In this document: one piece after another, positions 1 through 64,000 of the stretch
Layout: each line of letters opens with the position of its first letter
Numbering within the stretch: position 1 is the first letter of the stretch
The notes under the pieces: model-generated
The model's input: only the letters and a program-made list of their open reading frames with translations
What the model was told of the DNA's origin: nothing
Databases searched by the model: none
Translations under genes and position numbers: made by a program
DNA from: Mytilus trossulus
Lineage: Eukaryota
Assembly (NCBI RefSeq): GCF_036588685.1
Contig: NC_086373.1
Location: forward strand, 42,098,001 to 42,162,000
Length of the DNA stretch: 64,000 nucleotides
Direction of reading: 5' to 3'

Positions 1-2597
1 CAACCAGGAAGTTAATTAATTGAACCTATTAATACTCAAAACTGTATTGCATTATTCAATGCCGGTCATGCAGGACCCTGAAAGAATTATCAAGGAAACA
101 ACAAAGGGGCTAGTACTAGTATGAGAAAATAATTGAATGTTGCAGTCTAGAAATACAAAAATATGCTCCTCATTTTTGATAAAGTTGAAGTTAAGAAATT
201 GAGGAAGTAATTTGGTCCCTGTTTTTTATACTTACAAAATACCCATTAAATTATGTGATCATAATAACCAATCACAAAATAGTTTAAGTAAATTTAGTAA
301 TATTGTCATTTGAAGCTTGTGTATCATGTTTATAGTCAAATAAAGATAACACGAAGGGTGTTCGATTCCACCACTATTAAGTGACTTCAAAAAAGAACAG
401 TTAGCACAAAAATCACTTGTCATTTTCTAATAAATTAATAGCATACTTAGTATTTTTACGCTTTGCGACAATATTTGCGAACTCGAAATATGATATATTT
501 AAACACAAATCAGTTAATTCAATGCACATAATTATAGATAACCACTTTAAAGACACACATGCATGTGTATTTGTTAACATAAGTAGAAACTTGTGCATGT
601 ACAACTCTTTAATAAATACATATGAATATATTCTGCCTTATACAAGACCGACAAATGATAAGTAGGGTTTTCACACGCTACACCACAAGATGTTGATCCA
701 CAAACAAAAAATATCAATCGATTCAGACAATATTGACCCTCGAGTAACCATTCTGCGCTCTTATTTCCAAATGTCTAATCAGAAAAAAAGCAGCAACCAC
801 CTTTTTTAAAGTCTGCCTTTTTAATAAAGCGAAAAATTTATACCAATACATCCTGTATTCAAGGTCTGACTAAAAAAGAAGGTGCATACCTGTTATTCAA
901 AGAAAAGTCTTTACAAAACATGTCTTTACAAAAACAACTATCAACAGAAACAAGGGATAAAATCTTAGCAACTATATATGGACAATGTATTGGGGATGCA
1001 ATCGGACTGCTCACTGAATTTTTATCAAAGGACGATACATATATGGTGAATATTGTTTTTAAAAAAGCTTTTTAGTTATTCTACGGATACTAAAATCATA
1101 CCACAGACAGTTATTAATTGTAAAAAAAGAAGAAAATTCATCAATTAAAATGTCAGAACAGGAGATTCTACGCCTTATTTGTCTTAGACCCGGCCTCAAA
1201 AAGTATTGAGTTTTAACTTTGAACTGCAAAAAAGAGTGTTTCGTGAATGGAGATTTAGGTATGGCATTTTGCTGGATATCATTTAGATTGATAAAACTAA
1301 GAATCAGAAAAGTTTTTGATTAAACAATAATAGAGATTGTTACTTTATAACACAGTATACACATTTCCTCTTCACAGTCTTCAGCAGTGGCACTCGAATT
1401 ACATTAGTAGGAAGGTTAAATAAACAACGAAGTTAATGGAAATTGAAAACAGAATAATTTAAAAACCTGATAAATGCACTCTATGCCTCGGATCAGAATC
1501 CTAGGGAAGCGACATATCATAAAATATAAGCAGTAAATATACAAAAAGAACTACATTGTTTATGTTTCATGTCAGCTCAAGAGTGCTGATTACTGAACTA
1601 GTTAAACAATCACGAAAGAAATATCCAACAGTATTAACATAGAACCATTGGTTGTTAAAAGTAATCAGAAATGTAAGAAAGTAATATCTCTTTTTTTGTG
1701 AGTTTGAAGGTTATTTCAAGTAATTATATAACAGTGTTTTTAGCATAAAAAAACTGTAATAAAACGAATTGATGGCAGCCTGATCGTATATACACAAAGT
1801 CTTTGACGCATATACGTTCTTCCTTATAATATAAAAAGGAAGATGCTGATGCCCAATTCTATAATAAATGTATCGTTTGTAAAGGATATACATAAAGAAA
1901 AAATTTCCTTACAAACAGAAACGTATTCAGATCAGGGAATTAGAGCCCGTATGCATTAAAATACGAATGCTCAGATTTTTTCAGAAAAGATGGATTTTTT
2001 TCATAATATCTTACAATAAATTAGTACTACGAATGAATATCTTAACTTTAGTAGTTTTATGCATATGTGCCCAGTTTAAGGAAATGATTTGAACAAATCG
2101 TTATAACGAAACCGTAACATAACAGCACAAACTAATGCAAAACAACTATTTGGATTAGGTTAAGATAAAATTTCACAAATTTGATCTGACAAGGATGCAT
2201 ATTTATTGCTAGGAAAGGAATATAGATCATTGGCAATGGTACTTACTTTCCCTTTTAAATCATCATATTTAATGTCTCTTCATTATTATGGGAAAGTAGC
2301 TGACGAATAAGAATATCGCCATAAACAGATTGTAGATGATTTTCACAGGTCAAGGTGGGAAGATGGCGACTGGACAGATGATAGGGATCAAATGATACTG
2401 ATCATGAGGTATTTAGTCGAATGTGGTGGTAAGGTATGTTAGGAAAGGATAACTCATATTTGGTTAAAAAAAAAATCCAACAACTATGATTAATTAAAAA
2501 TTTTCTTTGAAAATGACATAATCAAGATGTTTGATTTTTAGATTGACAACATATTTATTACGTTATTAATACGACATTCCTGGGCTTCTATTTCCTA

Positions 2598-3035
2598 TCA
2601 TGATTTCCTTGATAGAGAGTTGTTGCTCAAAAGAAAGCTATAACAAGCAGAGTGTTCCAAATAGGGAAGTTGAAATCATCACTTCAAAAGATTTACGGAC
2701 GCCATCACGAGTTATTTGACCGTTATGGAATATCCGTTTCACAGATGATAGCGGATATGATCCCGTTCCATTTTCACGAATGTGACCCACCGGATTAGAC
2801 TTATTTCTGGGTTAGTACAAACACGAGCAACTCAACGGTGCTTCATGGGGAGCAGTATCTATTTTCCCTTTATCCGGAACACCTAAGATTAACCCCAGTT
2901 TTTGTGGGGTCGTGTTGCTTAGTCTTTTTTTTCTATGTTGTGATTTGTGTACTATTGTTTGTTTGCCCTTTTCTTTTTTTAAACTATTGGCATTGTCAGT
3001 TTATTTACGATTTATGAGTTTGACTGTCGCTTTGG
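2598..3035 (+). mobile_element. Penelope-like retroelement 3' fragment (RT thumb and UTR), degenerate
   Basis: Translates with breaks as HDFLDRELLLKRKL..KLKSSLQKIYGRHHELFDRYGISVSQMI. It is followed by a dispersed repeat also seen at ~5595-5745, ~9935-10180, ~36075-36210 and ~49305-49385/52388-52470. Confidence 0.6.
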
Positions 3036-4424
3036 GATCTGCAACGCTTTCAGAATTTCCAGTTTCGACGTCGACATTCAGCAGTTCAGACAATTTAACC
3101 ATATTCACTTTATAAAAATGAGGCTAACATTGTCGATTGACTTACCTGTAAATTTACTTTTAAAAAACAATATATATACCAGTATGCATGTCTGCAATTA
3201 CTATTAGGGTTAAAAATAATTTCATTTATATTTCCATTTAATACTCTGATAAACAGGCTTGATTAAAAATATGTACTTAAGTATCGGGTTTTCAATCATT
3301 TTTATTTATATATTTGATGTAAGTAATTTATTTTCATATATTGGGCTGGGGTATAAATCAAGTGATATTCATTTATTGTTGAACTACGCGTATGTTGCAG
3401 TAAAATTGCTATCGTTTATGCCTGTACCAAGTCAGGAATATGACAGTTCTTGTCCATTCGTTTTTGATGCGTTTTAATTTTTGATTTTGCCATGTGATTA
3501 TGGACTTTCCAAATTGATTTTCCTCTGAGTTCAGTATTTTTGTGATTTTACTTTTTATATAACCGTACATATTAGATCCTACCTAACTAAGTCTAAAGAC
3601 ACAAAAAAATATTTCAAATTTAAAGACGTCCCAATAATTAATTTTATATAATAATGTGACTTACTTCTAGGTAGTTCCTGTTGACTTTGCTAAAAAAACA
3701 TTAGAAACCTGGATAATGTGTGGTTTTAGTGAGTTGGGCGATGATGGTGGATGGATGTGATTTAGGGACTACAACAAGCGAAGTGACTTCACACACAGAC
3801 TATCTAAAAGACCCACACGAGGTAAGACTCAGTTCTCTTGGTACTTACTATAAACTAAATTCACTGAACAAATTAAACGGAAGATTACACAAATTTTCTT
3901 TTTTTGTCATTTTTGCCAAACACTTCCAAATATAACTGACAACTCATATCATCTTTCAGTACTTTTAATGTATAAAGCAAATTCTAATTTACCATTAACA
4001 CAGTATTATGTACCAAAACAGTAGTGCAAAACATTAGAAAATATGATCAGTTTTTTATACTGTCATATATATAGCCGATATAATATACTAGTTAACATAA
4101 AAACGGTAGAAATATTTGTTCCTACTTAATTGGTTTGACAGATTAAAAAATAATGCAAGATACAGTAAATTCAGCTCTATAACTCCTATCAGATATTTTT
4201 TACATATATAAAACAATCTTAGAAAAAACACAAAATTATTATTCTCGAATACCATTTCACCACTAATGTGTTCAACTTCGGACTCGATTCATTCCAGTAT
4301 GCCCTACAAAATTGACTTGATATATATACTCTTCAATTTCGTTCTTTATTCAAATTGGCTTACATTTCGTACTTGTTGTACATTACAATGTACTTATTTG
4401 AATGCACTTTAAATACGTACACAA

Positions 4425-4600
4425 TTCAAATGCTCTTGAACTTCGTACTTGATTCCAATGCTCTTCAACTTTGTACTTGATTCCAATGCTTTTCAACTTT
4501 GTACTTGATTCCAATGCTCTTCAACTTTGTACTTGATTCCAATGCTTTTCAACTTTGTACTTGATTCCAATGCTCTTTAACTTAACTTCGGGCTTGATTT
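4425..4600. repeat. 28-bp minisatellite (~6 copies), intron 4 of the pseudogene
   Basis: Unit TGATTCCAATGCTCTTCAACTTTGTACT. Confidence 0.9.
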
Positions 4601-7600
4601 GGACTTTTTTTTTTATTGCACGTCACTAATGAGTCGTTTGTTGACTAAATGCAAGTCTGATGTAATAAATTTTAATCCTGGTATATTTGATGACTTTATT
4701 CATTTATGTGTATTTTTCGCCCTTTAAGATGAACTCGCAATGTATAAACTACTCTTTTAAACTAATCAAAAAGTAATGATGTATAGAGAGTATGCTTAAT
4801 TCTGTCCTTTGGTATTGTTTTTAGAAGTTAAATAGCGGAATCGATTAATTGTATTATTCAGTTCTAACTAAAAAAAGTACCTCTATAACAGCACTAAAAG
4901 GTATGCATTATTTGGTTTTTAATCTTTCAAACTGCAAGATACTTACATTTGAGGTAGCTCGGTATGTTTGGGAGGAACATGATAGATATATTTCACCCAA
5001 TGGTGCTGTAATGAGGACCTCTATTGTTGGTATTCACATGTACTGGTGTTTCGATGATGTAACTAAAATGCAAGAGACTTTGCAAAAGCAACACATCATG
5101 ATCCTAGGTAAATTTGTTTAGAATAAGTGTACAAGGTTATTTATTACAAAAAAAAAATCCATCATCTATCTTTTATAAGATACGTTTGGATTTTTTAACT
5201 ATATTTATATGGAACTAGAAGAATACGTTTCGGCTCTCTAACTTTTTACAATCTTAAGCTTCAACTGGGTGTTAACAATTTCGATCAAAGTTTTAAGTCC
5301 TAAGAACTGGAGGATTTTTTACCTTCCCTTGAATTGGATACTCACGCTAAAGGCAGTGAGCAGAGTTTTCGCCTCACTCCTTAAATATCTTTTTCCTTAT
5401 TACAGTGTAACATGTGTTTTTGACACACTGGTGGACCAGAAAAAAATGTTGTATTAAGCAGGGTGTTGGAATTCTCAAGGGTTTTTTTTCTGAAAGGATA
5501 GGTATATGTTTGGACCATAAAAATGCGTCGATTAAAGCAGAATGTTTGATTAGGCAGGTTACACTATACATTGTTTCAATTTGCACGATTATGATGGGCT
5601 GTGTTGCTTATTCTTTAGTTTTCTATGTTGTGTCATGTGTTCTATTGTTTATCTGTTTGTCCTTTTCATTTTTAGCCATGGCGTTGTCAGTCTATTTTTC
5701 GATTTATGAGTTTGACTGTTCCTCGTGTATCTTTCGTCCTTCTTTTACAACAACACAAAGCAATGATTATTCATCCATACTGTAATTTAACGTTTTTTTC
5801 TGTACGGGAAATATTCCGAAATCTATATTTCATTCTAGCTAATAGAATTTATGTTTCATCATTCGGGAACCAATCAGAACTGATATTTTTTTGTAATAAT
5901 TTCAAGATGATTTTTATATCGAATGAAACAAATAGGTTAGCACTGTGTTGCGATGCAGAAAGCAAAGCAAAATAAAGATAAAGTAAATATTTTAACAAAA
6001 GTTTGTATGAAACAAAACAAAAAACCAATCTATCATAACATAGTAATTTTCTATAAAACTTAGAGTCTTAAATGATTTAAGAAATGAACCATTAAGATGT
6101 TTTGTTATGTATATTTTGAAGCAATTGCATACTGGGAGAAATTTCAAACAGAAATGAAAAGCATGTGAATAACACTTCCAAAAACAACTTACTTCGGAGG
6201 AGAATTGTGTGTATAACTGGCTTTTACACATTTTGTTTTTCGTCTTCTAGATGCCAGGCTTCAACAGTAGCTGTGTCTGTTGCCATCGCAACCATGTTAC
6301 AAGGAAAGCACAAGGACCAACAAGGGAAATTCAAAGTGAACGAAATAATACAAGAAGCTTACGAATATGCATCAACGCGTTTAGAAACGGATGGAGAAAA
6401 GGAAGAACTGCTGTTTTATTTGAAATGTAAAAATATTGATAATTTGAAATTAGATGAAGCCGATAAAATTGAATACACATACAAATCTATGGGTACAGGA
6501 TTCTGGGCATTGAATCAAGATAATTTCCGGAAAACAATCACCACAATTGTCATGCAGGTACAAATTTAGTTTTAATTGCATGTTGTAAAACAGTTGACAT
6601 AATGAATGATTCGAAGTGAACAGTCTATAAGACAAATATTTTTCCAGATAAAAGTGCGTCACTACGCTACCATGACTTCAAATATTATTAATAATAACAA
6701 TGATAGATATCATCATTATTATCATTATTTCACCATCAGGAATTAATAAGAAACAAGAGATATTGTGCTTATCATAAATGAAGTGGTAAATCTGAACACC
6801 AACTTTAAGAATGAATAAATACGCTGACATATGTGGTAGATTTTTATTTTACTTCAACGTACCAGCTTGTAGTGCCTTAAGTTTGAAATGTTTTCAATTC
6901 TTAGGGTGTTTTTTTACTTTGATATTAGTTTTGTAAGTCTTATCTATATTAAACTAGGTAGACATCAAAAAGAATGATATTGTGCTGCCTTAATGGTAAA
7001 TTTTTAATTTACCATTTCCAATCTATCCAAAATAAAGATATGAAATTCAAACTCGCATCCCTCTCTTTTGTTTTAGTGAAAACCTGTCAAATCGGAACTT
7101 TACGTCTTTTTTATTCTTACTAAGACATAAAAAGATTGCTTTATGTTGTAGTGGTCTACGCATCCAGCATAATCGGTGACATAGAGATTTTTTAAGCATC
7201 TACGCCTGTGGCTACTTCGATATTGCTTTAGCTGTGCAGTGTTGTATTTTCATAATTGAAAACGTTTATAAAATTCTTTAGTTTCATCTTTAATTTTCTA
7301 TGGTTTTAAAATGATAGTTTGGTTTTTGCACTCTTTTTTGTACCGTTTTTTCGAAAAAGTAATAGTGTGTGTACAATTTGGTCAATTGTCACTACATTAA
7401 TCTTCTACTTAGGGAGGAGATGCCGATTCGAATGCCTGTGTCGGAGGTGCTTTACTGGGATGTAAACTAGGTATGTCTGCTTTACCAGAATCATGGTTGA
7501 CGAAGCTTTTACACAAGGACTGGTTGGATAATGAGATTAAAAAGTTAGTCTATCTTCAATTTTTTTTATATGTCTGAACCACCGCCGTTGCGTAGGGGAC

Positions 7601-9266
7601 ATTAGGTTTTTATCTTTTCCATCTGTTGATTTGTCCGTACTTTCAAAATTGGTTTCAGTTTTCAAACTTTAGTCTGCATAACCAAATAGTATGAAACTTG
7701 AACATATATAATATTCATAATGCGCATTACCACAAAACACATATAAAAAAAAGGAAAAACACAAAAAATACTCCGAGGAAAATTCAAAAAGGAAAATCCT
7801 AAATCAAATGGCAAAATCAAATTTTCAAACACATCAAACGAATGAATAACAACTGTCATATTTCTGACTTGGTACAGATATTTTCTTATGTAGAATATGG
7901 TGGATTGAACCTGGTTTTATAGCTAGCTAAAACTCTCACTTGTATGACAGTCGCATCAAATTCCATTATATTGTTAACGATGCGTAAACAAAACAAACAG
8001 ACACAATTGGTAAAAATGTCAAAAATAAGGAGACATAAGTTTGTATTTTGGTAGCGTCACTATTAACGTTTTAGAGTTATGCATTATACTTAATTTATCT
8101 TGAATAAAGCAACAAATGAGCAATAATTGACTAGGTTACTGACTTGATAATTTTATTTTCATCCGGATGGTTTTAATGCCGTAGTGTCGATGCATTAAGT
8201 TTTACACTTGTCTGTCATTAGTCCGTCTGTAAGTACCAAAGTTAATTTAAGTTCTCCAACTTTAAATAAAAAAGAAGGTGTGCCAAATCAGACAGCCTTC
8301 CACAAAAGACCAAAATGACACAGATATTAACAACTATGGGTCACCGTACGTCTTTCAACAATGAACAAAGCCCAAACCGCATAGTAAGTTTTAAAAGGCC
8401 ACACAATGACAATACAGTTTTTCTCAACTAAAAGTTATTAAACAGTAATACTTATTACCACAAAATTCAGATACAAAATGTGAATCCTAGTATCTATGAT
8501 GATTTCATTTATAACCACTTGGTCGATGGAGCTCACTGTTGGTGGAGGTATCCTTCCCGAGGAAATCACACAGCCAATAGTCATCACCTCTGTGTTGACA
8601 TTCATCAACATTAATATGGTCAAATTATAAATTAACTTTGAAATTTCTATAGACGAAATGCGCTACTTATGTACAAAATTCCGATCCTGGTTATCTATAT
8701 ATATGATTAGTTTATTTATTAGCAAAATATTTCATTTATTAAAAAAATCACATGATAGTTAATATTTTGATACATCAGACTGGTTCCACAAAATTTTAAA
8801 TTTTTGTTATGTATTCCAGATATTTTGAAATGATGAAATGGGAACAGAATGAAAAATCAGAAGAATCTAAAAAATAATCTACAAGAGAAAAGAAGATAAA
8901 ATGTGTGTATATAATGCCAATCGTTTTTTTTCAAAATCGGACAGAAAGAACAACTAACCATCAACAATTTAAAAGATGGAAAATATCGAGATAACTTCAC
9001 TCATTACTTTAATAAACCACTTTTTTCAATAGCTACTACTGAACTCAGTCTCACCACCTAATGACTATGATGATTATGGATTTAATACTCTTTTAAGACA
9101 AGTATAAAACACACATACATACTTGATTTTATACCATATAGACACGAGTAAAATATAAAAAATGATTATTGATTATATACTGTTAGAACATCAATGAAAT
9201 ATAAAAATGTATGATTGATTGTTGTTTGGTTCGAGGCGAATATAAAAGAATCATGACAACTGAATA

Positions 9267-9434
9267 CACCTTATCGCTATTCCCGGCTGACCCGAGAATC
9301 TGTCCGGCTTCAATCATTGACGTCATACAACAAACACGTTTCTATTGTGGCGTCAGTTATTTTGTATAATGACGTCGAATTTTTACGGGAACCTGTGTAA
9401 TGTCCAGTAATGGCGGACAAATAGCGATAAGGTG
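9267..9434. mobile_element. MITE with TIRs and TA flanks (Tc1/mariner-like)
   Basis: TA|CACCTTATCGCTATT ... AATAGCGATAAGGTG|TA. Confidence 0.75.
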
Positions 9435-10382
9435 TATCTCAGCGCAATAAAAAAGTTTGCCAAGTTTAATAATCTAACTAGAGTACTTCTAGTATTTGAA
9501 CCATTACTTAGTTTTGCATGTGAAACTCAACATTGAAGTACATGTATCTTGTTATACTTCTCTTTTTGTCTTGAAGATACTTTAAATGTCACAAATTGGC
9601 TTCCGTTCTATAATTTGAGTTTTCTACAGCCAAATATTATGAATCTGATAAAAAAAAAAGGTAATTATAATATGACTCAGATCGAATATGAATTGAAAGG
9701 GGTCACTTAGATCTTTCAAGAGGTATGCCCTTTTAAAAATGCGACAAAACTGAATTTTCGTTTGCCTAAACCATATGTTATGAATCTTTTACACGATGCT
9801 TATTACCACAAGACACAGATTAAGTGTGCATTTGGACGTGATCACTTATACCTTTTGAAGAGTTATGCGCATTTACAAAAAGAAAAATTAAGTTCTTTAT
9901 CCTCAGTTTTCATCAACCAAAATGAAATAAAACTTCCTTATTTCGTAACTACAGTACCCTTCACTTTTCACGAATGTGACTACCGAGTTATACTATTTAC
10001 CGAATTTGCAATAACATAAGCATTACGACGGGTGCAACGTGTGGAGCAGAATCTGCTTACCCTTCCGGAGCATCTGAGATCGCCCTCAGTTTTTTGTGGG
10101 GTTCGTTTTGCTTAGTCTTTAGTTTTCTATGTTGTGTCTTCTGTACTATTATTTGCCTGTTTGTCTTTTTATTTTTATGATTGTCATTTCAAATCGAGTT
10201 AAATCGAACAAACAATTTCAAAAAAGAATAAGAATAAGAGTAAACACGAAAGATCCTCAATTTTTATTTCGAATATTAATAGAATGTTAATATATTCGAT
10301 TCTATTTATAGAAATTGCTTATTTCCTACACAAATGAAGGATTTAAAGACGACGTTTGTCATCAAAATCATATGATATAATA

Positions 10383-13300
10383 ATGGCGAACAGTGGAGAT
10401 GGCGAATCAGCTTCTGTAAGTACATGTAAACCTTATAAACACCATGGTAAAATGTGTCTTTGAATACTCGAATTGACCAATAAATTACTGAACACGTTCA
10501 CTCCATGAAACGTGTTTCTAAATTAAATGTACTAAACATTACAAATAAGCTTTTTTGTGTATTCATTTGTATACACATTTGTTTACTGAACATAACTACT
10601 TCCTTAATTTTGTGAATATATGAGGGTGTGAATGGGGGTTACAGAAAAGAGAATAATGGACAAAAGTTTAAACATAAAGAATAGAGAAAAACAAACTATA
10701 ACAAATAATGACAAGGAAATAGTCATATGTCGAATAGAGAATAATTGAGAAAAAGCATATATAATATAGAGAAATTAGCCTAATAATTCAAATAAGACAC
10801 AGTCCCTTAATAAATCTAATATCTTGTAATGAGATGTTGTAAAAAAAAAACTAAGATGGAAATTATGTAAAGATGCTTAAATTTGCAGTATAGTTAGAGG
10901 ATATTCATTAAAATTTCAACTATTGTAGAATTTTTAGTGAATCGAAAATGTTTAGGGTAGATGACTAAATAAATGGTCCAAATTTTTATTTTCGATTTTA
11001 ACCAGGAAGTTGATCAAATGACCCTATTAATAATTAAACAGTATTGCTCTCTTAAATGCCTCTTCATGAAGAATTCTACAAGAGACCATGAATTAAAACT
11101 AGAATGAGGAAGTAATTGAAATTTTGTAGTATAATATAGGGAATAAAAATTCTGCCCTCGGTTTTAGATAAAATTGCATAGAAGTAATGGGAGAAATACT
11201 TAGGTACCCGTTCTATATACTAAATAATCTTTGAATAATACATCGTAATGTAAGTACATCAGGAAAGCAATCAGTATCACAAACTCATTGAAATAGTTCG
11301 AAAATAGAAAAGCACATTTGTTTCAAAGACATATCTTGCCAGCTTGTGCAGATTACTTGATTATTCTATCATAAATAGTATTAAATAACTTGAGCTCCGC
11401 AGATACGTCAACATCGAGTCTACAAAAAAGAAAATTAAGGAGAGAAATCATATAATATTTCTATCCATGAAAACAATACAAAAATACAAACATTCGTTGG
11501 TGTGGTAAATACACGAGGGTCATCATCTTTACGTATCTGCATATTGTACGCTTCAAATGACAGTATTCCTAAATTATTTTTTAAAGCAAGAAAACTATTT
11601 TCGCTTAAAAAGTCCTGTGCTGTTTACACATACTATTACTCACTCAATATCTTTATAATTTGCTAGAAATATTGACAACTCCGAAATATCATATATTTAA
11701 ACACAAACAAATTTACTAAATACACACATTTACATATGACCACTATAAAGACACACACTCATGTGTATCTGCTTACATAAATAGAAACTTGTGTATGTTT
11801 AACTTTAATAAATATAGAGAGATATTCTGCCTTCTGCTAGATCGACATTTGCTCAGTTGTGTTTGGGGTGCTACATTACAAGAAAGCAATCTTCAGAAAG
11901 ACAAATTAATCTAGTCAGACACATTCGACAAATCTACGCTCATATTTCCAAAAATTTAATCAGTGGAAAGTAGTAGCCACCAACTTTAAATTAAAAGTTT
12001 CTTTTTACCAAGCTGAGAGTCGATACCAATACCTCCACTACTCTAGGTTTGACTAAGAAAAAAAAATTCATACCTGGTACACAAAAATAAAAGTTGTTTT
12101 AAAAAAGATGAAATTATTAATACAAATGTGTCAAATCAATAACAAAACTGAACCTTACACGTAACGATTTATTTTCAAATGCTTTTTATCTGATTTGGAA
12201 ATAATTGCACTGAACCGATCCCAAATACACGTTTTTATCCAATATCTGTTTCTTCAAAAACTCTTTGAGAACCCCAAATATAAGAGTGTTAGAGAAAATT
12301 CAGAGTTGGGCAAAGCCAATGATATACTTAAACTGGACAGTCAAAAAATACCAACAACACAATGAGTAAAATCAAAGACCAAGGAATATTAAACACATTC
12401 ACAAACACTACATAGACAATAAAACAGCAGAAAGTATCTCACAGAAAACAGTGGATTTATTAGGCTTCCAACTCGTGAAGGAAATGTTCCCGAGTATTGA
12501 AATCGATTCAGTTGTTGTAAAACGTAATCAGAAATAAAAAGAGAACCTATATATCTATTTTTTTCTGTAAATTTGAAGGTTAATTCAAGTCAGGAATAAT
12601 AGTCAGAAAACTGTACTAAAACAGTGGAATTTATGAGGCTTCCAAGTCCTGCATATAAAGAACCATTAATTACACATGCATATATATACTCACAAATATA
12701 TGATTATGTACTAAAATGTTAATGGTTTTTTTTTTTTAGCATAACCAACCATCACCCGAAACGATTGATAGAATCCAAACTACTATATATGGACAATGTA
12801 TTGGGGATGCAATCGGACTTCTCACTGAGTTCTTATCAAAGGATGAAGCAAAGATGGTGACTATTGTTTTAGCCTTCTAAATTATTTTAAAGATACTAAA
12901 ATCCATAGACGTTTAAAAGTTTATCAACAGTTATCAATAGCTTGATTAACTAGAAGTCAGAAATAAGTATCCGATGTTTTAAATGACATATTGTTTGAGA
13001 AGTCTGAAAAGATGAAAATCTGAATGACAGGAGATGATATGAAAACGTTTATTACACCACAACAAAGCAGCACAAAGAAAACTCTTCAACAAATTTGATC
13101 TGGCAAGGATGCATAATTTTTTCTGTACCTTTTTTTTTAGATTATAGCTCTTCATCTTTTTAATAAGCTTTGAATTTTAAAATATGTTGGCCTCGAGAAT
13201 GACTGAACAGTCGAAACGCGCATCTGGTTCCTAAAATTGATACTGTTAAAGTTATTGCAAAGAATATAAATCATTGAAAGTGGTACATTATTTGTGTACT

Positions 13301-16300
13301 TACTTCCCATTTCATTTATTCATTTTAAATTTCTCTTCAGCATTATGGAAAAAAAGCCAAAAAGAAATTAGAATATCGACATAAAAAGATCGTTGATGAT
13401 TTTCACAGATCAAGATGGAGAGAAGGCGACTGGACAGATGACAGTGACCAAATGATTCTCATTATGAGATCTTTAGTAGACTGTGGTGGTAAGGTATGTC
13501 TCAGAATTTACAGTCGACATCAAACGCTCTCGACAACTTTACAACTTTCACTTCATAAAAATGCGGGTAGAAGAATTGATTGTCTATCCAGTAAATTGAG
13601 AAATGACTAAAACAATGTAAATCGAAACGAAAGGAATATTTCTTCAAATATTATTATGGTTGTTAAGTTATTTTTTATTGTTATTTTCATTTGATAGTCC
13701 GATTAACGTGCTGGATAGAAAATAAAAACGTATGTGTCGGGTTTCCATTATTACTTTATTGTTAGATATCAAAATATTTTATGTACATTTTTTTAATCTA
13801 TTTTCAAATACCGTATAGCGGGTTATTTTTGCGGGTGTAAAATTTCGCGATTTTCATTGAATAAGGTATACAAAATATTTTGGCGGTTATAATTTTGGCC
13901 GATTCTAAACTTTTATCAATACTTTTGCATGTACACTTTTAAATTGGCGGCATTTATTCTGGCGATTATGTTCTATCCGCGAAAATAAGCGAAAATAGCA
14001 CGCTGTACGGTGTTAGTCCTTGGTCATCAATAACGAGATCGAATAGACGTTCATTAATTGTCTAAAATCGCATCTAGTACAGTAAAATTGGTATGGATCA
14101 TATAACCGTATTTGGCAGTGTTTAACTACAGATTTTTCCTATGCACATCAAAATGAAATTTTACCATTCAAAAAAAGGTCTAGAGGCAAAACACAAAACA
14201 CAAATCACATTAAAATGACGTCTGAAAATATTACTATAATATTAAAAAATATTTTATTTTAGGTAGATCCAGTTGACTTTGCTAAAAAGTTTAAAACCTG
14301 GATTAAGAGTGGTTTTAGTGAGTGTGGTGATTTGTGTGGATTGGGTATAGGTCTTACAACAATGATGGTAACGTCACGCCCGGACTTCATTGAAGACCCA
14401 CACGAGGTAAGACTCATTCCATGTGATACTTACCATAAACTGGGTACACTGAACAAACAAAAGTACGAGCAAATATAAAGTCTTGTTGTATTTCCAAAAC
14501 TTTTCATTATAAAATAGACAACTCATATTATATTTGAGCACCTTTAATATAATTAGCAAATACTATATTACCATTAAGACCAAGTAAAATCTGCCAATTT
14601 TAGGAGTTATCAGCTAAATGGTAAGTGGTCAAGAAACTCCAACTTTGTACTTATTTTCAATGCTAGTTAACGTCGTAATTGTTTCTAATTCTCTTCAACT
14701 TCGCACTTGATTTCAATTATCTTCAAATTCGTACTTGATTTCAATTCTCTTCAACTTCGTACTTGATTTCAATTCTCTTTAATTTCGCACTTGATTTCAA
14801 TTATCTTCAAATTCGTACTTGATTTCAATTCTCTTCAACTTCGTACTTGATTTCAATTCTCTATAATTTCGTACTTCATTTCAATCCTCTTCAAATTCGT
14901 ACTTGATTTCAATCCTCTTTAACTTCGTACTTCATTTCAATTCTCTTCAACTTCGTTATTGATTTTAATTCTCTTACACTTCTTACTTGATTTTAATTCT
15001 CTTCATCTTCGTAATTGTTTCAATTCTCTTCAACTTCGTACTTGATTGCAATTCTCTTCATCTTCGTAATTGTTTCAAATGCAGCTTCAACTTCGTATTT
15101 GATTAGGCCCTTTTTAGCTCACCTGGCCCGAAGGGCCAAGTGAGCTTTTCCCATCACTTTGCGTCCGTCGTCCGTCGTCCGTCGTTTGTCGTCGTCCGTC
15201 GTCGTTAACTTTTACAAAAATCTTCTCCTCTGAAACTACTGGGCCAAATCAAACCAAACTTGGCCACAATCATCATTGGGGTATCTAGTTTAAAAAATGT
15301 GTGGCGTGACCCGGTCATCCAACCAAGATGGCCGCCACGGCTAAAAATAGAACATAGGGGTAAAATGCAGTTTTTGGCTTATAACTCAAAAATCAAAGCA
15401 TTTAGAGGAAATCTGACATGGGGTAAAAATGTTTATCAGGTCAAGATCTATCTGCCCTGAAATTTTCAGATGAATCGGTTAACCTGTTGTTGGGTTGCTG
15501 CCCCTGAATTGGTAATTTTGAGGAAATTTTGCTGTTTTTGGTTATTATCTTGAATATTATTATAGATAGAGATAAACTGTAAACAGTAATAATGTTCAGC
15601 AAAGTTAGATTTACAAGTAAATCAACATGACCGAAATGGTCAGTTGACCCCTTTAGGAGTTATTGCCCTTTATAGTCAATTTTTAACCATTTTTCATAAA
15701 TCTAAGTAATCTTTTACAAAAATCTTCTCCTCTGAAACTACTGAGCCAAATAAATCCAAACTTGGCCACAATCATCTTTGAGGTATCTAGTTTAGAAATT
15801 GTGTGGCGTGACCCGGTCAACCAACCAAGATGGCTGCCATGGCTAAAAATAGAACATAGGGGTAAAATGCAGTTTTTGGCTTATAACTCAAAAAGCAAAG
15901 CATTTTGAGGAAATTTGACATGGGATAAAAATGTTTATCAGGTCAATATCTATCTGCCCTGAAATTTTCAGATGAATTGGACAATCGGTTGTTGGCTTGC
16001 TGCCCTCCAATTGGTAATTTTTAAAGAAATTTTGCCGTTTTTGGTTATTATCTTGAATACTATTATAGATAGAGATAAACTGTAAACAGCAATAATGTTC
16101 AGCAAAGTAAGATCTACAAATAAGTCAACATGACCTAAATGGTCAATTGACCCCTTAAGGAGTTATTGCCCTTTATAGTCAATTTTTAACAATTTTCATT
16201 AATTCGGTAAATTTATGTAAATTTTTACCAAATATTTTTCTCTGTTACTAATGGGCAAGGTTCATTATAGATATAATTGTAAGAAGCAAGACCGTTCAGA

Positions 16301-19300
16301 AAAGTAAGAACTTCCAACACATCACCATCACCAAAATACAATTTTGTCATGAATCCATTTGTGTCCTTTAATATGCACATAGACCAAGGTGAGCGACACA
16401 GGCTCTTTAGAGCCTCTAGTTATATTTGTTAATTGAGTGTCACTAATTCAGAGTCTTTTGTAGACAAAACGTACGTCTACCATGCAAAATTTTAATCATG
16501 GTATATATGCTGTGTATTTCCTGGAGCCGGCTTCACTGAAGAACTTAAGACTAAGATCGGTCGTAAGTATACTGACTTGTTCATTACTTAAAATCAATCT
16601 TAGTCGTAAGTGTTTTTGTGAAACCGACTCCTGGCCCTTCTAGATGTAAAGAAAAAAATACACCTTTAGACTAAATAAAAAAAACATAATTTTGGAATAA
16701 CTTATTTTAGCCTTTTGACTAGGGACTTTTTGAATATTCCTCGGAGTTCAGTTTTTTTTTTTGTGGTTTTATTTTTTATGATAGAAAAAGATTATGCATA
16801 ATTTTATTTTTGGTTTTAAGATCAAAATGGTTCTGAATCTTTCATATTACAACCATAACACTTAAAACTTTTTAACACAACATTTTAGGTAGCTCGATTT
16901 GTTTGGGATACACATGATAGAAATATTGCTTCCAATGGTGCTGTAATGAGGACCTCTATTGTTGGTATTCACATGTACTGGAGTTTAGATGATGTGACAA
17001 AAAATGCAAGGGATTTTGCAAAAACAACACATCACGATCCAAGGTTAATTAATTTATTTAGTATAGTTAAATGCACACTCAACATCAGTAAAAACACATA
17101 CGATATTTTTAAATTTATGCAAAGTATTCTCCCCCTTAAAAAACCAAAAACAAAACATCTTATATCTCCAGATAAATCTAGATCTTTTAAATTGTAGAAC
17201 TTTATATTTTGTGCAAAGGTGAGGCCAACAGGCTCGGGCTTTGAAGAATGTGTTCAAGGCTCCAGCTTATCAAAACTATTGGCCTCCACTTGCTGGTAAA
17301 CAAATCATCTGATGCTTAATTTCTAAGAAATTGATTGATTGCATGTGTTTAACACAATTTTCCCTAGTCGCCAAATCTTTTAAAACCGAAGTGACCAATC
17401 GACGTGCAGCAGAAAAAGTTACAATCGTAGTCAATTAAGATAAAGCCGAACACATGTACCACGTGTGGTGTTCGAAATCACAACCCTTAGTGTTGACAGG
17501 CTTGTGTTGTAGTTGTTTTACTACTTAGTCTATGGCCACCGAGACCTTTTTTCAAGGATTGGAAGATATCAGAAATGGGATACCTTCCCCTTGAATCCGA
17601 TACAACAGAATTGTTCGCTTCTCTTCTTTGACATTCGTTTCCTTATAATTCTCTTATTTTCTGATAATGTCTTTTATATCGTGTGTATCAGTGAGTAGGT
17701 TAATTATATACTATTTTTTTTACCTTTAAACCGATTGTGGAATCATATCAATCAAAGCATCTGTTATTCAAAATCATCATCATGGCATGTAAAATAGAGG
17801 TAACAGAAATATATAAACAAAAGTCTGGGTGAAATAATCGAAACGAGATTGTTCCTTTAATCAAACTGAAAAATCTCAAATGATTTCAGAAATGTTACAT
17901 AAAGATGTTTTGAAATATCCAATCGAAAGCAATTGAATACTTGGCTAAATTTCAAACAGAAATGATAAGGTATTGGAATAGAAAACATTTGACATGAAAT
18001 GCGATTCCTCCGTTACTGAATAATGATGACACTTAAAACGCAATTGACTATTGAGAGCAAAACTGACCTTGAAACTGACTTTTACTCATTATGTGTGATT
18101 ATCTACTAGGTGCCAGGCTTCAACAGTAGCTGTGTCTGTTGCTATAGCGACCATGTTACAAGGAAAGCACATGGACAAAAATGGCAATTTCATAGTCAAA
18201 GATATAATACAAGACGCCTACAAATATGCATCAACGTGTTTAGAAACGGACACAGAAAAGAGAGACCTTATGTTTTATTTGACATGTGAAAATATCGAAG
18301 ATTTGAAATTAGATGAAGCCAAAAAAATTGGCTACACATATAAATCCATGGGTACAGGATTTTGGTCATTAAAGCAAGATGATTTCCGGAAGACAATCAC
18401 AAATATTGTGATGCAGGTACAATTTTAATTATAGTTATTCTTGCAAATCCAGTGATCACTTTTGAAATTCTTACTTGTGACGCAAATTTTACCCTCATTT
18501 TCAATATCATCATTTCAGCATCAAGGGTTTAAAGAAAATATGGTGAATTGCGGCAATAATAGATAAAGGGCAAATAAAAACTTTAATTTAACATCAAATT
18601 AAAAAAAAATGAATTAATGCAATTTTTTTTAAAAAGATACCAAAGGGATAATTAAACTTATTAGTCGAAAACAAACTGACAATTACAAGGGAAAAAAAGA
18701 AATTTAAAACGAGCAAATAAAAATACTAGTGCACAAAACACAGCATAGAAAACTCAAGACTGCACAACACGAACCCCACTTACTATCACACTTTGGTTTG
18801 CATAGTGTGGTTCAGCACTTAAAATACCGGGGTTGTTCTTTATGCGTGCTTTACATGAAGCGCTATATTTGGTTTATCTCCTCTTATAGATTTAAAGAGG
18901 TTAATTGGATTTTATTAAAGAGGGCAAGGCAAGTGTCTCGAATTTTTTTATATGTTTTTTAAATTTTGTATTAGCTCATTCTGTCTTGTCGGTTTTCTCT
19001 GTATCCTATGTGCATATCTTTATTAATTATCTAAATTATTTTCTACTTAGGGAGGAGATGCCGATACAAACGCCTGTGTCGGAGGTGCTTTACTGGGATG
19101 TAAACTAGGTATGTCTGCTTTACCAAAGTCGTGGGTGACGAAACTTTTACATAAGGAGTGGTTGGATAATGAAATAAAAAAGTAAGTTAACTGTATATCG
19201 AATAGGTATAACATGTTATGAACAGTTGACGTACAGACAATTACCAAGCCTTGAAATTAAGAACGTCATTTGTGCGTTTTGTCAACTATTCAGTGCTGCG

Positions 19301-20798
19301 TTATTTCTTAAATGAAGTCAATATGAACGAAAGGATGAGCATTTAAAATGAAAACTTCCAAAAAGTTGTATCATATCTGTCTACGGTCAAGTACGTCTTG
19401 TGAAAGTGTGAATGCTTTTGTTTTCAAAACTACTCGAAAATAACATGATCTGTAAAAACTGAAAGCTTTACATCCGTTTTTTGACAGGTTTTCGAGCTTC
19501 GGTGCTCGCTTGCAATTTTTTTTCTTCATATTTGTCGTCTATACTTTCAAATTTTAGTTTTTTTAATAAATATCATTGTAAACCTGGCTAATTGTGAGTC
19601 TAATATAAAGCTTGGTACTTCACTTACAGTCAAACACGTATACTTTAATCTGATGTTCTTTTATCTTCTTTTTTTTTAAGTCAGATTCATTCTGTACCTA
19701 TATTCATTAATAACTGTCCTCATACTTTATAGCGTATAGGTTCACAGAATACACTGAATAATCGTATTCACTTGAAGGAAAGTTATGCAGATAAAGGAAG
19801 ATATGATGTTAGTGCCAATCAGACAACTCTCCACTCAAATAACAATTTATAAAAGTAAACCATTATAGGTCAATGTACGGCCTTCAACACGGAGCCTTGG
19901 CGCGCACAACTAACAACAAGCTAAAAAGGTCCCTAAAATTACTAGTGTAAAACCATTTATAGTCTTGTACTTCATTTATTTACAAATACAACCTTGAAAT
20001 GTCGTATCTTTGATGCATCCTAGTTATTCATGTTCACATTATCTATTATATGTCAACTTTTTATTTATATATATCATACATGTATTTGCAATCCGGTTCT
20101 TCATGTCCATGCATCATATTTTAACTTGCCACTTTATCATGTATATCTTGTACTTCTTATTTTAGTCTGCTCGTTTATGTATGGGTAGTATAAATATACT
20201 TAAATATATTTTGGTTTGATACTTTGTAACTGATATTTTATGCACCCACTTTAAAACTAGGTATATCATGGTTCTATGTTTTATATGAATTTACCTTTTC
20301 CGTGTACTATTTTTTTATTATTCTCTATCGTTATATAAGTACGAACACTTTACCCGGATACTGTGTGTTCCTAAATTTCCCCCGGTTTTTAATGTACACT
20401 ACATATATTGATGTGGTATTTTATGTATCTATACTTTTTCCATTCGAAGTTTTATTAAGCAACATACTTCATTTATTAAATCTTTCACTTCGTATTTTAT
20501 AAAGAAGGTGTAAAGGAGACCCTGATTCCCACTATCCCTCCCCCACTACCACCGGCCATTCCCATAACTCATACTTCCCTATCTCTTTACTCAGATGAAA
20601 ATAATTTATTTGACATTTTTTTTTTCACCATATCCTTCTATTTACTCCCCCTCTTCCCTCGGTTCCTGTCCACTGACTCACATACCAATGTGCACCTCTA
20701 ATATATGGTACATCAGTCTCATTAAAATTTATTTGATGTATTGCAGATACTTTGAAATGATGAAATGGGAAAGGATTGATAAATCAAAAGTAAAATGA
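10383..20798 (+). CDS. ADP-ribosylglycohydrolase (ARH/DraG/Tri1-like family), 8 exons, 363 aa
   Basis: Join 10383-10415, 12740-12856, 13341-13493, 14263-14406, 16889-17043, 18110-18416, 19051-19181, 20747-20798 = 1092 nt. All introns are GT-AG with compatible phases and there are no internal stops. Family motifs: GQCIGDAIG, GDWTDDSDQ, SNGAVMR, THHDPR, GGDADTNACVGGALLG, LPKSW. Exon 1 (MANSGDGESAS|gtaagt) is the least certain. Confidence 0.92.
13811..14010. mobile_element. MITE, Tc1/pogo-like
   Basis: TA|CCGTATAGCGGGTTATTTT ... AAAATAGCACGCTGTACGG|TG; internal TTTTGGCG-type repeats. Confidence 0.65.
14640..15103. repeat. 28-bp minisatellite (~16 copies), intron 4 of the intact ARH gene
   Basis: Unit TGATTTCAATTCTCTTCAACTTCGTACT, at the position equivalent to the 4425-4600 array. 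Confidence 0.9.
15111..16421 (+). mobile_element. Helentron-associated interspersed element (HINE/DINE-1-like) with internal tandem repeat
   Basis: T-run plus subterminal IR GCTCACCT (15117) / AGGTGAGC (16387); 5' stem-loop GGCCC-GAA-GGGCC; (CGTC/CGT)n microsatellite 15162-15205; two ~500-bp internal units starting ~15210 and ~15712; 3' hairpin AGGCTCT-TT-AGAGCCT followed by CTAGTT. Confidence 0.85.
16524..16630. mobile_element. Harbinger-like MITE
   Basis: CTG|GAGCCGGCTTCAC ... GTGAAACCGACTC|CTG (CWG TSD); TIR related to the 61174-61978 element. Confidence 0.7.
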
Positions 20799-23002
20799 AA
20801 AAACTCAACATGATCGAAGAGGATAAATGTGTAGATATGGAAAAGGACACAGAGGAACGCTAAATAATTAGTTGGAAAATATCAGATAATCGCGAAATTA
20901 CTTTACTATTTGCTTTGACTTTACCAGCTTCCCCCCATTGCTTCTAACAGTTGTCTCAGTATCTAATGACAATGATGATAGTTGGCATGGAAAGAAAATT
21001 TGAGATCTCTCGTTCTTTTGATAGAGGCAGCTTTACTTGGTAGTTCGAGAAGAATTAAAATGAAAAGAGTTATAGCATGGTTTATCTGAGAAGAAAACAT
21101 ATATTTAAGAACTTTTTTCTGGCATTAACCTTGTCAATTTAGATGTTTTTTTTCCAGATTATGCAAAGTTTGTTTCAATATTGAACTCGAGTAACTAATT
21201 GGACCATGATACATTATTGTCACTCTTTATTTTGATTTAAAACTCATTAAACAATTGCATGTATAAACTATTTGATATTGCGATGGTGTGTTTGATGGAG
21301 ACGACGCGTCTATATGTATGCTCAGATGTATGTTTGCATCCTTCCTATTACAGTTAAACTGCTGCAAGTTATTGTCAGGATTTTCCTTTACTTGATTTTT
21401 TTACGATTTTTTTTACGATTGTTAAATTTCTATAGACGTAAACTTGTCGTGTTTTGTTATCAATGCTGCTATGCTTTTTAGTTCGAGTAGATTTAAAATG
21501 AAAAGAGTTATAGCAAGTATCTCTTTAAAATATTCCAAATGTGTTAATAAACGTAGATAACTTTCTTACTTACATTGCTCTATTCTTAAGATTTAAAGGA
21601 AGGTAAATTCGTGTTCTTGTTGTTTTTTTGTTTTGTGATATGAATGTGTTTTCTGCAAACAAGCTCCAAGATCATTCAAATATTTTTTTTTACTTTATCA
21701 AATATTGCCGAGCGCCGTCATTTCTATTGTATATCAATATGACAAACTCCGAAGCAATGGTGACAAAATGATACGGTTTTCGAAGAGATTGGGAAGTATG
21801 ATCCTAAGAAAGTTTGTCAATATGGATGATAAATGATTTGAAATGTGTGTTTTTTTGTGTTTTTTTCGTACCATTATAAACTGAATAACAAGGAAAATAC
21901 ATTTGTCAAACGAATATTAATACAAGGAGGTGTTTGGTATATGATGTTCATGATACAACAACTAAACGACACATACAAAGTTTAACCAAAGACATTTGAG
22001 GAAGACACAACTTCAATGATTTGATGCTAATAACACAGTTTAAAGGTTATAAATGCTTTTTATGAGAATATATTTTGTTTCAGCTTATTTAATTGTATAA
22101 CATAGGATATATGTATTGGTTTAGATATATTTTTGCAATATATATGAAAAAATACAACGGTGTGGAATATGATTTAACATGTATGTGGAACATGAATAAT
22201 CATGTGGGTGGAATATTTTGATATACATGCTGTAATTGTTAAAAACTTTTCATTTCAACATCTAACTTTCTTCCCATTTATCATTTTTGTATTGATGTTT
22301 ACTGAAGTTGAGTACGACAAATGTTCAAAGTGATATTATTCATTAACATTATGGTATGTATGGTATGTATCTGAATTTTTATTAGATATTGTCTTATTAT
22401 TTCATGGACTCGAATTTTTGTAAATTTTTGGACAAATTTTTGTCAGAAGCATTTCTTGTTTTTATTGTTATTCACAAAAACAGCCCTATAGTATATATGT
22501 ATATCACAATCCATGTTCTTCATCATCCAATCGGAAAAAAGAAAGATACACAATTCATTATTTAAATCCAAGACGTCTTTTTTTCTGACAGAGCTGAAGG
22601 ACAGGTGATGTACCGCTATTTAATGCGAATGTTTTTGAAGTTTTGAATAGTTGCATAATATTTGTTTTATTGATTTGTATGTTATCGAACATAAAGCTCA
22701 AATGTTAAAAGTTTTTTTTTAATATATCAAACCATGGAAGTATACATTATATTCATGATCAAACGTATGTGTTATGCTTTATTGTTATAGTAGTCTAATA
22801 AATATAAGTTATAGTCTATGTTTCCAATACCTGCATAATTTTAGTAATATAATTATATGATGTTTATTCAATGTTAGATGCTTATCTTTTACAAGTTTTG
22901 TTATGATTTATACTATATTGATATGAAGTATTCATTGAAATAAAGTTATTGCCATATTTTAAATGCTAATAATTTTGATCTAAGAAAAAAACCTGTACAT
23001 GC

Positions 23003-23177
23003 CAGAGGCGGATTTAGGAGACAGTGTACCCCTTTTTTGGGGGGAAATGTGGTAGATTATTTTGAGAATTACTGAAGCATGACTAGAACAGGCCCCTTGC
23101 CCCTTATAAGGCAGTCAGCGCCCGCCCCCCCCCCCCCCCCCCCCCCCCAATTATGAACATTTTTGGATCCGCCACTG
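23003..23177. mobile_element. Short TIR element (CAG termini, hAT-like MITE) with poly-C tract
   Basis: CAGAGGCGGATTT ... GGATCCGCCACTG; C run ~23126-23148; no clear TSD. Confidence 0.65.
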
Positions 23178-24899
23178 TATTTGTAAGGGGTAGGGGTATG
23201 ATCTTACAGACCTTACAATTGCTGTTACTCATGAAAATAAAAGTAGTGCACTTCATTCACAAACACCAGGTCATCGTTTCCAATTCTCAACGAGTCAAAA
23301 CTGGTGTATAAATAGAAAATATGTTGGAAATATTACACAAACGGAGTATACAGTACCTAACCAAAGTATTCGTCACCTTCCTTATTTTGCTATCTATTTA
23401 TATAAAAACATTTTTTTTTTCAAACAATTATTTTGAGGGAATTAATGGTTGGATTTTGTTCCAACAAGGTCTTAAAATACGTAGAATTGTCTATAGTATG
23501 TTTGTTTATTTGGTTATAGTTTTGTGACTGTTTTCATGTGTTTTTGTTTCTCTTGATGTGAACATATACAATCCTTTTTTGTAATTTAATTTGGTTGAAT
23601 ATATTCTTAACAGAAAATAATACTTATGTTTATCTTGTGAAAAAAATAATGTTCATACCTTTTACGTTTTATGCATGTTCCGTGAGTAAATTAATAAAAC
23701 TGCTCTGTAGGTGCAGAAAAAAACGTATTTTAATTAGAAAAAAGATATCAATTTGCTGGATATAAACGTCCTTGTTCATTTATCTCCATTAAAACAATAT
23801 AAAACGCATTATTTCGAGTTGATAAGCATTCGATTCTGGGTTTTTTGTTAAAAATGTGTTGTCCCGGGTAACATTTGACGATGAAAACTGAAGTATAAAC
23901 CTTCTTTTCGCCTTCTTTTTTTACCGATTTTCTTAAAAAATTATTTGCCGCGAATCACCATGAAATGGCAATACTTTATGACGTATTTGAATGGCGGCTA
24001 CTGACGTCATATTCTGTTTCGCCAGGCAAATCGGCAAAGTTGCATTGTGTCCTATCTCCATTTCCGCAGCTAATTCATCGAAAACAGTCCAAAAATACGG
24101 ATAAATGATGTCATCAGGTGTGAAATTGATAAAGCTAGTATAATGTTGTTTTTCTGTAATTAATTAATTTCAAAAGCAAAATCGTTTAAACACAAAACAA
24201 AAAAAGATTGTACATTTTTAAATTTGGTGAAAAAATGTCACACGTTCATTTTTTTGCAAATACGTTGCGTACAGTCGTAATTAAAGCTGACTAGGTTTCG
24301 TTTTGCACTTGATTGTCGACAGAGGCATTCTAATATAGAAATGTTATTTTTCTAGTCTTTCCAAAATACCTATATTGATCTCCATAGCATTCGTACTTTC
24401 CGAATAAAATATGTTTAAAATATGGTGAAAAAGATGTCACACGCATTAAATTCATAACGGCGGCAACCTGACGTCGTTTCGAATTGTGAAAACAACAAAA
24501 TACACGGCTCCATGAACAAGCGCACAACTTGGTCGATTGTCGGTGCATGCATTTTAAAACTATAAATATATATAGAGAGACTGTTTAAGCTACGGTTTGA
24601 TTTATCTTTATGTTACTGATTTTCCGATCCTTTTTGTTATTCCTCGATATTAATAAGTGTTGCCGTCGACGCAGAACAGATTGCATGTTTTATTTTGCCC
24701 GCAAATTTTAACTTGGGTGCAAAACTTTCAAATTTTTGTTTAAACAATTAAAACGTGGGCGCGTAATAGTTTGAGCATTTCTTTTATGCGTTTTTATCTT
24801 TTAGCACTACTTAAGAGGCTTCTTTTAACACGCGTTCCATTTTTCAAAACTCAATCATAATTTTTTGGTAATGATTTTAATTTGCAGTTAACAAAAGCA

Positions 24900-26000
24900 C
24901 GTCTGCTTTGAGATTTGAAATGTGGAAGGAGAAAAAGGCACAGAAAAACAGAGAAAGGTGTTAACAAAAAAACGAAATGAAGAAAAACGAGAGAATCAAT
25001 GCATTAAAACAAAAATGTCACAGTTGTGGTTATTCTGACACTTCCGCGGCCAAGAGAAAAAGAAAAGAAAGGAAGATAAAAGCTGATAAAAGACTTTATG
25101 AAACTGAACGGAAAAGAAAATATAGGAAAACTAAAAATAAAGATTCCGCTATTCACACTATAAATGACATTAAAAATACGTTTTCGAATAAGATGGAAAA
25201 AAGCAGGACTGTAAAGGCAATGAAGAGTGCACTCCCTACAACACCGAAGAAAAGAGTAGCAGTAATGGCCACGTATTTAGAAAAAACAGACATTAAACTT
25301 GGCAATGCTGTTCTAAATGATCTCAAGGAGATAGTCGACCAGGCAAAATTTTCAAGATCTGATTCGGCAAGAACTGCATTAAGTGTAATTGTAGCAAGCA
25401 CAAGTGGTAAAAACATAACTAAAGAACGAAAGAAAACTTTGCTTTCAAGAAAGTTGGGACTACCCCTTAAACGGATATCGAAAGGAAAGAGAGTACGCAC
25501 CCAAATATTTAGTTCTGAAAAGTCATGTTGGACATAATATATTGAGAGAAAAACGAGGAAAGATGCTATTACTGACGATGTAAAGAAAATCAAGTACAAT
25601 TTTTGGACAGATCCTAATACATCCCGTCCGTCTGGAAACAAAAATGACACAAAGCGTATCCGTATTGGTCCCAAACAATTTTTAAACTCCTATTTATATA
25701 CTTGATAAATCTCAAACTGAGGTGTTCAATGACTTTTGTAAAAATAATCCAAACATAAAAATGAACCAAAGAACATATGAGAGATTGAAGCCGTATTTTG
25801 TTCGGTCAGCAAGACCAAAAGATCGTGTTACCTGCTGTTGTCGCTACCACATAGAAGCAAGAACTTTGTTTTCAAAAACAATGGAGTTTAGAAAAAAATA
25901 CACAATTCCAAACATTTTAGATTTCGAGAAAAACGTATACCCTATTTATGAACACCTGACAGATATCGCCGTTGCTACTGTATGTGATAAGGATCAGGTT
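24900..26000 (+). mobile_element. Decayed DNA-transposon coding region (transposase N-terminal part, probably Sola-like)
   Basis: ORF 24977-25537 continues past a TAA as YIERKTRKDAI..FWTDPNTSRPSGNKNDTKRIRIGPK. After a frameshift at ~25685 it reads ..ILDKSQTEVFNDF..QRTYERLKPYFVRSARPKDRVTCCCRYHIE, a Cys/His motif I recognise from invertebrate cut-and-paste transposases. No DDE core or TIRs found; the family assignment is from memory. Confidence 0.55.
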
Positions 26001-28279
26001 GAATCATTTCCATTGCATCTGTTAATTACATTTCACCAACTCTTCCATGTTCGACGCGTGGAACTGTTACTCTTCCGGAAACTACACATCTTGACATTTT
26101 ATCAGTATTGGATGAAATGGAAGGAGCACAATAAAGTTATTATTTAAAATTTCTTTCTTCTGTAGTTATATCCCTCCACAAAAAAAGTGTAGGGCTTTAC
26201 AGGAACCACCATGTCCTTCTGTCTGTCAATTTTCCTTGTTAGTGGTTATCCTTGTAAATTACTTTATGGATACTAATGTGGACACAATAAAAATATATAA
26301 CCATATAAACAAATAAATCTGTGACAATTCTGCTTCTATTGGTATCAAGTTGCTTAAAATCAAACCAAAAATGACCCCCAAAATATTTTTTTGAAAAAAT
26401 GATGTTTTATATATAATATATATATAGGGAAAATTTCAAGTGACGAATACTTATGGCCACACTCTGTGTACATGGTGTACATGACACAATTAAAAATGCA
26501 TAGGAAAAAAAACAACAAAAAAACTGGCCAACATAATTAATTAATTAATAGACAAACACATGTGGCGCCAGTTTATTGCATGCAGAAAAGTGAAACACGT
26601 TGCTTTTGCAAACTTTAACAGATTGGAGATATTTGTTCCGAACGCCAATTGACCATAATGTTTATAACTGCTAAAATTGCTGATCCTCAAAGTCAGAGAA
26701 TGGCTTTCAGCATGTGAGTTTCAGACCTGGTACCGGTTTGAGCTGAATCCTTTGCTATTTGCCGAGTTACTCTACATCAGTGCATTGAAGAAAACCGGGC
26801 TGTGTGGTTATATCATCAAATCAAAACAAAAATCTAGCAAAGTCATACAAATTCTATCGTCGAATGCAGAAACAATACAAAAATTTAAAAAAAAAACATG
26901 GATATCACAAGCTTTGTTTTTCGTAGTAATTTAGGTATGAAGGTAAAATCACTTATATGTGAACTATAGTCTCTTCGGGGGATCCAGTTTATGCAATTTT
27001 TAATCTTTTTATATCTATCAATAAAATATTATGGATACCAGTGCATTCAAAAATAACACCAACTTTGATATTGCAATTGTTAAAAAATTGATCAAAGTTA
27101 AACGTCGTTAACATTGGAATTAGTTACTATAAGTACCGTACAACAGAACATTCAGACCAGCAGAACATCCGGAGTCTCCAGACTGATGGACCGTCGGAAA
27201 AGTGGACGTATGTAAATTCGGACAATCGCACGATCTTATCAAATAAGATCACGCTGTAAAACATTTTTGTTAATAAATGTTTAAAGAGTGTAATTTTTGT
27301 TTACATTGAAAACGTACTTCATACTCTACATTTCCGCTCGTATTTACCATTGACAAACCATGAATGACTTCAGACCTTTATTTTATATTGTTATCAATAT
27401 TGCATCCGATATTATACCATGCACATTATATTCTTATCTAAGTTTAATAATACCTTTTGACATTTGATCAAATCTAAATGTTTAAATCTTTAAATGCCTT
27501 CAATACACATTCCTCTGTTCAATTTCATTTAAATGGCAACAGTTACCATACAAATATTTATTCGTCGGCTGAGTATGTCTTCCGATTGAAACCCTATAAT
27601 TACCTTTTATCAAATGTATAGTCACGTTGAGTCTAAATTATGACTTGTAACAATATTATTAATTAAGTTAATTTACGGCTATTTTATTGTGAAAATACCA
27701 ACTGTACTCAATTTATATATACAGTACACTATAACATACGCAAACCATTTAAACCATTGACGACTCAATGAATATAAAAAGATATAAAACTTTTTTATTC
27801 TTTTTTTTTTATAAGTTTTACCCAGAGTTTTAACCAGTTGTGATATCGAATATTGGTACTAATTTGGGAAGACGTTCAATACGAAATAACTTAAAAGAAT
27901 AAACTTTAAAATTCATTGTTTACCATTAAAATTTTACATTCATGTAAACAATAAACATATATTTTACTTTATTGATCTGTTTTAATAATTAATGTATTTA
28001 AATCTAAAAATAAACCAATCATCCAATTTAAATCACGTTGATACCATCGAAAACCCCTCTCTGCACCTCGTTAATGAGGCTTTAAAACTTTACCAGCGTA
28101 AGAAAATTGTAAACTTTAATATATACATATGTACACATACGAACCCTACATATTAAAACACCTCACTATTTTATGAATATCTTCGACTAAAGTGGGAAAT
28201 ACTCATAGATTAAAGAATTTTAAAAATGGAAAGTGAATTTTATAGATGGACGGATTATTGACAGTTGGATTAGAAAACT

Positions 28280-31200
28280 ATGCCTGCTTATATGGGAGAT
28301 GATGGCATCTCACCTGAACAGGTAAGATAGAAATAACCTTTTTAATACATGTTATATTTTAATGTTAAAATATTGATTTGAATTCTGGGTGAAGGAATAA
28401 CACAACTCATTTAATTTGTTGAATACTCTTAAAGTATGGTCCGGTTTTAACATGTGAGTCTATTGAACGTAAGTGGTTGATTTATTGTACTGTATAACTG
28501 TTAAAACTATGTTGGGTATATATATATATATCTGTAAAAACACAAACTGGTTACCACTGAGTAGTCCAGTACAAACTTTAGGATTTAAATTTTGGGATTA
28601 GGGGGTTGTTTGGATGGGGTGAAGTTCGTCCCCTTGCTTCCTCCTAGGTTCAATCCTGTTGACGGAATATCAACATCCAAAATGTTATCCACAATGAAAC
28701 GGAAAAAGGAGTACCATAAGGCCCGACATAAGGCTTCGAATTTTTTCCCAAAGGAGTGATCTTCTATATTGTGTATCCTCTAAATATTGTAAATTTACTA
28801 GATATTGTTCAAGTGCTGGGACATGACCGTCTAGTAGATCAGCCAGAATTGAAAATCAAACCCCAATTTTAAATTATAGCCATAGGCGGATCCAAGTGAT
28901 CCAAGAAATCAAGTGATACAGGGGAAAGTAACATATTTTTCTATTGTTATTGTATTGCTTAGAAGCTGTCCCCACATGCTTCATTCATTTAAAAACACAT
29001 GTATAGGGGTATATACGTTTCCTTGGGCGACGTTTAGAATGAACTTTGCTTTTTTTTTGCCACATTTTGTACAAAATGGAAAAAAATATTAAAAATAATC
29101 TGGTGCTGTATAGTGACCACAAAATAGATATCAAATTAAATATAATTATTTGGCATTTAAACACGTTGATGATTGTAACACATTATTAAATTGAACGCGA
29201 CACAAACATGAATCTTTGTATAAATATAGAGAAATGTAAACAAAAACATGAAAAATTAAACTACCCAGTCTAATATCTTTAGTTCTGACCATTGCTTCAA
29301 ATTTGAAATGTTTGATTGATATATATGAATGACTTTTAATACATTGGGCTTAGGAAGCTGTGAAAAAGTAAATAAATTATATAATGGTCAACGTGAATAG
29401 GACATAATACAATAGATGTATAAAGTGTAATGGAGAAAAGGTAGTAAACTTATTTATGAACCCGTTGATAAAGAAGAATCATTCAGGAATATTGAATGAT
29501 GACATTTCAAATTATTATGAGATCATGTTTCAGACAAGTTGCATTATCTAAATGTACCTGACCATAAGTATAAAATCACTACGAAGATGTTTACCCAGAC
29601 AATTGCTTCTTAAATCAAGGTTCTGTCTAACTAAGATCAATATCCACTTTATCTCTTTTTGTTATGTACTTTAAGTAATTAAAACCCAGCATTAATTGCA
29701 TGTAGTGTAATGTGATAATGAAAATATCAATATTTAAATTGTAACATGGTAAGACTTTGTTCGTGCTGTTATTGTTTGCAGGCAACATCTGATAAGTACA
29801 TTTGTAAGAAATCGATGCAGGAGAAGGACAAAGTTTAGAATTATCTGTAACCCCTTCTTTCACTTACCATGCAGTCCGACGTACTCAATGAGTTCCGGTT
29901 GTATGATAAATATATTACCCTGTGTGTCGGTCTAGTACCAATCAGAATATTCAAAATTAAATAGTCAAAGTTAAGAACATGATGTATGATCGCCAATGAG
30001 ACAACTCTTTACCAGATACCACACGAGGTAGAAGTAAGCAAACTTAAAGTCACCATATGCCTTCAACAATGGGCAAACTCCATAACGTAGTGCAAGCCCC
30101 TTAAGGTATCTAAATGACAAATGTAAAACAATTCAAACGAGAAAAATAACTATATTCATGTAAAAAAAACGTATCGTCCTAAATAAAATAAGATAAGATA
30201 AGATATGTATAAGAGTTGTCGTTTTTTTATGGATATGTGTTTGTCGATGTGTTATTTTTAGGTAGCGTAAATTACATAAAATCCATGTTCAAATGGCACA
30301 AAGAAAACAAACCACAACATAAAGTTTCCATTCAAATCACTATGTAATCTGCTAAATGTATATCAGTTTGACAAACTAAAACAGTTGAACAATAATCCTA
30401 ATTCACTAACACAATATTATTCTCAAGTCTTCTAGCTTACTATCTCGACTCTATATATTCTAATTTCTCTCTCTCTCTTCCCTTTATAAACATAATAACA
30501 GGCGATACCCCGACAGTTCAAACGATAGGGTACCGGGCGGTACCTTAACGGTTTTAAAGAAGGGCTACCGGGCGGTACCTTGACGGTTTCAAAGATGGGG
30601 TACCGGGCGGTTCTTAACATACCGGGCGGTGTATTTAAATTAATTAGATATCGTTCAAATAAATAAGATACGGGGCGGTGCCTTTTTGAAATGTAATTTA
30701 ACCAAAATGTATTAAAAAGAAAGACATCTTACATAATTATATATTATACTGACTTAACCAAAATCGCTACAATAAGATTATCTTATATCTTATCTTATCG
30801 CACTGAATATGATTCTTATATATGGCACTGACCGTTTATCATTTATTCATTTTAGAAAAAAAAACACTTTTACTTGATAAAAGAAGAAACCATATGATGC
30901 TGAAAGTATTATTTAAACTGAACACTTGTCTATATTGCTTACATCCACTTGTATGAAATTTTGTGGATATAGTTGTATCAATGGCAATCATACCATATCC
31001 CCTTATTTTTTGCAGAACAAACTTTACTTCAGGAGTATCTATACTTGACTTAAAAACAAAATATCCGTATAACTTGATTTTCAATTCTGCTATTAACATT
31101 ACAGAGAAAAATCAATGATGCTTGTCTGGAAGGAAGTTTGAAAGATATTAAAGAATGTCTTGGACAGGATGGTGTTTCGCAATATGTAAAGGTATGTCAC

Positions 31201-34200
31201 CGATTTGTTAAAGCAATTAAACTTTTAATAAGATGTAAGTATTAGTATACATGATTGGCGTAACGATAAATTTGAAATTAATCTTCCTGATCTGCAATAC
31301 TAGTAGTTGAAATCATTGGTAAACATGCATCTGAAAGAAAGTTTTACAACATTTCGATTCAGTATAATATATGTCAAACCTTATAAAGTGCTCATATCTT
31401 TGATTTTAAAAAAATATAATCAGTCAAAGTTGAGCTGCTGATATCTTTTAATAACAGTACATGCATATATATTGTACACATATCGCTTTTGTCTCGCCTA
31501 TGACGAATGTTTCAGAATGCTAACTGTGGAAATTTTAATCAGGCAACGACGGCAGTAGCTTTTTCCAGAGAGTTTTATGCTTTGTCTTTACACCTTAACA
31601 GCAGTTGCGAGAGTCCTCCTCCCAACTTTATCAAGAATGAATGAGTGGCTTTAAGCTAGCTGTCATGTAACTGCGAGTACTATCAGATCAGTACCTTGTG
31701 TTTTTTTGTCGTTGGGATGTACAAGTACTCGGCCACGTCCACTTGTATTTTTGTCAATCGGAGGAGTTAAGCCTTTTTAAACGGAGTTTTACGGTTCGCG
31801 CTTATGTTCATATGTTGTACTGTTATACCACTGTTCCGGCTTAAGGGAGGGTGGTATCCCGCTTACATGCCTAACTCTGCCACAGTATGTATGTATGTAT
31901 GTATGTATGTGCCTGTCTTATATAAGTCAGGAGCCTGTAATTCAGTGGTTGTTGTTTGTTAATGTATTGCATATTTGTTTTTGTTCATTTTTTGTACATG
32001 AATAAGGTCGTTATTTTCTCTTTTTAATTGATTTACATTGTCATTCTGGGGCTTTTATAGCTGACTATGCGATATGGGTTTTCGTCCCCATTCACAGGTT
32101 ATGCCTGCCTCATATTATTAATCTGTTTGGAAACTGATTTTGTTTCAGGACGGTATGATGCCGATGCATATTGTAGCATGCAGCGGACGTGAAGATGTGG
32201 AAGAAATAATAAGCTTCTTGTTACAAAGCGGAAGTGACGTTGATGGACAAACTAAATCAGACGAAGACACAATTCTTCACTTGATTCCAAGACATAATAT
32301 TATTCGGATAGCTTTCCCGACAATTCTTAAAATACTAGAATATAAACCGGATGTGTTCATTAGAAATAGGGTAAATATTATTCTTTTAAGTTTTATATAA
32401 TGTATATCCATATCTGTAATACTAAAATAACGAGGTCCAATTCGTCAGCCGTCATCACGTAAAAACGATGAATCAAAGAATTCAACTTTATATATAACTA
32501 ATATAGTACAATGCTGTTGATTAAAAATTACACCACTCCAGACCCTTTTGTTTTCAACATAATTGATATTGCCAATAATTAAGAAGTTCCGGGTCGAATC
32601 CGATACCGATACCAATAGTGGCATATTCACCTGTTACCTTTACCTTATCTGTACGTTCCGCATCTGACAGGCGCATCGCCAAACGCTGTATTTAGGATTT
32701 TGCTATATACACGGGATGTAATCACAGGGTTGACACTACTAAATTCAATCATTGTCATATTGTTCCCGATTGTAGTATTTTAATCAGTATTACTTTCTTA
32801 GATGACAATACGAATAATAAAAATCTATACTTAAACTAAGGCGTATAGGTACAGCATGTACAGTTTTCAATTTGTTAGCCGGAATGACGTAAAACAGCGA
32901 ATTAAAGAATTCAACTTTATTTATAAATCATAAAGGACTATTCTGGTTATAAAAAAAATACTCCTTTCCAGGCCCTTTTGTTTTCCAAATAAAATTGATA
33001 ATACCAATAATTGATAAGATCCAGGTCGACGGGTTCAAACAGAAAGATGCTGAAAGCAGAGAAAACTGTGCATCTTATAATCGGCATGAATTTATCAGAT
33101 GACAATACAAATACTAAAATAAGACTTACGCATAGTTATATTCTTTAATTCATTTACAGACCCGTGATATCACGGGTGTGTTCTAGTATTATGTACTTTT
33201 ATATCCATTAACTTTTTCTATTACTTCGTTATTTCTGTCTTCCCAAATTATGTACAAGTCATTTAACTAGCTGCGAAATTACGCAAATTTAAAAAACAGA
33301 CGATTTCATGAAACTTCCCTTGTATTGATAGTAAAAATGATATCAACACAACGATTTTTTATATCCCCATTGATTCGCGCGTTTTTCATAAGATTGTACT
33401 TCATGCTTCAATGTACCATAACCTCAGCTAAGTTAGAATAGTTAAATTTTATATTTCAGCATTTACGTTCACCTTATGACGAGGCAATAGCTCTAGGATA
33501 CTATGAGTTAGCTAATGTTTTAGATGGTAGTAGAAGTGCGCAAGATGCTAGAAAATATTACGAGCAAGGCATTGGCGCTATGTATGGTGTAAGTGAACCT
33601 ACTATATCTTTTGAATTCTCCATTAAGTCATTTCATTTATATAATCAAAAAAAAAGATAGGATAACAATGAGTAATAATCATATAGCCTGGTATCGGTAT
33701 CTTTGAGGAGGTTTTTATTTTATTTCAATACGCCATGGAACTGGTTTATGCATGCAGAGGAACACATACATTGACATACTGTTCAAATAGTTATCAAAGG
33801 TATATACCAAGATTATAATATAGTACGCCAGACGCGGGTTTCGTCTACAAAAAACTCATCAGTGACGCTCAAATCAAAAATATTTATAAACCCAAAAAAG
33901 TACAAAGTTAAGAGCATTGACTACAAAAGGATGCATAATCTTTGTGGTTGCCATGGTACATGACAATGACATCTGATACTTAAAATATTAGACTTAGATT
34001 ATATTATATCAAATAATTCAATCAGAAATGTTATTTTTTAAACAAAAATACCGAACTTCAATGTAATTTCTAAAAGGGGAAGTCCATAGAAGGTTAGACT
34101 ATATATCACCCAAATGGACAGATAGAAAATAACTGGCACGTTCCTGACTTGGAACTGGCATTTTTCGAAGAAAATGGTTGGTTGTTATAAATAAGAAGAA

Positions 34201-37200
34201 TGTGGTATGAATGCCAGCGAGACAACTATTCATCCAGGTCACAATTTATAAAAACTAAAAGGTTCACAATTATAGGTCAAAGTACGGCCTCTAATACGGA
34301 GCCTTTACTTCCACCGAACAAACCTGGTTTTGTAGATACCATATCCATGATATAAGTAAATTTGTAGATGTTGTTTAAGTTTGCCTTATTTTACCTTTAG
34401 GCAAAACTAGTGGAGGCTGTTATGAATAGTAAAGAAGATGTTGCAAAAGATTGCATAAAGAATGGTGCTAATGTTAATTATGTAAATGAGGTCAGTAGTA
34501 GCTGCAGTGCAAAAGGAGTTTAATTATTCATAAAATTTTCTTTAAAATTAAACGTCATTGCTCAGTTGAAAACTTAATAAAAATATAACAAACTTGAAAT
34601 GTTAAACCTAGGTATAGTTTCCTTGTTATTTGTTGCGAATTTTTAATGGTTGCCTTGGTTTTATTTTTTCGTTTCAATATCTAAAATTGAGAAAGGAAAT
34701 GGTGAATATGTCAAAGCGACAACCACCCGACCATAGACCAAACAACAGCCGAAGGCAACCAATGGGTCTTCAATGTAGCGAGAATTCCCGCACCTGTAGG
34801 TGTCCTTCAGCTGGCCCCTAAAATATGCATAATAGTACAGTGATAATGGACGTCATACTAAACTCCGAATTATACACAAGAAACTAAAATTTAAAATCAT
34901 ACAAGACTAACAAAGGCCAGAGGCTCCTGACTTGGGACAGGCGCAAAATTGCGGCGGGGTTAAACATGTTTATGAGATCTCAACCCTCCCCCTATACCTC
35001 TAGCCAATGTAGAAAAGTAAAAGAATAACAATACGCACATTAAAATTCAGTTCAAGAGAAGTCCCAGTCCGATGTCAAAAGATGTAACAAAAGAAAATTA
35101 AAAAAAATGACAATAATACATAAATAACAACAGACTACTAGCAGTTAACTGACATGCCAGCTCCAGACCTCAATTTAACTGATTGCAAGATTATGTCTTC
35201 ATCATATGAATCTAAGTTATTTTGCTGTGTATTGAACACAATTATTTTCCAAGTCTTTAAGTAAATTTATTATATTTTATTATTTCGTTGCATACGTTTT
35301 CATATAAAGTGTATTTAACATTTCTATTATTCATATTTTATAGCATGGGGCTGGTGCAATACATTACCTGTTTACGCATTATGAGCTTCCACCAGAAAAT
35401 ATTCTTCCATTATTGTTCACATCAAAAGCTGATCCAAATCTCAGAGATTATGTAAGTCTAGAAAGTTTAGATGAGTTTGAATAGTATCAATTGCCTCCTA
35501 CCCTTCTTAACTGTCTAATATGGGATTCAAATGTAATCTGCCTTGAATAGTAACAAATAAGATAATAAAACTTTTAAGATGCAATGGGTATTTTATCTTT
35601 ATTTGCTAATGATATATCAAATATGTGTGTCTATGATACGATCACAAATACTTACCAATCGGCTTCAACTCAAATAGTATGTGTCCATTTGACCCGTTAC
35701 ATATATGTTATTTTTTTAATAAACAATGTACTTTGTTTATGACTTGAAATGTTTTAAAATAGAACATCTACATAATATAAGTTCCAATTAAAAATATAAT
35801 CTCGAAAACTAATTCCAGTGGAACAAAAATTAGTTGTAGTATAAGTTTCTTTATACAGAATAAAGGGTATAGAATACATAACATACACAACAGGAACACA
35901 TATTATGGTTATACATGTATATATAACAAAGCTTCGCGGGGAACGTCTATTTGGCGGATCAAAAATACATACACGTTGACAGAAGCACATTTCATTGAAT
36001 TGGTATCGCAGGGTTGTTTCTTCAAGGAAAGACATATCGTTCGGAAAGAAAAAATATATGATTATAATATACGTCTTTCATTTTCTATGTTGTCTTTTGT
36101 GTACTTCATGTATTGTTTGTCTGTTTGTCATTTTCTTTATTAGTCATTGCTTCGTCCACTTATTTTCGACTTATGAGTTTGAATGTCCCTCTGGTATCTT
36201 TCGCCTCGCTTTAGTTAATATTATTGCAAGCATGGAAAATGTCATGATTAATTATTTCATGATAGAATGTATATAAAGATGCAAAATATTCAACAGCTGT
36301 GAACATAAAATATTTTTGCGTTTTACAGGAAGGTGATAACTGTTTAAATTTGGCAATAAAAAGTCAACGTCTTAGAGAAAGTGGAAACATGTACAAAATT
36401 GTAAACCAACTATTAGAAAAAGGTGCTCTCTCTACAGTCAAGGATTTGGTACGTACATCCTTTAAAGGAATATAATAATAAAAAAGAGAAATATAGATGA
36501 CCAGAAAGGTTTCTTAGATTTTAAAGAAGAAAAAACCCTTATGACATCAATTCCATACAAATGTATAATAATAAACATAATGGCTTATCAAGGTAATAAT
36601 TTTACGGGAATAATAGACAAAACTCCATTTTAAACTCGAATATTTTATAGTTCGACTTAGTAACCAACAGAATATTTGCTAAAATTCCTGTTTGAAAACA
36701 TGAAGCAAAGATTCAGTACTATGTCTTGGTCAAAATCTAAGATCATTAAAAAATGCATGCATTTTGAAGATTCATTTTAAGGAATTAAAATAATTACCAA
36801 GAGTGAATAAAGATAACACTTTATAAATTATGTACGCTTTTCTCGATTTGTCTTCATTCGCCCAAATCGACAACAAAGATCGATCAAAAAGTTAGAAACT
36901 TCAGCAGATATATGCCTCAAACGTCCAAACTCAATTTTAGTGATACCTGCATGTGGTAGTTTTATCAACATATAATACAATCAAGTCATGAACCAAAACA
37001 ATCACTACGTCTATTCCTGACCATGCTTTTGCCAAACATTGGTGTAAATGAATTTGACCTTCGTACATTTGCTTCAAAGAACATGTTTTATTCGCGTCCA
37101 TGAAACGACACCACAAAAATGCAAATAAACAAAAAATACATTTTGTCAGTTTTCCTCTCCTTTTAATTACAGGACGGACATGATGCTTTTGCTATAGCAA

Positions 37201-40200
37201 CATTGAGAGATTACAAAGACATAGTTAAACTGATTCGAAAGTTCAGAGCTGGTCATCTATCGGTAAGTTTGGTGAAGATTCATATCAAATATATTTTTTG
37301 AAAGAACAGTTTGATATAAAGACAGGTATTCTAATTTTGATCTACAGCTAGTATTTGATGCAAGTTCCTAGTTCAATTTTTGTATTCTTTAGTATACCAT
37401 TATTTATCTGTCTGCTCCTTGTTCTTCCATTTATATTCGTTTAAACATTATCAAGCCTACAGCTACAATGTAATTTGCCCTACAATTTTGTTAATGGCAC
37501 ACAAGTGAAGAATTATGCGATATCCTCGTTCAGGCCAGAATATGAAAGTATTTATAAATGTTTTCTTTTTTAAATTGAAAATGTTTTTTCTTCCCTACTA
37601 AAACATTCTCCCAATCTAAAGAGTGTCCAATTGCTATGTTTTCTTTGACATAGAAAGCAAATCTAAAGTATATCTCTCATGGTCAATTCTTGTACTCGAA
37701 AGCAAAACCGTTAAAGCACGATTAACTATAATGATATCAACTGTTAACCTATTGTCAATTTTTATCAAAATACAATTTAAAGTACTAGTGTTTTATTTAT
37801 TTTATCGTATTATTATTCCATTTTGTACATTTTCAATTTTGAAATAGGATGAAACGGTAAGATAGTTTGTTATATTTCAACACCTTTATCTGCAGACTCT
37901 ATGTAAACAGTCATCCTGTGAGTGATTGATCTTACTGTATTTTATTTTCAGACGTATATTTTCACTTTTCAATACAATTCTACCCTGGAGTACCCTAAAT
38001 GAATAGCTGTCTTTCAGCTTATCATTTCAGCTAATACTGTGAATAACAATGTCATTGTAGGATGTGCGAAGAAAACCCACAAAAAAGACACTTTATATGC
38101 AATAACTTTCTTACACATGTACAAATTTCCTAGTATTATAAGTGAAAAAATCCTAATAAACTAGAATACTTATAGGACGACGACGAACCTTCTATTATTA
38201 CACCAACGGTAAGACATCGCACATGCATGATATAGAAACACACGTACAAGTTTCCTTTTACGTAATATATTTTATATTTTTAATTCAGCATGTACTGGTT
38301 TATTGGTTATATTATCAAAGATGTTGCATGGATGTATCATTCTGTACTTCAATCCTCCTGAAGCATTTTCGCTTGGTTTACATACACTTCCGCATGCAGC
38401 AGTTATATATATTTTACCTCATGCCAGCACTGTTTTCTTTGCTGATTAAATCTCAAATTATCCAAAATCTATGCACAATTGTTCTATATCAAGTGCTTAT
38501 TTTACTTTTTAATTGGAAACAGGCTTTTTTGCTTCTTTGTCAAATATTTTCTAGATTTGTTTTTTTTTGCAGCATAGATCGTGGCATGTTTCAAATTATA
38601 TTTTTTACTTATATATTTTTTTAAGAAACTTTATTTCAGCAGAGTCATATATTTCGACTTCATCAGTTTTTTGTTATTCTGTTTATGTCCCTTAGTTTTA
38701 AATGTTTAAGACGTTATACATACCAGTATATGGCTTCCTCTTTATACTTTACATAATAAACATTATTAAAGAAACTTATCGTGCTTACATAAATTGAAGT
38801 CATGTTGTTGTAAAACTGAATTACCTTAGAGTGATTAAGATGTTCTCTCCAGGTTCCCATGTGTCATAAAGCTCCTCACGTTTTAAAATGTTTTTTTTAT
38901 GGGTTGAGCGTTCCTGCTAAAGATAGACACAGAAAAGCGCTACAGACACATCAAAATTATTTTTATTTTCTAACGCTGGGTCAAAACCCATGATGGTAGA
39001 CTAGTATTATAAGTATACCTCGAAGGTATCATAATCACATCAAATTATTAAAGTATTGTTTTATTTTGAATTATTTAAATGACTTCAAATGCATTTGACA
39101 AGTCATATATATTTGCATGTTGTGGGTTCTTTTATGTTCTCAGATTCGAATTCTATTGTTTAATATTTTATCTGAAAATGGAATTTAAGACAAAAAAGGT
39201 TTATATCTTATTTCTCGAAATTATATATATATTCTGCAGTATCATTGAATGTGTTTCGTTTTGGCGTATCTTCTCTGAACCTGATATGATATTTACTGTT
39301 GATTAAGCTAGGCTTAGTCCTGCTATCAAGCAGATCAATATATTGTTTTTCCTTGTTTAGTTATAATCTTGCAAAATTGTAGACGAAAAAGAACGCTCAT
39401 AATACACCGGTAAGAATGGATGTTCACTAAAATTCACGTTTTTTATTTCTTTGTTTTAAAATTTCACTTTAACATAAAATTAATCAATTTTAAAAGGGGT
39501 TTTTGTTAAAGAGTTCTTTTGGTTTTTATTTCGGATGAACACTTTAAATTTTATTTTTTTATAATTCATTTTTTGCTTCATCAGAATGTGAATTATAAAT
39601 TTATGATAATGCTTTTTTTGTTAAAGTGAAAGATGATAAATCGACGAATCTTATTGTATTGACCTTATACCTTCAACCCAACTGTTCGCAACGGTAGGTG
39701 ATGCATGCACTGTAGGAGTCGCTAACAATGCCGACACACCCAGTATAAGTTCTTTTGGAACTCATGATACTCCTTTAGTTTTGTTGGTTACCATGAATTG
39801 TGTCCTATTTTGATTTTTGTTATCTATCATCAATTCCCTATTCCTTTGCACATTAAATTTAAATAATATTAGATTTGTTCTGCTTATTCAACCCATAATT
39901 GAGGTCATGTAAGCCGCAATTTCTGCGACGATGATATTTGTTCAACAAAAACAACAAAACGTAATTAAGGTTGACTTATTATATAATTTTGTAGGAGAAA
40001 AAGGAACAATTCGTGCCAGCGGTTAGACAAACATAGTCGTAATTGTTTTGTCCACTAACACGCATGTGAAATATTGACTAAAAAACCCATTAGTATATTT
40101 GTTATGTTAAAATAATTTTAATGTAATTTATGAACGATAAGCGAATAGACTACTTTCGAGTTCATCCGTCACCGGAAAAAAATTGTCAATTATACGCGCC

Positions 40201-43200
40201 TTTATCATCGTCATTTGTGCGTTTAGGGGCGTCGTCACTTCCTTCCAATGTTGAGCGAGTGGTTGGAAAACTATAATTCTATATTGTACGAATAATTCGG
40301 CAAATTGAATTCTCAAAATTGACAATCAACACTGCTGTCATTAGGGAAATGTCAGTAAGTACCTACAGAGCAACCATTATTTCTAGTTTATCCTGCACAA
40401 AGACGATCACTAAGACGCTTGATGAACGTAAATAGTGCAGGGATACAGGCGAGCCCCTCTATCTGGTAAATGACGTCATAAAGGCGTGTATAATTGACGA
40501 GTTTTTGCCGGTGACGGATGAACTCGAAAGTGGTATATTAAAACTGAATATGATGCCTGAGGCATCGTAAACGTATTAGATTGAATAATTGGCAACAATA
40601 ATTTGCTTATTTAATACTGCAGTGCTTACTTTAACGTCTTGGAATTGTGATATTATAAATTGCTTTTTAACTTATTGGCTTTTTTATTTACTTAAATATG
40701 ATATAGTTCATAGGTGATTTTAAAGTTTCGTTTACTAAATAAATAGTTATTTTATATGCAAATTAATTTGTTTTAAGAAAAACTTACTAAGCATATTTGT
40801 GTTGTTGAAAATAAAATAAAATGATGTTGTAGAAAGTAAAGAATCACGATACACCACGGAAAGCTTCAGTGGTAAGACAAATAATACACCCACTCGCACC
40901 CATCACATTACGAATTCAGTGTTTGATTACAACTTAAATGTTTGTTTTAATTTCTATTTGTTCCTTTAAACATGTTAAATGCACTTATTTTTAAAATCAT
41001 TTGTGCCAATAAAAACCCGTAAGAATAATGTTTTTTTTATAAAATGCGAAAATAGAGTAAGTGTCAACGAAAAGGTTACCCATCAACACACTTTCACTAC
41101 ATTATTTCGCACTTGACCAGTCGTTTTTTTGTGTTATTACATGTCATAATTCGAAGTTCATTTTTAAAGGGATTTTGAGTGAATCTAACAGAAGGCAAAG
41201 ATTAAGTCACGTCAAAAATTAGAAACCACAAAGAGAGAGTTAAAAATAACTTCAAGTTAATTTGGACAGGCAAATTGACCTAGAGGCGAGTGGCTATTTG
41301 TTTTTGAAAACTTATCCCTTAACCTATTTATTTGGAATACGAATGCACACTGAAAACATTAAAACAAACAGGAGCAATAACATTTAAAAGACAAAACTCT
41401 GTTAGTTCAATTAAACTGATCGGAGAATAAATAAACACAATAAAGTAAAAAAAAAAACAAAAAAAAAACACATGTGTATTGAAAATAACAAACGATCTTT
41501 TTTTAACAGGTGATAGTGTTTTTTTTTTATTTCTATTGATATATAATATGCACTACAGGGTAACCTAAAACACACAAAAAGAGTGTCTAATTGATGTATA
41601 CACTACATTATCTTTGGTCTTTTTTGATAACATACGTCTTGACTTGTATCGTTTGAAATTCTGCAATTAATTATATTATTACTAGTATTTGATGTCATAA
41701 TATATTTTGTCACTTGATTATCCAAAATATTTTGACAATTATATGAATAAGATTGTGGTCCTTTTTACAAAAAATATGAAGCTGTAATTAAAAAAAACAA
41801 ACATTTATCGGAATATTTGAAGTAAAAAAAAACTGTATTTAGCAACATTATAAACCTGTACCAAATCAGGGAAATGACCATTGTTATATCATCGTTCGTT
41901 TTTGTGTGTGTAACATTTTAACGTTGTGTTTCTGTTGTGTCGTAGTTTTCCTCTTATATTTGATTCGTTCCCTCCGTTTTAGTTTGTAACTCGGATTTGG
42001 GTTTTTTTTCTCAATCGATTTATGAATTTCGAATAGCGGTATACTTCTGATGTCTTTATTCATAAAACATACACCTGCTAAATAAACATATATGTATGTA
42101 AACTTTTAGAATAAACCAGAGACAAATACCCCACACAAGACCTTGGTATGAATTTTGAGAGTTAACATTCACTCCTCTGTTTGAGAAATCACCATAATCT
42201 ACGTTTGGTACTATTTTTATCGCACATCATAATCTACGTTTGATACTATTTTTATCAAACATGAAGTATTTGTACACTATGAGTTTAACCCTCATACATC
42301 TTCGTCTTCCTTAGTTGTATTAAAATATTTATGTTAAATAGACCACATAATGTCTTGAATAATAGTAAAGCAAGTAATTTAGGAAAGTTGTTGATATCGA
42401 CATGAATTACAGTGTCGTGTTGTGGCCTTTTATTGCCGACTATACGGTACGGGTTTCCTCATTTATGAAGGCCAATTGAGTGCCTTTAGTTTATTGCATT
42501 AATTTCATTTGAATTTTAGTGGATAGTCGTCCATTTTCAGTAATAGCACATCGCATTTTTGTTATAACCTAGATTAAATAATTCCATTGTATCTTATGAT
42601 CTCTTGTATTTTACCATATATGTTTTACTCATTTACAACGTATATAGTTTGTTCTGGCTATTTTATTTTCCAGTCGATACTGTGTTATTCCCTTCACTGA
42701 AATTATATTTAGATTTTGCCCCACGGAAATCTGGTACTAGATTTAATTTCAAATATACAATCAGATTCAAACATTGTTGTATTTATATGGTCGAGATCAT
42801 TCTGTTGCATTTTTATAAATCGCAACAATAGTTAAAGCATTTTTTTGTCAACAGATGGCACTGCCAAGAGAATAATTAGGCGTTACGCCGCACTTCTATT
42901 AAAAATTGGAACATCAAATAAATGATATATATACTAATATTTTAAAACAACTTAAGCTTATGATTTAGCTTGTTTTCAATAGAATTTGTTTTGTTTAATT
43001 TTGTATATTTTTTTTATTGAACGGATTGTTTGAGTTTTCTGTTATTTTAATTTTCATTGATTGTCTTCTTCGAGTAGTTAATTAAGTCAGTTTTAATGTT
43101 TTCCTGTTGTTTTGCTCATATGAGTATGTTTAGTTTAAAATAAAACTATATTTTAGGAAGCACTCAAGCGTGCAGTTCGTGTAAGTTGGGTTTGTTTTGC

Positions 43201-46200
43201 ATGTCATTGTATTGGTAACTGATGTTTGCCGTATTTATGCATTACTGATAACTACGTATGCGCTCATAGATTTTGTGACTCTTGAAAATGTTGCTTTAAC
43301 CATTTCATGCAACAGCGTAATCGACATTTTTGTCAACTAAAAGTATTGACAACCGTAGTTTTTACTTCTGTTTCAGCAAGAGAGAAACACATGATGAAAT
43401 GAAATAAAAAAAACTTTGATTTGGTCTAATGAATCATATGAGTCTTTATCGAGAAAAAACAATATGACTGTTAATCGTCGATTAAAAGAGGTTTTTTTAT
43501 ATAAAATTCAAATAAGTAATGGCTGTTCTTCAGTTAATTTTATCGTGTGGTTTTTTTATTTTGTTTTTTATCTAATTATTTTATTTATCAGATTTCACCT
43601 TTACTTTTTTGTTTATCATAACATAAGTGGAATGAAAGTATATTTGTTTGTTATGATTTCTTGATATTGTTTTCAGAGTGATCAATATTGTTTGTGTGTA
43701 CTAATGCGTAAAAGACAAAAACAATTTGGATATACGAACTGAAATGTACCAATGCTCTGATTTATTTTTACAATAATTGAAGTTAAATTTAGTAAGGTAC
43801 GAGAAAAGAAATACATAAATACAATCTACAACTTTCATTATTATTTAGGACGAACCTCCTGCGCCAGTTGTAGACCCTGTAAAAGAGGTAAAATGAAACT
43901 CATCCTTCTTGTAACGGTCTCCTATTATCTCACATATCTTGCTTTTAGCACAATAATATATCCAATCATATCCTTTTTCCGTATTATATCAACAACGATT
44001 TTATTTTAGTTCTGCAGATGGTGTTTCTCGGTAGCATTTTTTACTCACTAGGAAAGTTTTCTGTGCACAATATTCTATAATTTCACTTAACTTTATATTA
44101 CTTGATCCGCAATAAATGATATAAAATAAAATGGCATTAAAACCCTATGATAACATAGCAGTATTATAATTCAGGAACAAGTGCACTAAAAAAATCAAGA
44201 ATGTTTTTACTACCACTGACCGCTACTGGTTGACAATAGTTATTCGTTCATTGCTGTAAATTTAGTATTGACCTCATTCAAATGATACGTTTTGTCTACA
44301 AATTTCCGGTTTATAACACTTTTGACTTTCATTAACTAGATTTTGTTGTGATTTTAAGCCTGTTAGCTTTTTGTAATGTTCAACATTTGATATATTATTT
44401 TTTCCAAACTTTTGAACTTGAGCGTACCTGGTGAATTCTATTTTAGAAACAAATTTGATCTTTACTGAAATAATGACATGTGTGTTTGAGAGTACAGCTG
44501 TAATTTATAGGTCTATTAAGTATCTTTCAAAATTAAAACAAATGTTTAATATCACGATGGATTTGAATTAAAGTCGTGTTTATAGCGGATGAGAATGTTA
44601 TACCATTGAAGCATCGACTTAACAATACCCAATCGGTTAATAATTATATTTACTGTTATACTGTTTAGTGCTTTTGCATACATTCTTTCAAATGCATAGT
44701 TACAATTTCTATAATATTATACAATTAACTTATTTTTTCCTCATGTATATCATAGAAAACTCAATTGATGCACCAGGTAAGGACTTTTCAGTCTACTTAA
44801 TACATGTTGTTCGATGTTGTTCACAATTTACTTATTCTTAAATCAAATCGATATACCCGTTACACAGATATGTTGTCTTAATTTTTTTAAGTTTTCGAGT
44901 GAACTAACTGTGGCAAAATGATTAAACGTTTGCATAACGAAAGTGATGACATGTTTTGCTTTTCTTTTAAAAAGCAACCTTGTCAAAATGCATATTTAAC
45001 ATAACTCTTGAACTTGGGTTTGCAGTAATCGTTACACAGACTAATCTAAACTAACGTATTTTCTTTCATGTCATCATATAGCACAAATCTAATTAAGATT
45101 AGTTCTACGCACTTGCTCCTCGTTGTTTGAATGTCGCGCTCCCATGCGCGACATATAAACAACGAGGACCAAGGACAGAGAACTAATTATAATTAGGTTG
45201 CATATAGCACCCAAATGTCACGATAACAAAAAATATATTACGTATTTGCCACTTTGCTTGTGATGAAAATTAGAGCTGTAGCAAATGAAATAGTCATAAG
45301 TTTCGTAATATTTTACCGATTTTTTCAAACTAATTTCGGAAGATTGATTTGTTCATTGAAATTGAAGGAAAATGTTATAACGTTCATTACAGCTATAAAT
45401 TCTTTTAAATTTTAAATTCTATAAGCAATTATATAGATTTCTATTTTTTATAAACTTCTTTCTAGTATATGTAATATTTTTTTTCAGCTATAACATAGAT
45501 TAATTGACAAATAAAACAGTGGTAACATGCGTATTGTAAATGAAATAAAATCACCATACCATCATACAAATTTTATCCTTGTGACTAATATTATATACTT
45601 TTATTGTATTGATTCACTATCGGAATACCAAGGTTACTGACGATCATACTTTTATTTTCGGTGTAACTGTTTATTTGTTTGTCGTTCGTTGCTAAAATTT
45701 GTATAAGGTTTTATTTATGAAAAATGAATGGCTGATATTATTATCTTATGAATTGAAATCTGATGGTATGTTGATCGAAATCTTCGCATATCATTTTGTT
45801 AAGTTAGGTTTTGGTTTGATTTTAATGCACATCAACATGTATTATGAGCCACTGTTAACTGTACGTATCTAACTGCCGAGTTTTGACTAATTTGGTATTG
45901 CTTAATCTTAGTATTCAATAATCTGTTTTGGTAAACCACTGTTTTGTTTTTGTTTCCTACTGTTGTTATGTACAATCATTTGATATATTACTAGATCGTT
46001 AGCGGTGCTCTGTGGTTTTTAGTAGAGTTTTTTTTTTATTTTGTGTTTTGATCACCATTGTTTGTCTTTCAACCTTTAATCATTTTTCCAGTTTTGCTAT
46101 TGCGTTAAATTTGTCTTTTTATTTTTGACATATAATTTTGAATGTCTCTTTAGTATCTTTCGCCTCCTTTTATAGTATTTTGCAAAACATAAGTAAAAAA

Positions 46201-49200
46201 GTGACAGAAACTACTCTGTATAAAAGTATATTTTAAAAATAAATTATCTTACCAGTGAATATAGATTTTCTCCATTGGTTCTAACGGTACAATTTAATAG
46301 GTTTAATGCGGGTTATAAATAAACTCATCATAGATACCAGGGCTAAATTTTGGATAAACGATTGACATGAAAATAAACTCATCATAGATATCAGGACTAA
46401 ATTTAGTATATACGCCAGACGCGCGTTTCGTCTACAAAAGACTCATCAGTGACGCTCGAATCCAAAACAGTTAAAAAGGCCAAATAAAGTACGAAGTTGA
46501 AGAAAAGTTTACTTAATTTTTGTTTTCTTTTGAAATAATAGCCAATTAAAAAACAGCCTACGGTTACTACTTTGAAAGAAGATGAAGACGATGAAGATGA
46601 TGAAGAAGATGATATATTGGATGATCCTGATTTGGATGTGAATAAGCCAAACGAGGTAAAGATATATTTTGTTAAAAACCATTCTATTGCAATTAAGATT
46701 AAGCAGCTACATAGTTTCTCGAAAAGGAGACATATTTGTTATATTGTCATTGTGTTATATGTAATAAGAAACGCATGGTCGATGCTGGTGCTATTGAACT
46801 GTTAGCATCCGGGAGTATCATTACTCAAGTAGTCAATGGATGCCCGCTGGTATGGATAAAAAGCTAACTGCACAAGTGTTCAGTTGATAAAAACTACCAT
46901 TCCAATTCTCGTAGGGAAAGTTGACCCGAGATGGTTTGGGCTATTTGTTGGATCTCTTGGCTCTCATTTCTTTTTATTAAAACCGTTGCTGACGAAAATC
47001 AATCTTAAAAAAGATATCGGTATAAGAAAAGTATAAAAACTATTCCCCATTGCATGTTTGAGTTTTATGTTAATGCATGCATTTCCTTTTTTTCTTCATA
47101 AAGTGTCTTTGTTTTAACAGTGATATATATGTGTTTTTGTTCTGTCTGCTTTAGCTTGGATTGTATCCATTACACCAGGCAATACTACGCACAGATCCAG
47201 CAACAAGAAATAGACTCGTTTCTAACATTTTGGACCGCGGAGCTGACGTCAGTGCAAGAGCTCTAGATGTAAGCATGCAACTCATTATGTTTAGTAAATT
47301 AAGTGTAAAAAGAAAGTACATTTGTATGTTATTTTCAAAAAAAATTGCGTTCTTTCGGTATTTTTTTGGGAATCACTTTTTTTCAACTTGCCACCATATA
47401 GAGCTTGTCAAAGTATATATACATTTGTTTTCTTATGAGAAATTAAGTATAAAAACATACAGTCGTTTTGGTTTGTTTTTGTTTTTGTCACTGTATTTAT
47501 GTGATATGATATCCTTCATCCAAACAGATTAATCAGCAATTATACTGGAAATGTAGTCTATACACATTAATTGTATTTGTCTTAATATTGACATATCAAT
47601 ATTGAAGTATGTAGACTAATATACTGTAATGGAAATTCAAAAAAAGAGAGAAAAGATTTTTTTTTATTTATATCACTTGTTGAAAAATTAAAACTTTTAG
47701 ATTTGATTCACTAGGTTCAAATTCGGACAGATTAAAGAGGTAATAAGTATCCATTTCCTATTTCCGTCAGGACAAAATCATTCCTTATTTTAAACATCAT
47801 CCATAAGATTGTAAATTTTATTAAAATGTGTATTTGACTCAAATAATGGTGAAGCTGGTTGTTTTGTTATAAAAACTTATATTTTCCTTATTTGTATTTA
47901 TAATTACAATAATTACATGCATTATATAGAGTGAGGAACATGATGAGGTGAGAATATACATATGACCTTGGTGTTGGTCTTATTATTATTGCTATTAATG
48001 TCTAGCTTAGATTTTCGTAATTAGACTGCTGTATAAATTCTTATGCTTGTAGTATATTCTGTATACATTTATCTTTAAGCATGTTCATGTTTTGCATAAA
48101 CTATCTTTTACAACTTAGACGCAGTCGCTTTTCCATTCCAAGGCTTGATCGATATTGTAAAAAGTATTTTTTATTTAGTTACTTGCGTTTTCACTTTTAT
48201 AGAATACTTTATGCTCTTCAACTTTGTACTCGGTTGGCTTTATAACTATTTTGATCTGAGCGTCACTGATGAGTGTTTATGTAGACGCGTCTAGCGAATA
48301 ATTAATAATCATGGTACCTTTGATGACTATTTTCACCACTAGGTCGATCCCGCTGCTGGTGCACGTTTCGTCCTTGAGGGAACACCAGCCCAGTATTCAG
48401 CACTTCAATGTTGACATGAATATCAATTATATGGTCATTTATATAAATTTCCTGTTACAAAACTTTGAATTTTACGAAAAACTAAGGATTTTCTTATCCC
48501 AGCAATATATTACCGAATTTGGCATAACTTTTTGGAATTTTGGGTCCTCAATGCTCTGCAACTTTGTACTTGTTTGGCTTATAATATTTTGATTTGAGCG
48601 TCACTGATTAGTCTCATGTAGACGAAACGCGCGTCTGGTGTATCAAATTATAATTTTGGTACATTTGATAACTAATTAGATCGTGCAGTGAATATATAAA
48701 TACACAGCCGCACCCGGCCTTATTTACATGTTTAGTGTTTCAAGGATTGTTGGTACTTTTCTTGTTCGGATCTAAAATTAAAATAACGTCACATAATTTG
48801 TTGAATATACACTTTAAAGGAGGAACCAACCTCAACGTTTTGTTGAACGCTTTAAAAAAAATATATTACTCAGAAAGTTTTAGATTCTGAGAAGGAGGTT
48901 AACTTAAAGATAAATGTGTGATTAATGACAACGAAGTAACAGTTAATGTAATATAACTGGGTTGATACGGGCTGATAATCTCAGAGGATATCATAAGCTC
49001 AGTATTCACGGCTACATGGGTTATAATAAACTTGTCATTTTTTCTGAAATGATAGATTAAAAAACAATATTTCAGAAACTAAGGTTTCAACTCTCTAAGC
49101 TGATTTGACTATTCTGTTTTGATAATGTTTTATATAGCTTTTCGTGTGTTAAGTGTTAATACATACATCATTGATTTTCAATTATTTTGGTTAGAGCACT

Positions 49201-52200
49201 CCTAGTAAAAAAGAGAAACAGAACTGCTTCGTAGCACGAATATAATTTTATAAGTGAACAGTTTTGCGCGGCGTAATAGTTCTTTAAGCTTCTTGTCTTT
49301 ATTTGGACCTGAGATCACCCCCAGTGTTTAGTTTCATGTTGCTCATTCATTAGTTTTCTATGTAGTGTTTTGTGTACTTTAGTTTCAATCTAATTAAAAT
49401 ATTGATCTCTGATTACACCGTGTAGAACGCCACATGCGGGGTGTCGGCTATGTATGACATGGGGTGGCAATTTTGAAGCGACGAAAAAGTAACAAGGTAA
49501 GTTTAAGCATAAAAAATTCTTATTTTAAGAACTCTCAGTACCATATAATGTTTTGCACGGAAGGAACAGCAACATAATCTATTTCCTGAAAGCAGAAGCA
49601 GTCGTTTACAGTGCTTAGTTTTCTCAAACACCTCGCCCTAGTTTTCCGTGTTGCAGATTTTGAGGCTTTATATGCAAATTTCTGTATAAAAAACTACTTT
49701 ATACAACTACCCTCCGTATGATTTATATAGAATTGTATTCCTCTCATGGACTTCTACCAAATATCAGTTTCTTAGTTAAAATTAATTGGTTTTAAAACTA
49801 TTATTCATCAAAATTTAAAGTGTCGCTCGGGGTGTCAGATTTTGCATCTCTGGGGGTAGAGGCTTGTCATAAAAATAGAATACATTTTCTTATAAATCAG
49901 TCTCTATCTGATATTTTTTTAATCAAACACACCCACACTGTTATGATGACAAATTACAAACTTAAGGTGTGTCATTTGGTCCATATTTAAAGTCTTTTAA
50001 GTAGAAGTCTGACTAAAACACGTCCTCATCTAAAATTAAAAATTCTCATATGCCACTTAAGTCATGTTTGTGTGAAAAGGCTACATCGTTTGGGATTACT
50101 TATATATTTCGCGTCAATAGTCACTGTATAGCATTACTAATATTTGTGGTCTTTTTTTTGTAAATGCGAATCAACAATTTCATCATTTTATCATAAACCT
50201 TTTTCATAGGATGCTAGAATAAACTATTTCAACACCCAGGAAAAAGTTAGAGAAAATAAACCTTTCATGCTGCATTTTTGTTATACTTTTATCCCATTTC
50301 TGAAATATATACATGACATAGTATTTACCCATCTTTATTTCAGACGTTTTAAAGAAAACCTGATGTATGCTAAAACCCCACTCTATGTGTATACAAGAAT
50401 TTGTCAGGCCTGTTTGTCAGCATACAGACCTGGTGTATTATAAACTCTCACTCTTTGCATATACCAGTACTTGTCAGGTATGTGTGCTAGCATACCGGCC
50501 TGGTGTATGCCATACTCTCATTTTATGCATTTACTAGTATTTGTCAGGTCTGTATGCTAGAATACCGACCTGGTGTATGCTAAACTTGCCCTCTATGCAT
50601 ATACTAGTATTTGTTAGGTCTGTATGCCAGCATACCGACCTGGTGTATGCTAAACTCTCACTCTAGGCATATACTAGTATTTGTCAGGTCAAGAAGGGCG
50701 AAATATACCAGAGGAACAGTCGAACTCATAAATCGTTAATAAACTGACAACACCATGGCATGAAAAAGACAAGCAGACAAATTTCATCTGTGGAACGTTT
50801 ATTCCATAACGGTCAACAAACTCGTGATGGCGCCCTTAAAATTTACACAGGATGATTTCAACTTCACCATTTGAAAATCTTGGTTATAAATTGATGGAGA
50901 AAAAATAAACTGTTTTAAAATCTGATATAGCTGGCATTATGCATACTAAATAGATAGTGAAACCGCATTTTTTAAAGTTGTTGTGTTTGCATTCTGCCTG
51001 TCAACATATTGTATGCCAAAGTTATTGTTTGTTTTTTGTTAAATGCTTTTAGGGGGATGTCTGTATTACCAAACATGCATACATGTATTTTAATTATCGG
51101 TAATTTAAACAATTTGAAATGATCTGTCTTCACTGCATATCATAAGTCGATATCAAACTGAACTAGCTTAGATATGAAAATAAGTTAATTTATAGCATTA
51201 TACTATAGTAACAATTGTGTATAATGGCATATACACTGGAGTTGTAAAAAACAGATCCTTCATTCAGGAGAGCCAAAGAATTGATGCCTTTTCTATTTGT
51301 CGCCCTTTTTAGTGAAGCCTGGATGATGATGTATACATTATTAGCCGGAACAGCAAAAAATCTGGTGTTGTTCATTGGTGTAATAGTTTTCTAGGAGGGC
51401 ATTAGTTTAACCTAGCCAGTCACTGAGACGTGTCACAAGTAAATTAATAAGCAACACATAAATAGTAACACGAAATGTATAGCCAATGTTTGAAAAATGT
51501 TAAAACGAGAAATGGAAACTACATATCATACATATATATGTGTGAGTGAATATTATACACTTCACAATTCATTAACATTGAAGTGGCGTAGTCAACTACC
51601 TCAAAGACCTATAAACGCGAAATATATTAGTCATCCCAAACGATGAAGCCTTTTCACACACACATGAGTTAAGTGGCATATGAGAATTTTTAATTTTAGA
51701 TAAGAACGTGTTTTAGCCAGACTTCTACTTAAAAGACTACAATATGGACCAAATGACACACCTTAAGTTTGTAATTTGTCATCATAACAGTGTGGATGTG
51801 TTTGATTAAAAAAGGATCAGATAGAGACTGATTTTTAAGAAAATGTATTCTATTTTTATGACAAGCCTCTACCCCTTGAGATGCAAAATCTGACACCCCG
51901 AGCGACACTTTATATTTTGATGAATAATTGTTTTAAAACCAATTAATTTTAACTAAGAAACTGATATTTGGTAGAAGTCCATGAGAAGAATACAATTCTA
52001 TATAAATAATACAGATGTTAGTTGTATAAAGTAGTTTTTTATACAGATATTTGCATATAAAGCCTCAAAATCAGCAACACGGAAAACAAGGGCGAGGTGT
52101 TTGAGAAAACTGAGCACTGTAAACGACTGCTTCTGCTTTCAGGAAATAGATTATGGTGCGGTTCCTTCCGTGCAAAACATTATATGGTACTTAGAGTTCT

Positions 52201-55200
52201 TAAAATAAGAAATTTGTATGCTTGAACTTTCCTTGTTACTTTTTCGTCGCTTCAAAATTGCCACCCCATGTCACACATAGCCGACACCCCGCATGTGGCG
52301 TTCTACACGGCGTGATTACGTTATACTGCATATGAGTGCAGTATAACGTAATCAGAGATCAATATTTTAATTAGATTGCTTTAGTTTGTATATTTGCATT
52401 ATGTTCAGCCATGTAGTTGTCTGTTTATTTTCGACATGAGTTTGAATGTCCCTCTGGTATCTTTCGTTTCTAATTTTTTTTACAGGACTAGTATAATACA
52501 ATAAAAGTGACAACCAAACAGTCATCTGTGTCTTTAGTATTATATATAAATATATATTGAAAAATTAACATGCTCTATCATTGCACATGTATATTTGAGA
52601 ATGATAAAGTCATAAAAGAATCATTTACTCTTTTTATTTTAATGACATTTCATTTGTTCATTTCCTGTGAAAGCTATTACCTAGAATAATGTTTATTAAT
52701 AAAAACAGTTAATCAGCATCATTATTATGCTAATAGATGCTAGATACTTCGGTGTGGGCTTTGCTCATTGTTGAAGTCCGTACGGTGACCTATACTTTGT
52801 TAATTTCTGTGTCATTTTGGTCTCTTTTGGAGAGTTGTCTCGTTGGCAATCATACCACATCTACTTTTTATAATACACATATATGTATTTAATCACTTAT
52901 ATTTAAGGGGTGTATGTTGAGAGTAGTAGTTGGCTAAAAGAGGACAGCTTGTACTCGCTTAAACATGAAACATTTAATTAATGTCAAAATCATAATTGCA
53001 ATATTTAATTTCATTTAACGATTTAATAAACTGAACACATTCTGATGTATTTGACAGTATTCTAGATTCAGATTCAATATTTTATTATAGTCTCACCACA
53101 TACAAACATAAAATGAGATTCACATACATAGATTTAAAACATTAAAACATTTGCATTGCATGTACCAATTCTATTTATTAAAAGATATATAACATCTTCA
53201 AGGAGGTAATTTCAGCTGTAATTTTCCGCTAAGTTTAAAGTAAAAAAAAAAAACATTTGTTAATAGAAGGAGAACCTTTTTCGGTTTTTTTATCGTTTTT
53301 TTTTTAATTTAATTTGAAACTTGTTTTGTTTTCTGTGCTGTTGTAAATTATGGTCTTTAAATATCTCTTATTGTGTAAATGGTTTCTCCGTTTAACAAGA
53401 AATAAACTTTATATTAAAGTTAAATAATATTTTGTAACTTTGATTGAATTTCAGGGTGGCAATACAGCACTTCACATGGCAGTAGCAAGAGACCAGATAG
53501 GAACCGTAAAAATAATTTTAGGCTACAAACCTTTATATGCAGTTCCAAATAATGTGAGTATAGTGATATATGATGTAATTGAACTACTTGTAGGTGCCAA
53601 ATTAATAACTTTTTTAAAATTGTAAATAAAAGATATTGAACTTTTCATAAAAAGTTTCTACCAGGTTAAGAAGTGTCATAGCGTAGTTCAAATCTTCTGT
53701 TCTCCATTCATTGATAATTACAATATGCGTTTTCAAATACGTTTGAATATCCATGGAGATAAGATAAACAACACTAGATTGAACCCAAAACTATTTACCC
53801 TCTCTGCAAATTTCAATGTCAATTGATTGACTGATATTCTATATGTCAAGTTAAATGGTGGTCGATAGAACATAACACTGAGATTATTCCTAACCATGTT
53901 CAATGGGGAGTTCAAATCGAAATCAAGACACAACAATACACAAAGTAACGAGACAGTACTGTCCAATAAAATCACACTCATACGAACATCGAACAATATC
54001 TTTTGGCAATGCGATATTCCAACAATATCATTATTTTTCTGTCAATTAGTCAGAATCAGCAGAAACACTGATCATGGGGAATAAAAGTGAAAAATGCACC
54101 AACACGCTGTAATATAGATAGTCATTAATAAACTATAATTCACATTTCAAACAGTGCTGTAGAGATTTATTTTCAGATTAAGGTAAATTATTAATACGTT
54201 TCTAACATTTTTTTATATATCTCAATTCATCCCATTGAGTTATAAGCAAACAACAATCATGCAACTATATTGAATCAAACATGTTTATGTCTAAACATAA
54301 ATAAGTTTATATATATATATCTTAAATTGTTTCTATCAACTGTGCAATTTAACGATATATTGGAATTCATTCTATGGACAGGAAGATCAAACCATTTTAC
54401 AAATTGCAGAATCTAACGAAAACGAAGAAATGATTGAAGTCTTAAAGGATTACGAAAAGACAATTCCACCGCCCGAGAAAACAAAAACTGATTTAAAAGG
54501 AAAAGAAAATGGAAAAGACAAAAATTGTGTCATCTCATAGTAACTTTTTTTTTGTCTGTTTTACATCAAGCATGGTTTTTTTAATAATTGAATTATAGAT
54601 TTAATACTAAGTCATATAAAAATACATATATTTGTTTTTAACTTAGTTAGCATTTGCATGTTTAAATGATACGTTGCATGACCTTTAACGTAAATCTTTC
54701 GTTTACACCGTTACTGTCCATGATACTTGTTACATGGCATTCCTTAGTTGAATTTTAACGTTACTTTTATAGAAAAAAAATAGTATATGGGTGACTAACC
54801 ATCGATACAGGTATTATGCAATATTAAGAGTATTTCAATGCGATTCGTTCACTACAACCAAACTTTCAGGAACGCAGTCATCCAATCACTTACCAAGATC
54901 GACTTGATCCTTAAAATCAACTTCATTTTTATAAGTTATTTAATATTAATAAATAACAGTCGGATTGCTGTTTAATTTTGGAAAATGTCAGCTTTAGGTT
55001 AACAAATATACTCATAGAACAAAATTGGCCATATATTCCTGGGTTATATTGTTTTCCTAGTAATTGATTTTGACAACATGTCTATTGAATGCATTCTAAA
55101 AATGATGTCCGTATTTTCAGAGGCTTTTGTTGTGTATTTAAAAGAAATCGTGGTTTTTGAATTGACCAACTTAAACGTTGACTCCTTGTTTGTTTGTACG

Positions 55201-57884
55201 TATAAAAATATAGACGACCAACCTTTTTTTATGATACTTAAGAAGTGAAACTGTATAAAGTGAAATGTATAAAAAGTATATTTACTTTTATTTTCCTGTT
55301 AGATAAGTTCATATTTTCTATTGTATGATACTGTTTTATGCTGTCAATAAGAAAATGTATTTATGTGTAGGAAGGTCAAACTGAAATGCAAATTGCAGAA
55401 AAACATGACAACAGTGAAATAATTGAGGCGCTTAAAGACTACGCAAAGACGTTGCCACATGAGAAAACTAAAACCACTCTCAAACCTAAAGACAAAATAG
55501 AAGACAAATCTTGTGATATATTATAGTAAATTGCTTGAAACAAATGGTTTTAACTAATGATTTGCGATTTCAATTTTATTTTCTTAAATATTGATTTGCT
55601 ATGTTTTATGTGTTAAATGTTTTAAATATATATTTTTTCTTGTAAAATGGTGTGTATTCAACATTTGTGAACTGGCATATTGAAGCGTGAACTAAAAATA
55701 TCAATCCTTACCCAAATAAAAGTAATATATATTTATTTTCTCCTGGTAAACTCTAAACAACATTGCATCGTATAAGAACAATTTAGTACATAAACAAACA
55801 TGCATTTAGTATAGTGGATGCCATAGACACGTTTAAGGTTTAGTTTTTTTTTCTATTTCAACGCATCTGTTAAAACGGTTTTCTTTTTCTCATAAAAGTG
55901 AAGTTTGAATTATAATAACACATAGAGCAGATACAAAAACTGTTGATTCCTTATATGAAAGCGTAATACAAGAATATAAGGTAATTACCTTTCTACGCTG
56001 ATAAAGGAAGATACAAGTATTTTTTTACAAATACCTATCAATATAATTATTTGTTGCATAAACCTAATGATTTGGTCATGTGTGTGCAAACTGTGAACTA
56101 ATCTGTAGAAAAAAAAACATTGGTTCAAAAATATTTTTATAAAAAAGAATAAGATGTACTAGTATCCTAATATACCACCCGGAATGGTTATGCTGTTGTA
56201 AATGTTTATCATCATATTCATGCTTTCTGCTCTTTGATCGGATGTTGTCCCTTTGACATATTTTCCATTTTCATTCTTAAGTGTTTGCACTTCAATTGTA
56301 AATTTCGAATTATCTCGAGGCAACGATATAATTTTTATCCTAGACAAAATTTTTAAACTAACTTCTCTTTTAATAACTGGTATTATGTGATTATCCCATA
56401 GCTAGAATGTAATTGAGCTGGTTGTTATTCCGTAAAACATTGTTAACTGTGGCGTCACAAAGGTTGCCAATGTATTTTCGAGGGGTTACAATCTACTCTA
56501 ACACTCTTTATGTGTTATTCAATTTATTAAAATGAATTTTCTGTAATTACTGTCTAATAAAGGCTCTCCCTTGACACCATTTGCGAGTATGGTCTTGAGG
56601 AAACAATGATAGTCCGTCGGAAGGGGACGATAAATGGCTGACCCGTGTTAAGAGAGAGCCATATCTCTTGCACGTTAAAGACACCCTTGTAGATTTCGAA
56701 AATGAGTAGGCTAATGCCGCTACAAGGCAGCACTCGCACCCGCAAAGTGGAAAGGGATTAATATAAGTTGCAATGTGATAGAGTAAATGTCTCCCTCTTC
56801 TTAAACAACTAAAGTCTGGCATTTTGACATGAATTATAATTCTTCTGATTAGATGTTTCCTTTGTGTCATGTTGCGTTCATATGTTATATTTACGTGATA
56901 GTAGTTTGTCGAAGGGTTTAAGATGACCATTCTATACCTACAAAGGGTCTGATTTCAGAGAAAGATTGAATAAACTCATAAATTTATATTTCTACAGTTT
57001 TAAATAAGCTTTTGGAATAAATGTTAAAAGTTCTGAATTGGTAAACGCATGATTAGCATTATTTAATTATTGTAATAATATTCCTCTTACATTTAATAAT
57101 CAAAACACGTTTCATAAAAGCCAAATAAACTGCTTATTTGACTTGCTTTTTACAAAAACACTAGTCAAGTCATACATAAGAGTAATGAATCTTTGATTCA
57201 AAGGTCTTTGGCCATTCGAAAAATTTTTTTTTTTTCTATTTTGGCCATTGCAATCTATACTTTTCTTCGACTGATTATATGTTGTCCCTTTTTATATTAA
57301 CCCTGTATTATGTATGTCGTGAAGTGTCATATTTTACAGTCACTAACCATATATTTTAAACAGTTTTTTTTTGTATTTAATTTGTCTTTATTAATACATA
57401 TGTGTAGGTGTTGCTTGCTGTGGAAAAAAATGCATGTTTATGGCCTTTTTTAATTATTTGAATATGTACTGCATGCGGTGTTCTTTTTATCTAAGTTTAA
57501 CACTAGTTCATTTCTGTCTATAATGATTGGAATTTTTTTCTTTCTTGTCCGTTGGACATAACTTATAATGTTTTTTTACTTCAACTACATGTTTCTGACC
57601 TCAACATCTACAGTGAAGACAAACACTTTGAGAATATTTATTGCATTCGTTTTTAATTAAATTTAAGCCTTTTCTTTCAAACATTCTTTACCTGATAAAA
57701 TGATTCAATGTAAAAGCTTGATGAGTGCAAACAAATATATTTTTTATTTTTGTAGGAAGGGAAAATGCCGAATGATATTGCTGAAGATAATGATAATTTG
57801 GATATGATGAAACTTTTAGAAGACTACAGAAGAAGTCAACTAAATCATGACAGGAACAAATCTGGATCTTGTAGTGTTCTATGA
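28280..57884 (+). CDS. Ankyrin-repeat protein with microexon linker, acidic tract and alternative CaaX C-termini (~520-530 aa)
   Basis: Core exons 28280-28321, 31105-31191, 32149-32370 (DGMMPMHIVA..GSDVD..EDTILHL), 33460-33588, 34401-34490 (KNGANVNYVNE), 35344-35451 (GAGAIHY..KADPNLRD), 36329-36448 (GDNCLNLA), 37173-37262, then microexons, then 46542-46655 (EDEDDEDDEEDD), 47155-47268 (GLYPLHQA..RGADVSA), 53455-53553 (GGNTALHMAV), then one of three last exons. All exons are multiples of 3 with AG/GT ends and open frames. An in-frame stop upstream of ATG 28280 supports that start. Confidence 0.88.
30188..30800. repeat. Element with (ATAAG)n/(CTTAT)n inverted ends and an internal 35-bp GC-rich repeat
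   Basis: ATAAGATAAGATAAGATAT at ~30188 vs ATATCTTATCTTATC at ~30785; TACCGGGCGGT at 30531, 30566, 30601 and 30620. Confidence 0.5.
31885..31910. repeat. (TATG)n microsatellite within a dispersed repeat
   Basis: Six consecutive TATG units. Confidence 0.85.
32413..33186 (+). mobile_element. Non-autonomous Helitron
   Basis: A|TCTGTAATACTAAAATA 5' end; 3' hairpin ACCCGTGA-TA-TCACGGGT (33160-33177) followed by CTAG|T; internal ~150-bp duplication (~32448 and ~32878). Confidence 0.8.
33826..33867 (-). ncRNA. Minimal type I hammerhead ribozyme, core intact, stem III palindrome altered
   Basis: Minus strand reads CGUCA-CUGAUGA-GUUU-UUUGU-AGAC-GAAA-CCCGCG-UC-UGGCG. Confidence 0.7.
34680..35215 (-). 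mobile_element. Dispersed repeat, non-coding end of the Penelope-like element at 58255-59163
   Basis: Closely matches 58255-58790; a shorter copy lies at 63790-63932. Confidence 0.8.
37848..44776 (+). CDS. Array of 8 phase-0 microexons encoding the inter-ankyrin linker
   Basis: 37848-37856 DET; 38176-38208 DDDEPSIITPT; 39383-39409 TKKNAHNTP; 39995-40021 EKKEQFVPA; 40833-40871 KVKNHDTPRKASV; 43157-43180 EALKRAVR; 43849-43887 DEPPAPVVDPVKE; 44756-44776 KTQLMHQ. Each has a TAG acceptor and a GTAAGA, GTTAGA, GTAAGT, GTAAAA or GTAAGG donor, length 3n and no stop. Confidence 0.72.
40144..40539. mobile_element. Non-autonomous TIR element (~70-bp TIRs, possibly Academ-like)
   Basis: AATAGACTACTTTCGAGTTCATCCGTCACCGG..GTCAATTATACGCGCCTTTAT vs ATAAAGGCGTGTATAATTGAC..CCGGTGACGGATGAACTCGAAAGTGGTATATT. 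Confidence 0.8.
45084..45200. mobile_element. 117-bp palindromic mini-foldback element with 9-bp TSD
   Basis: TSD CATATAGCA (45075-45083 and 45201-45209); the whole element is an imperfect hairpin centred on ATGTCGCGC-TCCCAT-GCGCGACAT. Confidence 0.85.
46413..46454 (-). ncRNA. Minimal type I hammerhead ribozyme, intact core
   Basis: Minus strand reads CGUCA-CUGAUGA-GUCU-UUUGU-AGAC-GAAA-CGCGCG-UC^UGGCG. Conserved core, stem II GUCU/AGAC, palindromic minimal stem III, stem I CGUCA/UGGCG. Confidence 0.85.
47930..47947 (+). CDS. Candidate 18-nt microexon (SEEHDE) between two ankyrin exons
   Basis: tatatag|AGT GAG GAA CAT GAT GAG|gtgaga; phase 0, purine-rich island in an AT-rich intron. Confidence 0.45.
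48211..48670 (+). mobile_element. Retrozyme-like tandem repeat (~340-nt unit) with two decayed hammerheads
   Basis: ATGCTCT(T/G)CAACTTTGTACT.. recurs at 48211 and 48551. The hammerhead at 48261 lacks GAAA; the one at 48599-48640 has CTGATTA instead of CTGATGA. Confidence 0.7.
49386..52378. mobile_element. ~3 kb foldback/MULE-like non-autonomous transposon
   Basis: TIRs ~49386-50114 and ~51615-52378; termini CAATCTAATTAAAATATTGATCTCTGATTAC; perfect 9-bp TSD CTTTAGTTT (49377-49385, 52379-52387); no transposase ORF. Confidence 0.92.
50359..50690. repeat. 70-bp tandem repeat (~4.7 copies) inside the foldback element
   Basis: TG(G/A)TGTAT recurs at 50361, 50431, 50501, 50571 and 50641. Confidence 0.9.
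54382..54540 (+). CDS. Alternative terminal exon A, ends CVIS* (farnesyl-type CaaX)
   Basis: cag|EDQTILQIAESNENEEMIEVLKDYEKTIPPPEKTKTDLKGKENGKDKNCVIS*; AATAAA at 54948. Confidence 0.85.
   Translation, partial: EDQTILQIAESNENEEMIEVLKDYEKTIPPPEKTKTDLKGKENGKDKNCVIS
55371..55526 (+). CDS. Alternative terminal exon B, ends CDIL* (geranylgeranyl-type CaaX)
   Basis: tag|EGQTEMQIAEKHDNSEIIEALKDYAKTLPHEKTKTTLKPKDKIEDKSCDIL*; paralogous to exon A; AATAAA at 55715. Confidence 0.85.
   Translation, partial: EGQTEMQIAEKHDNSEIIEALKDYAKTLPHEKTKTTLKPKDKIEDKSCDIL
56562..56773 (+). mobile_element. SINE fragment with Deu/Nin-type central domain
   Basis: GTCCGTCGGAAGGGGACGATAAA..GCACGTTAAAGACACCC resembles the Deu/Nin SINE core; no tRNA head visible. 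Confidence 0.55.
57756..57884 (+). CDS. Alternative terminal exon C, ends CSVL* (geranylgeranyl-type CaaX)
   Basis: tttttgtag|EGKMPNDIAEDNDNLDMMKLLEDYRRSQLNHDRNKSGSCSVL*; shares the EG..IAE..L.DY capping-ankyrin pattern with exons A and B. Confidence 0.82.
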   Translation, partial: EGKMPNDIAEDNDNLDMMKLLEDYRRSQLNHDRNKSGSCSVL

Positions 57885-58254
57885 TATTGTATGACATCTT
57901 CTAATCTAATGTTCTGTCATAGGCTGTAACAAGAGCTATTATATGGTGTTTTAACGTTTAACAAGAATCGTAATCATGCAAAAAATCACAATCCTGCTGA
58001 AATATTTACCCTTATTTAACTTCTAATCGTTTCAAACAAGCACCTTTTATCTTACTGCATGTAGCTCATAATTATAGAAGTAATTCTTTCATTTAATTAT
58101 TGCACAAACGAATTTTCTGATTTGGAATATGATTCTGATATATGATAAAGAAAATGTTTTTGATTACCAAAAATATGTATTGAAATACAAATGCATTTGT
58201 TTATTTATTGATACATTTGTTAATAACGTACCACAGAAAGGTAAATACACTTAA

Positions 58255-59163
58255 CTAAAATTGAGAATGGAAATGGGGAATGTGTCAAAGAGACAACAAC
58301 CCGACCAAATAAAAAACAACAGCAGAAGGTCACCAACAGGTCTTCAATGTAGCGAGAAATTCCCGCACCCGGAGGCGTCCTTCAGCTGGCCCCTAAACAA
58401 ATATATACTAGTTCAGTGATAATGAACGCCATACTAATTTCCAAATTGTACACAAGAAACTAATATAAAAATAATACAAGACTAACAAAGACCAGAGGCT
58501 CCTGACTTGGGACAGGCGCAAAAAAAGCGGCGGGGTTAAACATGTTTGTGAGATCTCAACCCTTCCCCTATACCTCACCAATGTAGAAAAATAAACGCAT
58601 AACAATACGCACATTAAAATTCAGTTCAAGAGAAGTCCGAGTCTGATGTCAGAAGATGTAACCAAAGAAAATAAACAAAATGACAATTATACATAAATAA
58701 CAACAGACTACTAGCAGTTAACTGACATGCCAGCTCCAGACTTCAATTAAACTGACTGAAAGATTATGATTTCATCATATGAACATCAGGCACAATCCTT
58801 CCCGTTAGGGGTTTAGTATCATACCATCATAACATATATGAGAAGAACATAACCCGTGTCATGCCAACAACTGTTTTTAGAATAATGTCTTTAGTTCCGA
58901 CGCAAAGACCTTATCAGGGACTCAATATTAACGCCAAAATATGCAATCTTTAATGACTTGACAACAGTATCGTAATTATATCCCTTCTTAATCAGTCTAT
59001 TTAAAGGTTTTGTAAGTTTCTGAGGTGAATACTGACACCTTTGTGCTTTATAAAGAATATTTCCATAAAAAATTGGATGTGAAATACCTGAACGTATCAA
59101 AAGTCTGCATGTTGAGCTATATTTACGAATGATGTCTTTATACCGATGATAAAATTTAGTAAA
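58255..59163 (-). mobile_element. 5'-truncated Penelope-like retroelement (ORF C-terminus and UTR)
   Basis: Open frame KFYHRYKDIIRKYSSTCRLLIRSGISHPIFYGNILYKA..LIKKGYNYDTV..* (stop 58891), followed by the dispersed repeat. Confidence 0.65.
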
Positions 59164-60229
59164 AGTTAACTGTTTATCATGTGAATTGGATTTGTAAACA
59201 TAAATTGCAAAATAAAAAATAAAAATCACTTACTTTTAAGCAAAACAACATGAGTTTATTTGATGTAATAAACCTATCATTATTGTCCTTATTTTATCAT
59301 TCATAAGTTTAAGTCAGTATTTTTGGCAGTGCTAAGATGCGACTGTCTTACAAGAGAGCGATTAAGCTAGCTTTAAAACCAGGTTTAATCCACAATTTTC
59401 TACATTAGAAAAATGCATGTACCAAGTCAGGAATATTCCTTGTAGTTAAGTATTCTGATTATTTTACTTTTTTCGTTACGCTTAATGTAAATGGAATTCA
59501 AGCAAACCTTTACCTGTAGTGAAACTCTAAGGGTCGACATGTGTTAACCCGAAGATGGATGGAGCATAGGATTCAATATCCTATAAAATAAAACATTGTA
59601 AAAACCATCAAAGATCATCTTAAAATATTTTTTAGTTAACAGACTATCCAATTATATAATTTTGGGACTACAAACGATAAGACGTAAAGGATTATCCAAC
59701 AGAAACCATAAAAGAAATATCAAAAATAAATCCATGAATGTTGGATGTATGAAACACCGAAACACACCATTACATATTATTCAACCGAAACCATAACGAA
59801 CACATCAACAGTTAATACATGAATATTGAATGGAAACAATACCGAGACACATTGTGCAGCTATTTAAATTGACTCTCGGTATAACAGTCATATAGGGGAA
59901 TAGGTCAAGCTCGGTACTTAGCAGACAGACGACAAAGATGTTACACCACAATCTAAAACATAGTAAAAGGTCATTAGCTAGTTTAAACACAGACACATCG
60001 TATAGATCAACAATTCGAGATGGTGTCCATAAACTTTACCAATATTATCTGTATCAGCCTATTTGTAAATTGTTAAAATGCTTCAAAGGCAATATCATTA
60101 TCATTGTTAGTTTTAACCCACCATTGCAAAAATCACAACCTTAGCGAGATTAAGAACACAAATACAAATATACATAGAAACATAACGGTACATATGAATT
60201 AAAAAAAATGTGTGTATCTCTTTTTTGCT

Positions 60230-60960
60230 TATTGTTGCACAATTATTGTATTAAATCCCAATGCGATTGACGAAATATATTCCTCTAGGGCTTCCATAAA
60301 CTGGTCTAGTATATCGAATTTAGCGAGCTTTTTAATTTTTTACTTCAATGTACAAAGTATATATCCCAAAATTGACCTTATACAAGCCGAATACTCTGAA
60401 ATTGATATTTTAGTTTTTACTTAAACATTGTTAAACGTCAATCACGAAGACGAGGCAATCAAGCTTCTTAATTAACATGACCTAAATCTTCGCGACAGAG
60501 GTCCAAATAAGAAAGGGGAAGTAATAGTCTATGTTAGAAATAATATACATGTCAAAAGCCGAACTGACCTCGAAATTGACAGTTTGGAAGTAGTCTGACT
60601 AATACTTTTAGACATTTGGATGACATATTGACTCTCGGATAACGTAAAAGAAATCATAAACGAAATAACCAAAATCATCATAGAAGCTGCTGAAAAATGC
60701 AATCAAAATAAGACTATAACAATTAGAAAAAAAATGAACCACAATGTCTCACAACTGATATAAAGAAAAATATAAGGAGGAAAAAAAGAATTTACAAAAA
60801 GGCAAAAAAAATGATAACCAATCCGATTAGATAAAATTAAAAAATAAATCCTAGAGTAATAAGAAACGCTATGGAAAATTTTAATTACAACTTGATATTT
60901 TTTTTAAAAACGGCAATCCTTCTGCTTCCGATAAGTGGAAGACAACTAAAAAGTAAAATC
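60230..60960 (+). mobile_element. Degenerate CR1/L2-type LINE ORF2 fragment (APE endonuclease and linker)
   Basis: FNVQSIYPKIDLIQAEYSEIDILVFT*T (cf. N..S..K..D...TETWL), RDRGPNKKGEVIVYVRNNIHVKSRTDLEIDSLEVV*, then IIEAAEKC..KTITIR; contains stops and frameshifts. Confidence 0.75.
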
Positions 60961-61173
60961 ACAAAAATACTGAAAATCGTTTAACAAATGCATATACATG
61001 GCAGAAATATGATTCATATTAGAGTGTTGTTAATTATATCCATTTATGTTAGGAAAGTATTACAAAGCAAACAAACAATGTCCTTGGCAACCAAAATGGA
61101 CAAACTAACAAATCTGGTTTTTTTATTATATCAAAATATTATCCAGTGCACAATCTGACAATTAAGAGGTCAG

Positions 61174-61978
61174 GGGCCGGTTTCACGAAGCTATCGTAAG
61201 ACATGTCATAAGATATATCTTAGGACATGTCTTATGATCCTCTTAGGACTATCCTACGACATATCTCAGACCTCGTCTCGAAGCTGTCTTAGGATGATCT
61301 TAGCTAAGACATCCTAATCCTGCATATGTCTCAAGTTCTTTAAATTTTCAAATATAAATATAATTTACGGAAAAAAATCATGTAAATGTAGTATGTCTTA
61401 CCGTAAATTATTCTTAATGTATTAACTAATTCAATGACATAATTTGCAAAATAAATATAAAAAAAAGTAATTTATATATAAATTATCTTTAAACAATACA
61501 TCAATATAAATATGAAATTTTTAATTCAAAATTAAGAAAACAGAATATAAAATGATGACATTGTTTGGGTACAAGTGAGTTGAATTCAATTTCGACTTTA
61601 TTGGTTATAAAAGGTTAAGGGATAAAATCGTGCAATCTTGATATCAATACATCGAATTTTCATTGTTGACAAATCATGATAATCCGTCTATCTAAAAAGA
61701 TAACGCTATAAGCAGGAACAGGAGAATAAATAATTAGATGATAAATAAGGTATTTTTTTTCAAAATTAATGTAAAAAAATAGTGTAGTTTATATAAATGA
61801 ATGTATGACTATCCTAAGACCATCATAAGACACCTCTCGCGTTGTCCTAACTTTATGACCAACATTAAGATATGTTCTTATTTAAGACCACTTTGTGAAA
61901 CCCACTTAGGACTAAGATATGTCTTAAGACCATCCTAAGATATGTCTTAGTCCTAAGACAGCTTCGTGAAACTGGGCC
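61174..61978. mobile_element. Non-autonomous PIF/Harbinger element
   Basis: CAG|GGGCCGGTTTCACGAAGCT ... AGCTTCGTGAAACTGGGCC|CAG; subterminal TAAGAC/GTCTTA repeats. Confidence 0.85.
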
Positions 61979-62454
61979 CAGATATCAATCATCCCAATAT
62001 GAAATGAGTAAATTCAACATTATCTACTTTAACTAGCAATAACTGTAGCCTCCTAGTAAAATGATTCATTCAATGCCAACAATTTAAATAACACAAAATA
62101 GTAAAATAACAATACAAACATGTATTTTTTTTTTATCTAAAGAGTTCTTTTTAATTAAATCAAGGTAAAGTCTTTATAAATATTCTGATGGGTTCTCATT
62201 ATCCACCCCAAAATCCCCAATCCCTTATTAATAACTGGTTGACAGTTGTATGCATACATGTATACCTAATAAAGGAGGATATTTTCAAATGTTTCTCATT
62301 TTTTGTGTTAGCTAACATTTTTTACCAGATACATATTGGTCTGAGACCTACATAATCTATTTTTATAGTATTTTTTATAGTATCTGACACTAAAATTCTA
62401 ATTATTTAAAAAGCTCGGCGAGCCTCACGCTTTGAATATCAAAAATACAACTGT

Positions 62455-62557
62455 CTCTAACACATTAACAAATGTGACAATACATTAACAGATGTAACAA
62501 TACATTAACAGATTGTAACAATACATTAACAGATGTAACAATACAATAACGAATGTA
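62455..62557. repeat. ~20-bp minisatellite
   Basis: ACATTAACAGATGTAACAAT, about 5 copies. Confidence 0.8.
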
Positions 62558-63233
62558 AATTGTAGAGTCTAGACAGACAGGAAATAAAGCACATAATACA
62601 TAGGTTATCGTTGCTGTCTGCCATTTTTTTTCATTTCTTTTTTATTTAAGTATAAATAAGGCACCTGGTAGCCTGTTTTTGTAGGGTTCTTATTGGTGGT
62701 GTTTAAATAACAAATATAACAGATATTTTTTTTAATTATATTAGTATTACAATTATAACATAATATAATAATAATAATAAATACTCTATTTAAAGAGGGT
62801 AAAATCAGTTAGTAAAATACTAGTCTCCCCTGATGTCCTCTGAATAATTCAAAATATAACAATAATATAATATAGACATTTACATACATACAACTTTATG
62901 CAAACCAAATGGCGAAAAAAATACAGAATCGGTTCATAAACATATGTTGTTAATGTCAGATATTCAAGACAATTAGTTTTCCATATTTAGTTTACTTGTT
63001 TCTGTCCATATAATAACTTAAATTTTATCGTTATTAGAAGTTAATTGTAATACCTACCGCACAGTTATCAATAATTTCACTAATTTCGTTATTAAAAGAA
63101 AATCAAATCATTTTGAAATATCACTTAATGTGTGTTGTCCTCCTTTGGTTCCGTGATATCATTCCAATAAATCTTGATACAATGTTCCTTTAGTTTTGAG
63201 ATCAAATATGTACTTCAATGATATTTTCTGTAC

Positions 63234-63713
63234 TTAGGACAAGCTACCAGATACAGTACCACTTGTTTGTTGATTCGTTGTTGTTATAAGTGCGGTTCGG
63301 TTCGTTTTTCGACATCTGCATTTTAATTGACAGCGCGCATCTTCGATACTTAAAATATATATGAAGGGGTCTACCAAAGGATTGAGCAAAAGGAAATTGT
63401 TTAAGGCTTTAATGATGTCCTCATTGAGAGTGTCCGTAATGTTGGCATAAAGACCATAGAGAGTCCTGGGTAAAACTGAAACTGCTGTAACGATAATGAT
63501 ACATCCTAGGGTAATCATGTTATAGCGCATTCGCATTGCAGCCTTCTTTCTCTGCTGACGTTGCAAGTCACTCAAGTTTGCGTTTGCATTAACCTGCCGC
63601 CGATCGCGAACTATTCTCAAAATGACACCGAGATAACAAAAAGCAATTATTGCAACATATAATGCATTCGGAATATCTCCATATAGGAGATAACGTTTCA
63701 AATGTGTCACAAT
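63234..63713 (-). CDS. Rhodopsin-like (class A) GPCR, C-terminal part (TM5-TM7 and tail); last exon or pseudogene fragment
   Basis: Hydrophobic TM5 (ALYVAIIAFCYLGVIL), basic ICL3, TM6 (TLGCIIIVTAVSVLP), TM7 LNPLVDPFIY (NPxxY variant), Cys/basic tail. Preceded on the minus strand by TAG at 63714-63716, which is either a splice acceptor or a stop codon. Confidence 0.8.
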   Translation of the reverse strand: MVTHLKRYLLYGDIPNALYVAIIAFCYLGVILRIVRDRRQVNANANLSDLQRQQRKKAAMRMRYNMITLGCIIIVTAVSVLPRTLYGLYANITDTLNEDIIKALNNFLLLNPLVDPFIYILSIEDARCQLKCRCRKTNRTALITTTNQQTSGTVSGSLS

Positions 63714-64000
63714 CTAGATTGCACGTGTATTAAGTAAAAATGCCAAAAAATACATCTTACAATTAACAATTATAATTGTATAATGAATCAAATAGAAAAT
63801 GGAAACGGGTAATGTGTCAAAGAGTCAACAACCCGACAAAAGGTCAACAAAAAAACACCACGAGGTCACCAATGGGTCTTCAATACAGCAAGAAAATCCA
63901 ACGCATGAAGATGGGTTTCAGCTGGACCCTAAACATTGTACAGTCAGAAAACTGACCCCGGTCTGACCCTATTTATTAAAGCAACAATGAAAGTCATGTG

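What the first reader, a model, noticed from the sequence alone, without database searches (positions are those of the whole stretch)
37848..44776. Eight frame-symmetric microexons build a combinatorial linker between two ankyrin blocks
Seen: a ~9 kb interval that the ORF track leaves empty hides eight 9-39 nt exons. All are 3n, phase 0 and stop-free, mostly with GTAAG donors, and together they give a 73-aa Pro/charge-rich linker leading into a D/E tract. Inference: any subset can be skipped in frame, giving a ceiling of 2^8 = 256 linkers, or 768 isoforms with the 3 tails, tuning spacing and charge between the ankyrin modules. This resembles microexon programmes and schistosome micro-exon genes, but in an intracellular prenylated protein. 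Automated annotation would probably miss them.
Basis: partly seen in the sequence, partly recalled or inferred. Interest (0 to 1): 0.8.

Follow-up and report, generated by a model that had tools for sequence, protein, structure and literature searches.

The report
Mussel ankyrin gene's alternative microexon linker
A mussel ankyrin-repeat gene really does build the floppy linker between its two folded halves from nine tiny in-frame exons that are mixed and matched by splicing; public annotation already lists dozens of the resulting isoforms, so it is a good new example of a known trick, not a new kind of thing.

Summary
The 9,279-nt intron 37263-46541 of a Mytilus trossulus ankyrin/CaaX gene (the window encodes RefSeq LOC134724754 isoform X1 exactly) contains nine phase-0 microexons of 9-39 nt, not eight.

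- **The 9-nt exon:** 37848-37856 (DET) is in no annotated protein I retrieved. A spliced transcript contig from a close relative carries exactly those nine letters between the flanking exons.
- **Combinatorial use:** retrieved RefSeq models show 12 distinct linkers in M. trossulus, 34 in M. californianus and 25 in M. galloprovincialis. That is 50 patterns overall, 20 of them shared between species. Transcript contigs show both inclusion and skipping of exon 40833-40871.
- **Not free choice:** use is not a free 2^n (E4 is always with E7; E6 is never with E4 or E5).
- **Structure:** AlphaFold2 puts the cassettes in a disordered stretch between two confident ankyrin blocks.
- **Other bivalves:** oysters and a scallop have alternative Pro-rich or acidic cassettes at the same position.

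"Annotation would miss them" is wrong for eight of the nine exons. The schistosome MEG and neuronal eMIC comparisons are only superficial; troponin T mini-exons are the closest analogue. An earlier finding of this scan had already noted this gene's three CaaX tails.

The parts
37173..37262 (+). Constitutive upstream exon (90 nt, DGHDAF...RAGHLS), the last exon of ankyrin block 1
   Evidence: Exact match to P0261 with AG/GT boundaries. An RNA contig is laid on 37172-37263 with 1 mismatch (record 17).
37848..37856 (+). E0: 9-nt cassette microexon (DET), absent from every annotated protein I retrieved
   Evidence: An X1 contig joins 37263 to 39994 with 'ATGAAAC' between. Together with the two ambiguous G's, this reads GATGAAACG between exon 37262 and E3 (tables 5 and 5c). 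The 9-mer is unique in the window. No retrieved protein contains HLSDET.
38176..38208 (+). E1: 33-nt cassette (DDDEPSIITPT), acidic and hypervariable between species
   Evidence: Present in M. trossulus RefSeq isoforms. A 33-nt variant (DDEEPTMATTT, 7 of 33 nt different) sits between 37262 and E3 in an X1 contig. Six different peptides were seen in six sources.
39383..39409 (+). E2: 27-nt cassette (TKKNAHNTP), basic, with one T-P site
   Evidence: Intact AG/GTAAGA boundaries. Orthologous cassettes TKKNSHTTP (M. californianus) and TNKKSHTTP (M. galloprovincialis) are annotated. It is in none of the 14 M. trossulus isoforms retrieved.
39995..40021 (+). E3: 27-nt cassette (EKKEQFVPA), the most often included, with a GTTAGA donor
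   Evidence: RefSeq isoforms. Contig joints 40021>40833 and 40021>42110.
40833..40871 (+). E4: 39-nt cassette (KVKNHDTPRKASV), basic, with a TPRK motif
   Evidence: RefSeq isoforms. Contigs of run X2 show both inclusion (40021>40833, 40871>42110) and skipping (40021>42110).
42110..42145 (+).
   Evidence: RefSeq isoforms of M. trossulus and M. galloprovincialis. Contig joints into 42110.
43157..43180 (+). E6: 24-nt cassette (EALKRAVR), invariant across species, never annotated together with E4 or E5
   Evidence: RefSeq isoforms in four species. Co-occurrence tables. Only its first 13 nt were in the stretch laid with reads.
43849..43887 (+). E7: 39-nt cassette (DEPPAPVVDPVKE), acidic and Pro-rich
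   Evidence: RefSeq and other annotations in five species. Not covered by the read-laying run.
44756..44776 (+). E8: 21-nt cassette (KTQLMHQ)
   Evidence: RefSeq isoforms. Not covered by the read-laying run.
46542..46655 (+). Constitutive downstream exon (114 nt, PIKKQPTVTTLKEDEDDEDDEEDD...NKPNE): the end of the disordered linker, the D/E tract and the entry into ankyrin block 2
   Evidence: Exact match to P0261. Net charge -13. pLDDT rises from residue 381.
47930..47947 (+).
   Evidence: Exact match to P0261. Skipped in P0156 and P0206.

Best explanation
**Shown**
- The 9.3-kb intron of the single-copy M. trossulus gene LOC134724754 holds a tandem array of nine phase-0 cassette microexons. 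The protein has an N-terminal ankyrin block, a linker, an acidic tract, a second ankyrin block, and a polybasic tail ending in CaaX.
- The exons are real, spliced at AG/GT, and included in many different subsets.
- The region they encode is predicted to be disordered and lies exactly between the two folded blocks.
- Cassette lengths are the same in all five Mytilus species compared, while their sequences diverge about 6-10 times faster than the rest of the protein.
- The cassettes differ in charge: E0, E1 and E7 are acidic, E2, E4, E5, E6 and E8 are basic, and E3 is neutral. Four carry one S/T-P site each, and two of these (TPRK and TPHK) fit S/T-P-x-K/R.

**Inferred**
- Because every coding intron of the gene is phase 0, any subset keeps the frame. 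Splice-site choice therefore sets linker length (0-85 residues on top of about 24 constant disordered ones), net charge (about -9 to +9) and the number of proline-directed phosphorylation sites.
- This would tune how the membrane-anchored C-terminal module and the N-terminal ankyrin solenoid are spaced, or how they interact with the adjacent acidic tract.
- The choice is partly coordinated rather than free.
For: - **Gene identity and structure:** the window encodes P0261 (XP_063444049.1) exon by exon, and all 19 coding exons are multiples of three. The gene is single-copy in the assembly.
- **Isoform series:**. Linker dissection gives 34, 25 and 12 distinct linkers in three RefSeq annotations. 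There are 50 patterns overall, 20 seen in at least two species, and the all-skipped form appears in three species.
- **Independent spliced contigs:** E0 inclusion, E1 inclusion, and E4 both included and skipped at similar contig depths of 16.8, 13 and 10.3.
- **Structure:** two confident blocks with pLDDT below 50 over residues 297-380.
- **Divergence:** linker identity is 76-79% against 96-98% for the rest of the protein (Fisher p from 3.5e-4 to 3.6e-8).
- **Charges and S/T-P counts:**
- **Other bivalves:** oysters and Argopecten have alternative cassettes (S/T-P- and Pro-rich in oysters, partly acidic in the scallop) at the homologous position, including an all-skipped form.
- **Domains:** only ankyrin repeats in Pfam.
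Against: - No quantitative or tissue-resolved RNA data were available. Gnomon isoform models may combine junctions that never co-occur on one molecule.
- The only runs available are small, of uncertain record, and from a relative rather than provably M. trossulus. They were laid on 37170-43169 only, so E6 (all but its first 13 nt), E7 and E8 lack independent read support.
- E2 is not annotated in M. trossulus and E5 is not annotated in M. californianus.
- The functional reading (spacer, charge, phospho-tuning) has no experimental support. Fast sequence divergence is also what a weakly constrained, partly noisy region would show.
Confidence: 0.85

Rival explanations
1. Splicing noise. The microexons are real but poorly defined, so stochastic skipping yields many low-abundance in-frame products. 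Only one or two forms matter (for example E1+E3+E7), and the rest have no function.
For: - The commonest pattern, -1-3---7-, is the only one found in all five species, and it is the pattern the M. coruscus annotation and both non-RefSeq sets (M. galloprovincialis VDI, M. edulis) also report, with or without E1.
- Thirty of the 50 patterns are seen in one species only.
- The polypyrimidine tracts are weak and AT-rich.
- The linker diverges quickly.
Against: - All cassettes keep frame, length and splice sites across the species where they are annotated.
- Twenty patterns recur between species.
- E4-included and E4-skipped contigs have similar depth in one run.
- The same alternative-cassette design is found in oysters and a scallop despite complete sequence turnover.
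- Non-random associations between cassettes.
Confidence: 0.2
2. A regulated, tissue-specific microexon programme of the neuronal Srrm/eMIC type (or an Rbfox-driven one) switches the cassettes as a block in particular cell types.
For: - The microexon size class fits.
- GCATG, the Rbfox core motif, is enriched downstream of E1, E3 and E6: 5 of the intron's 9 copies lie within the 150 nt downstream of microexons, against about 1.3 expected.
- eMIC programmes exist across bilaterians (PMC8797185).
Against: - Only 1 of the 9 exons has UGC within 20 nt upstream of the 3' splice site, and there are no UCUC-type tracts (against the signature described in PMC8797185).
- Cassettes are used in many independent subsets rather than as one block.
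- Three of the five GCATG copies cluster after one exon.
- No tissue data were available.
Confidence: 0.1
3. Chance AG...GT matches in an AT-rich intron: the exons are not real and 37262 splices directly to 46542.
For: - The intron holds 171 AG|3n stop-free|GT candidates.
- An all-skipped isoform does exist (P0196, 463 aa).
Against: - Exact peptide matches to RefSeq isoforms.
- Spliced contigs with GT..AG joints at the predicted boundaries.
- Exon GC content of 0.38-0.54 against 0.30 for the intron.
Confidence: 0.01

Closest known systems
Fast skeletal troponin T (TNNT3) 5' mini-exons 4-8 (Breitbart et al. 1985, Cell 41:67, cited in PMC2447309)
   Same: - A tandem run of very small cassette exons used combinatorially.
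- They encode a charged, hypervariable, unstructured segment next to a conserved folded part.
- The alternative exons diverge unusually fast between species (title of the 1986 J Mol Biol paper cited in PMC2447309; here).
   Different: - Nine cassettes here rather than five.
- The segment is an internal linker between two ankyrin blocks of a CaaX protein, not an N-terminal extension of a sarcomeric protein.
- There is no sequence relationship.
- From my own knowledge, untested here: the TnT mini-exons are not all phase 0.
Schistosoma micro-exon genes (MEGs) (bioRxiv 10.1101/2023.06.21.545858)
   Same: Short symmetric exons (3-81 bp) separated by long introns, with protein variation generated by skipping.
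   Different: - MEGs are secreted proteins with a signal peptide, made almost wholly of microexons, and specific to Schistosomatidae.
- Here only 255 nt of about 1.6 kb of CDS is microexon-encoded.
- The protein has no N-terminal hydrophobic signal, is ankyrin-rich and ends in CaaX.
Neuronal Srrm3/4 (eMIC)-dependent microexon programme (PMC8797185)
   Same: In-frame exons of 39 nt or less that modify surface or disordered parts of proteins.
   Different: - The UGC motif near the 3' splice site is present in 1 of 9 exons.
- No long UCUC polypyrimidine tracts.
- Many tandem cassettes in one gene rather than single microexons in many genes.
- Tissue specificity is unknown.
NCAM muscle-specific domain microexons and CD44 variable exons (from my own knowledge, not checked in papers here)
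   Same: Several adjacent in-frame cassette exons are inserted in a hinge or stalk between folded domains, and are combined in many ways.
   Different: Those are extracellular stalks of adhesion receptors. Here the protein is an intracellular lipid-anchored ankyrin protein, and the cassettes are smaller and more numerous.

Membership tests
Combinatorial cassette microexon array (troponin T / NCAM type) | Exons of microexon size (about 51 nt or less) lying in tandem within one gene | tested here: met
   Nine exons of 9-39 nt within intron 37263-46541.
Combinatorial cassette microexon array (troponin T / NCAM type) | Each exon can be skipped without changing the frame | tested here: met
   All are multiples of three and phase 0, as are all 19 coding exons of isoform X1.
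Combinatorial cassette microexon array (troponin T / NCAM type) | Exons are actually spliced into RNA | tested here: met
   Spliced contigs support E0, E1 (variant), E3, E4 and E5. RefSeq models support E1-E8. E6-E8 have no independent read check here.
Combinatorial cassette microexon array (troponin T / NCAM type) | Many different subsets are produced from one gene | tested here: met
   12 (M. trossulus), 34 (M. californianus) and 25 (M. galloprovincialis) distinct linkers. E4 is both included and skipped in one run. Whether the combinations exist on single molecules was not shown.
Schistosome micro-exon genes (MEG) | Symmetric microexons separated by long introns | tested here: met
   The introns between cassettes are 0.3-1.8 kb.
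Schistosome micro-exon genes (MEG) | Secreted product with an N-terminal signal peptide | tested here: not met
   By reading the sequence, the N-terminus MPAYMGDDGISPEQRK... is hydrophilic and leads into ankyrin repeats, and the C-terminus is CaaX (CVIS). No signal-peptide predictor was run.
Schistosome micro-exon genes (MEG) | Most of the coding sequence is made of microexons, and the family is restricted to Schistosomatidae | tested here: not met
   255 nt (273 with SEEHDE) of about 1.6 kb of CDS. The family is found across Bivalvia.
eMIC/Srrm-dependent neuronal microexons | UGC motif close to the 3' splice site, with long UC-rich tracts (PMC8797185) | tested here: not met
   Within the 20 nt upstream, only E2 has TGC. 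The tracts are A/T-rich.
eMIC/Srrm-dependent neuronal microexons | Neural-specific inclusion | not testable with these tools
   No tissue-labelled RNA runs were offered.
Ankyrin-repeat protein with a CaaX prenylation signal | Ankyrin repeats above Pfam thresholds and a C-terminal Cys-a-a-X | tested here: met
   Ank_2 scores 76.8 bits against a cutoff of 27.3, plus other Ank models. Isoform tails end in CVIS or CSVL. Prenylation itself was not tested.

The most novel reading that the evidence does not exclude
The cassette array is a splice-encoded 'charge and phosphosite code' for a membrane tether. Acidic, basic and T-P-x-K cassettes would be chosen in coordinated sets (E4 with E7; E6 excluding E4 and E5) to set reach, electrostatic interaction with the neighbouring acidic tract or polybasic-CaaX tail, and kinase control. 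This design, rather than the sequence, would have been conserved at the same linker position across pteriomorph bivalves (mussels, oysters, scallops). The 9-nt exon E0 would be a functional exon that annotation pipelines do not yet list.
Probability: 0.25. Interest if true: 0.6.

Novelty: new member of a known kind. Interest (0 to 1): 0.4.

Why it matters
This is one of the larger tandem arrays of combinatorially used microexons in a single gene: nine in the linker and a tenth nearby, giving at least 34 annotated linkers in one species. It lies in a disordered tether of a lipid-anchored ankyrin protein found across bivalves.

It offers a compact natural system for three questions:
- whether the length, charge and phosphosite content of a disordered linker are under splicing control;
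- how exons as short as 9 nt are recognised;
- how far annotation pipelines miss the shortest exons.

It changes no principle. The isoforms are mostly already in RefSeq, and the mechanism class has been known since troponin T.

Tried and rejected
- **RNA run search:** I gave look-up of sequencing runs the whole 9.6-kb stretch.
- **Read laying:** limited to 6,000 letters and one call. I chose 37170-43169 in order to test E0, so E6 (all but 13 nt), E7 and E8 have no read-level check.
- **The look-up of encoding contigs:** DNA-level conservation of E0, E2, E5 and their splice sites in other Mytilus species could not be tested.
- **Tandem duplication of the cassettes:** local alignments of exon plus or minus 60 nt gave no convincing similarity (best z = 3.6 for E4/E6, the rest 2.2 or less). 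Common origin of the T-P cassettes is therefore not shown.
- **Named orthologue or solved structure:** only generic ankyrin or DARPin hits. RefSeq names such as 'notch-like', 'ankyrin-1' and 'tankyrase' are inconsistent similarity labels.
- **P0260:** this 53-aa metagenome protein in one cluster is unrelated to the gene.
- **Literature:** no paper in the held library mentions these loci or mussel microexons.
- **Joined model:** The only window sequence searched as protein was the single exon 32149-32370. All full-length work used database proteins returned by the tools.


Full report
**What the locus is**

The window is AT-rich (about 31% GC) and carries a multi-exon gene on the + strand. I searched one exon only (32149-32370, 74 aa). 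It hit a 505-aa Mytilus californianus protein at 97% identity. A word search with that database protein returned RefSeq isoform series:
- M. californianus LOC127720098, up to isoform X37;
- M. galloprovincialis LOC143078216, up to X41;
- M. trossulus LOC134724754, up to X16;
- M. edulis, M. coruscus, oysters and a scallop.

Mapping M. trossulus isoform X1 (P0261, XP_063444049.1) back onto the window reproduces it exactly, in 19 coding exons from 28280 to 54537. Every exon has AG/GT boundaries and a length that is a multiple of three. The window is therefore M. trossulus. The gene is single-copy in the assembly, and every coding intron is phase 0.

Pfam finds only ankyrin repeats, and PDB sequence matches are generic ankyrin or DARPin chains. 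I never joined the window's exons for a search. All full-length analyses used proteins returned by the tools.

**Checking the observation**

The intron 37263-46541 (9,279 nt) contains nine AG|exon|GT, phase-0, stop-free microexons.

| Exon | Coordinates | Peptide |
|---|---|---|
| E0 | 37848-37856 | DET |
| E1 | 38176-38208 | DDDEPSIITPT |
| E2 | 39383-39409 | TKKNAHNTP |
| E3 | 39995-40021 | EKKEQFVPA |
| E4 | 40833-40871 | KVKNHDTPRKASV |
| E5 | 42110-42145 | NKPETNTPHKTL |
| E6 | 43157-43180 | EALKRAVR |
| E7 | 43849-43887 | DEPPAPVVDPVKE |
| E8 | 44756-44776 | KTQLMHQ |

The pattern alone would not be convincing, because the intron holds 171 such candidates of 9-45 nt. Two other lines of evidence settle it:
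- E1 and E3-E8 are letter-for-letter identical to cassettes in M. trossulus RefSeq isoforms.
- E2 has annotated orthologues in M. californianus (TKKNSHTTP) and M. galloprovincialis (TNKKSHTTP).

Exon GC content (0.38-0.54) exceeds intron GC content (0.30).

**Independent RNA evidence**

The run search returned only three small runs of uncertain record from one study. I laid them on 37170-43169. They behave as RNA:
- Depth is zero over most intron bins.
- Contigs cover the exon 37172-37263 with one mismatch.
- Three of the five reported joints skip introns at GT..AG at the predicted exon boundaries: 40021>40833 (E3-E4), 40021>42110 (E3-E5, skipping E4) and 40871>42110 (E4-E5). These are in run X2 at contig depths 16.8, 10.3 and 13.

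Two X1 contigs join 37263 to 39994 with extra letters in between.
- In one, the letters are 'ATGAAAC'. Together with the ambiguous G on each side, this gives GATGAAACG, exactly E0.
- In the other there are 31 letters which, with the flanking G's, give a 33-nt variant of E1 (DDEEPTMATTT, 7 of 33 nt different from the window).

GATGAAACG occurs only once in the 64-kb window, at E0. No retrieved protein contains HLS-DET.

One caveat applies. The runs come from a close relative or a divergent allele, not demonstrably from M. trossulus.

**Combinatorial use**

I parsed the linker of 93 Mytilus proteins.

| Annotation | Distinct linkers |
|---|---|
| M. californianus RefSeq | 34 |
| M. galloprovincialis RefSeq | 25 (one further pattern in an older annotation) |
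| M. trossulus RefSeq (14 of 16 isoforms retrieved) | 12 |

- There are 50 distinct patterns overall. Twenty are seen in at least two species and seven in at least three.
- The all-skipped form (463 aa, HLS|PIKKQ) is annotated in three species.
- The commonest pattern, found in all five species, is E1+E3+E7.
- Use is not free. E4 always comes with E7 (Fisher p = 7e-4), E4 and E5 are associated (p = 0.002), E6 is never seen with E4 or E5, and E6 always accompanies E3.

Gnomon models may also combine junctions that do not co-occur on one molecule.

A tenth phase-0 cassette microexon (SEEHDE, 47930-47947) sits in ankyrin block 2 and is skipped in two isoforms.

**What the cassettes encode**

AlphaFold2, run on a 13-sequence alignment of orthologues with isoform X1 first, gives two confident blocks (residues 8-296 and 381-507, pLDDT about 90). 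pLDDT is below 50 over residues 297-380. That stretch is the cassette-encoded segment plus the start of the acidic exon.

Cassette net charges run from -4 (E1) to +3 (E4). The next exon has net charge -13. E1, E2, E4 and E5 each carry one S/T-P site. TPRK and TPHK fit the proline-directed S/T-P-x-K/R consensus; that consensus is from my own knowledge and was not tested here.

Between species, cassette lengths are the same in every pairing compared, but linker identity is only 76-79% against 96-98% for the rest of the protein (p from 3.5e-4 to 3.6e-8). E1 has six different peptides in six sources.

Oysters (Magallana, Crassostrea, Ostrea) and Argopecten have alternative cassettes at the same position: Pro- and S/T-P-rich in oysters, partly acidic in the scallop. 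An all-skipped form is annotated there too, although nothing aligns with the mussel cassettes. Relatives also exist in Dreissena, Potamilus and Solemya, but no alternative linker is annotated in Dreissena.

**Mechanism**

Shown: a tandem array of in-frame cassette microexons is alternatively spliced to give a disordered linker of variable length and composition between two ankyrin blocks.

Inferred: this tunes spacing, net charge and phosphosite number of the tether between a membrane-anchored C-terminal module and the N-terminal ankyrin solenoid.

Possible regulators are only hinted at. Five of the intron's nine GCATG motifs lie within 150 nt downstream of E1, E3 and E6. The eMIC signature (UGC near the 3' splice site; PMC8797185) is present at only one of the nine exons.

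The main rival explanation is splicing noise around one dominant form. Recurrence of patterns across species, the similar depths of the E4-in and E4-out contigs, and the parallel design in other bivalves all argue against it, but only quantitative long-read data can settle it.

**Comparison with known systems and novelty**

The closest analogue is the combinatorial mini-exon block of fast troponin T (PMC2447309 and the papers cited there), including the fast divergence of the alternative exons. Schistosome MEGs (bioRxiv 10.1101/2023.06.21.545858) share only exon symmetry; secretion and the 'mostly microexons' architecture are not met.

No paper in the held library mentions these loci. Public annotation, however, already lists the isoforms, as an earlier follow-up of this scan on the same gene's three CaaX tails had noted.

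Verdict:
- This is a new member of a known kind, of moderate interest.

- The run search and the read-laying run were each limited to one use.

Noticed in passing
window 47930-47947 (+): An 18-nt phase-0 microexon (SEEHDE) inside the second ankyrin block. It is also a cassette, skipped in M. californianus X4 (P0156) and M. trossulus X7 (P0206). The homologous spot in the oyster has alternative peptides (NEDHDE vs PQATGKSILK).
   Followed up: partly
window 28280-54537 (+): All 19 coding exons of isoform X1 are multiples of three, so every coding intron is phase 0. In principle any internal exon of this gene could be skipped in frame, not only the microexons.
   Followed up: partly
window 40144-40539: A MITE-like element immediately downstream of E3: 62-nt terminal inverted repeats (90% complementary) with 272 nt between them. 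It is massively represented in the RNA-derived contigs (summed depth 400-4,500), presumably from many genomic copies.
   Followed up: partly
window 38225, 38288, 38326, 40062, 43199: GCATG (the Rbfox core motif) clusters downstream of E1, E3 and E6. Five of the intron's nine copies lie within the 150 nt downstream of microexons, against about 1.3 expected.
   Followed up: partly
window 38176-38208 and orthologues: E1 is hypervariable, with six different 11-aa peptides in six sources: DDDEPSIITPT, DDEEPTMVTPK, DDEEPFNISPK, DDEEPFIITPT, DDEEPTMVAPK and DDEEPTMATTT. Two of these differ between two M. galloprovincialis annotations.
   Followed up: partly
window 7413-7574 and 19051-19182 (+): Two near-identical open segments (GGDAD(S/T)NACVGGALLGCKLGMSALP...) lie about 11.6 kb apart, upstream of the ankyrin gene. 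By recall, untested, they look like exons of tandemly duplicated ADP-ribosylglycohydrolase-type genes.
   Followed up: no
window 33820-33885 and 46400-46470: The same short interspersed repeat (...cgccagacgcg.gtttcgtctacaaaa.actcatcagtgacgct...) occurs in two introns of the gene.
   Followed up: no
window 49820-49990 (+) and 51729-51908 (-): Near-identical ORF translations on opposite strands (MSLGVSDFAS.GVEACHKNRIHF...) indicate an inverted repeat pair about 1.9 kb apart in the large intron before exon 53455. There are also tandem repeats around 50360-50740.
   Followed up: no

What the first reader, a model, noticed from the sequence alone, without database searches (positions are those of the whole stretch)
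54382..57884. Three duplicated alternative last exons, each with a different CaaX box: a candidate splice-controlled prenylation switch
Seen: after the common exon 53455-53553 come three paralogous phase-0 exons (54382-54540, 55371-55526, 57756-57884). Each has its own acceptor, encodes the capping ankyrin repeat plus a basic tail, and stops exactly 3 residues after a Cys: CVIS, CDIL, CSVL. All three frames are open and the Cys position is kept although the tails have diverged, which argues for selection on each. Established: CaaX with X=S is a farnesyltransferase substrate (transducin gamma ends CVIS) and X=L is preferred by geranylgeranyltransferase-I; KRAS and CDC42 use alternative C-terminal exons to change membrane targeting. 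Inference: one ankyrin scaffold yields a farnesylated isoform and two geranylgeranylated isoforms with different second signals (Lys-rich in A and B, RR..RNK in C). Asp at a1 in CDIL may reduce efficiency. I do not recognise this arrangement in any named ankyrin gene.
Basis: partly seen in the sequence, partly recalled or inferred. Interest (0 to 1): 0.9.

Follow-up and report, generated by a model that had tools for sequence, protein, structure and literature searches.

The report
Mussel ankyrin gene, three CaaX endings
A mussel ankyrin-repeat gene really has three interchangeable last exons, each ending in a lipid-anchor (CaaX) signal; public annotation already lists the isoforms, but the idea that splicing picks the lipid is plausible, backed by conservation, and biochemically untested.

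Summary
After the common exon 53455-53553 lie three paralogous phase-0 terminal exons: A 54382-54540 (CVIS), B 55371-55526 (CDIL) and C 57756-57884 (CSVL). Every exon of the gene matches Mytilus trossulus LOC134724754 at 100%.

**Already annotated.** The gene encodes a ~500-aa, bivalve-wide ankyrin protein with no published function. RefSeq and independent annotations of five Mytilus species list isoforms ending in A and in C. B appears only in M. californianus isoform X2, where it ends CDIS, not CDIL.

**RNA evidence.** In four transcript-like runs from sister Mytilus species, only the 53553->57756 junction (C) was seen. C also has the strongest acceptor and looks like the default ending.

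**Selection.** A and B resemble each other only inside the coding exon. Their differences pile up at third codon positions (dN/dS about 0.24), so both were kept by selection.

**Wider pattern.**
- All 15 bivalve tails examined keep Cys at -4 and an aliphatic a2.
- Oysters also make one X=L ending and one X=S ending from one gene.

A splice-chosen farnesyl versus geranylgeranyl anchor is therefore plausible but unproven. The claim of "two geranylgeranylated isoforms" is not conserved. The claim of "different second signals" is not supported (net tail charge +2 to +3 in all three). I class it as a new variant of a known kind.

The parts
28280..28321 (+). first coding exon with the start codon (MPAYMGDDGISPEQ)
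   Evidence: tblastn of M. trossulus isoforms P0250/P0200, 100% identity
31102..37262 (+). seven exons of the N-terminal ankyrin domain (31102-31191, 32149-32370, 33460-33588, 34401-34490, 35344-35451, 36329-36448, 37173-37262)
   Evidence: tblastn 98-100%; splice sites read; Pfam Ank hits
38167..43887 (+). alternatively used micro-exons of the disordered linker (38167-38208, 39995-40021, 40833-40871, 42110-42145, 43849-43887)
46542..46667 (+). acidic linker exon (EDEDDEDDEEDD...DVNKPNE)
47155..47268 (+). first ankyrin repeat of the C-terminal block
47930..47947 (+). 18-nt micro-exon SEEHDE, flanked by AG and GT
   Evidence: present in the Mytilus proteins
53455..53553 (+). common penultimate exon (ankyrin repeat). 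Its GT donor at 53554 is shared by the three endings
   Evidence: RNA contigs in four runs
54382..54540 (+). terminal exon A: capping repeat plus Lys-rich tail, ends CVIS. Weak polypyrimidine tract; AATAAA at 54948
   Evidence: identical to the end of M. trossulus isoforms X1, X3, X5, X6, X8-X11 and X13-X16
55371..55526 (+). terminal exon B: duplicate of A (59% aa identity), ends CDIL. Weak polypyrimidine tract; AATAAA at 55715
   Evidence: 82% identical to the end of M. californianus isoform X2, which ends CDIS
57756..58124 (+). terminal exon C: coding part 57756-57884 ends CSVL, and the 3' UTR reaches at least 58124. Strong polypyrimidine tract
   Evidence: joint 53553->57756 with GT..AG ends in four runs, and a 2219-nt contig runs on to 58124

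Best explanation
This is the 3' end of Mytilus trossulus LOC134724754. The gene encodes a ~500-aa protein found across bivalves. It has an N-terminal ankyrin domain, a disordered linker built from optional micro-exons, a C-terminal block of 2.5 ankyrin repeats, and a short basic tail ending in a CaaX box. One donor (53553/53554) can be joined to any of three mutually exclusive last exons. Each exon brings its own version of the capping repeat, its own tail, CaaX box, stop codon and 3' UTR. C (CSVL) has the strongest acceptor and is the default ending in the samples examined. A (CVIS) and its old duplicate B (CDIL here) have weak acceptors and lie upstream of C, so using them requires regulated recognition plus polyadenylation before C is reached. 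From the established rule that the X residue sets enzyme choice, I infer that A-type protein is farnesylated and C-type protein is geranylgeranylated. RNA processing would then choose the lipid anchor, together with the cap surface and the 3' UTR. Shown: the exons, their selection signature, the annotated isoforms, the C junction, and the family-wide CaaX. Inferred: regulated use of A and B, actual prenylation, and the lipid class.
For: The exons and reading frames are as described. Every exon is 100% identical to M. trossulus isoforms. A-type and C-type ends are annotated in M. trossulus, M. californianus, M. galloprovincialis, M. edulis and M. coruscus, by RefSeq and by independent pipelines; a B-type end is annotated in M. 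californianus X2. The joint 53553->57756 occurs in all four runs laid. Polypyrimidine content at the acceptors is 0.78 for C, against 0.50 for A and 0.44 for B. AATAAA lies 408, 189 and 424 nt after the three stops. A-B DNA similarity stops at the exon borders. For A-B, dN 0.33, dS 1.36 and omega 0.24; the codon-position skew gives P<5e-5; neutral retention is 0.1-0.8%. All 15 tails from mussels, oysters, scallops, Dreissena and Potamilus have Cys at -4 and I/V/L at a2, with X = S, L or A. In Magallana gigas a short isoform ending CVIL and long isoforms ending CTIS are 100% identical in their shared parts, so they come from one gene. The rule that X decides FTase versus GGTase-I, and that GGTase-I depends mainly on a2X, is from PMC11304957. 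Asp at a1 does not block reactivity in the yeast Ydj1 screen: enrichment is 1.18 for CDIL and 1.71 for CDIS, against 0.087 for CDKA (PMC10320760).
Against: No junction to A or B appeared among the listed joints of four runs. Exon A had no contig at all in the three runs of organism A. The only contig over exon B starts 42 nt inside the intron, so it is unspliced. Those runs are contigs of sister species, their RNA status is a guess, and 41 joints were not listed, so this is weak evidence of absence. B-type ends were found in one annotated isoform of one species only. B differs from its M. californianus counterpart at 18% of residues, against 7-10% for A and C and 3% for the N-terminal domain, so its recent constraint may be weak. 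B's X residue differs between species. No lipid has been measured on any member of this family.
Confidence: 0.65

Rival explanations
1. Two working endings and one relic. A and C are used, while B is a fading duplicate of A that is spliced rarely or not at all in M. trossulus and carries no function of its own.
For: B is annotated only in M. californianus X2. No short expressed fragment of B exists in the protein collection. B is the fastest-evolving part of the protein (82% identity). Its X residue flips between L and S across species. It has the weakest acceptor. The only contig over B is unspliced.
Against: The frame, acceptor, stop position and Cys are intact in two species. The long-term A-B omega is 0.24 with saturated dS, and flanking similarity is gone. 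Neutral retention of these features is 0.1-0.8%. Six of the nine differences from M. californianus are conservative.
Confidence: 0.2
2. The endings are all prenylated, but lipid class is not what matters. The switch would instead serve the different capping-repeat surface (partner choice), the 10-residue difference in tail length, or the different 3' UTRs (mRNA localisation or stability, as for CDC42).
For: Each exon replaces about 24 residues of the last ankyrin repeat, and A and C share only 29% identity overall. Net tail charge is alike in all three. B's X residue is not conserved. Each exon brings a separate 3' UTR with its own AATAAA. CDC42 isoforms are an example where the 3' UTR matters (bioRxiv 10.1101/366369, listed).
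Against: The X=S and X=L pairing recurs in oysters despite a different gene layout, with matching motifs next to the Cys: DK.NC.IS and KS.[ST]C..L.
Confidence: 0.25
3. Annotation artefact. A-type isoforms exist only because gene predictors take the first in-frame exon after the common exon, and the real gene always ends in C.
For: Only C junctions were seen in four runs, and exon A had zero contig depth in three of them.
Against: A has been conserved at 88-94% across five Mytilus species, with Cys and stop in place. A-type ends come from several independent annotation efforts. The selection signature on A-B holds. Oysters express an S-type end on an intron-free contig (P0279).
Confidence: 0.08

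Closest known systems
CDC42 and KRAS alternative C-terminal exons (CDC42 prenyl CaaX vs brain CCaX; KRAS4A vs KRAS4B)
   Same: One gene uses mutually exclusive last coding exons, each with its own membrane-targeting tail and 3' UTR, so RNA processing sets how the protein meets membranes (papers listed; own knowledge).
   Different: In those genes the isoforms differ in the second signal (palmitoyl or polybasic), not in CaaX class. Here the X residue itself changes between S and L, there is no nearby second Cys, the carrier is an ankyrin scaffold rather than a small GTPase, and there are three exons.
Paralogue pairs with different CaaX class (GBP1 CTIS vs GBP2/GBP5 CxxL; farnesylated vs geranylgeranylated G-protein gamma subunits)
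   Same: Closely related proteins are split into an X=S farnesyl type and an X=L geranylgeranyl type. The CVIS and CTIS boxes are the same as here (own knowledge; rule in PMC11304957).
   Different: Those are separate genes. Here the two classes are exons of one transcription unit.
PPP1R16A/B (MYPT3, TIMAP), prenylated ankyrin-repeat regulators of protein phosphatase 1
   Same: They combine ankyrin repeats with a C-terminal CaaX box (own knowledge).
   Different: No conserved RVxF motif lies ahead of the repeats. No specific sequence relation was found, only generic ankyrin matches. The bivalve protein has two ankyrin blocks separated by a micro-exon linker.
Oyster orthologue (Magallana gigas 'ankyrin-1' isoforms, Ostrea edulis 'tankyrase-like' isoforms)
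   Same: It belongs to the same family (45-47% identity), and one gene gives an X=L end (CVIL/CVLL) and an X=S end (CTIS/CTVS/CVIS).
   Different: In oysters the whole C-terminal block is triplicated in series. The L-type end is a read-through of the first cap exon, and the S-type end is distal. In Mytilus only the last exon is triplicated, and the S-type exon is proximal. Orthology of the tails is unresolved.

Membership tests
CaaX-type prenylation substrates | Cys exactly four residues from the C-terminus | tested here: met
   CVIS, CDIL and CSVL each precede the stop. The same holds in all 15 bivalve tails.
CaaX-type prenylation substrates | aliphatic a2 residue and an X residue accepted by FTase (S, A...) or GGTase-I (L...) | tested here: met
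   a2 is I, V or L in 15 of 15 tails, and X is S, L or A. The rule is from PMC11304957. CDIL and CDIS are reactive in the yeast screen.
CaaX-type prenylation substrates | covalent farnesyl or geranylgeranyl on the Cys | not testable with these tools
   This needs peptide assays, metabolic labelling or mass spectrometry.
Alternative last exons | one upstream donor and several downstream acceptors in the same phase, each exon with its own stop | tested here: met
   The donor follows a complete codon at 53553, and AG precedes 54382, 55371 and 57756.
Alternative last exons | own polyadenylation signal behind each exon | tested here: inconclusive
   AATAAA lies at +408, +189 and +424, but such hexamers are common in 31% GC DNA and no 3' ends were mapped.
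Alternative last exons | spliced RNA for each junction | tested here: inconclusive
   The C junction is present in four runs. A and B junctions are not among the listed joints. A and B are present only as annotated isoforms.
Ankyrin-repeat proteins (Pfam Ank clan) | significant matches to ankyrin repeat models | tested here: met
   Ank_2 scores 70-77 bits and Ank 59-64 bits, above the cut-offs.
PPP1R16 / MYPT family | RVxF PP1-binding motif N-terminal to the repeats, and specific sequence similarity | tested here: not met
   The only hit is RIAF inside a repeat in Mytilus; oyster, Dreissena and scallop have none. No MYPT chain is among the best 60 PDB matches.

The most novel reading that the evidence does not exclude
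Pteriomorph bivalves have kept, on one ankyrin scaffold gene, both a farnesyl-type (DK.NC.IS) and a geranylgeranyl-type (KS.[ST]C..L) CaaX ending that RNA processing selects. They kept them either since before mussels and oysters split or by convergence. The class of lipid anchor would then be a regulated, splice-level decision rather than a fixed property of the protein.
Probability: 0.35. Interest if true: 0.75.

Novelty: new variant of a known kind. Interest (0 to 1): 0.55.

Why it matters
Alternative C-terminal exons that retarget a protein are known from CDC42 and KRAS. I found no described case where splicing swaps the CaaX class itself, farnesyl type against geranylgeranyl type (literature searches). 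If confirmed, this gene would be a natural system for asking what the two isoprenoids do differently on the same protein. It would also give a first functional handle on a conserved bivalve family that is currently mislabelled 'notch-like', 'ankyrin-1' or 'tankyrase-like'. It is also a caution: the exons are already in RefSeq isoform lists, so what is new lies in the interpretation, not in the gene model.

Tried and rejected
I could not fetch the loci of other Mytilus species or oysters, so there is no codon-level dN/dS for exon B between species and no oyster exon map.
- Read laying and the look-up of sequencing runs allow one call each, and both were used.

**Searches that came back blank**
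- A search for short expressed fragments of exon B found nothing.
- A search with the B tail of P0166 found only itself.
- Scans of metagenome contigs for A-like or A/B-like exons in other mytilids found nothing.
- The protein atlas and the PDB sequence search gave only generic ankyrin matches.
- Literature searches found no paper on this gene.

**Analyses that did not resolve**
- A tree of the cap exons groups A with B (99/98 support) but does not resolve how A/B, C and the oyster caps relate. Ancient origin versus convergence of the S-type and L-type tails stays open.
- dS for A-C and B-C is saturated and not computable.

**Readings rejected**
- I rejected a relation to PPP1R16/MYPT.
- I rejected a polybasic difference between the tails.

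- I did not build or search a joined spliced protein or a junction pattern. Full-length proteins came from the exon-by-exon search instead.

Full report
**Observation.**
The common exon 53455-53553 (GGNTALHMAVARDQIGTVKIILGYKPLYAVPNN) ends on a complete codon before a GTGAGT donor. Three downstream exons each follow an AG, start in phase 0 with GAA G.., and stop three residues after a Cys:
- A, 54382-54540, ends ...KDKNCVIS.
- B, 55371-55526, ends ...DKSCDIL.
- C, 57756-57884, ends ...SGSCSVL.

A and B are clear paralogues (phmmer E 1e-13, 59% identity). C is more distant (E 0.001-0.01). There is no fourth copy in the window or elsewhere in the 1.3-Gb assembly. Pfam ankyrin matches run about 22 residues into the terminal exon, so each exon supplies the last repeat of the C-terminal block.

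**What gene it is.**
I searched exon by exon, and did not build a joined model. The 74-residue exon 32149-32370 found a 505-aa Mytilus californianus protein at 97% identity, plus orthologues in other bivalves. A follow-up search with that protein listed dozens of isoforms:
- LOC127720098 in M. californianus.
- LOC134724754 in M. trossulus.
- LOC143078216 in M. galloprovincialis.
- A M. edulis gene and M. coruscus models.

M. trossulus isoforms match every exon of the window at 100%, so the window is M. trossulus. The gene runs from 28280 to at least 58124. The protein has four parts:
- an N-terminal ankyrin domain;
- a linker of optional micro-exons (noted earlier as s1-826790) followed by an acidic stretch;
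- 2.5 C-terminal ankyrin repeats;
- the tail.

The family occurs in oysters, scallops, Dreissena, Potamilus and Solemya. Its automatic names (notch-like, ankyrin-1, tankyrase-like) are only ankyrin echoes. PDB and atlas searches give generic ankyrin matches. No paper on the gene was found.

**Are the three exons used?**
In annotation, yes:
- A-type ends (NCVIS or NCLIS) and C-type ends (SCSVL or SCSIL) are listed for all five Mytilus species. The listings come from RefSeq and from independent genome projects.
- A B-type end appears in one isoform, M. californianus X2. There it reads ...KSCDIS, not CDIL.

For direct evidence I laid four transcript-like runs on 52700-58600. These runs are Logan contigs and their RNA status is a guess. 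Their contigs encode CSIL, so they come from sister species.
- All four runs carry the joint 53553->57756 with GT..AG ends. One 2219-nt contig continues upstream into the gene and downstream to 58124.
- No joint to 54382 or 55371 is among those listed.
- Exon A has no contig in the three runs of organism A.
- The only contig over exon B (55329-55712, depth 2) begins inside the intron.
- Contigs drop rare variants and 41 joints were not shown, so absence is not proven. C is nevertheless clearly the main ending in these samples.

The splice signals agree with this. C has a 78% pyrimidine tract, against 50% for A and 44% for B. Each exon is followed by an AATAAA. This is the usual layout of a default distal exon and regulated proximal ones.

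**Selection.**
- A-B DNA similarity (69%) begins and ends at the exon borders, and the flanks are unalignable.
- A-B nucleotide differences are 13/13/25 by codon position. dN is 0.33, dS is 1.36 and omega is 0.24.
- Thirty of 51 residues are identical, against 19 expected by random placement (P<5e-5).
- A neutrally drifting copy would keep its acceptor, open frame, stop position and Cys in only 0.1-0.8% of simulations at that divergence, even ignoring indels.

Both A and B were therefore coding exons for most of their history.

More recently B has moved fastest. Identity between M. trossulus and M. californianus is 82% for B, 90% for A, 93% for C and 97% for the N-terminal domain. B's X residue has also changed.

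**The CaaX pattern across bivalves.**
Fifteen terminal tails from mussels, oysters, scallops, Dreissena and Potamilus all have Cys at -4 and I, V or L at a2. X is S, L or once A. Two tail types recur:
- DK.NC.IS, in Mytilus A and in the distal end of oyster long isoforms (CTIS, CTVS, CVIS).
- KS.[ST]C..L, in Mytilus C, the oyster short isoform (CVIL, CVLL), scallops (CIIL, CTIL) and Dreissena (CTLL).

In Magallana gigas the short and long forms are 100% identical in their shared parts and diverge right after ...EEQRNAER, so they come from one gene. Both oyster ends sit on intron-free contigs of 1.3-2.1 kb, which points to expressed mRNA.

The oyster layout differs from the mussel one. In oysters the whole block is triplicated in series and the L-type end is proximal. 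A tree of the cap exons does not resolve orthology. The S/L pairing is therefore either ancient or convergent, and either way it argues that having both endings matters.

**Mechanism.**
Established rule: the X residue sets enzyme choice. FTase accepts about half of the residues, including S and A. GGTase-I takes L (sometimes F, I, M, V) and depends mainly on a2X (PMC11304957).
- On that rule, A should be farnesylated and C geranylgeranylated.
That worry is softened by the yeast Ydj1 screen, where enrichment is 1.18 for CDIL and 1.71 for CDIS, against 0.087 for CDKA (PMC10320760).
- The tails have no second Cys and have similar net charge (+2, +3, +3).
- The exons also swap about 24 residues of the capping repeat and the whole 3' UTR. 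Lipid class is thus one of three things that change together.

**Verdict.**
The feature is real, under selection and conserved. The splice-controlled prenylation switch is a reasonable hypothesis with good comparative support for the A versus C contrast, weaker support for B, and no biochemical support. The gene model itself is already public. I rate it as a new variant of a known kind (alternative last exons that change C-terminal membrane signals), of moderate interest.

Noticed in passing
window 49412-50120 and 51609-52316: A ~710-nt inverted repeat (576 nt at 95% plus 130 nt at 92% complementarity) encloses ~1.5 kb inside the intron just upstream of the common exon. It is probably a transposon with long terminal inverted repeats, and it could fold into a large hairpin in the pre-mRNA.
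   Followed up: partly
window 52700-52896, 56443-56836, 58216-58600: Contig depth here is thousands-fold above the neighbouring sequence in all four runs, with many internal joints. These look like dispersed repeats that are abundant in transcript assemblies. The one at 58256 onwards lies just past the 3' UTR of exon C.
   Followed up: no
window 2311-19182, + strand: Open frames resembling ADP-ribosylglycohydrolase occur twice, for example EYRHKQIVDDFHRSRWEDGDWTDD at 2311-2439 and a near copy at 13329-13607; another such frame lies at 19051-19182. This suggests a tandemly duplicated upstream gene.
   Followed up: no
window 63234-63710, - strand: A 158-aa open frame has transmembrane-like segments and an NPxxY-like motif (NPLVDPFIY). 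It is probably the last exon of a rhodopsin-type receptor gene on the opposite strand.
   Followed up: no
P0246 (M. galloprovincialis isoform X32): One annotated isoform ends ...AVPNNI, directly after the common exon, with no capping repeat and no CaaX. This may be a fourth, anchor-less ending.
   Followed up: no
window 47930-47947; oyster P0025 vs P0037: The 18-nt micro-exon SEEHDE lies between the two C-terminal repeats. In oysters the matching position alternates between NEDHDE and QATGKSILK, so this loop is also splice-variable.
   Followed up: partly
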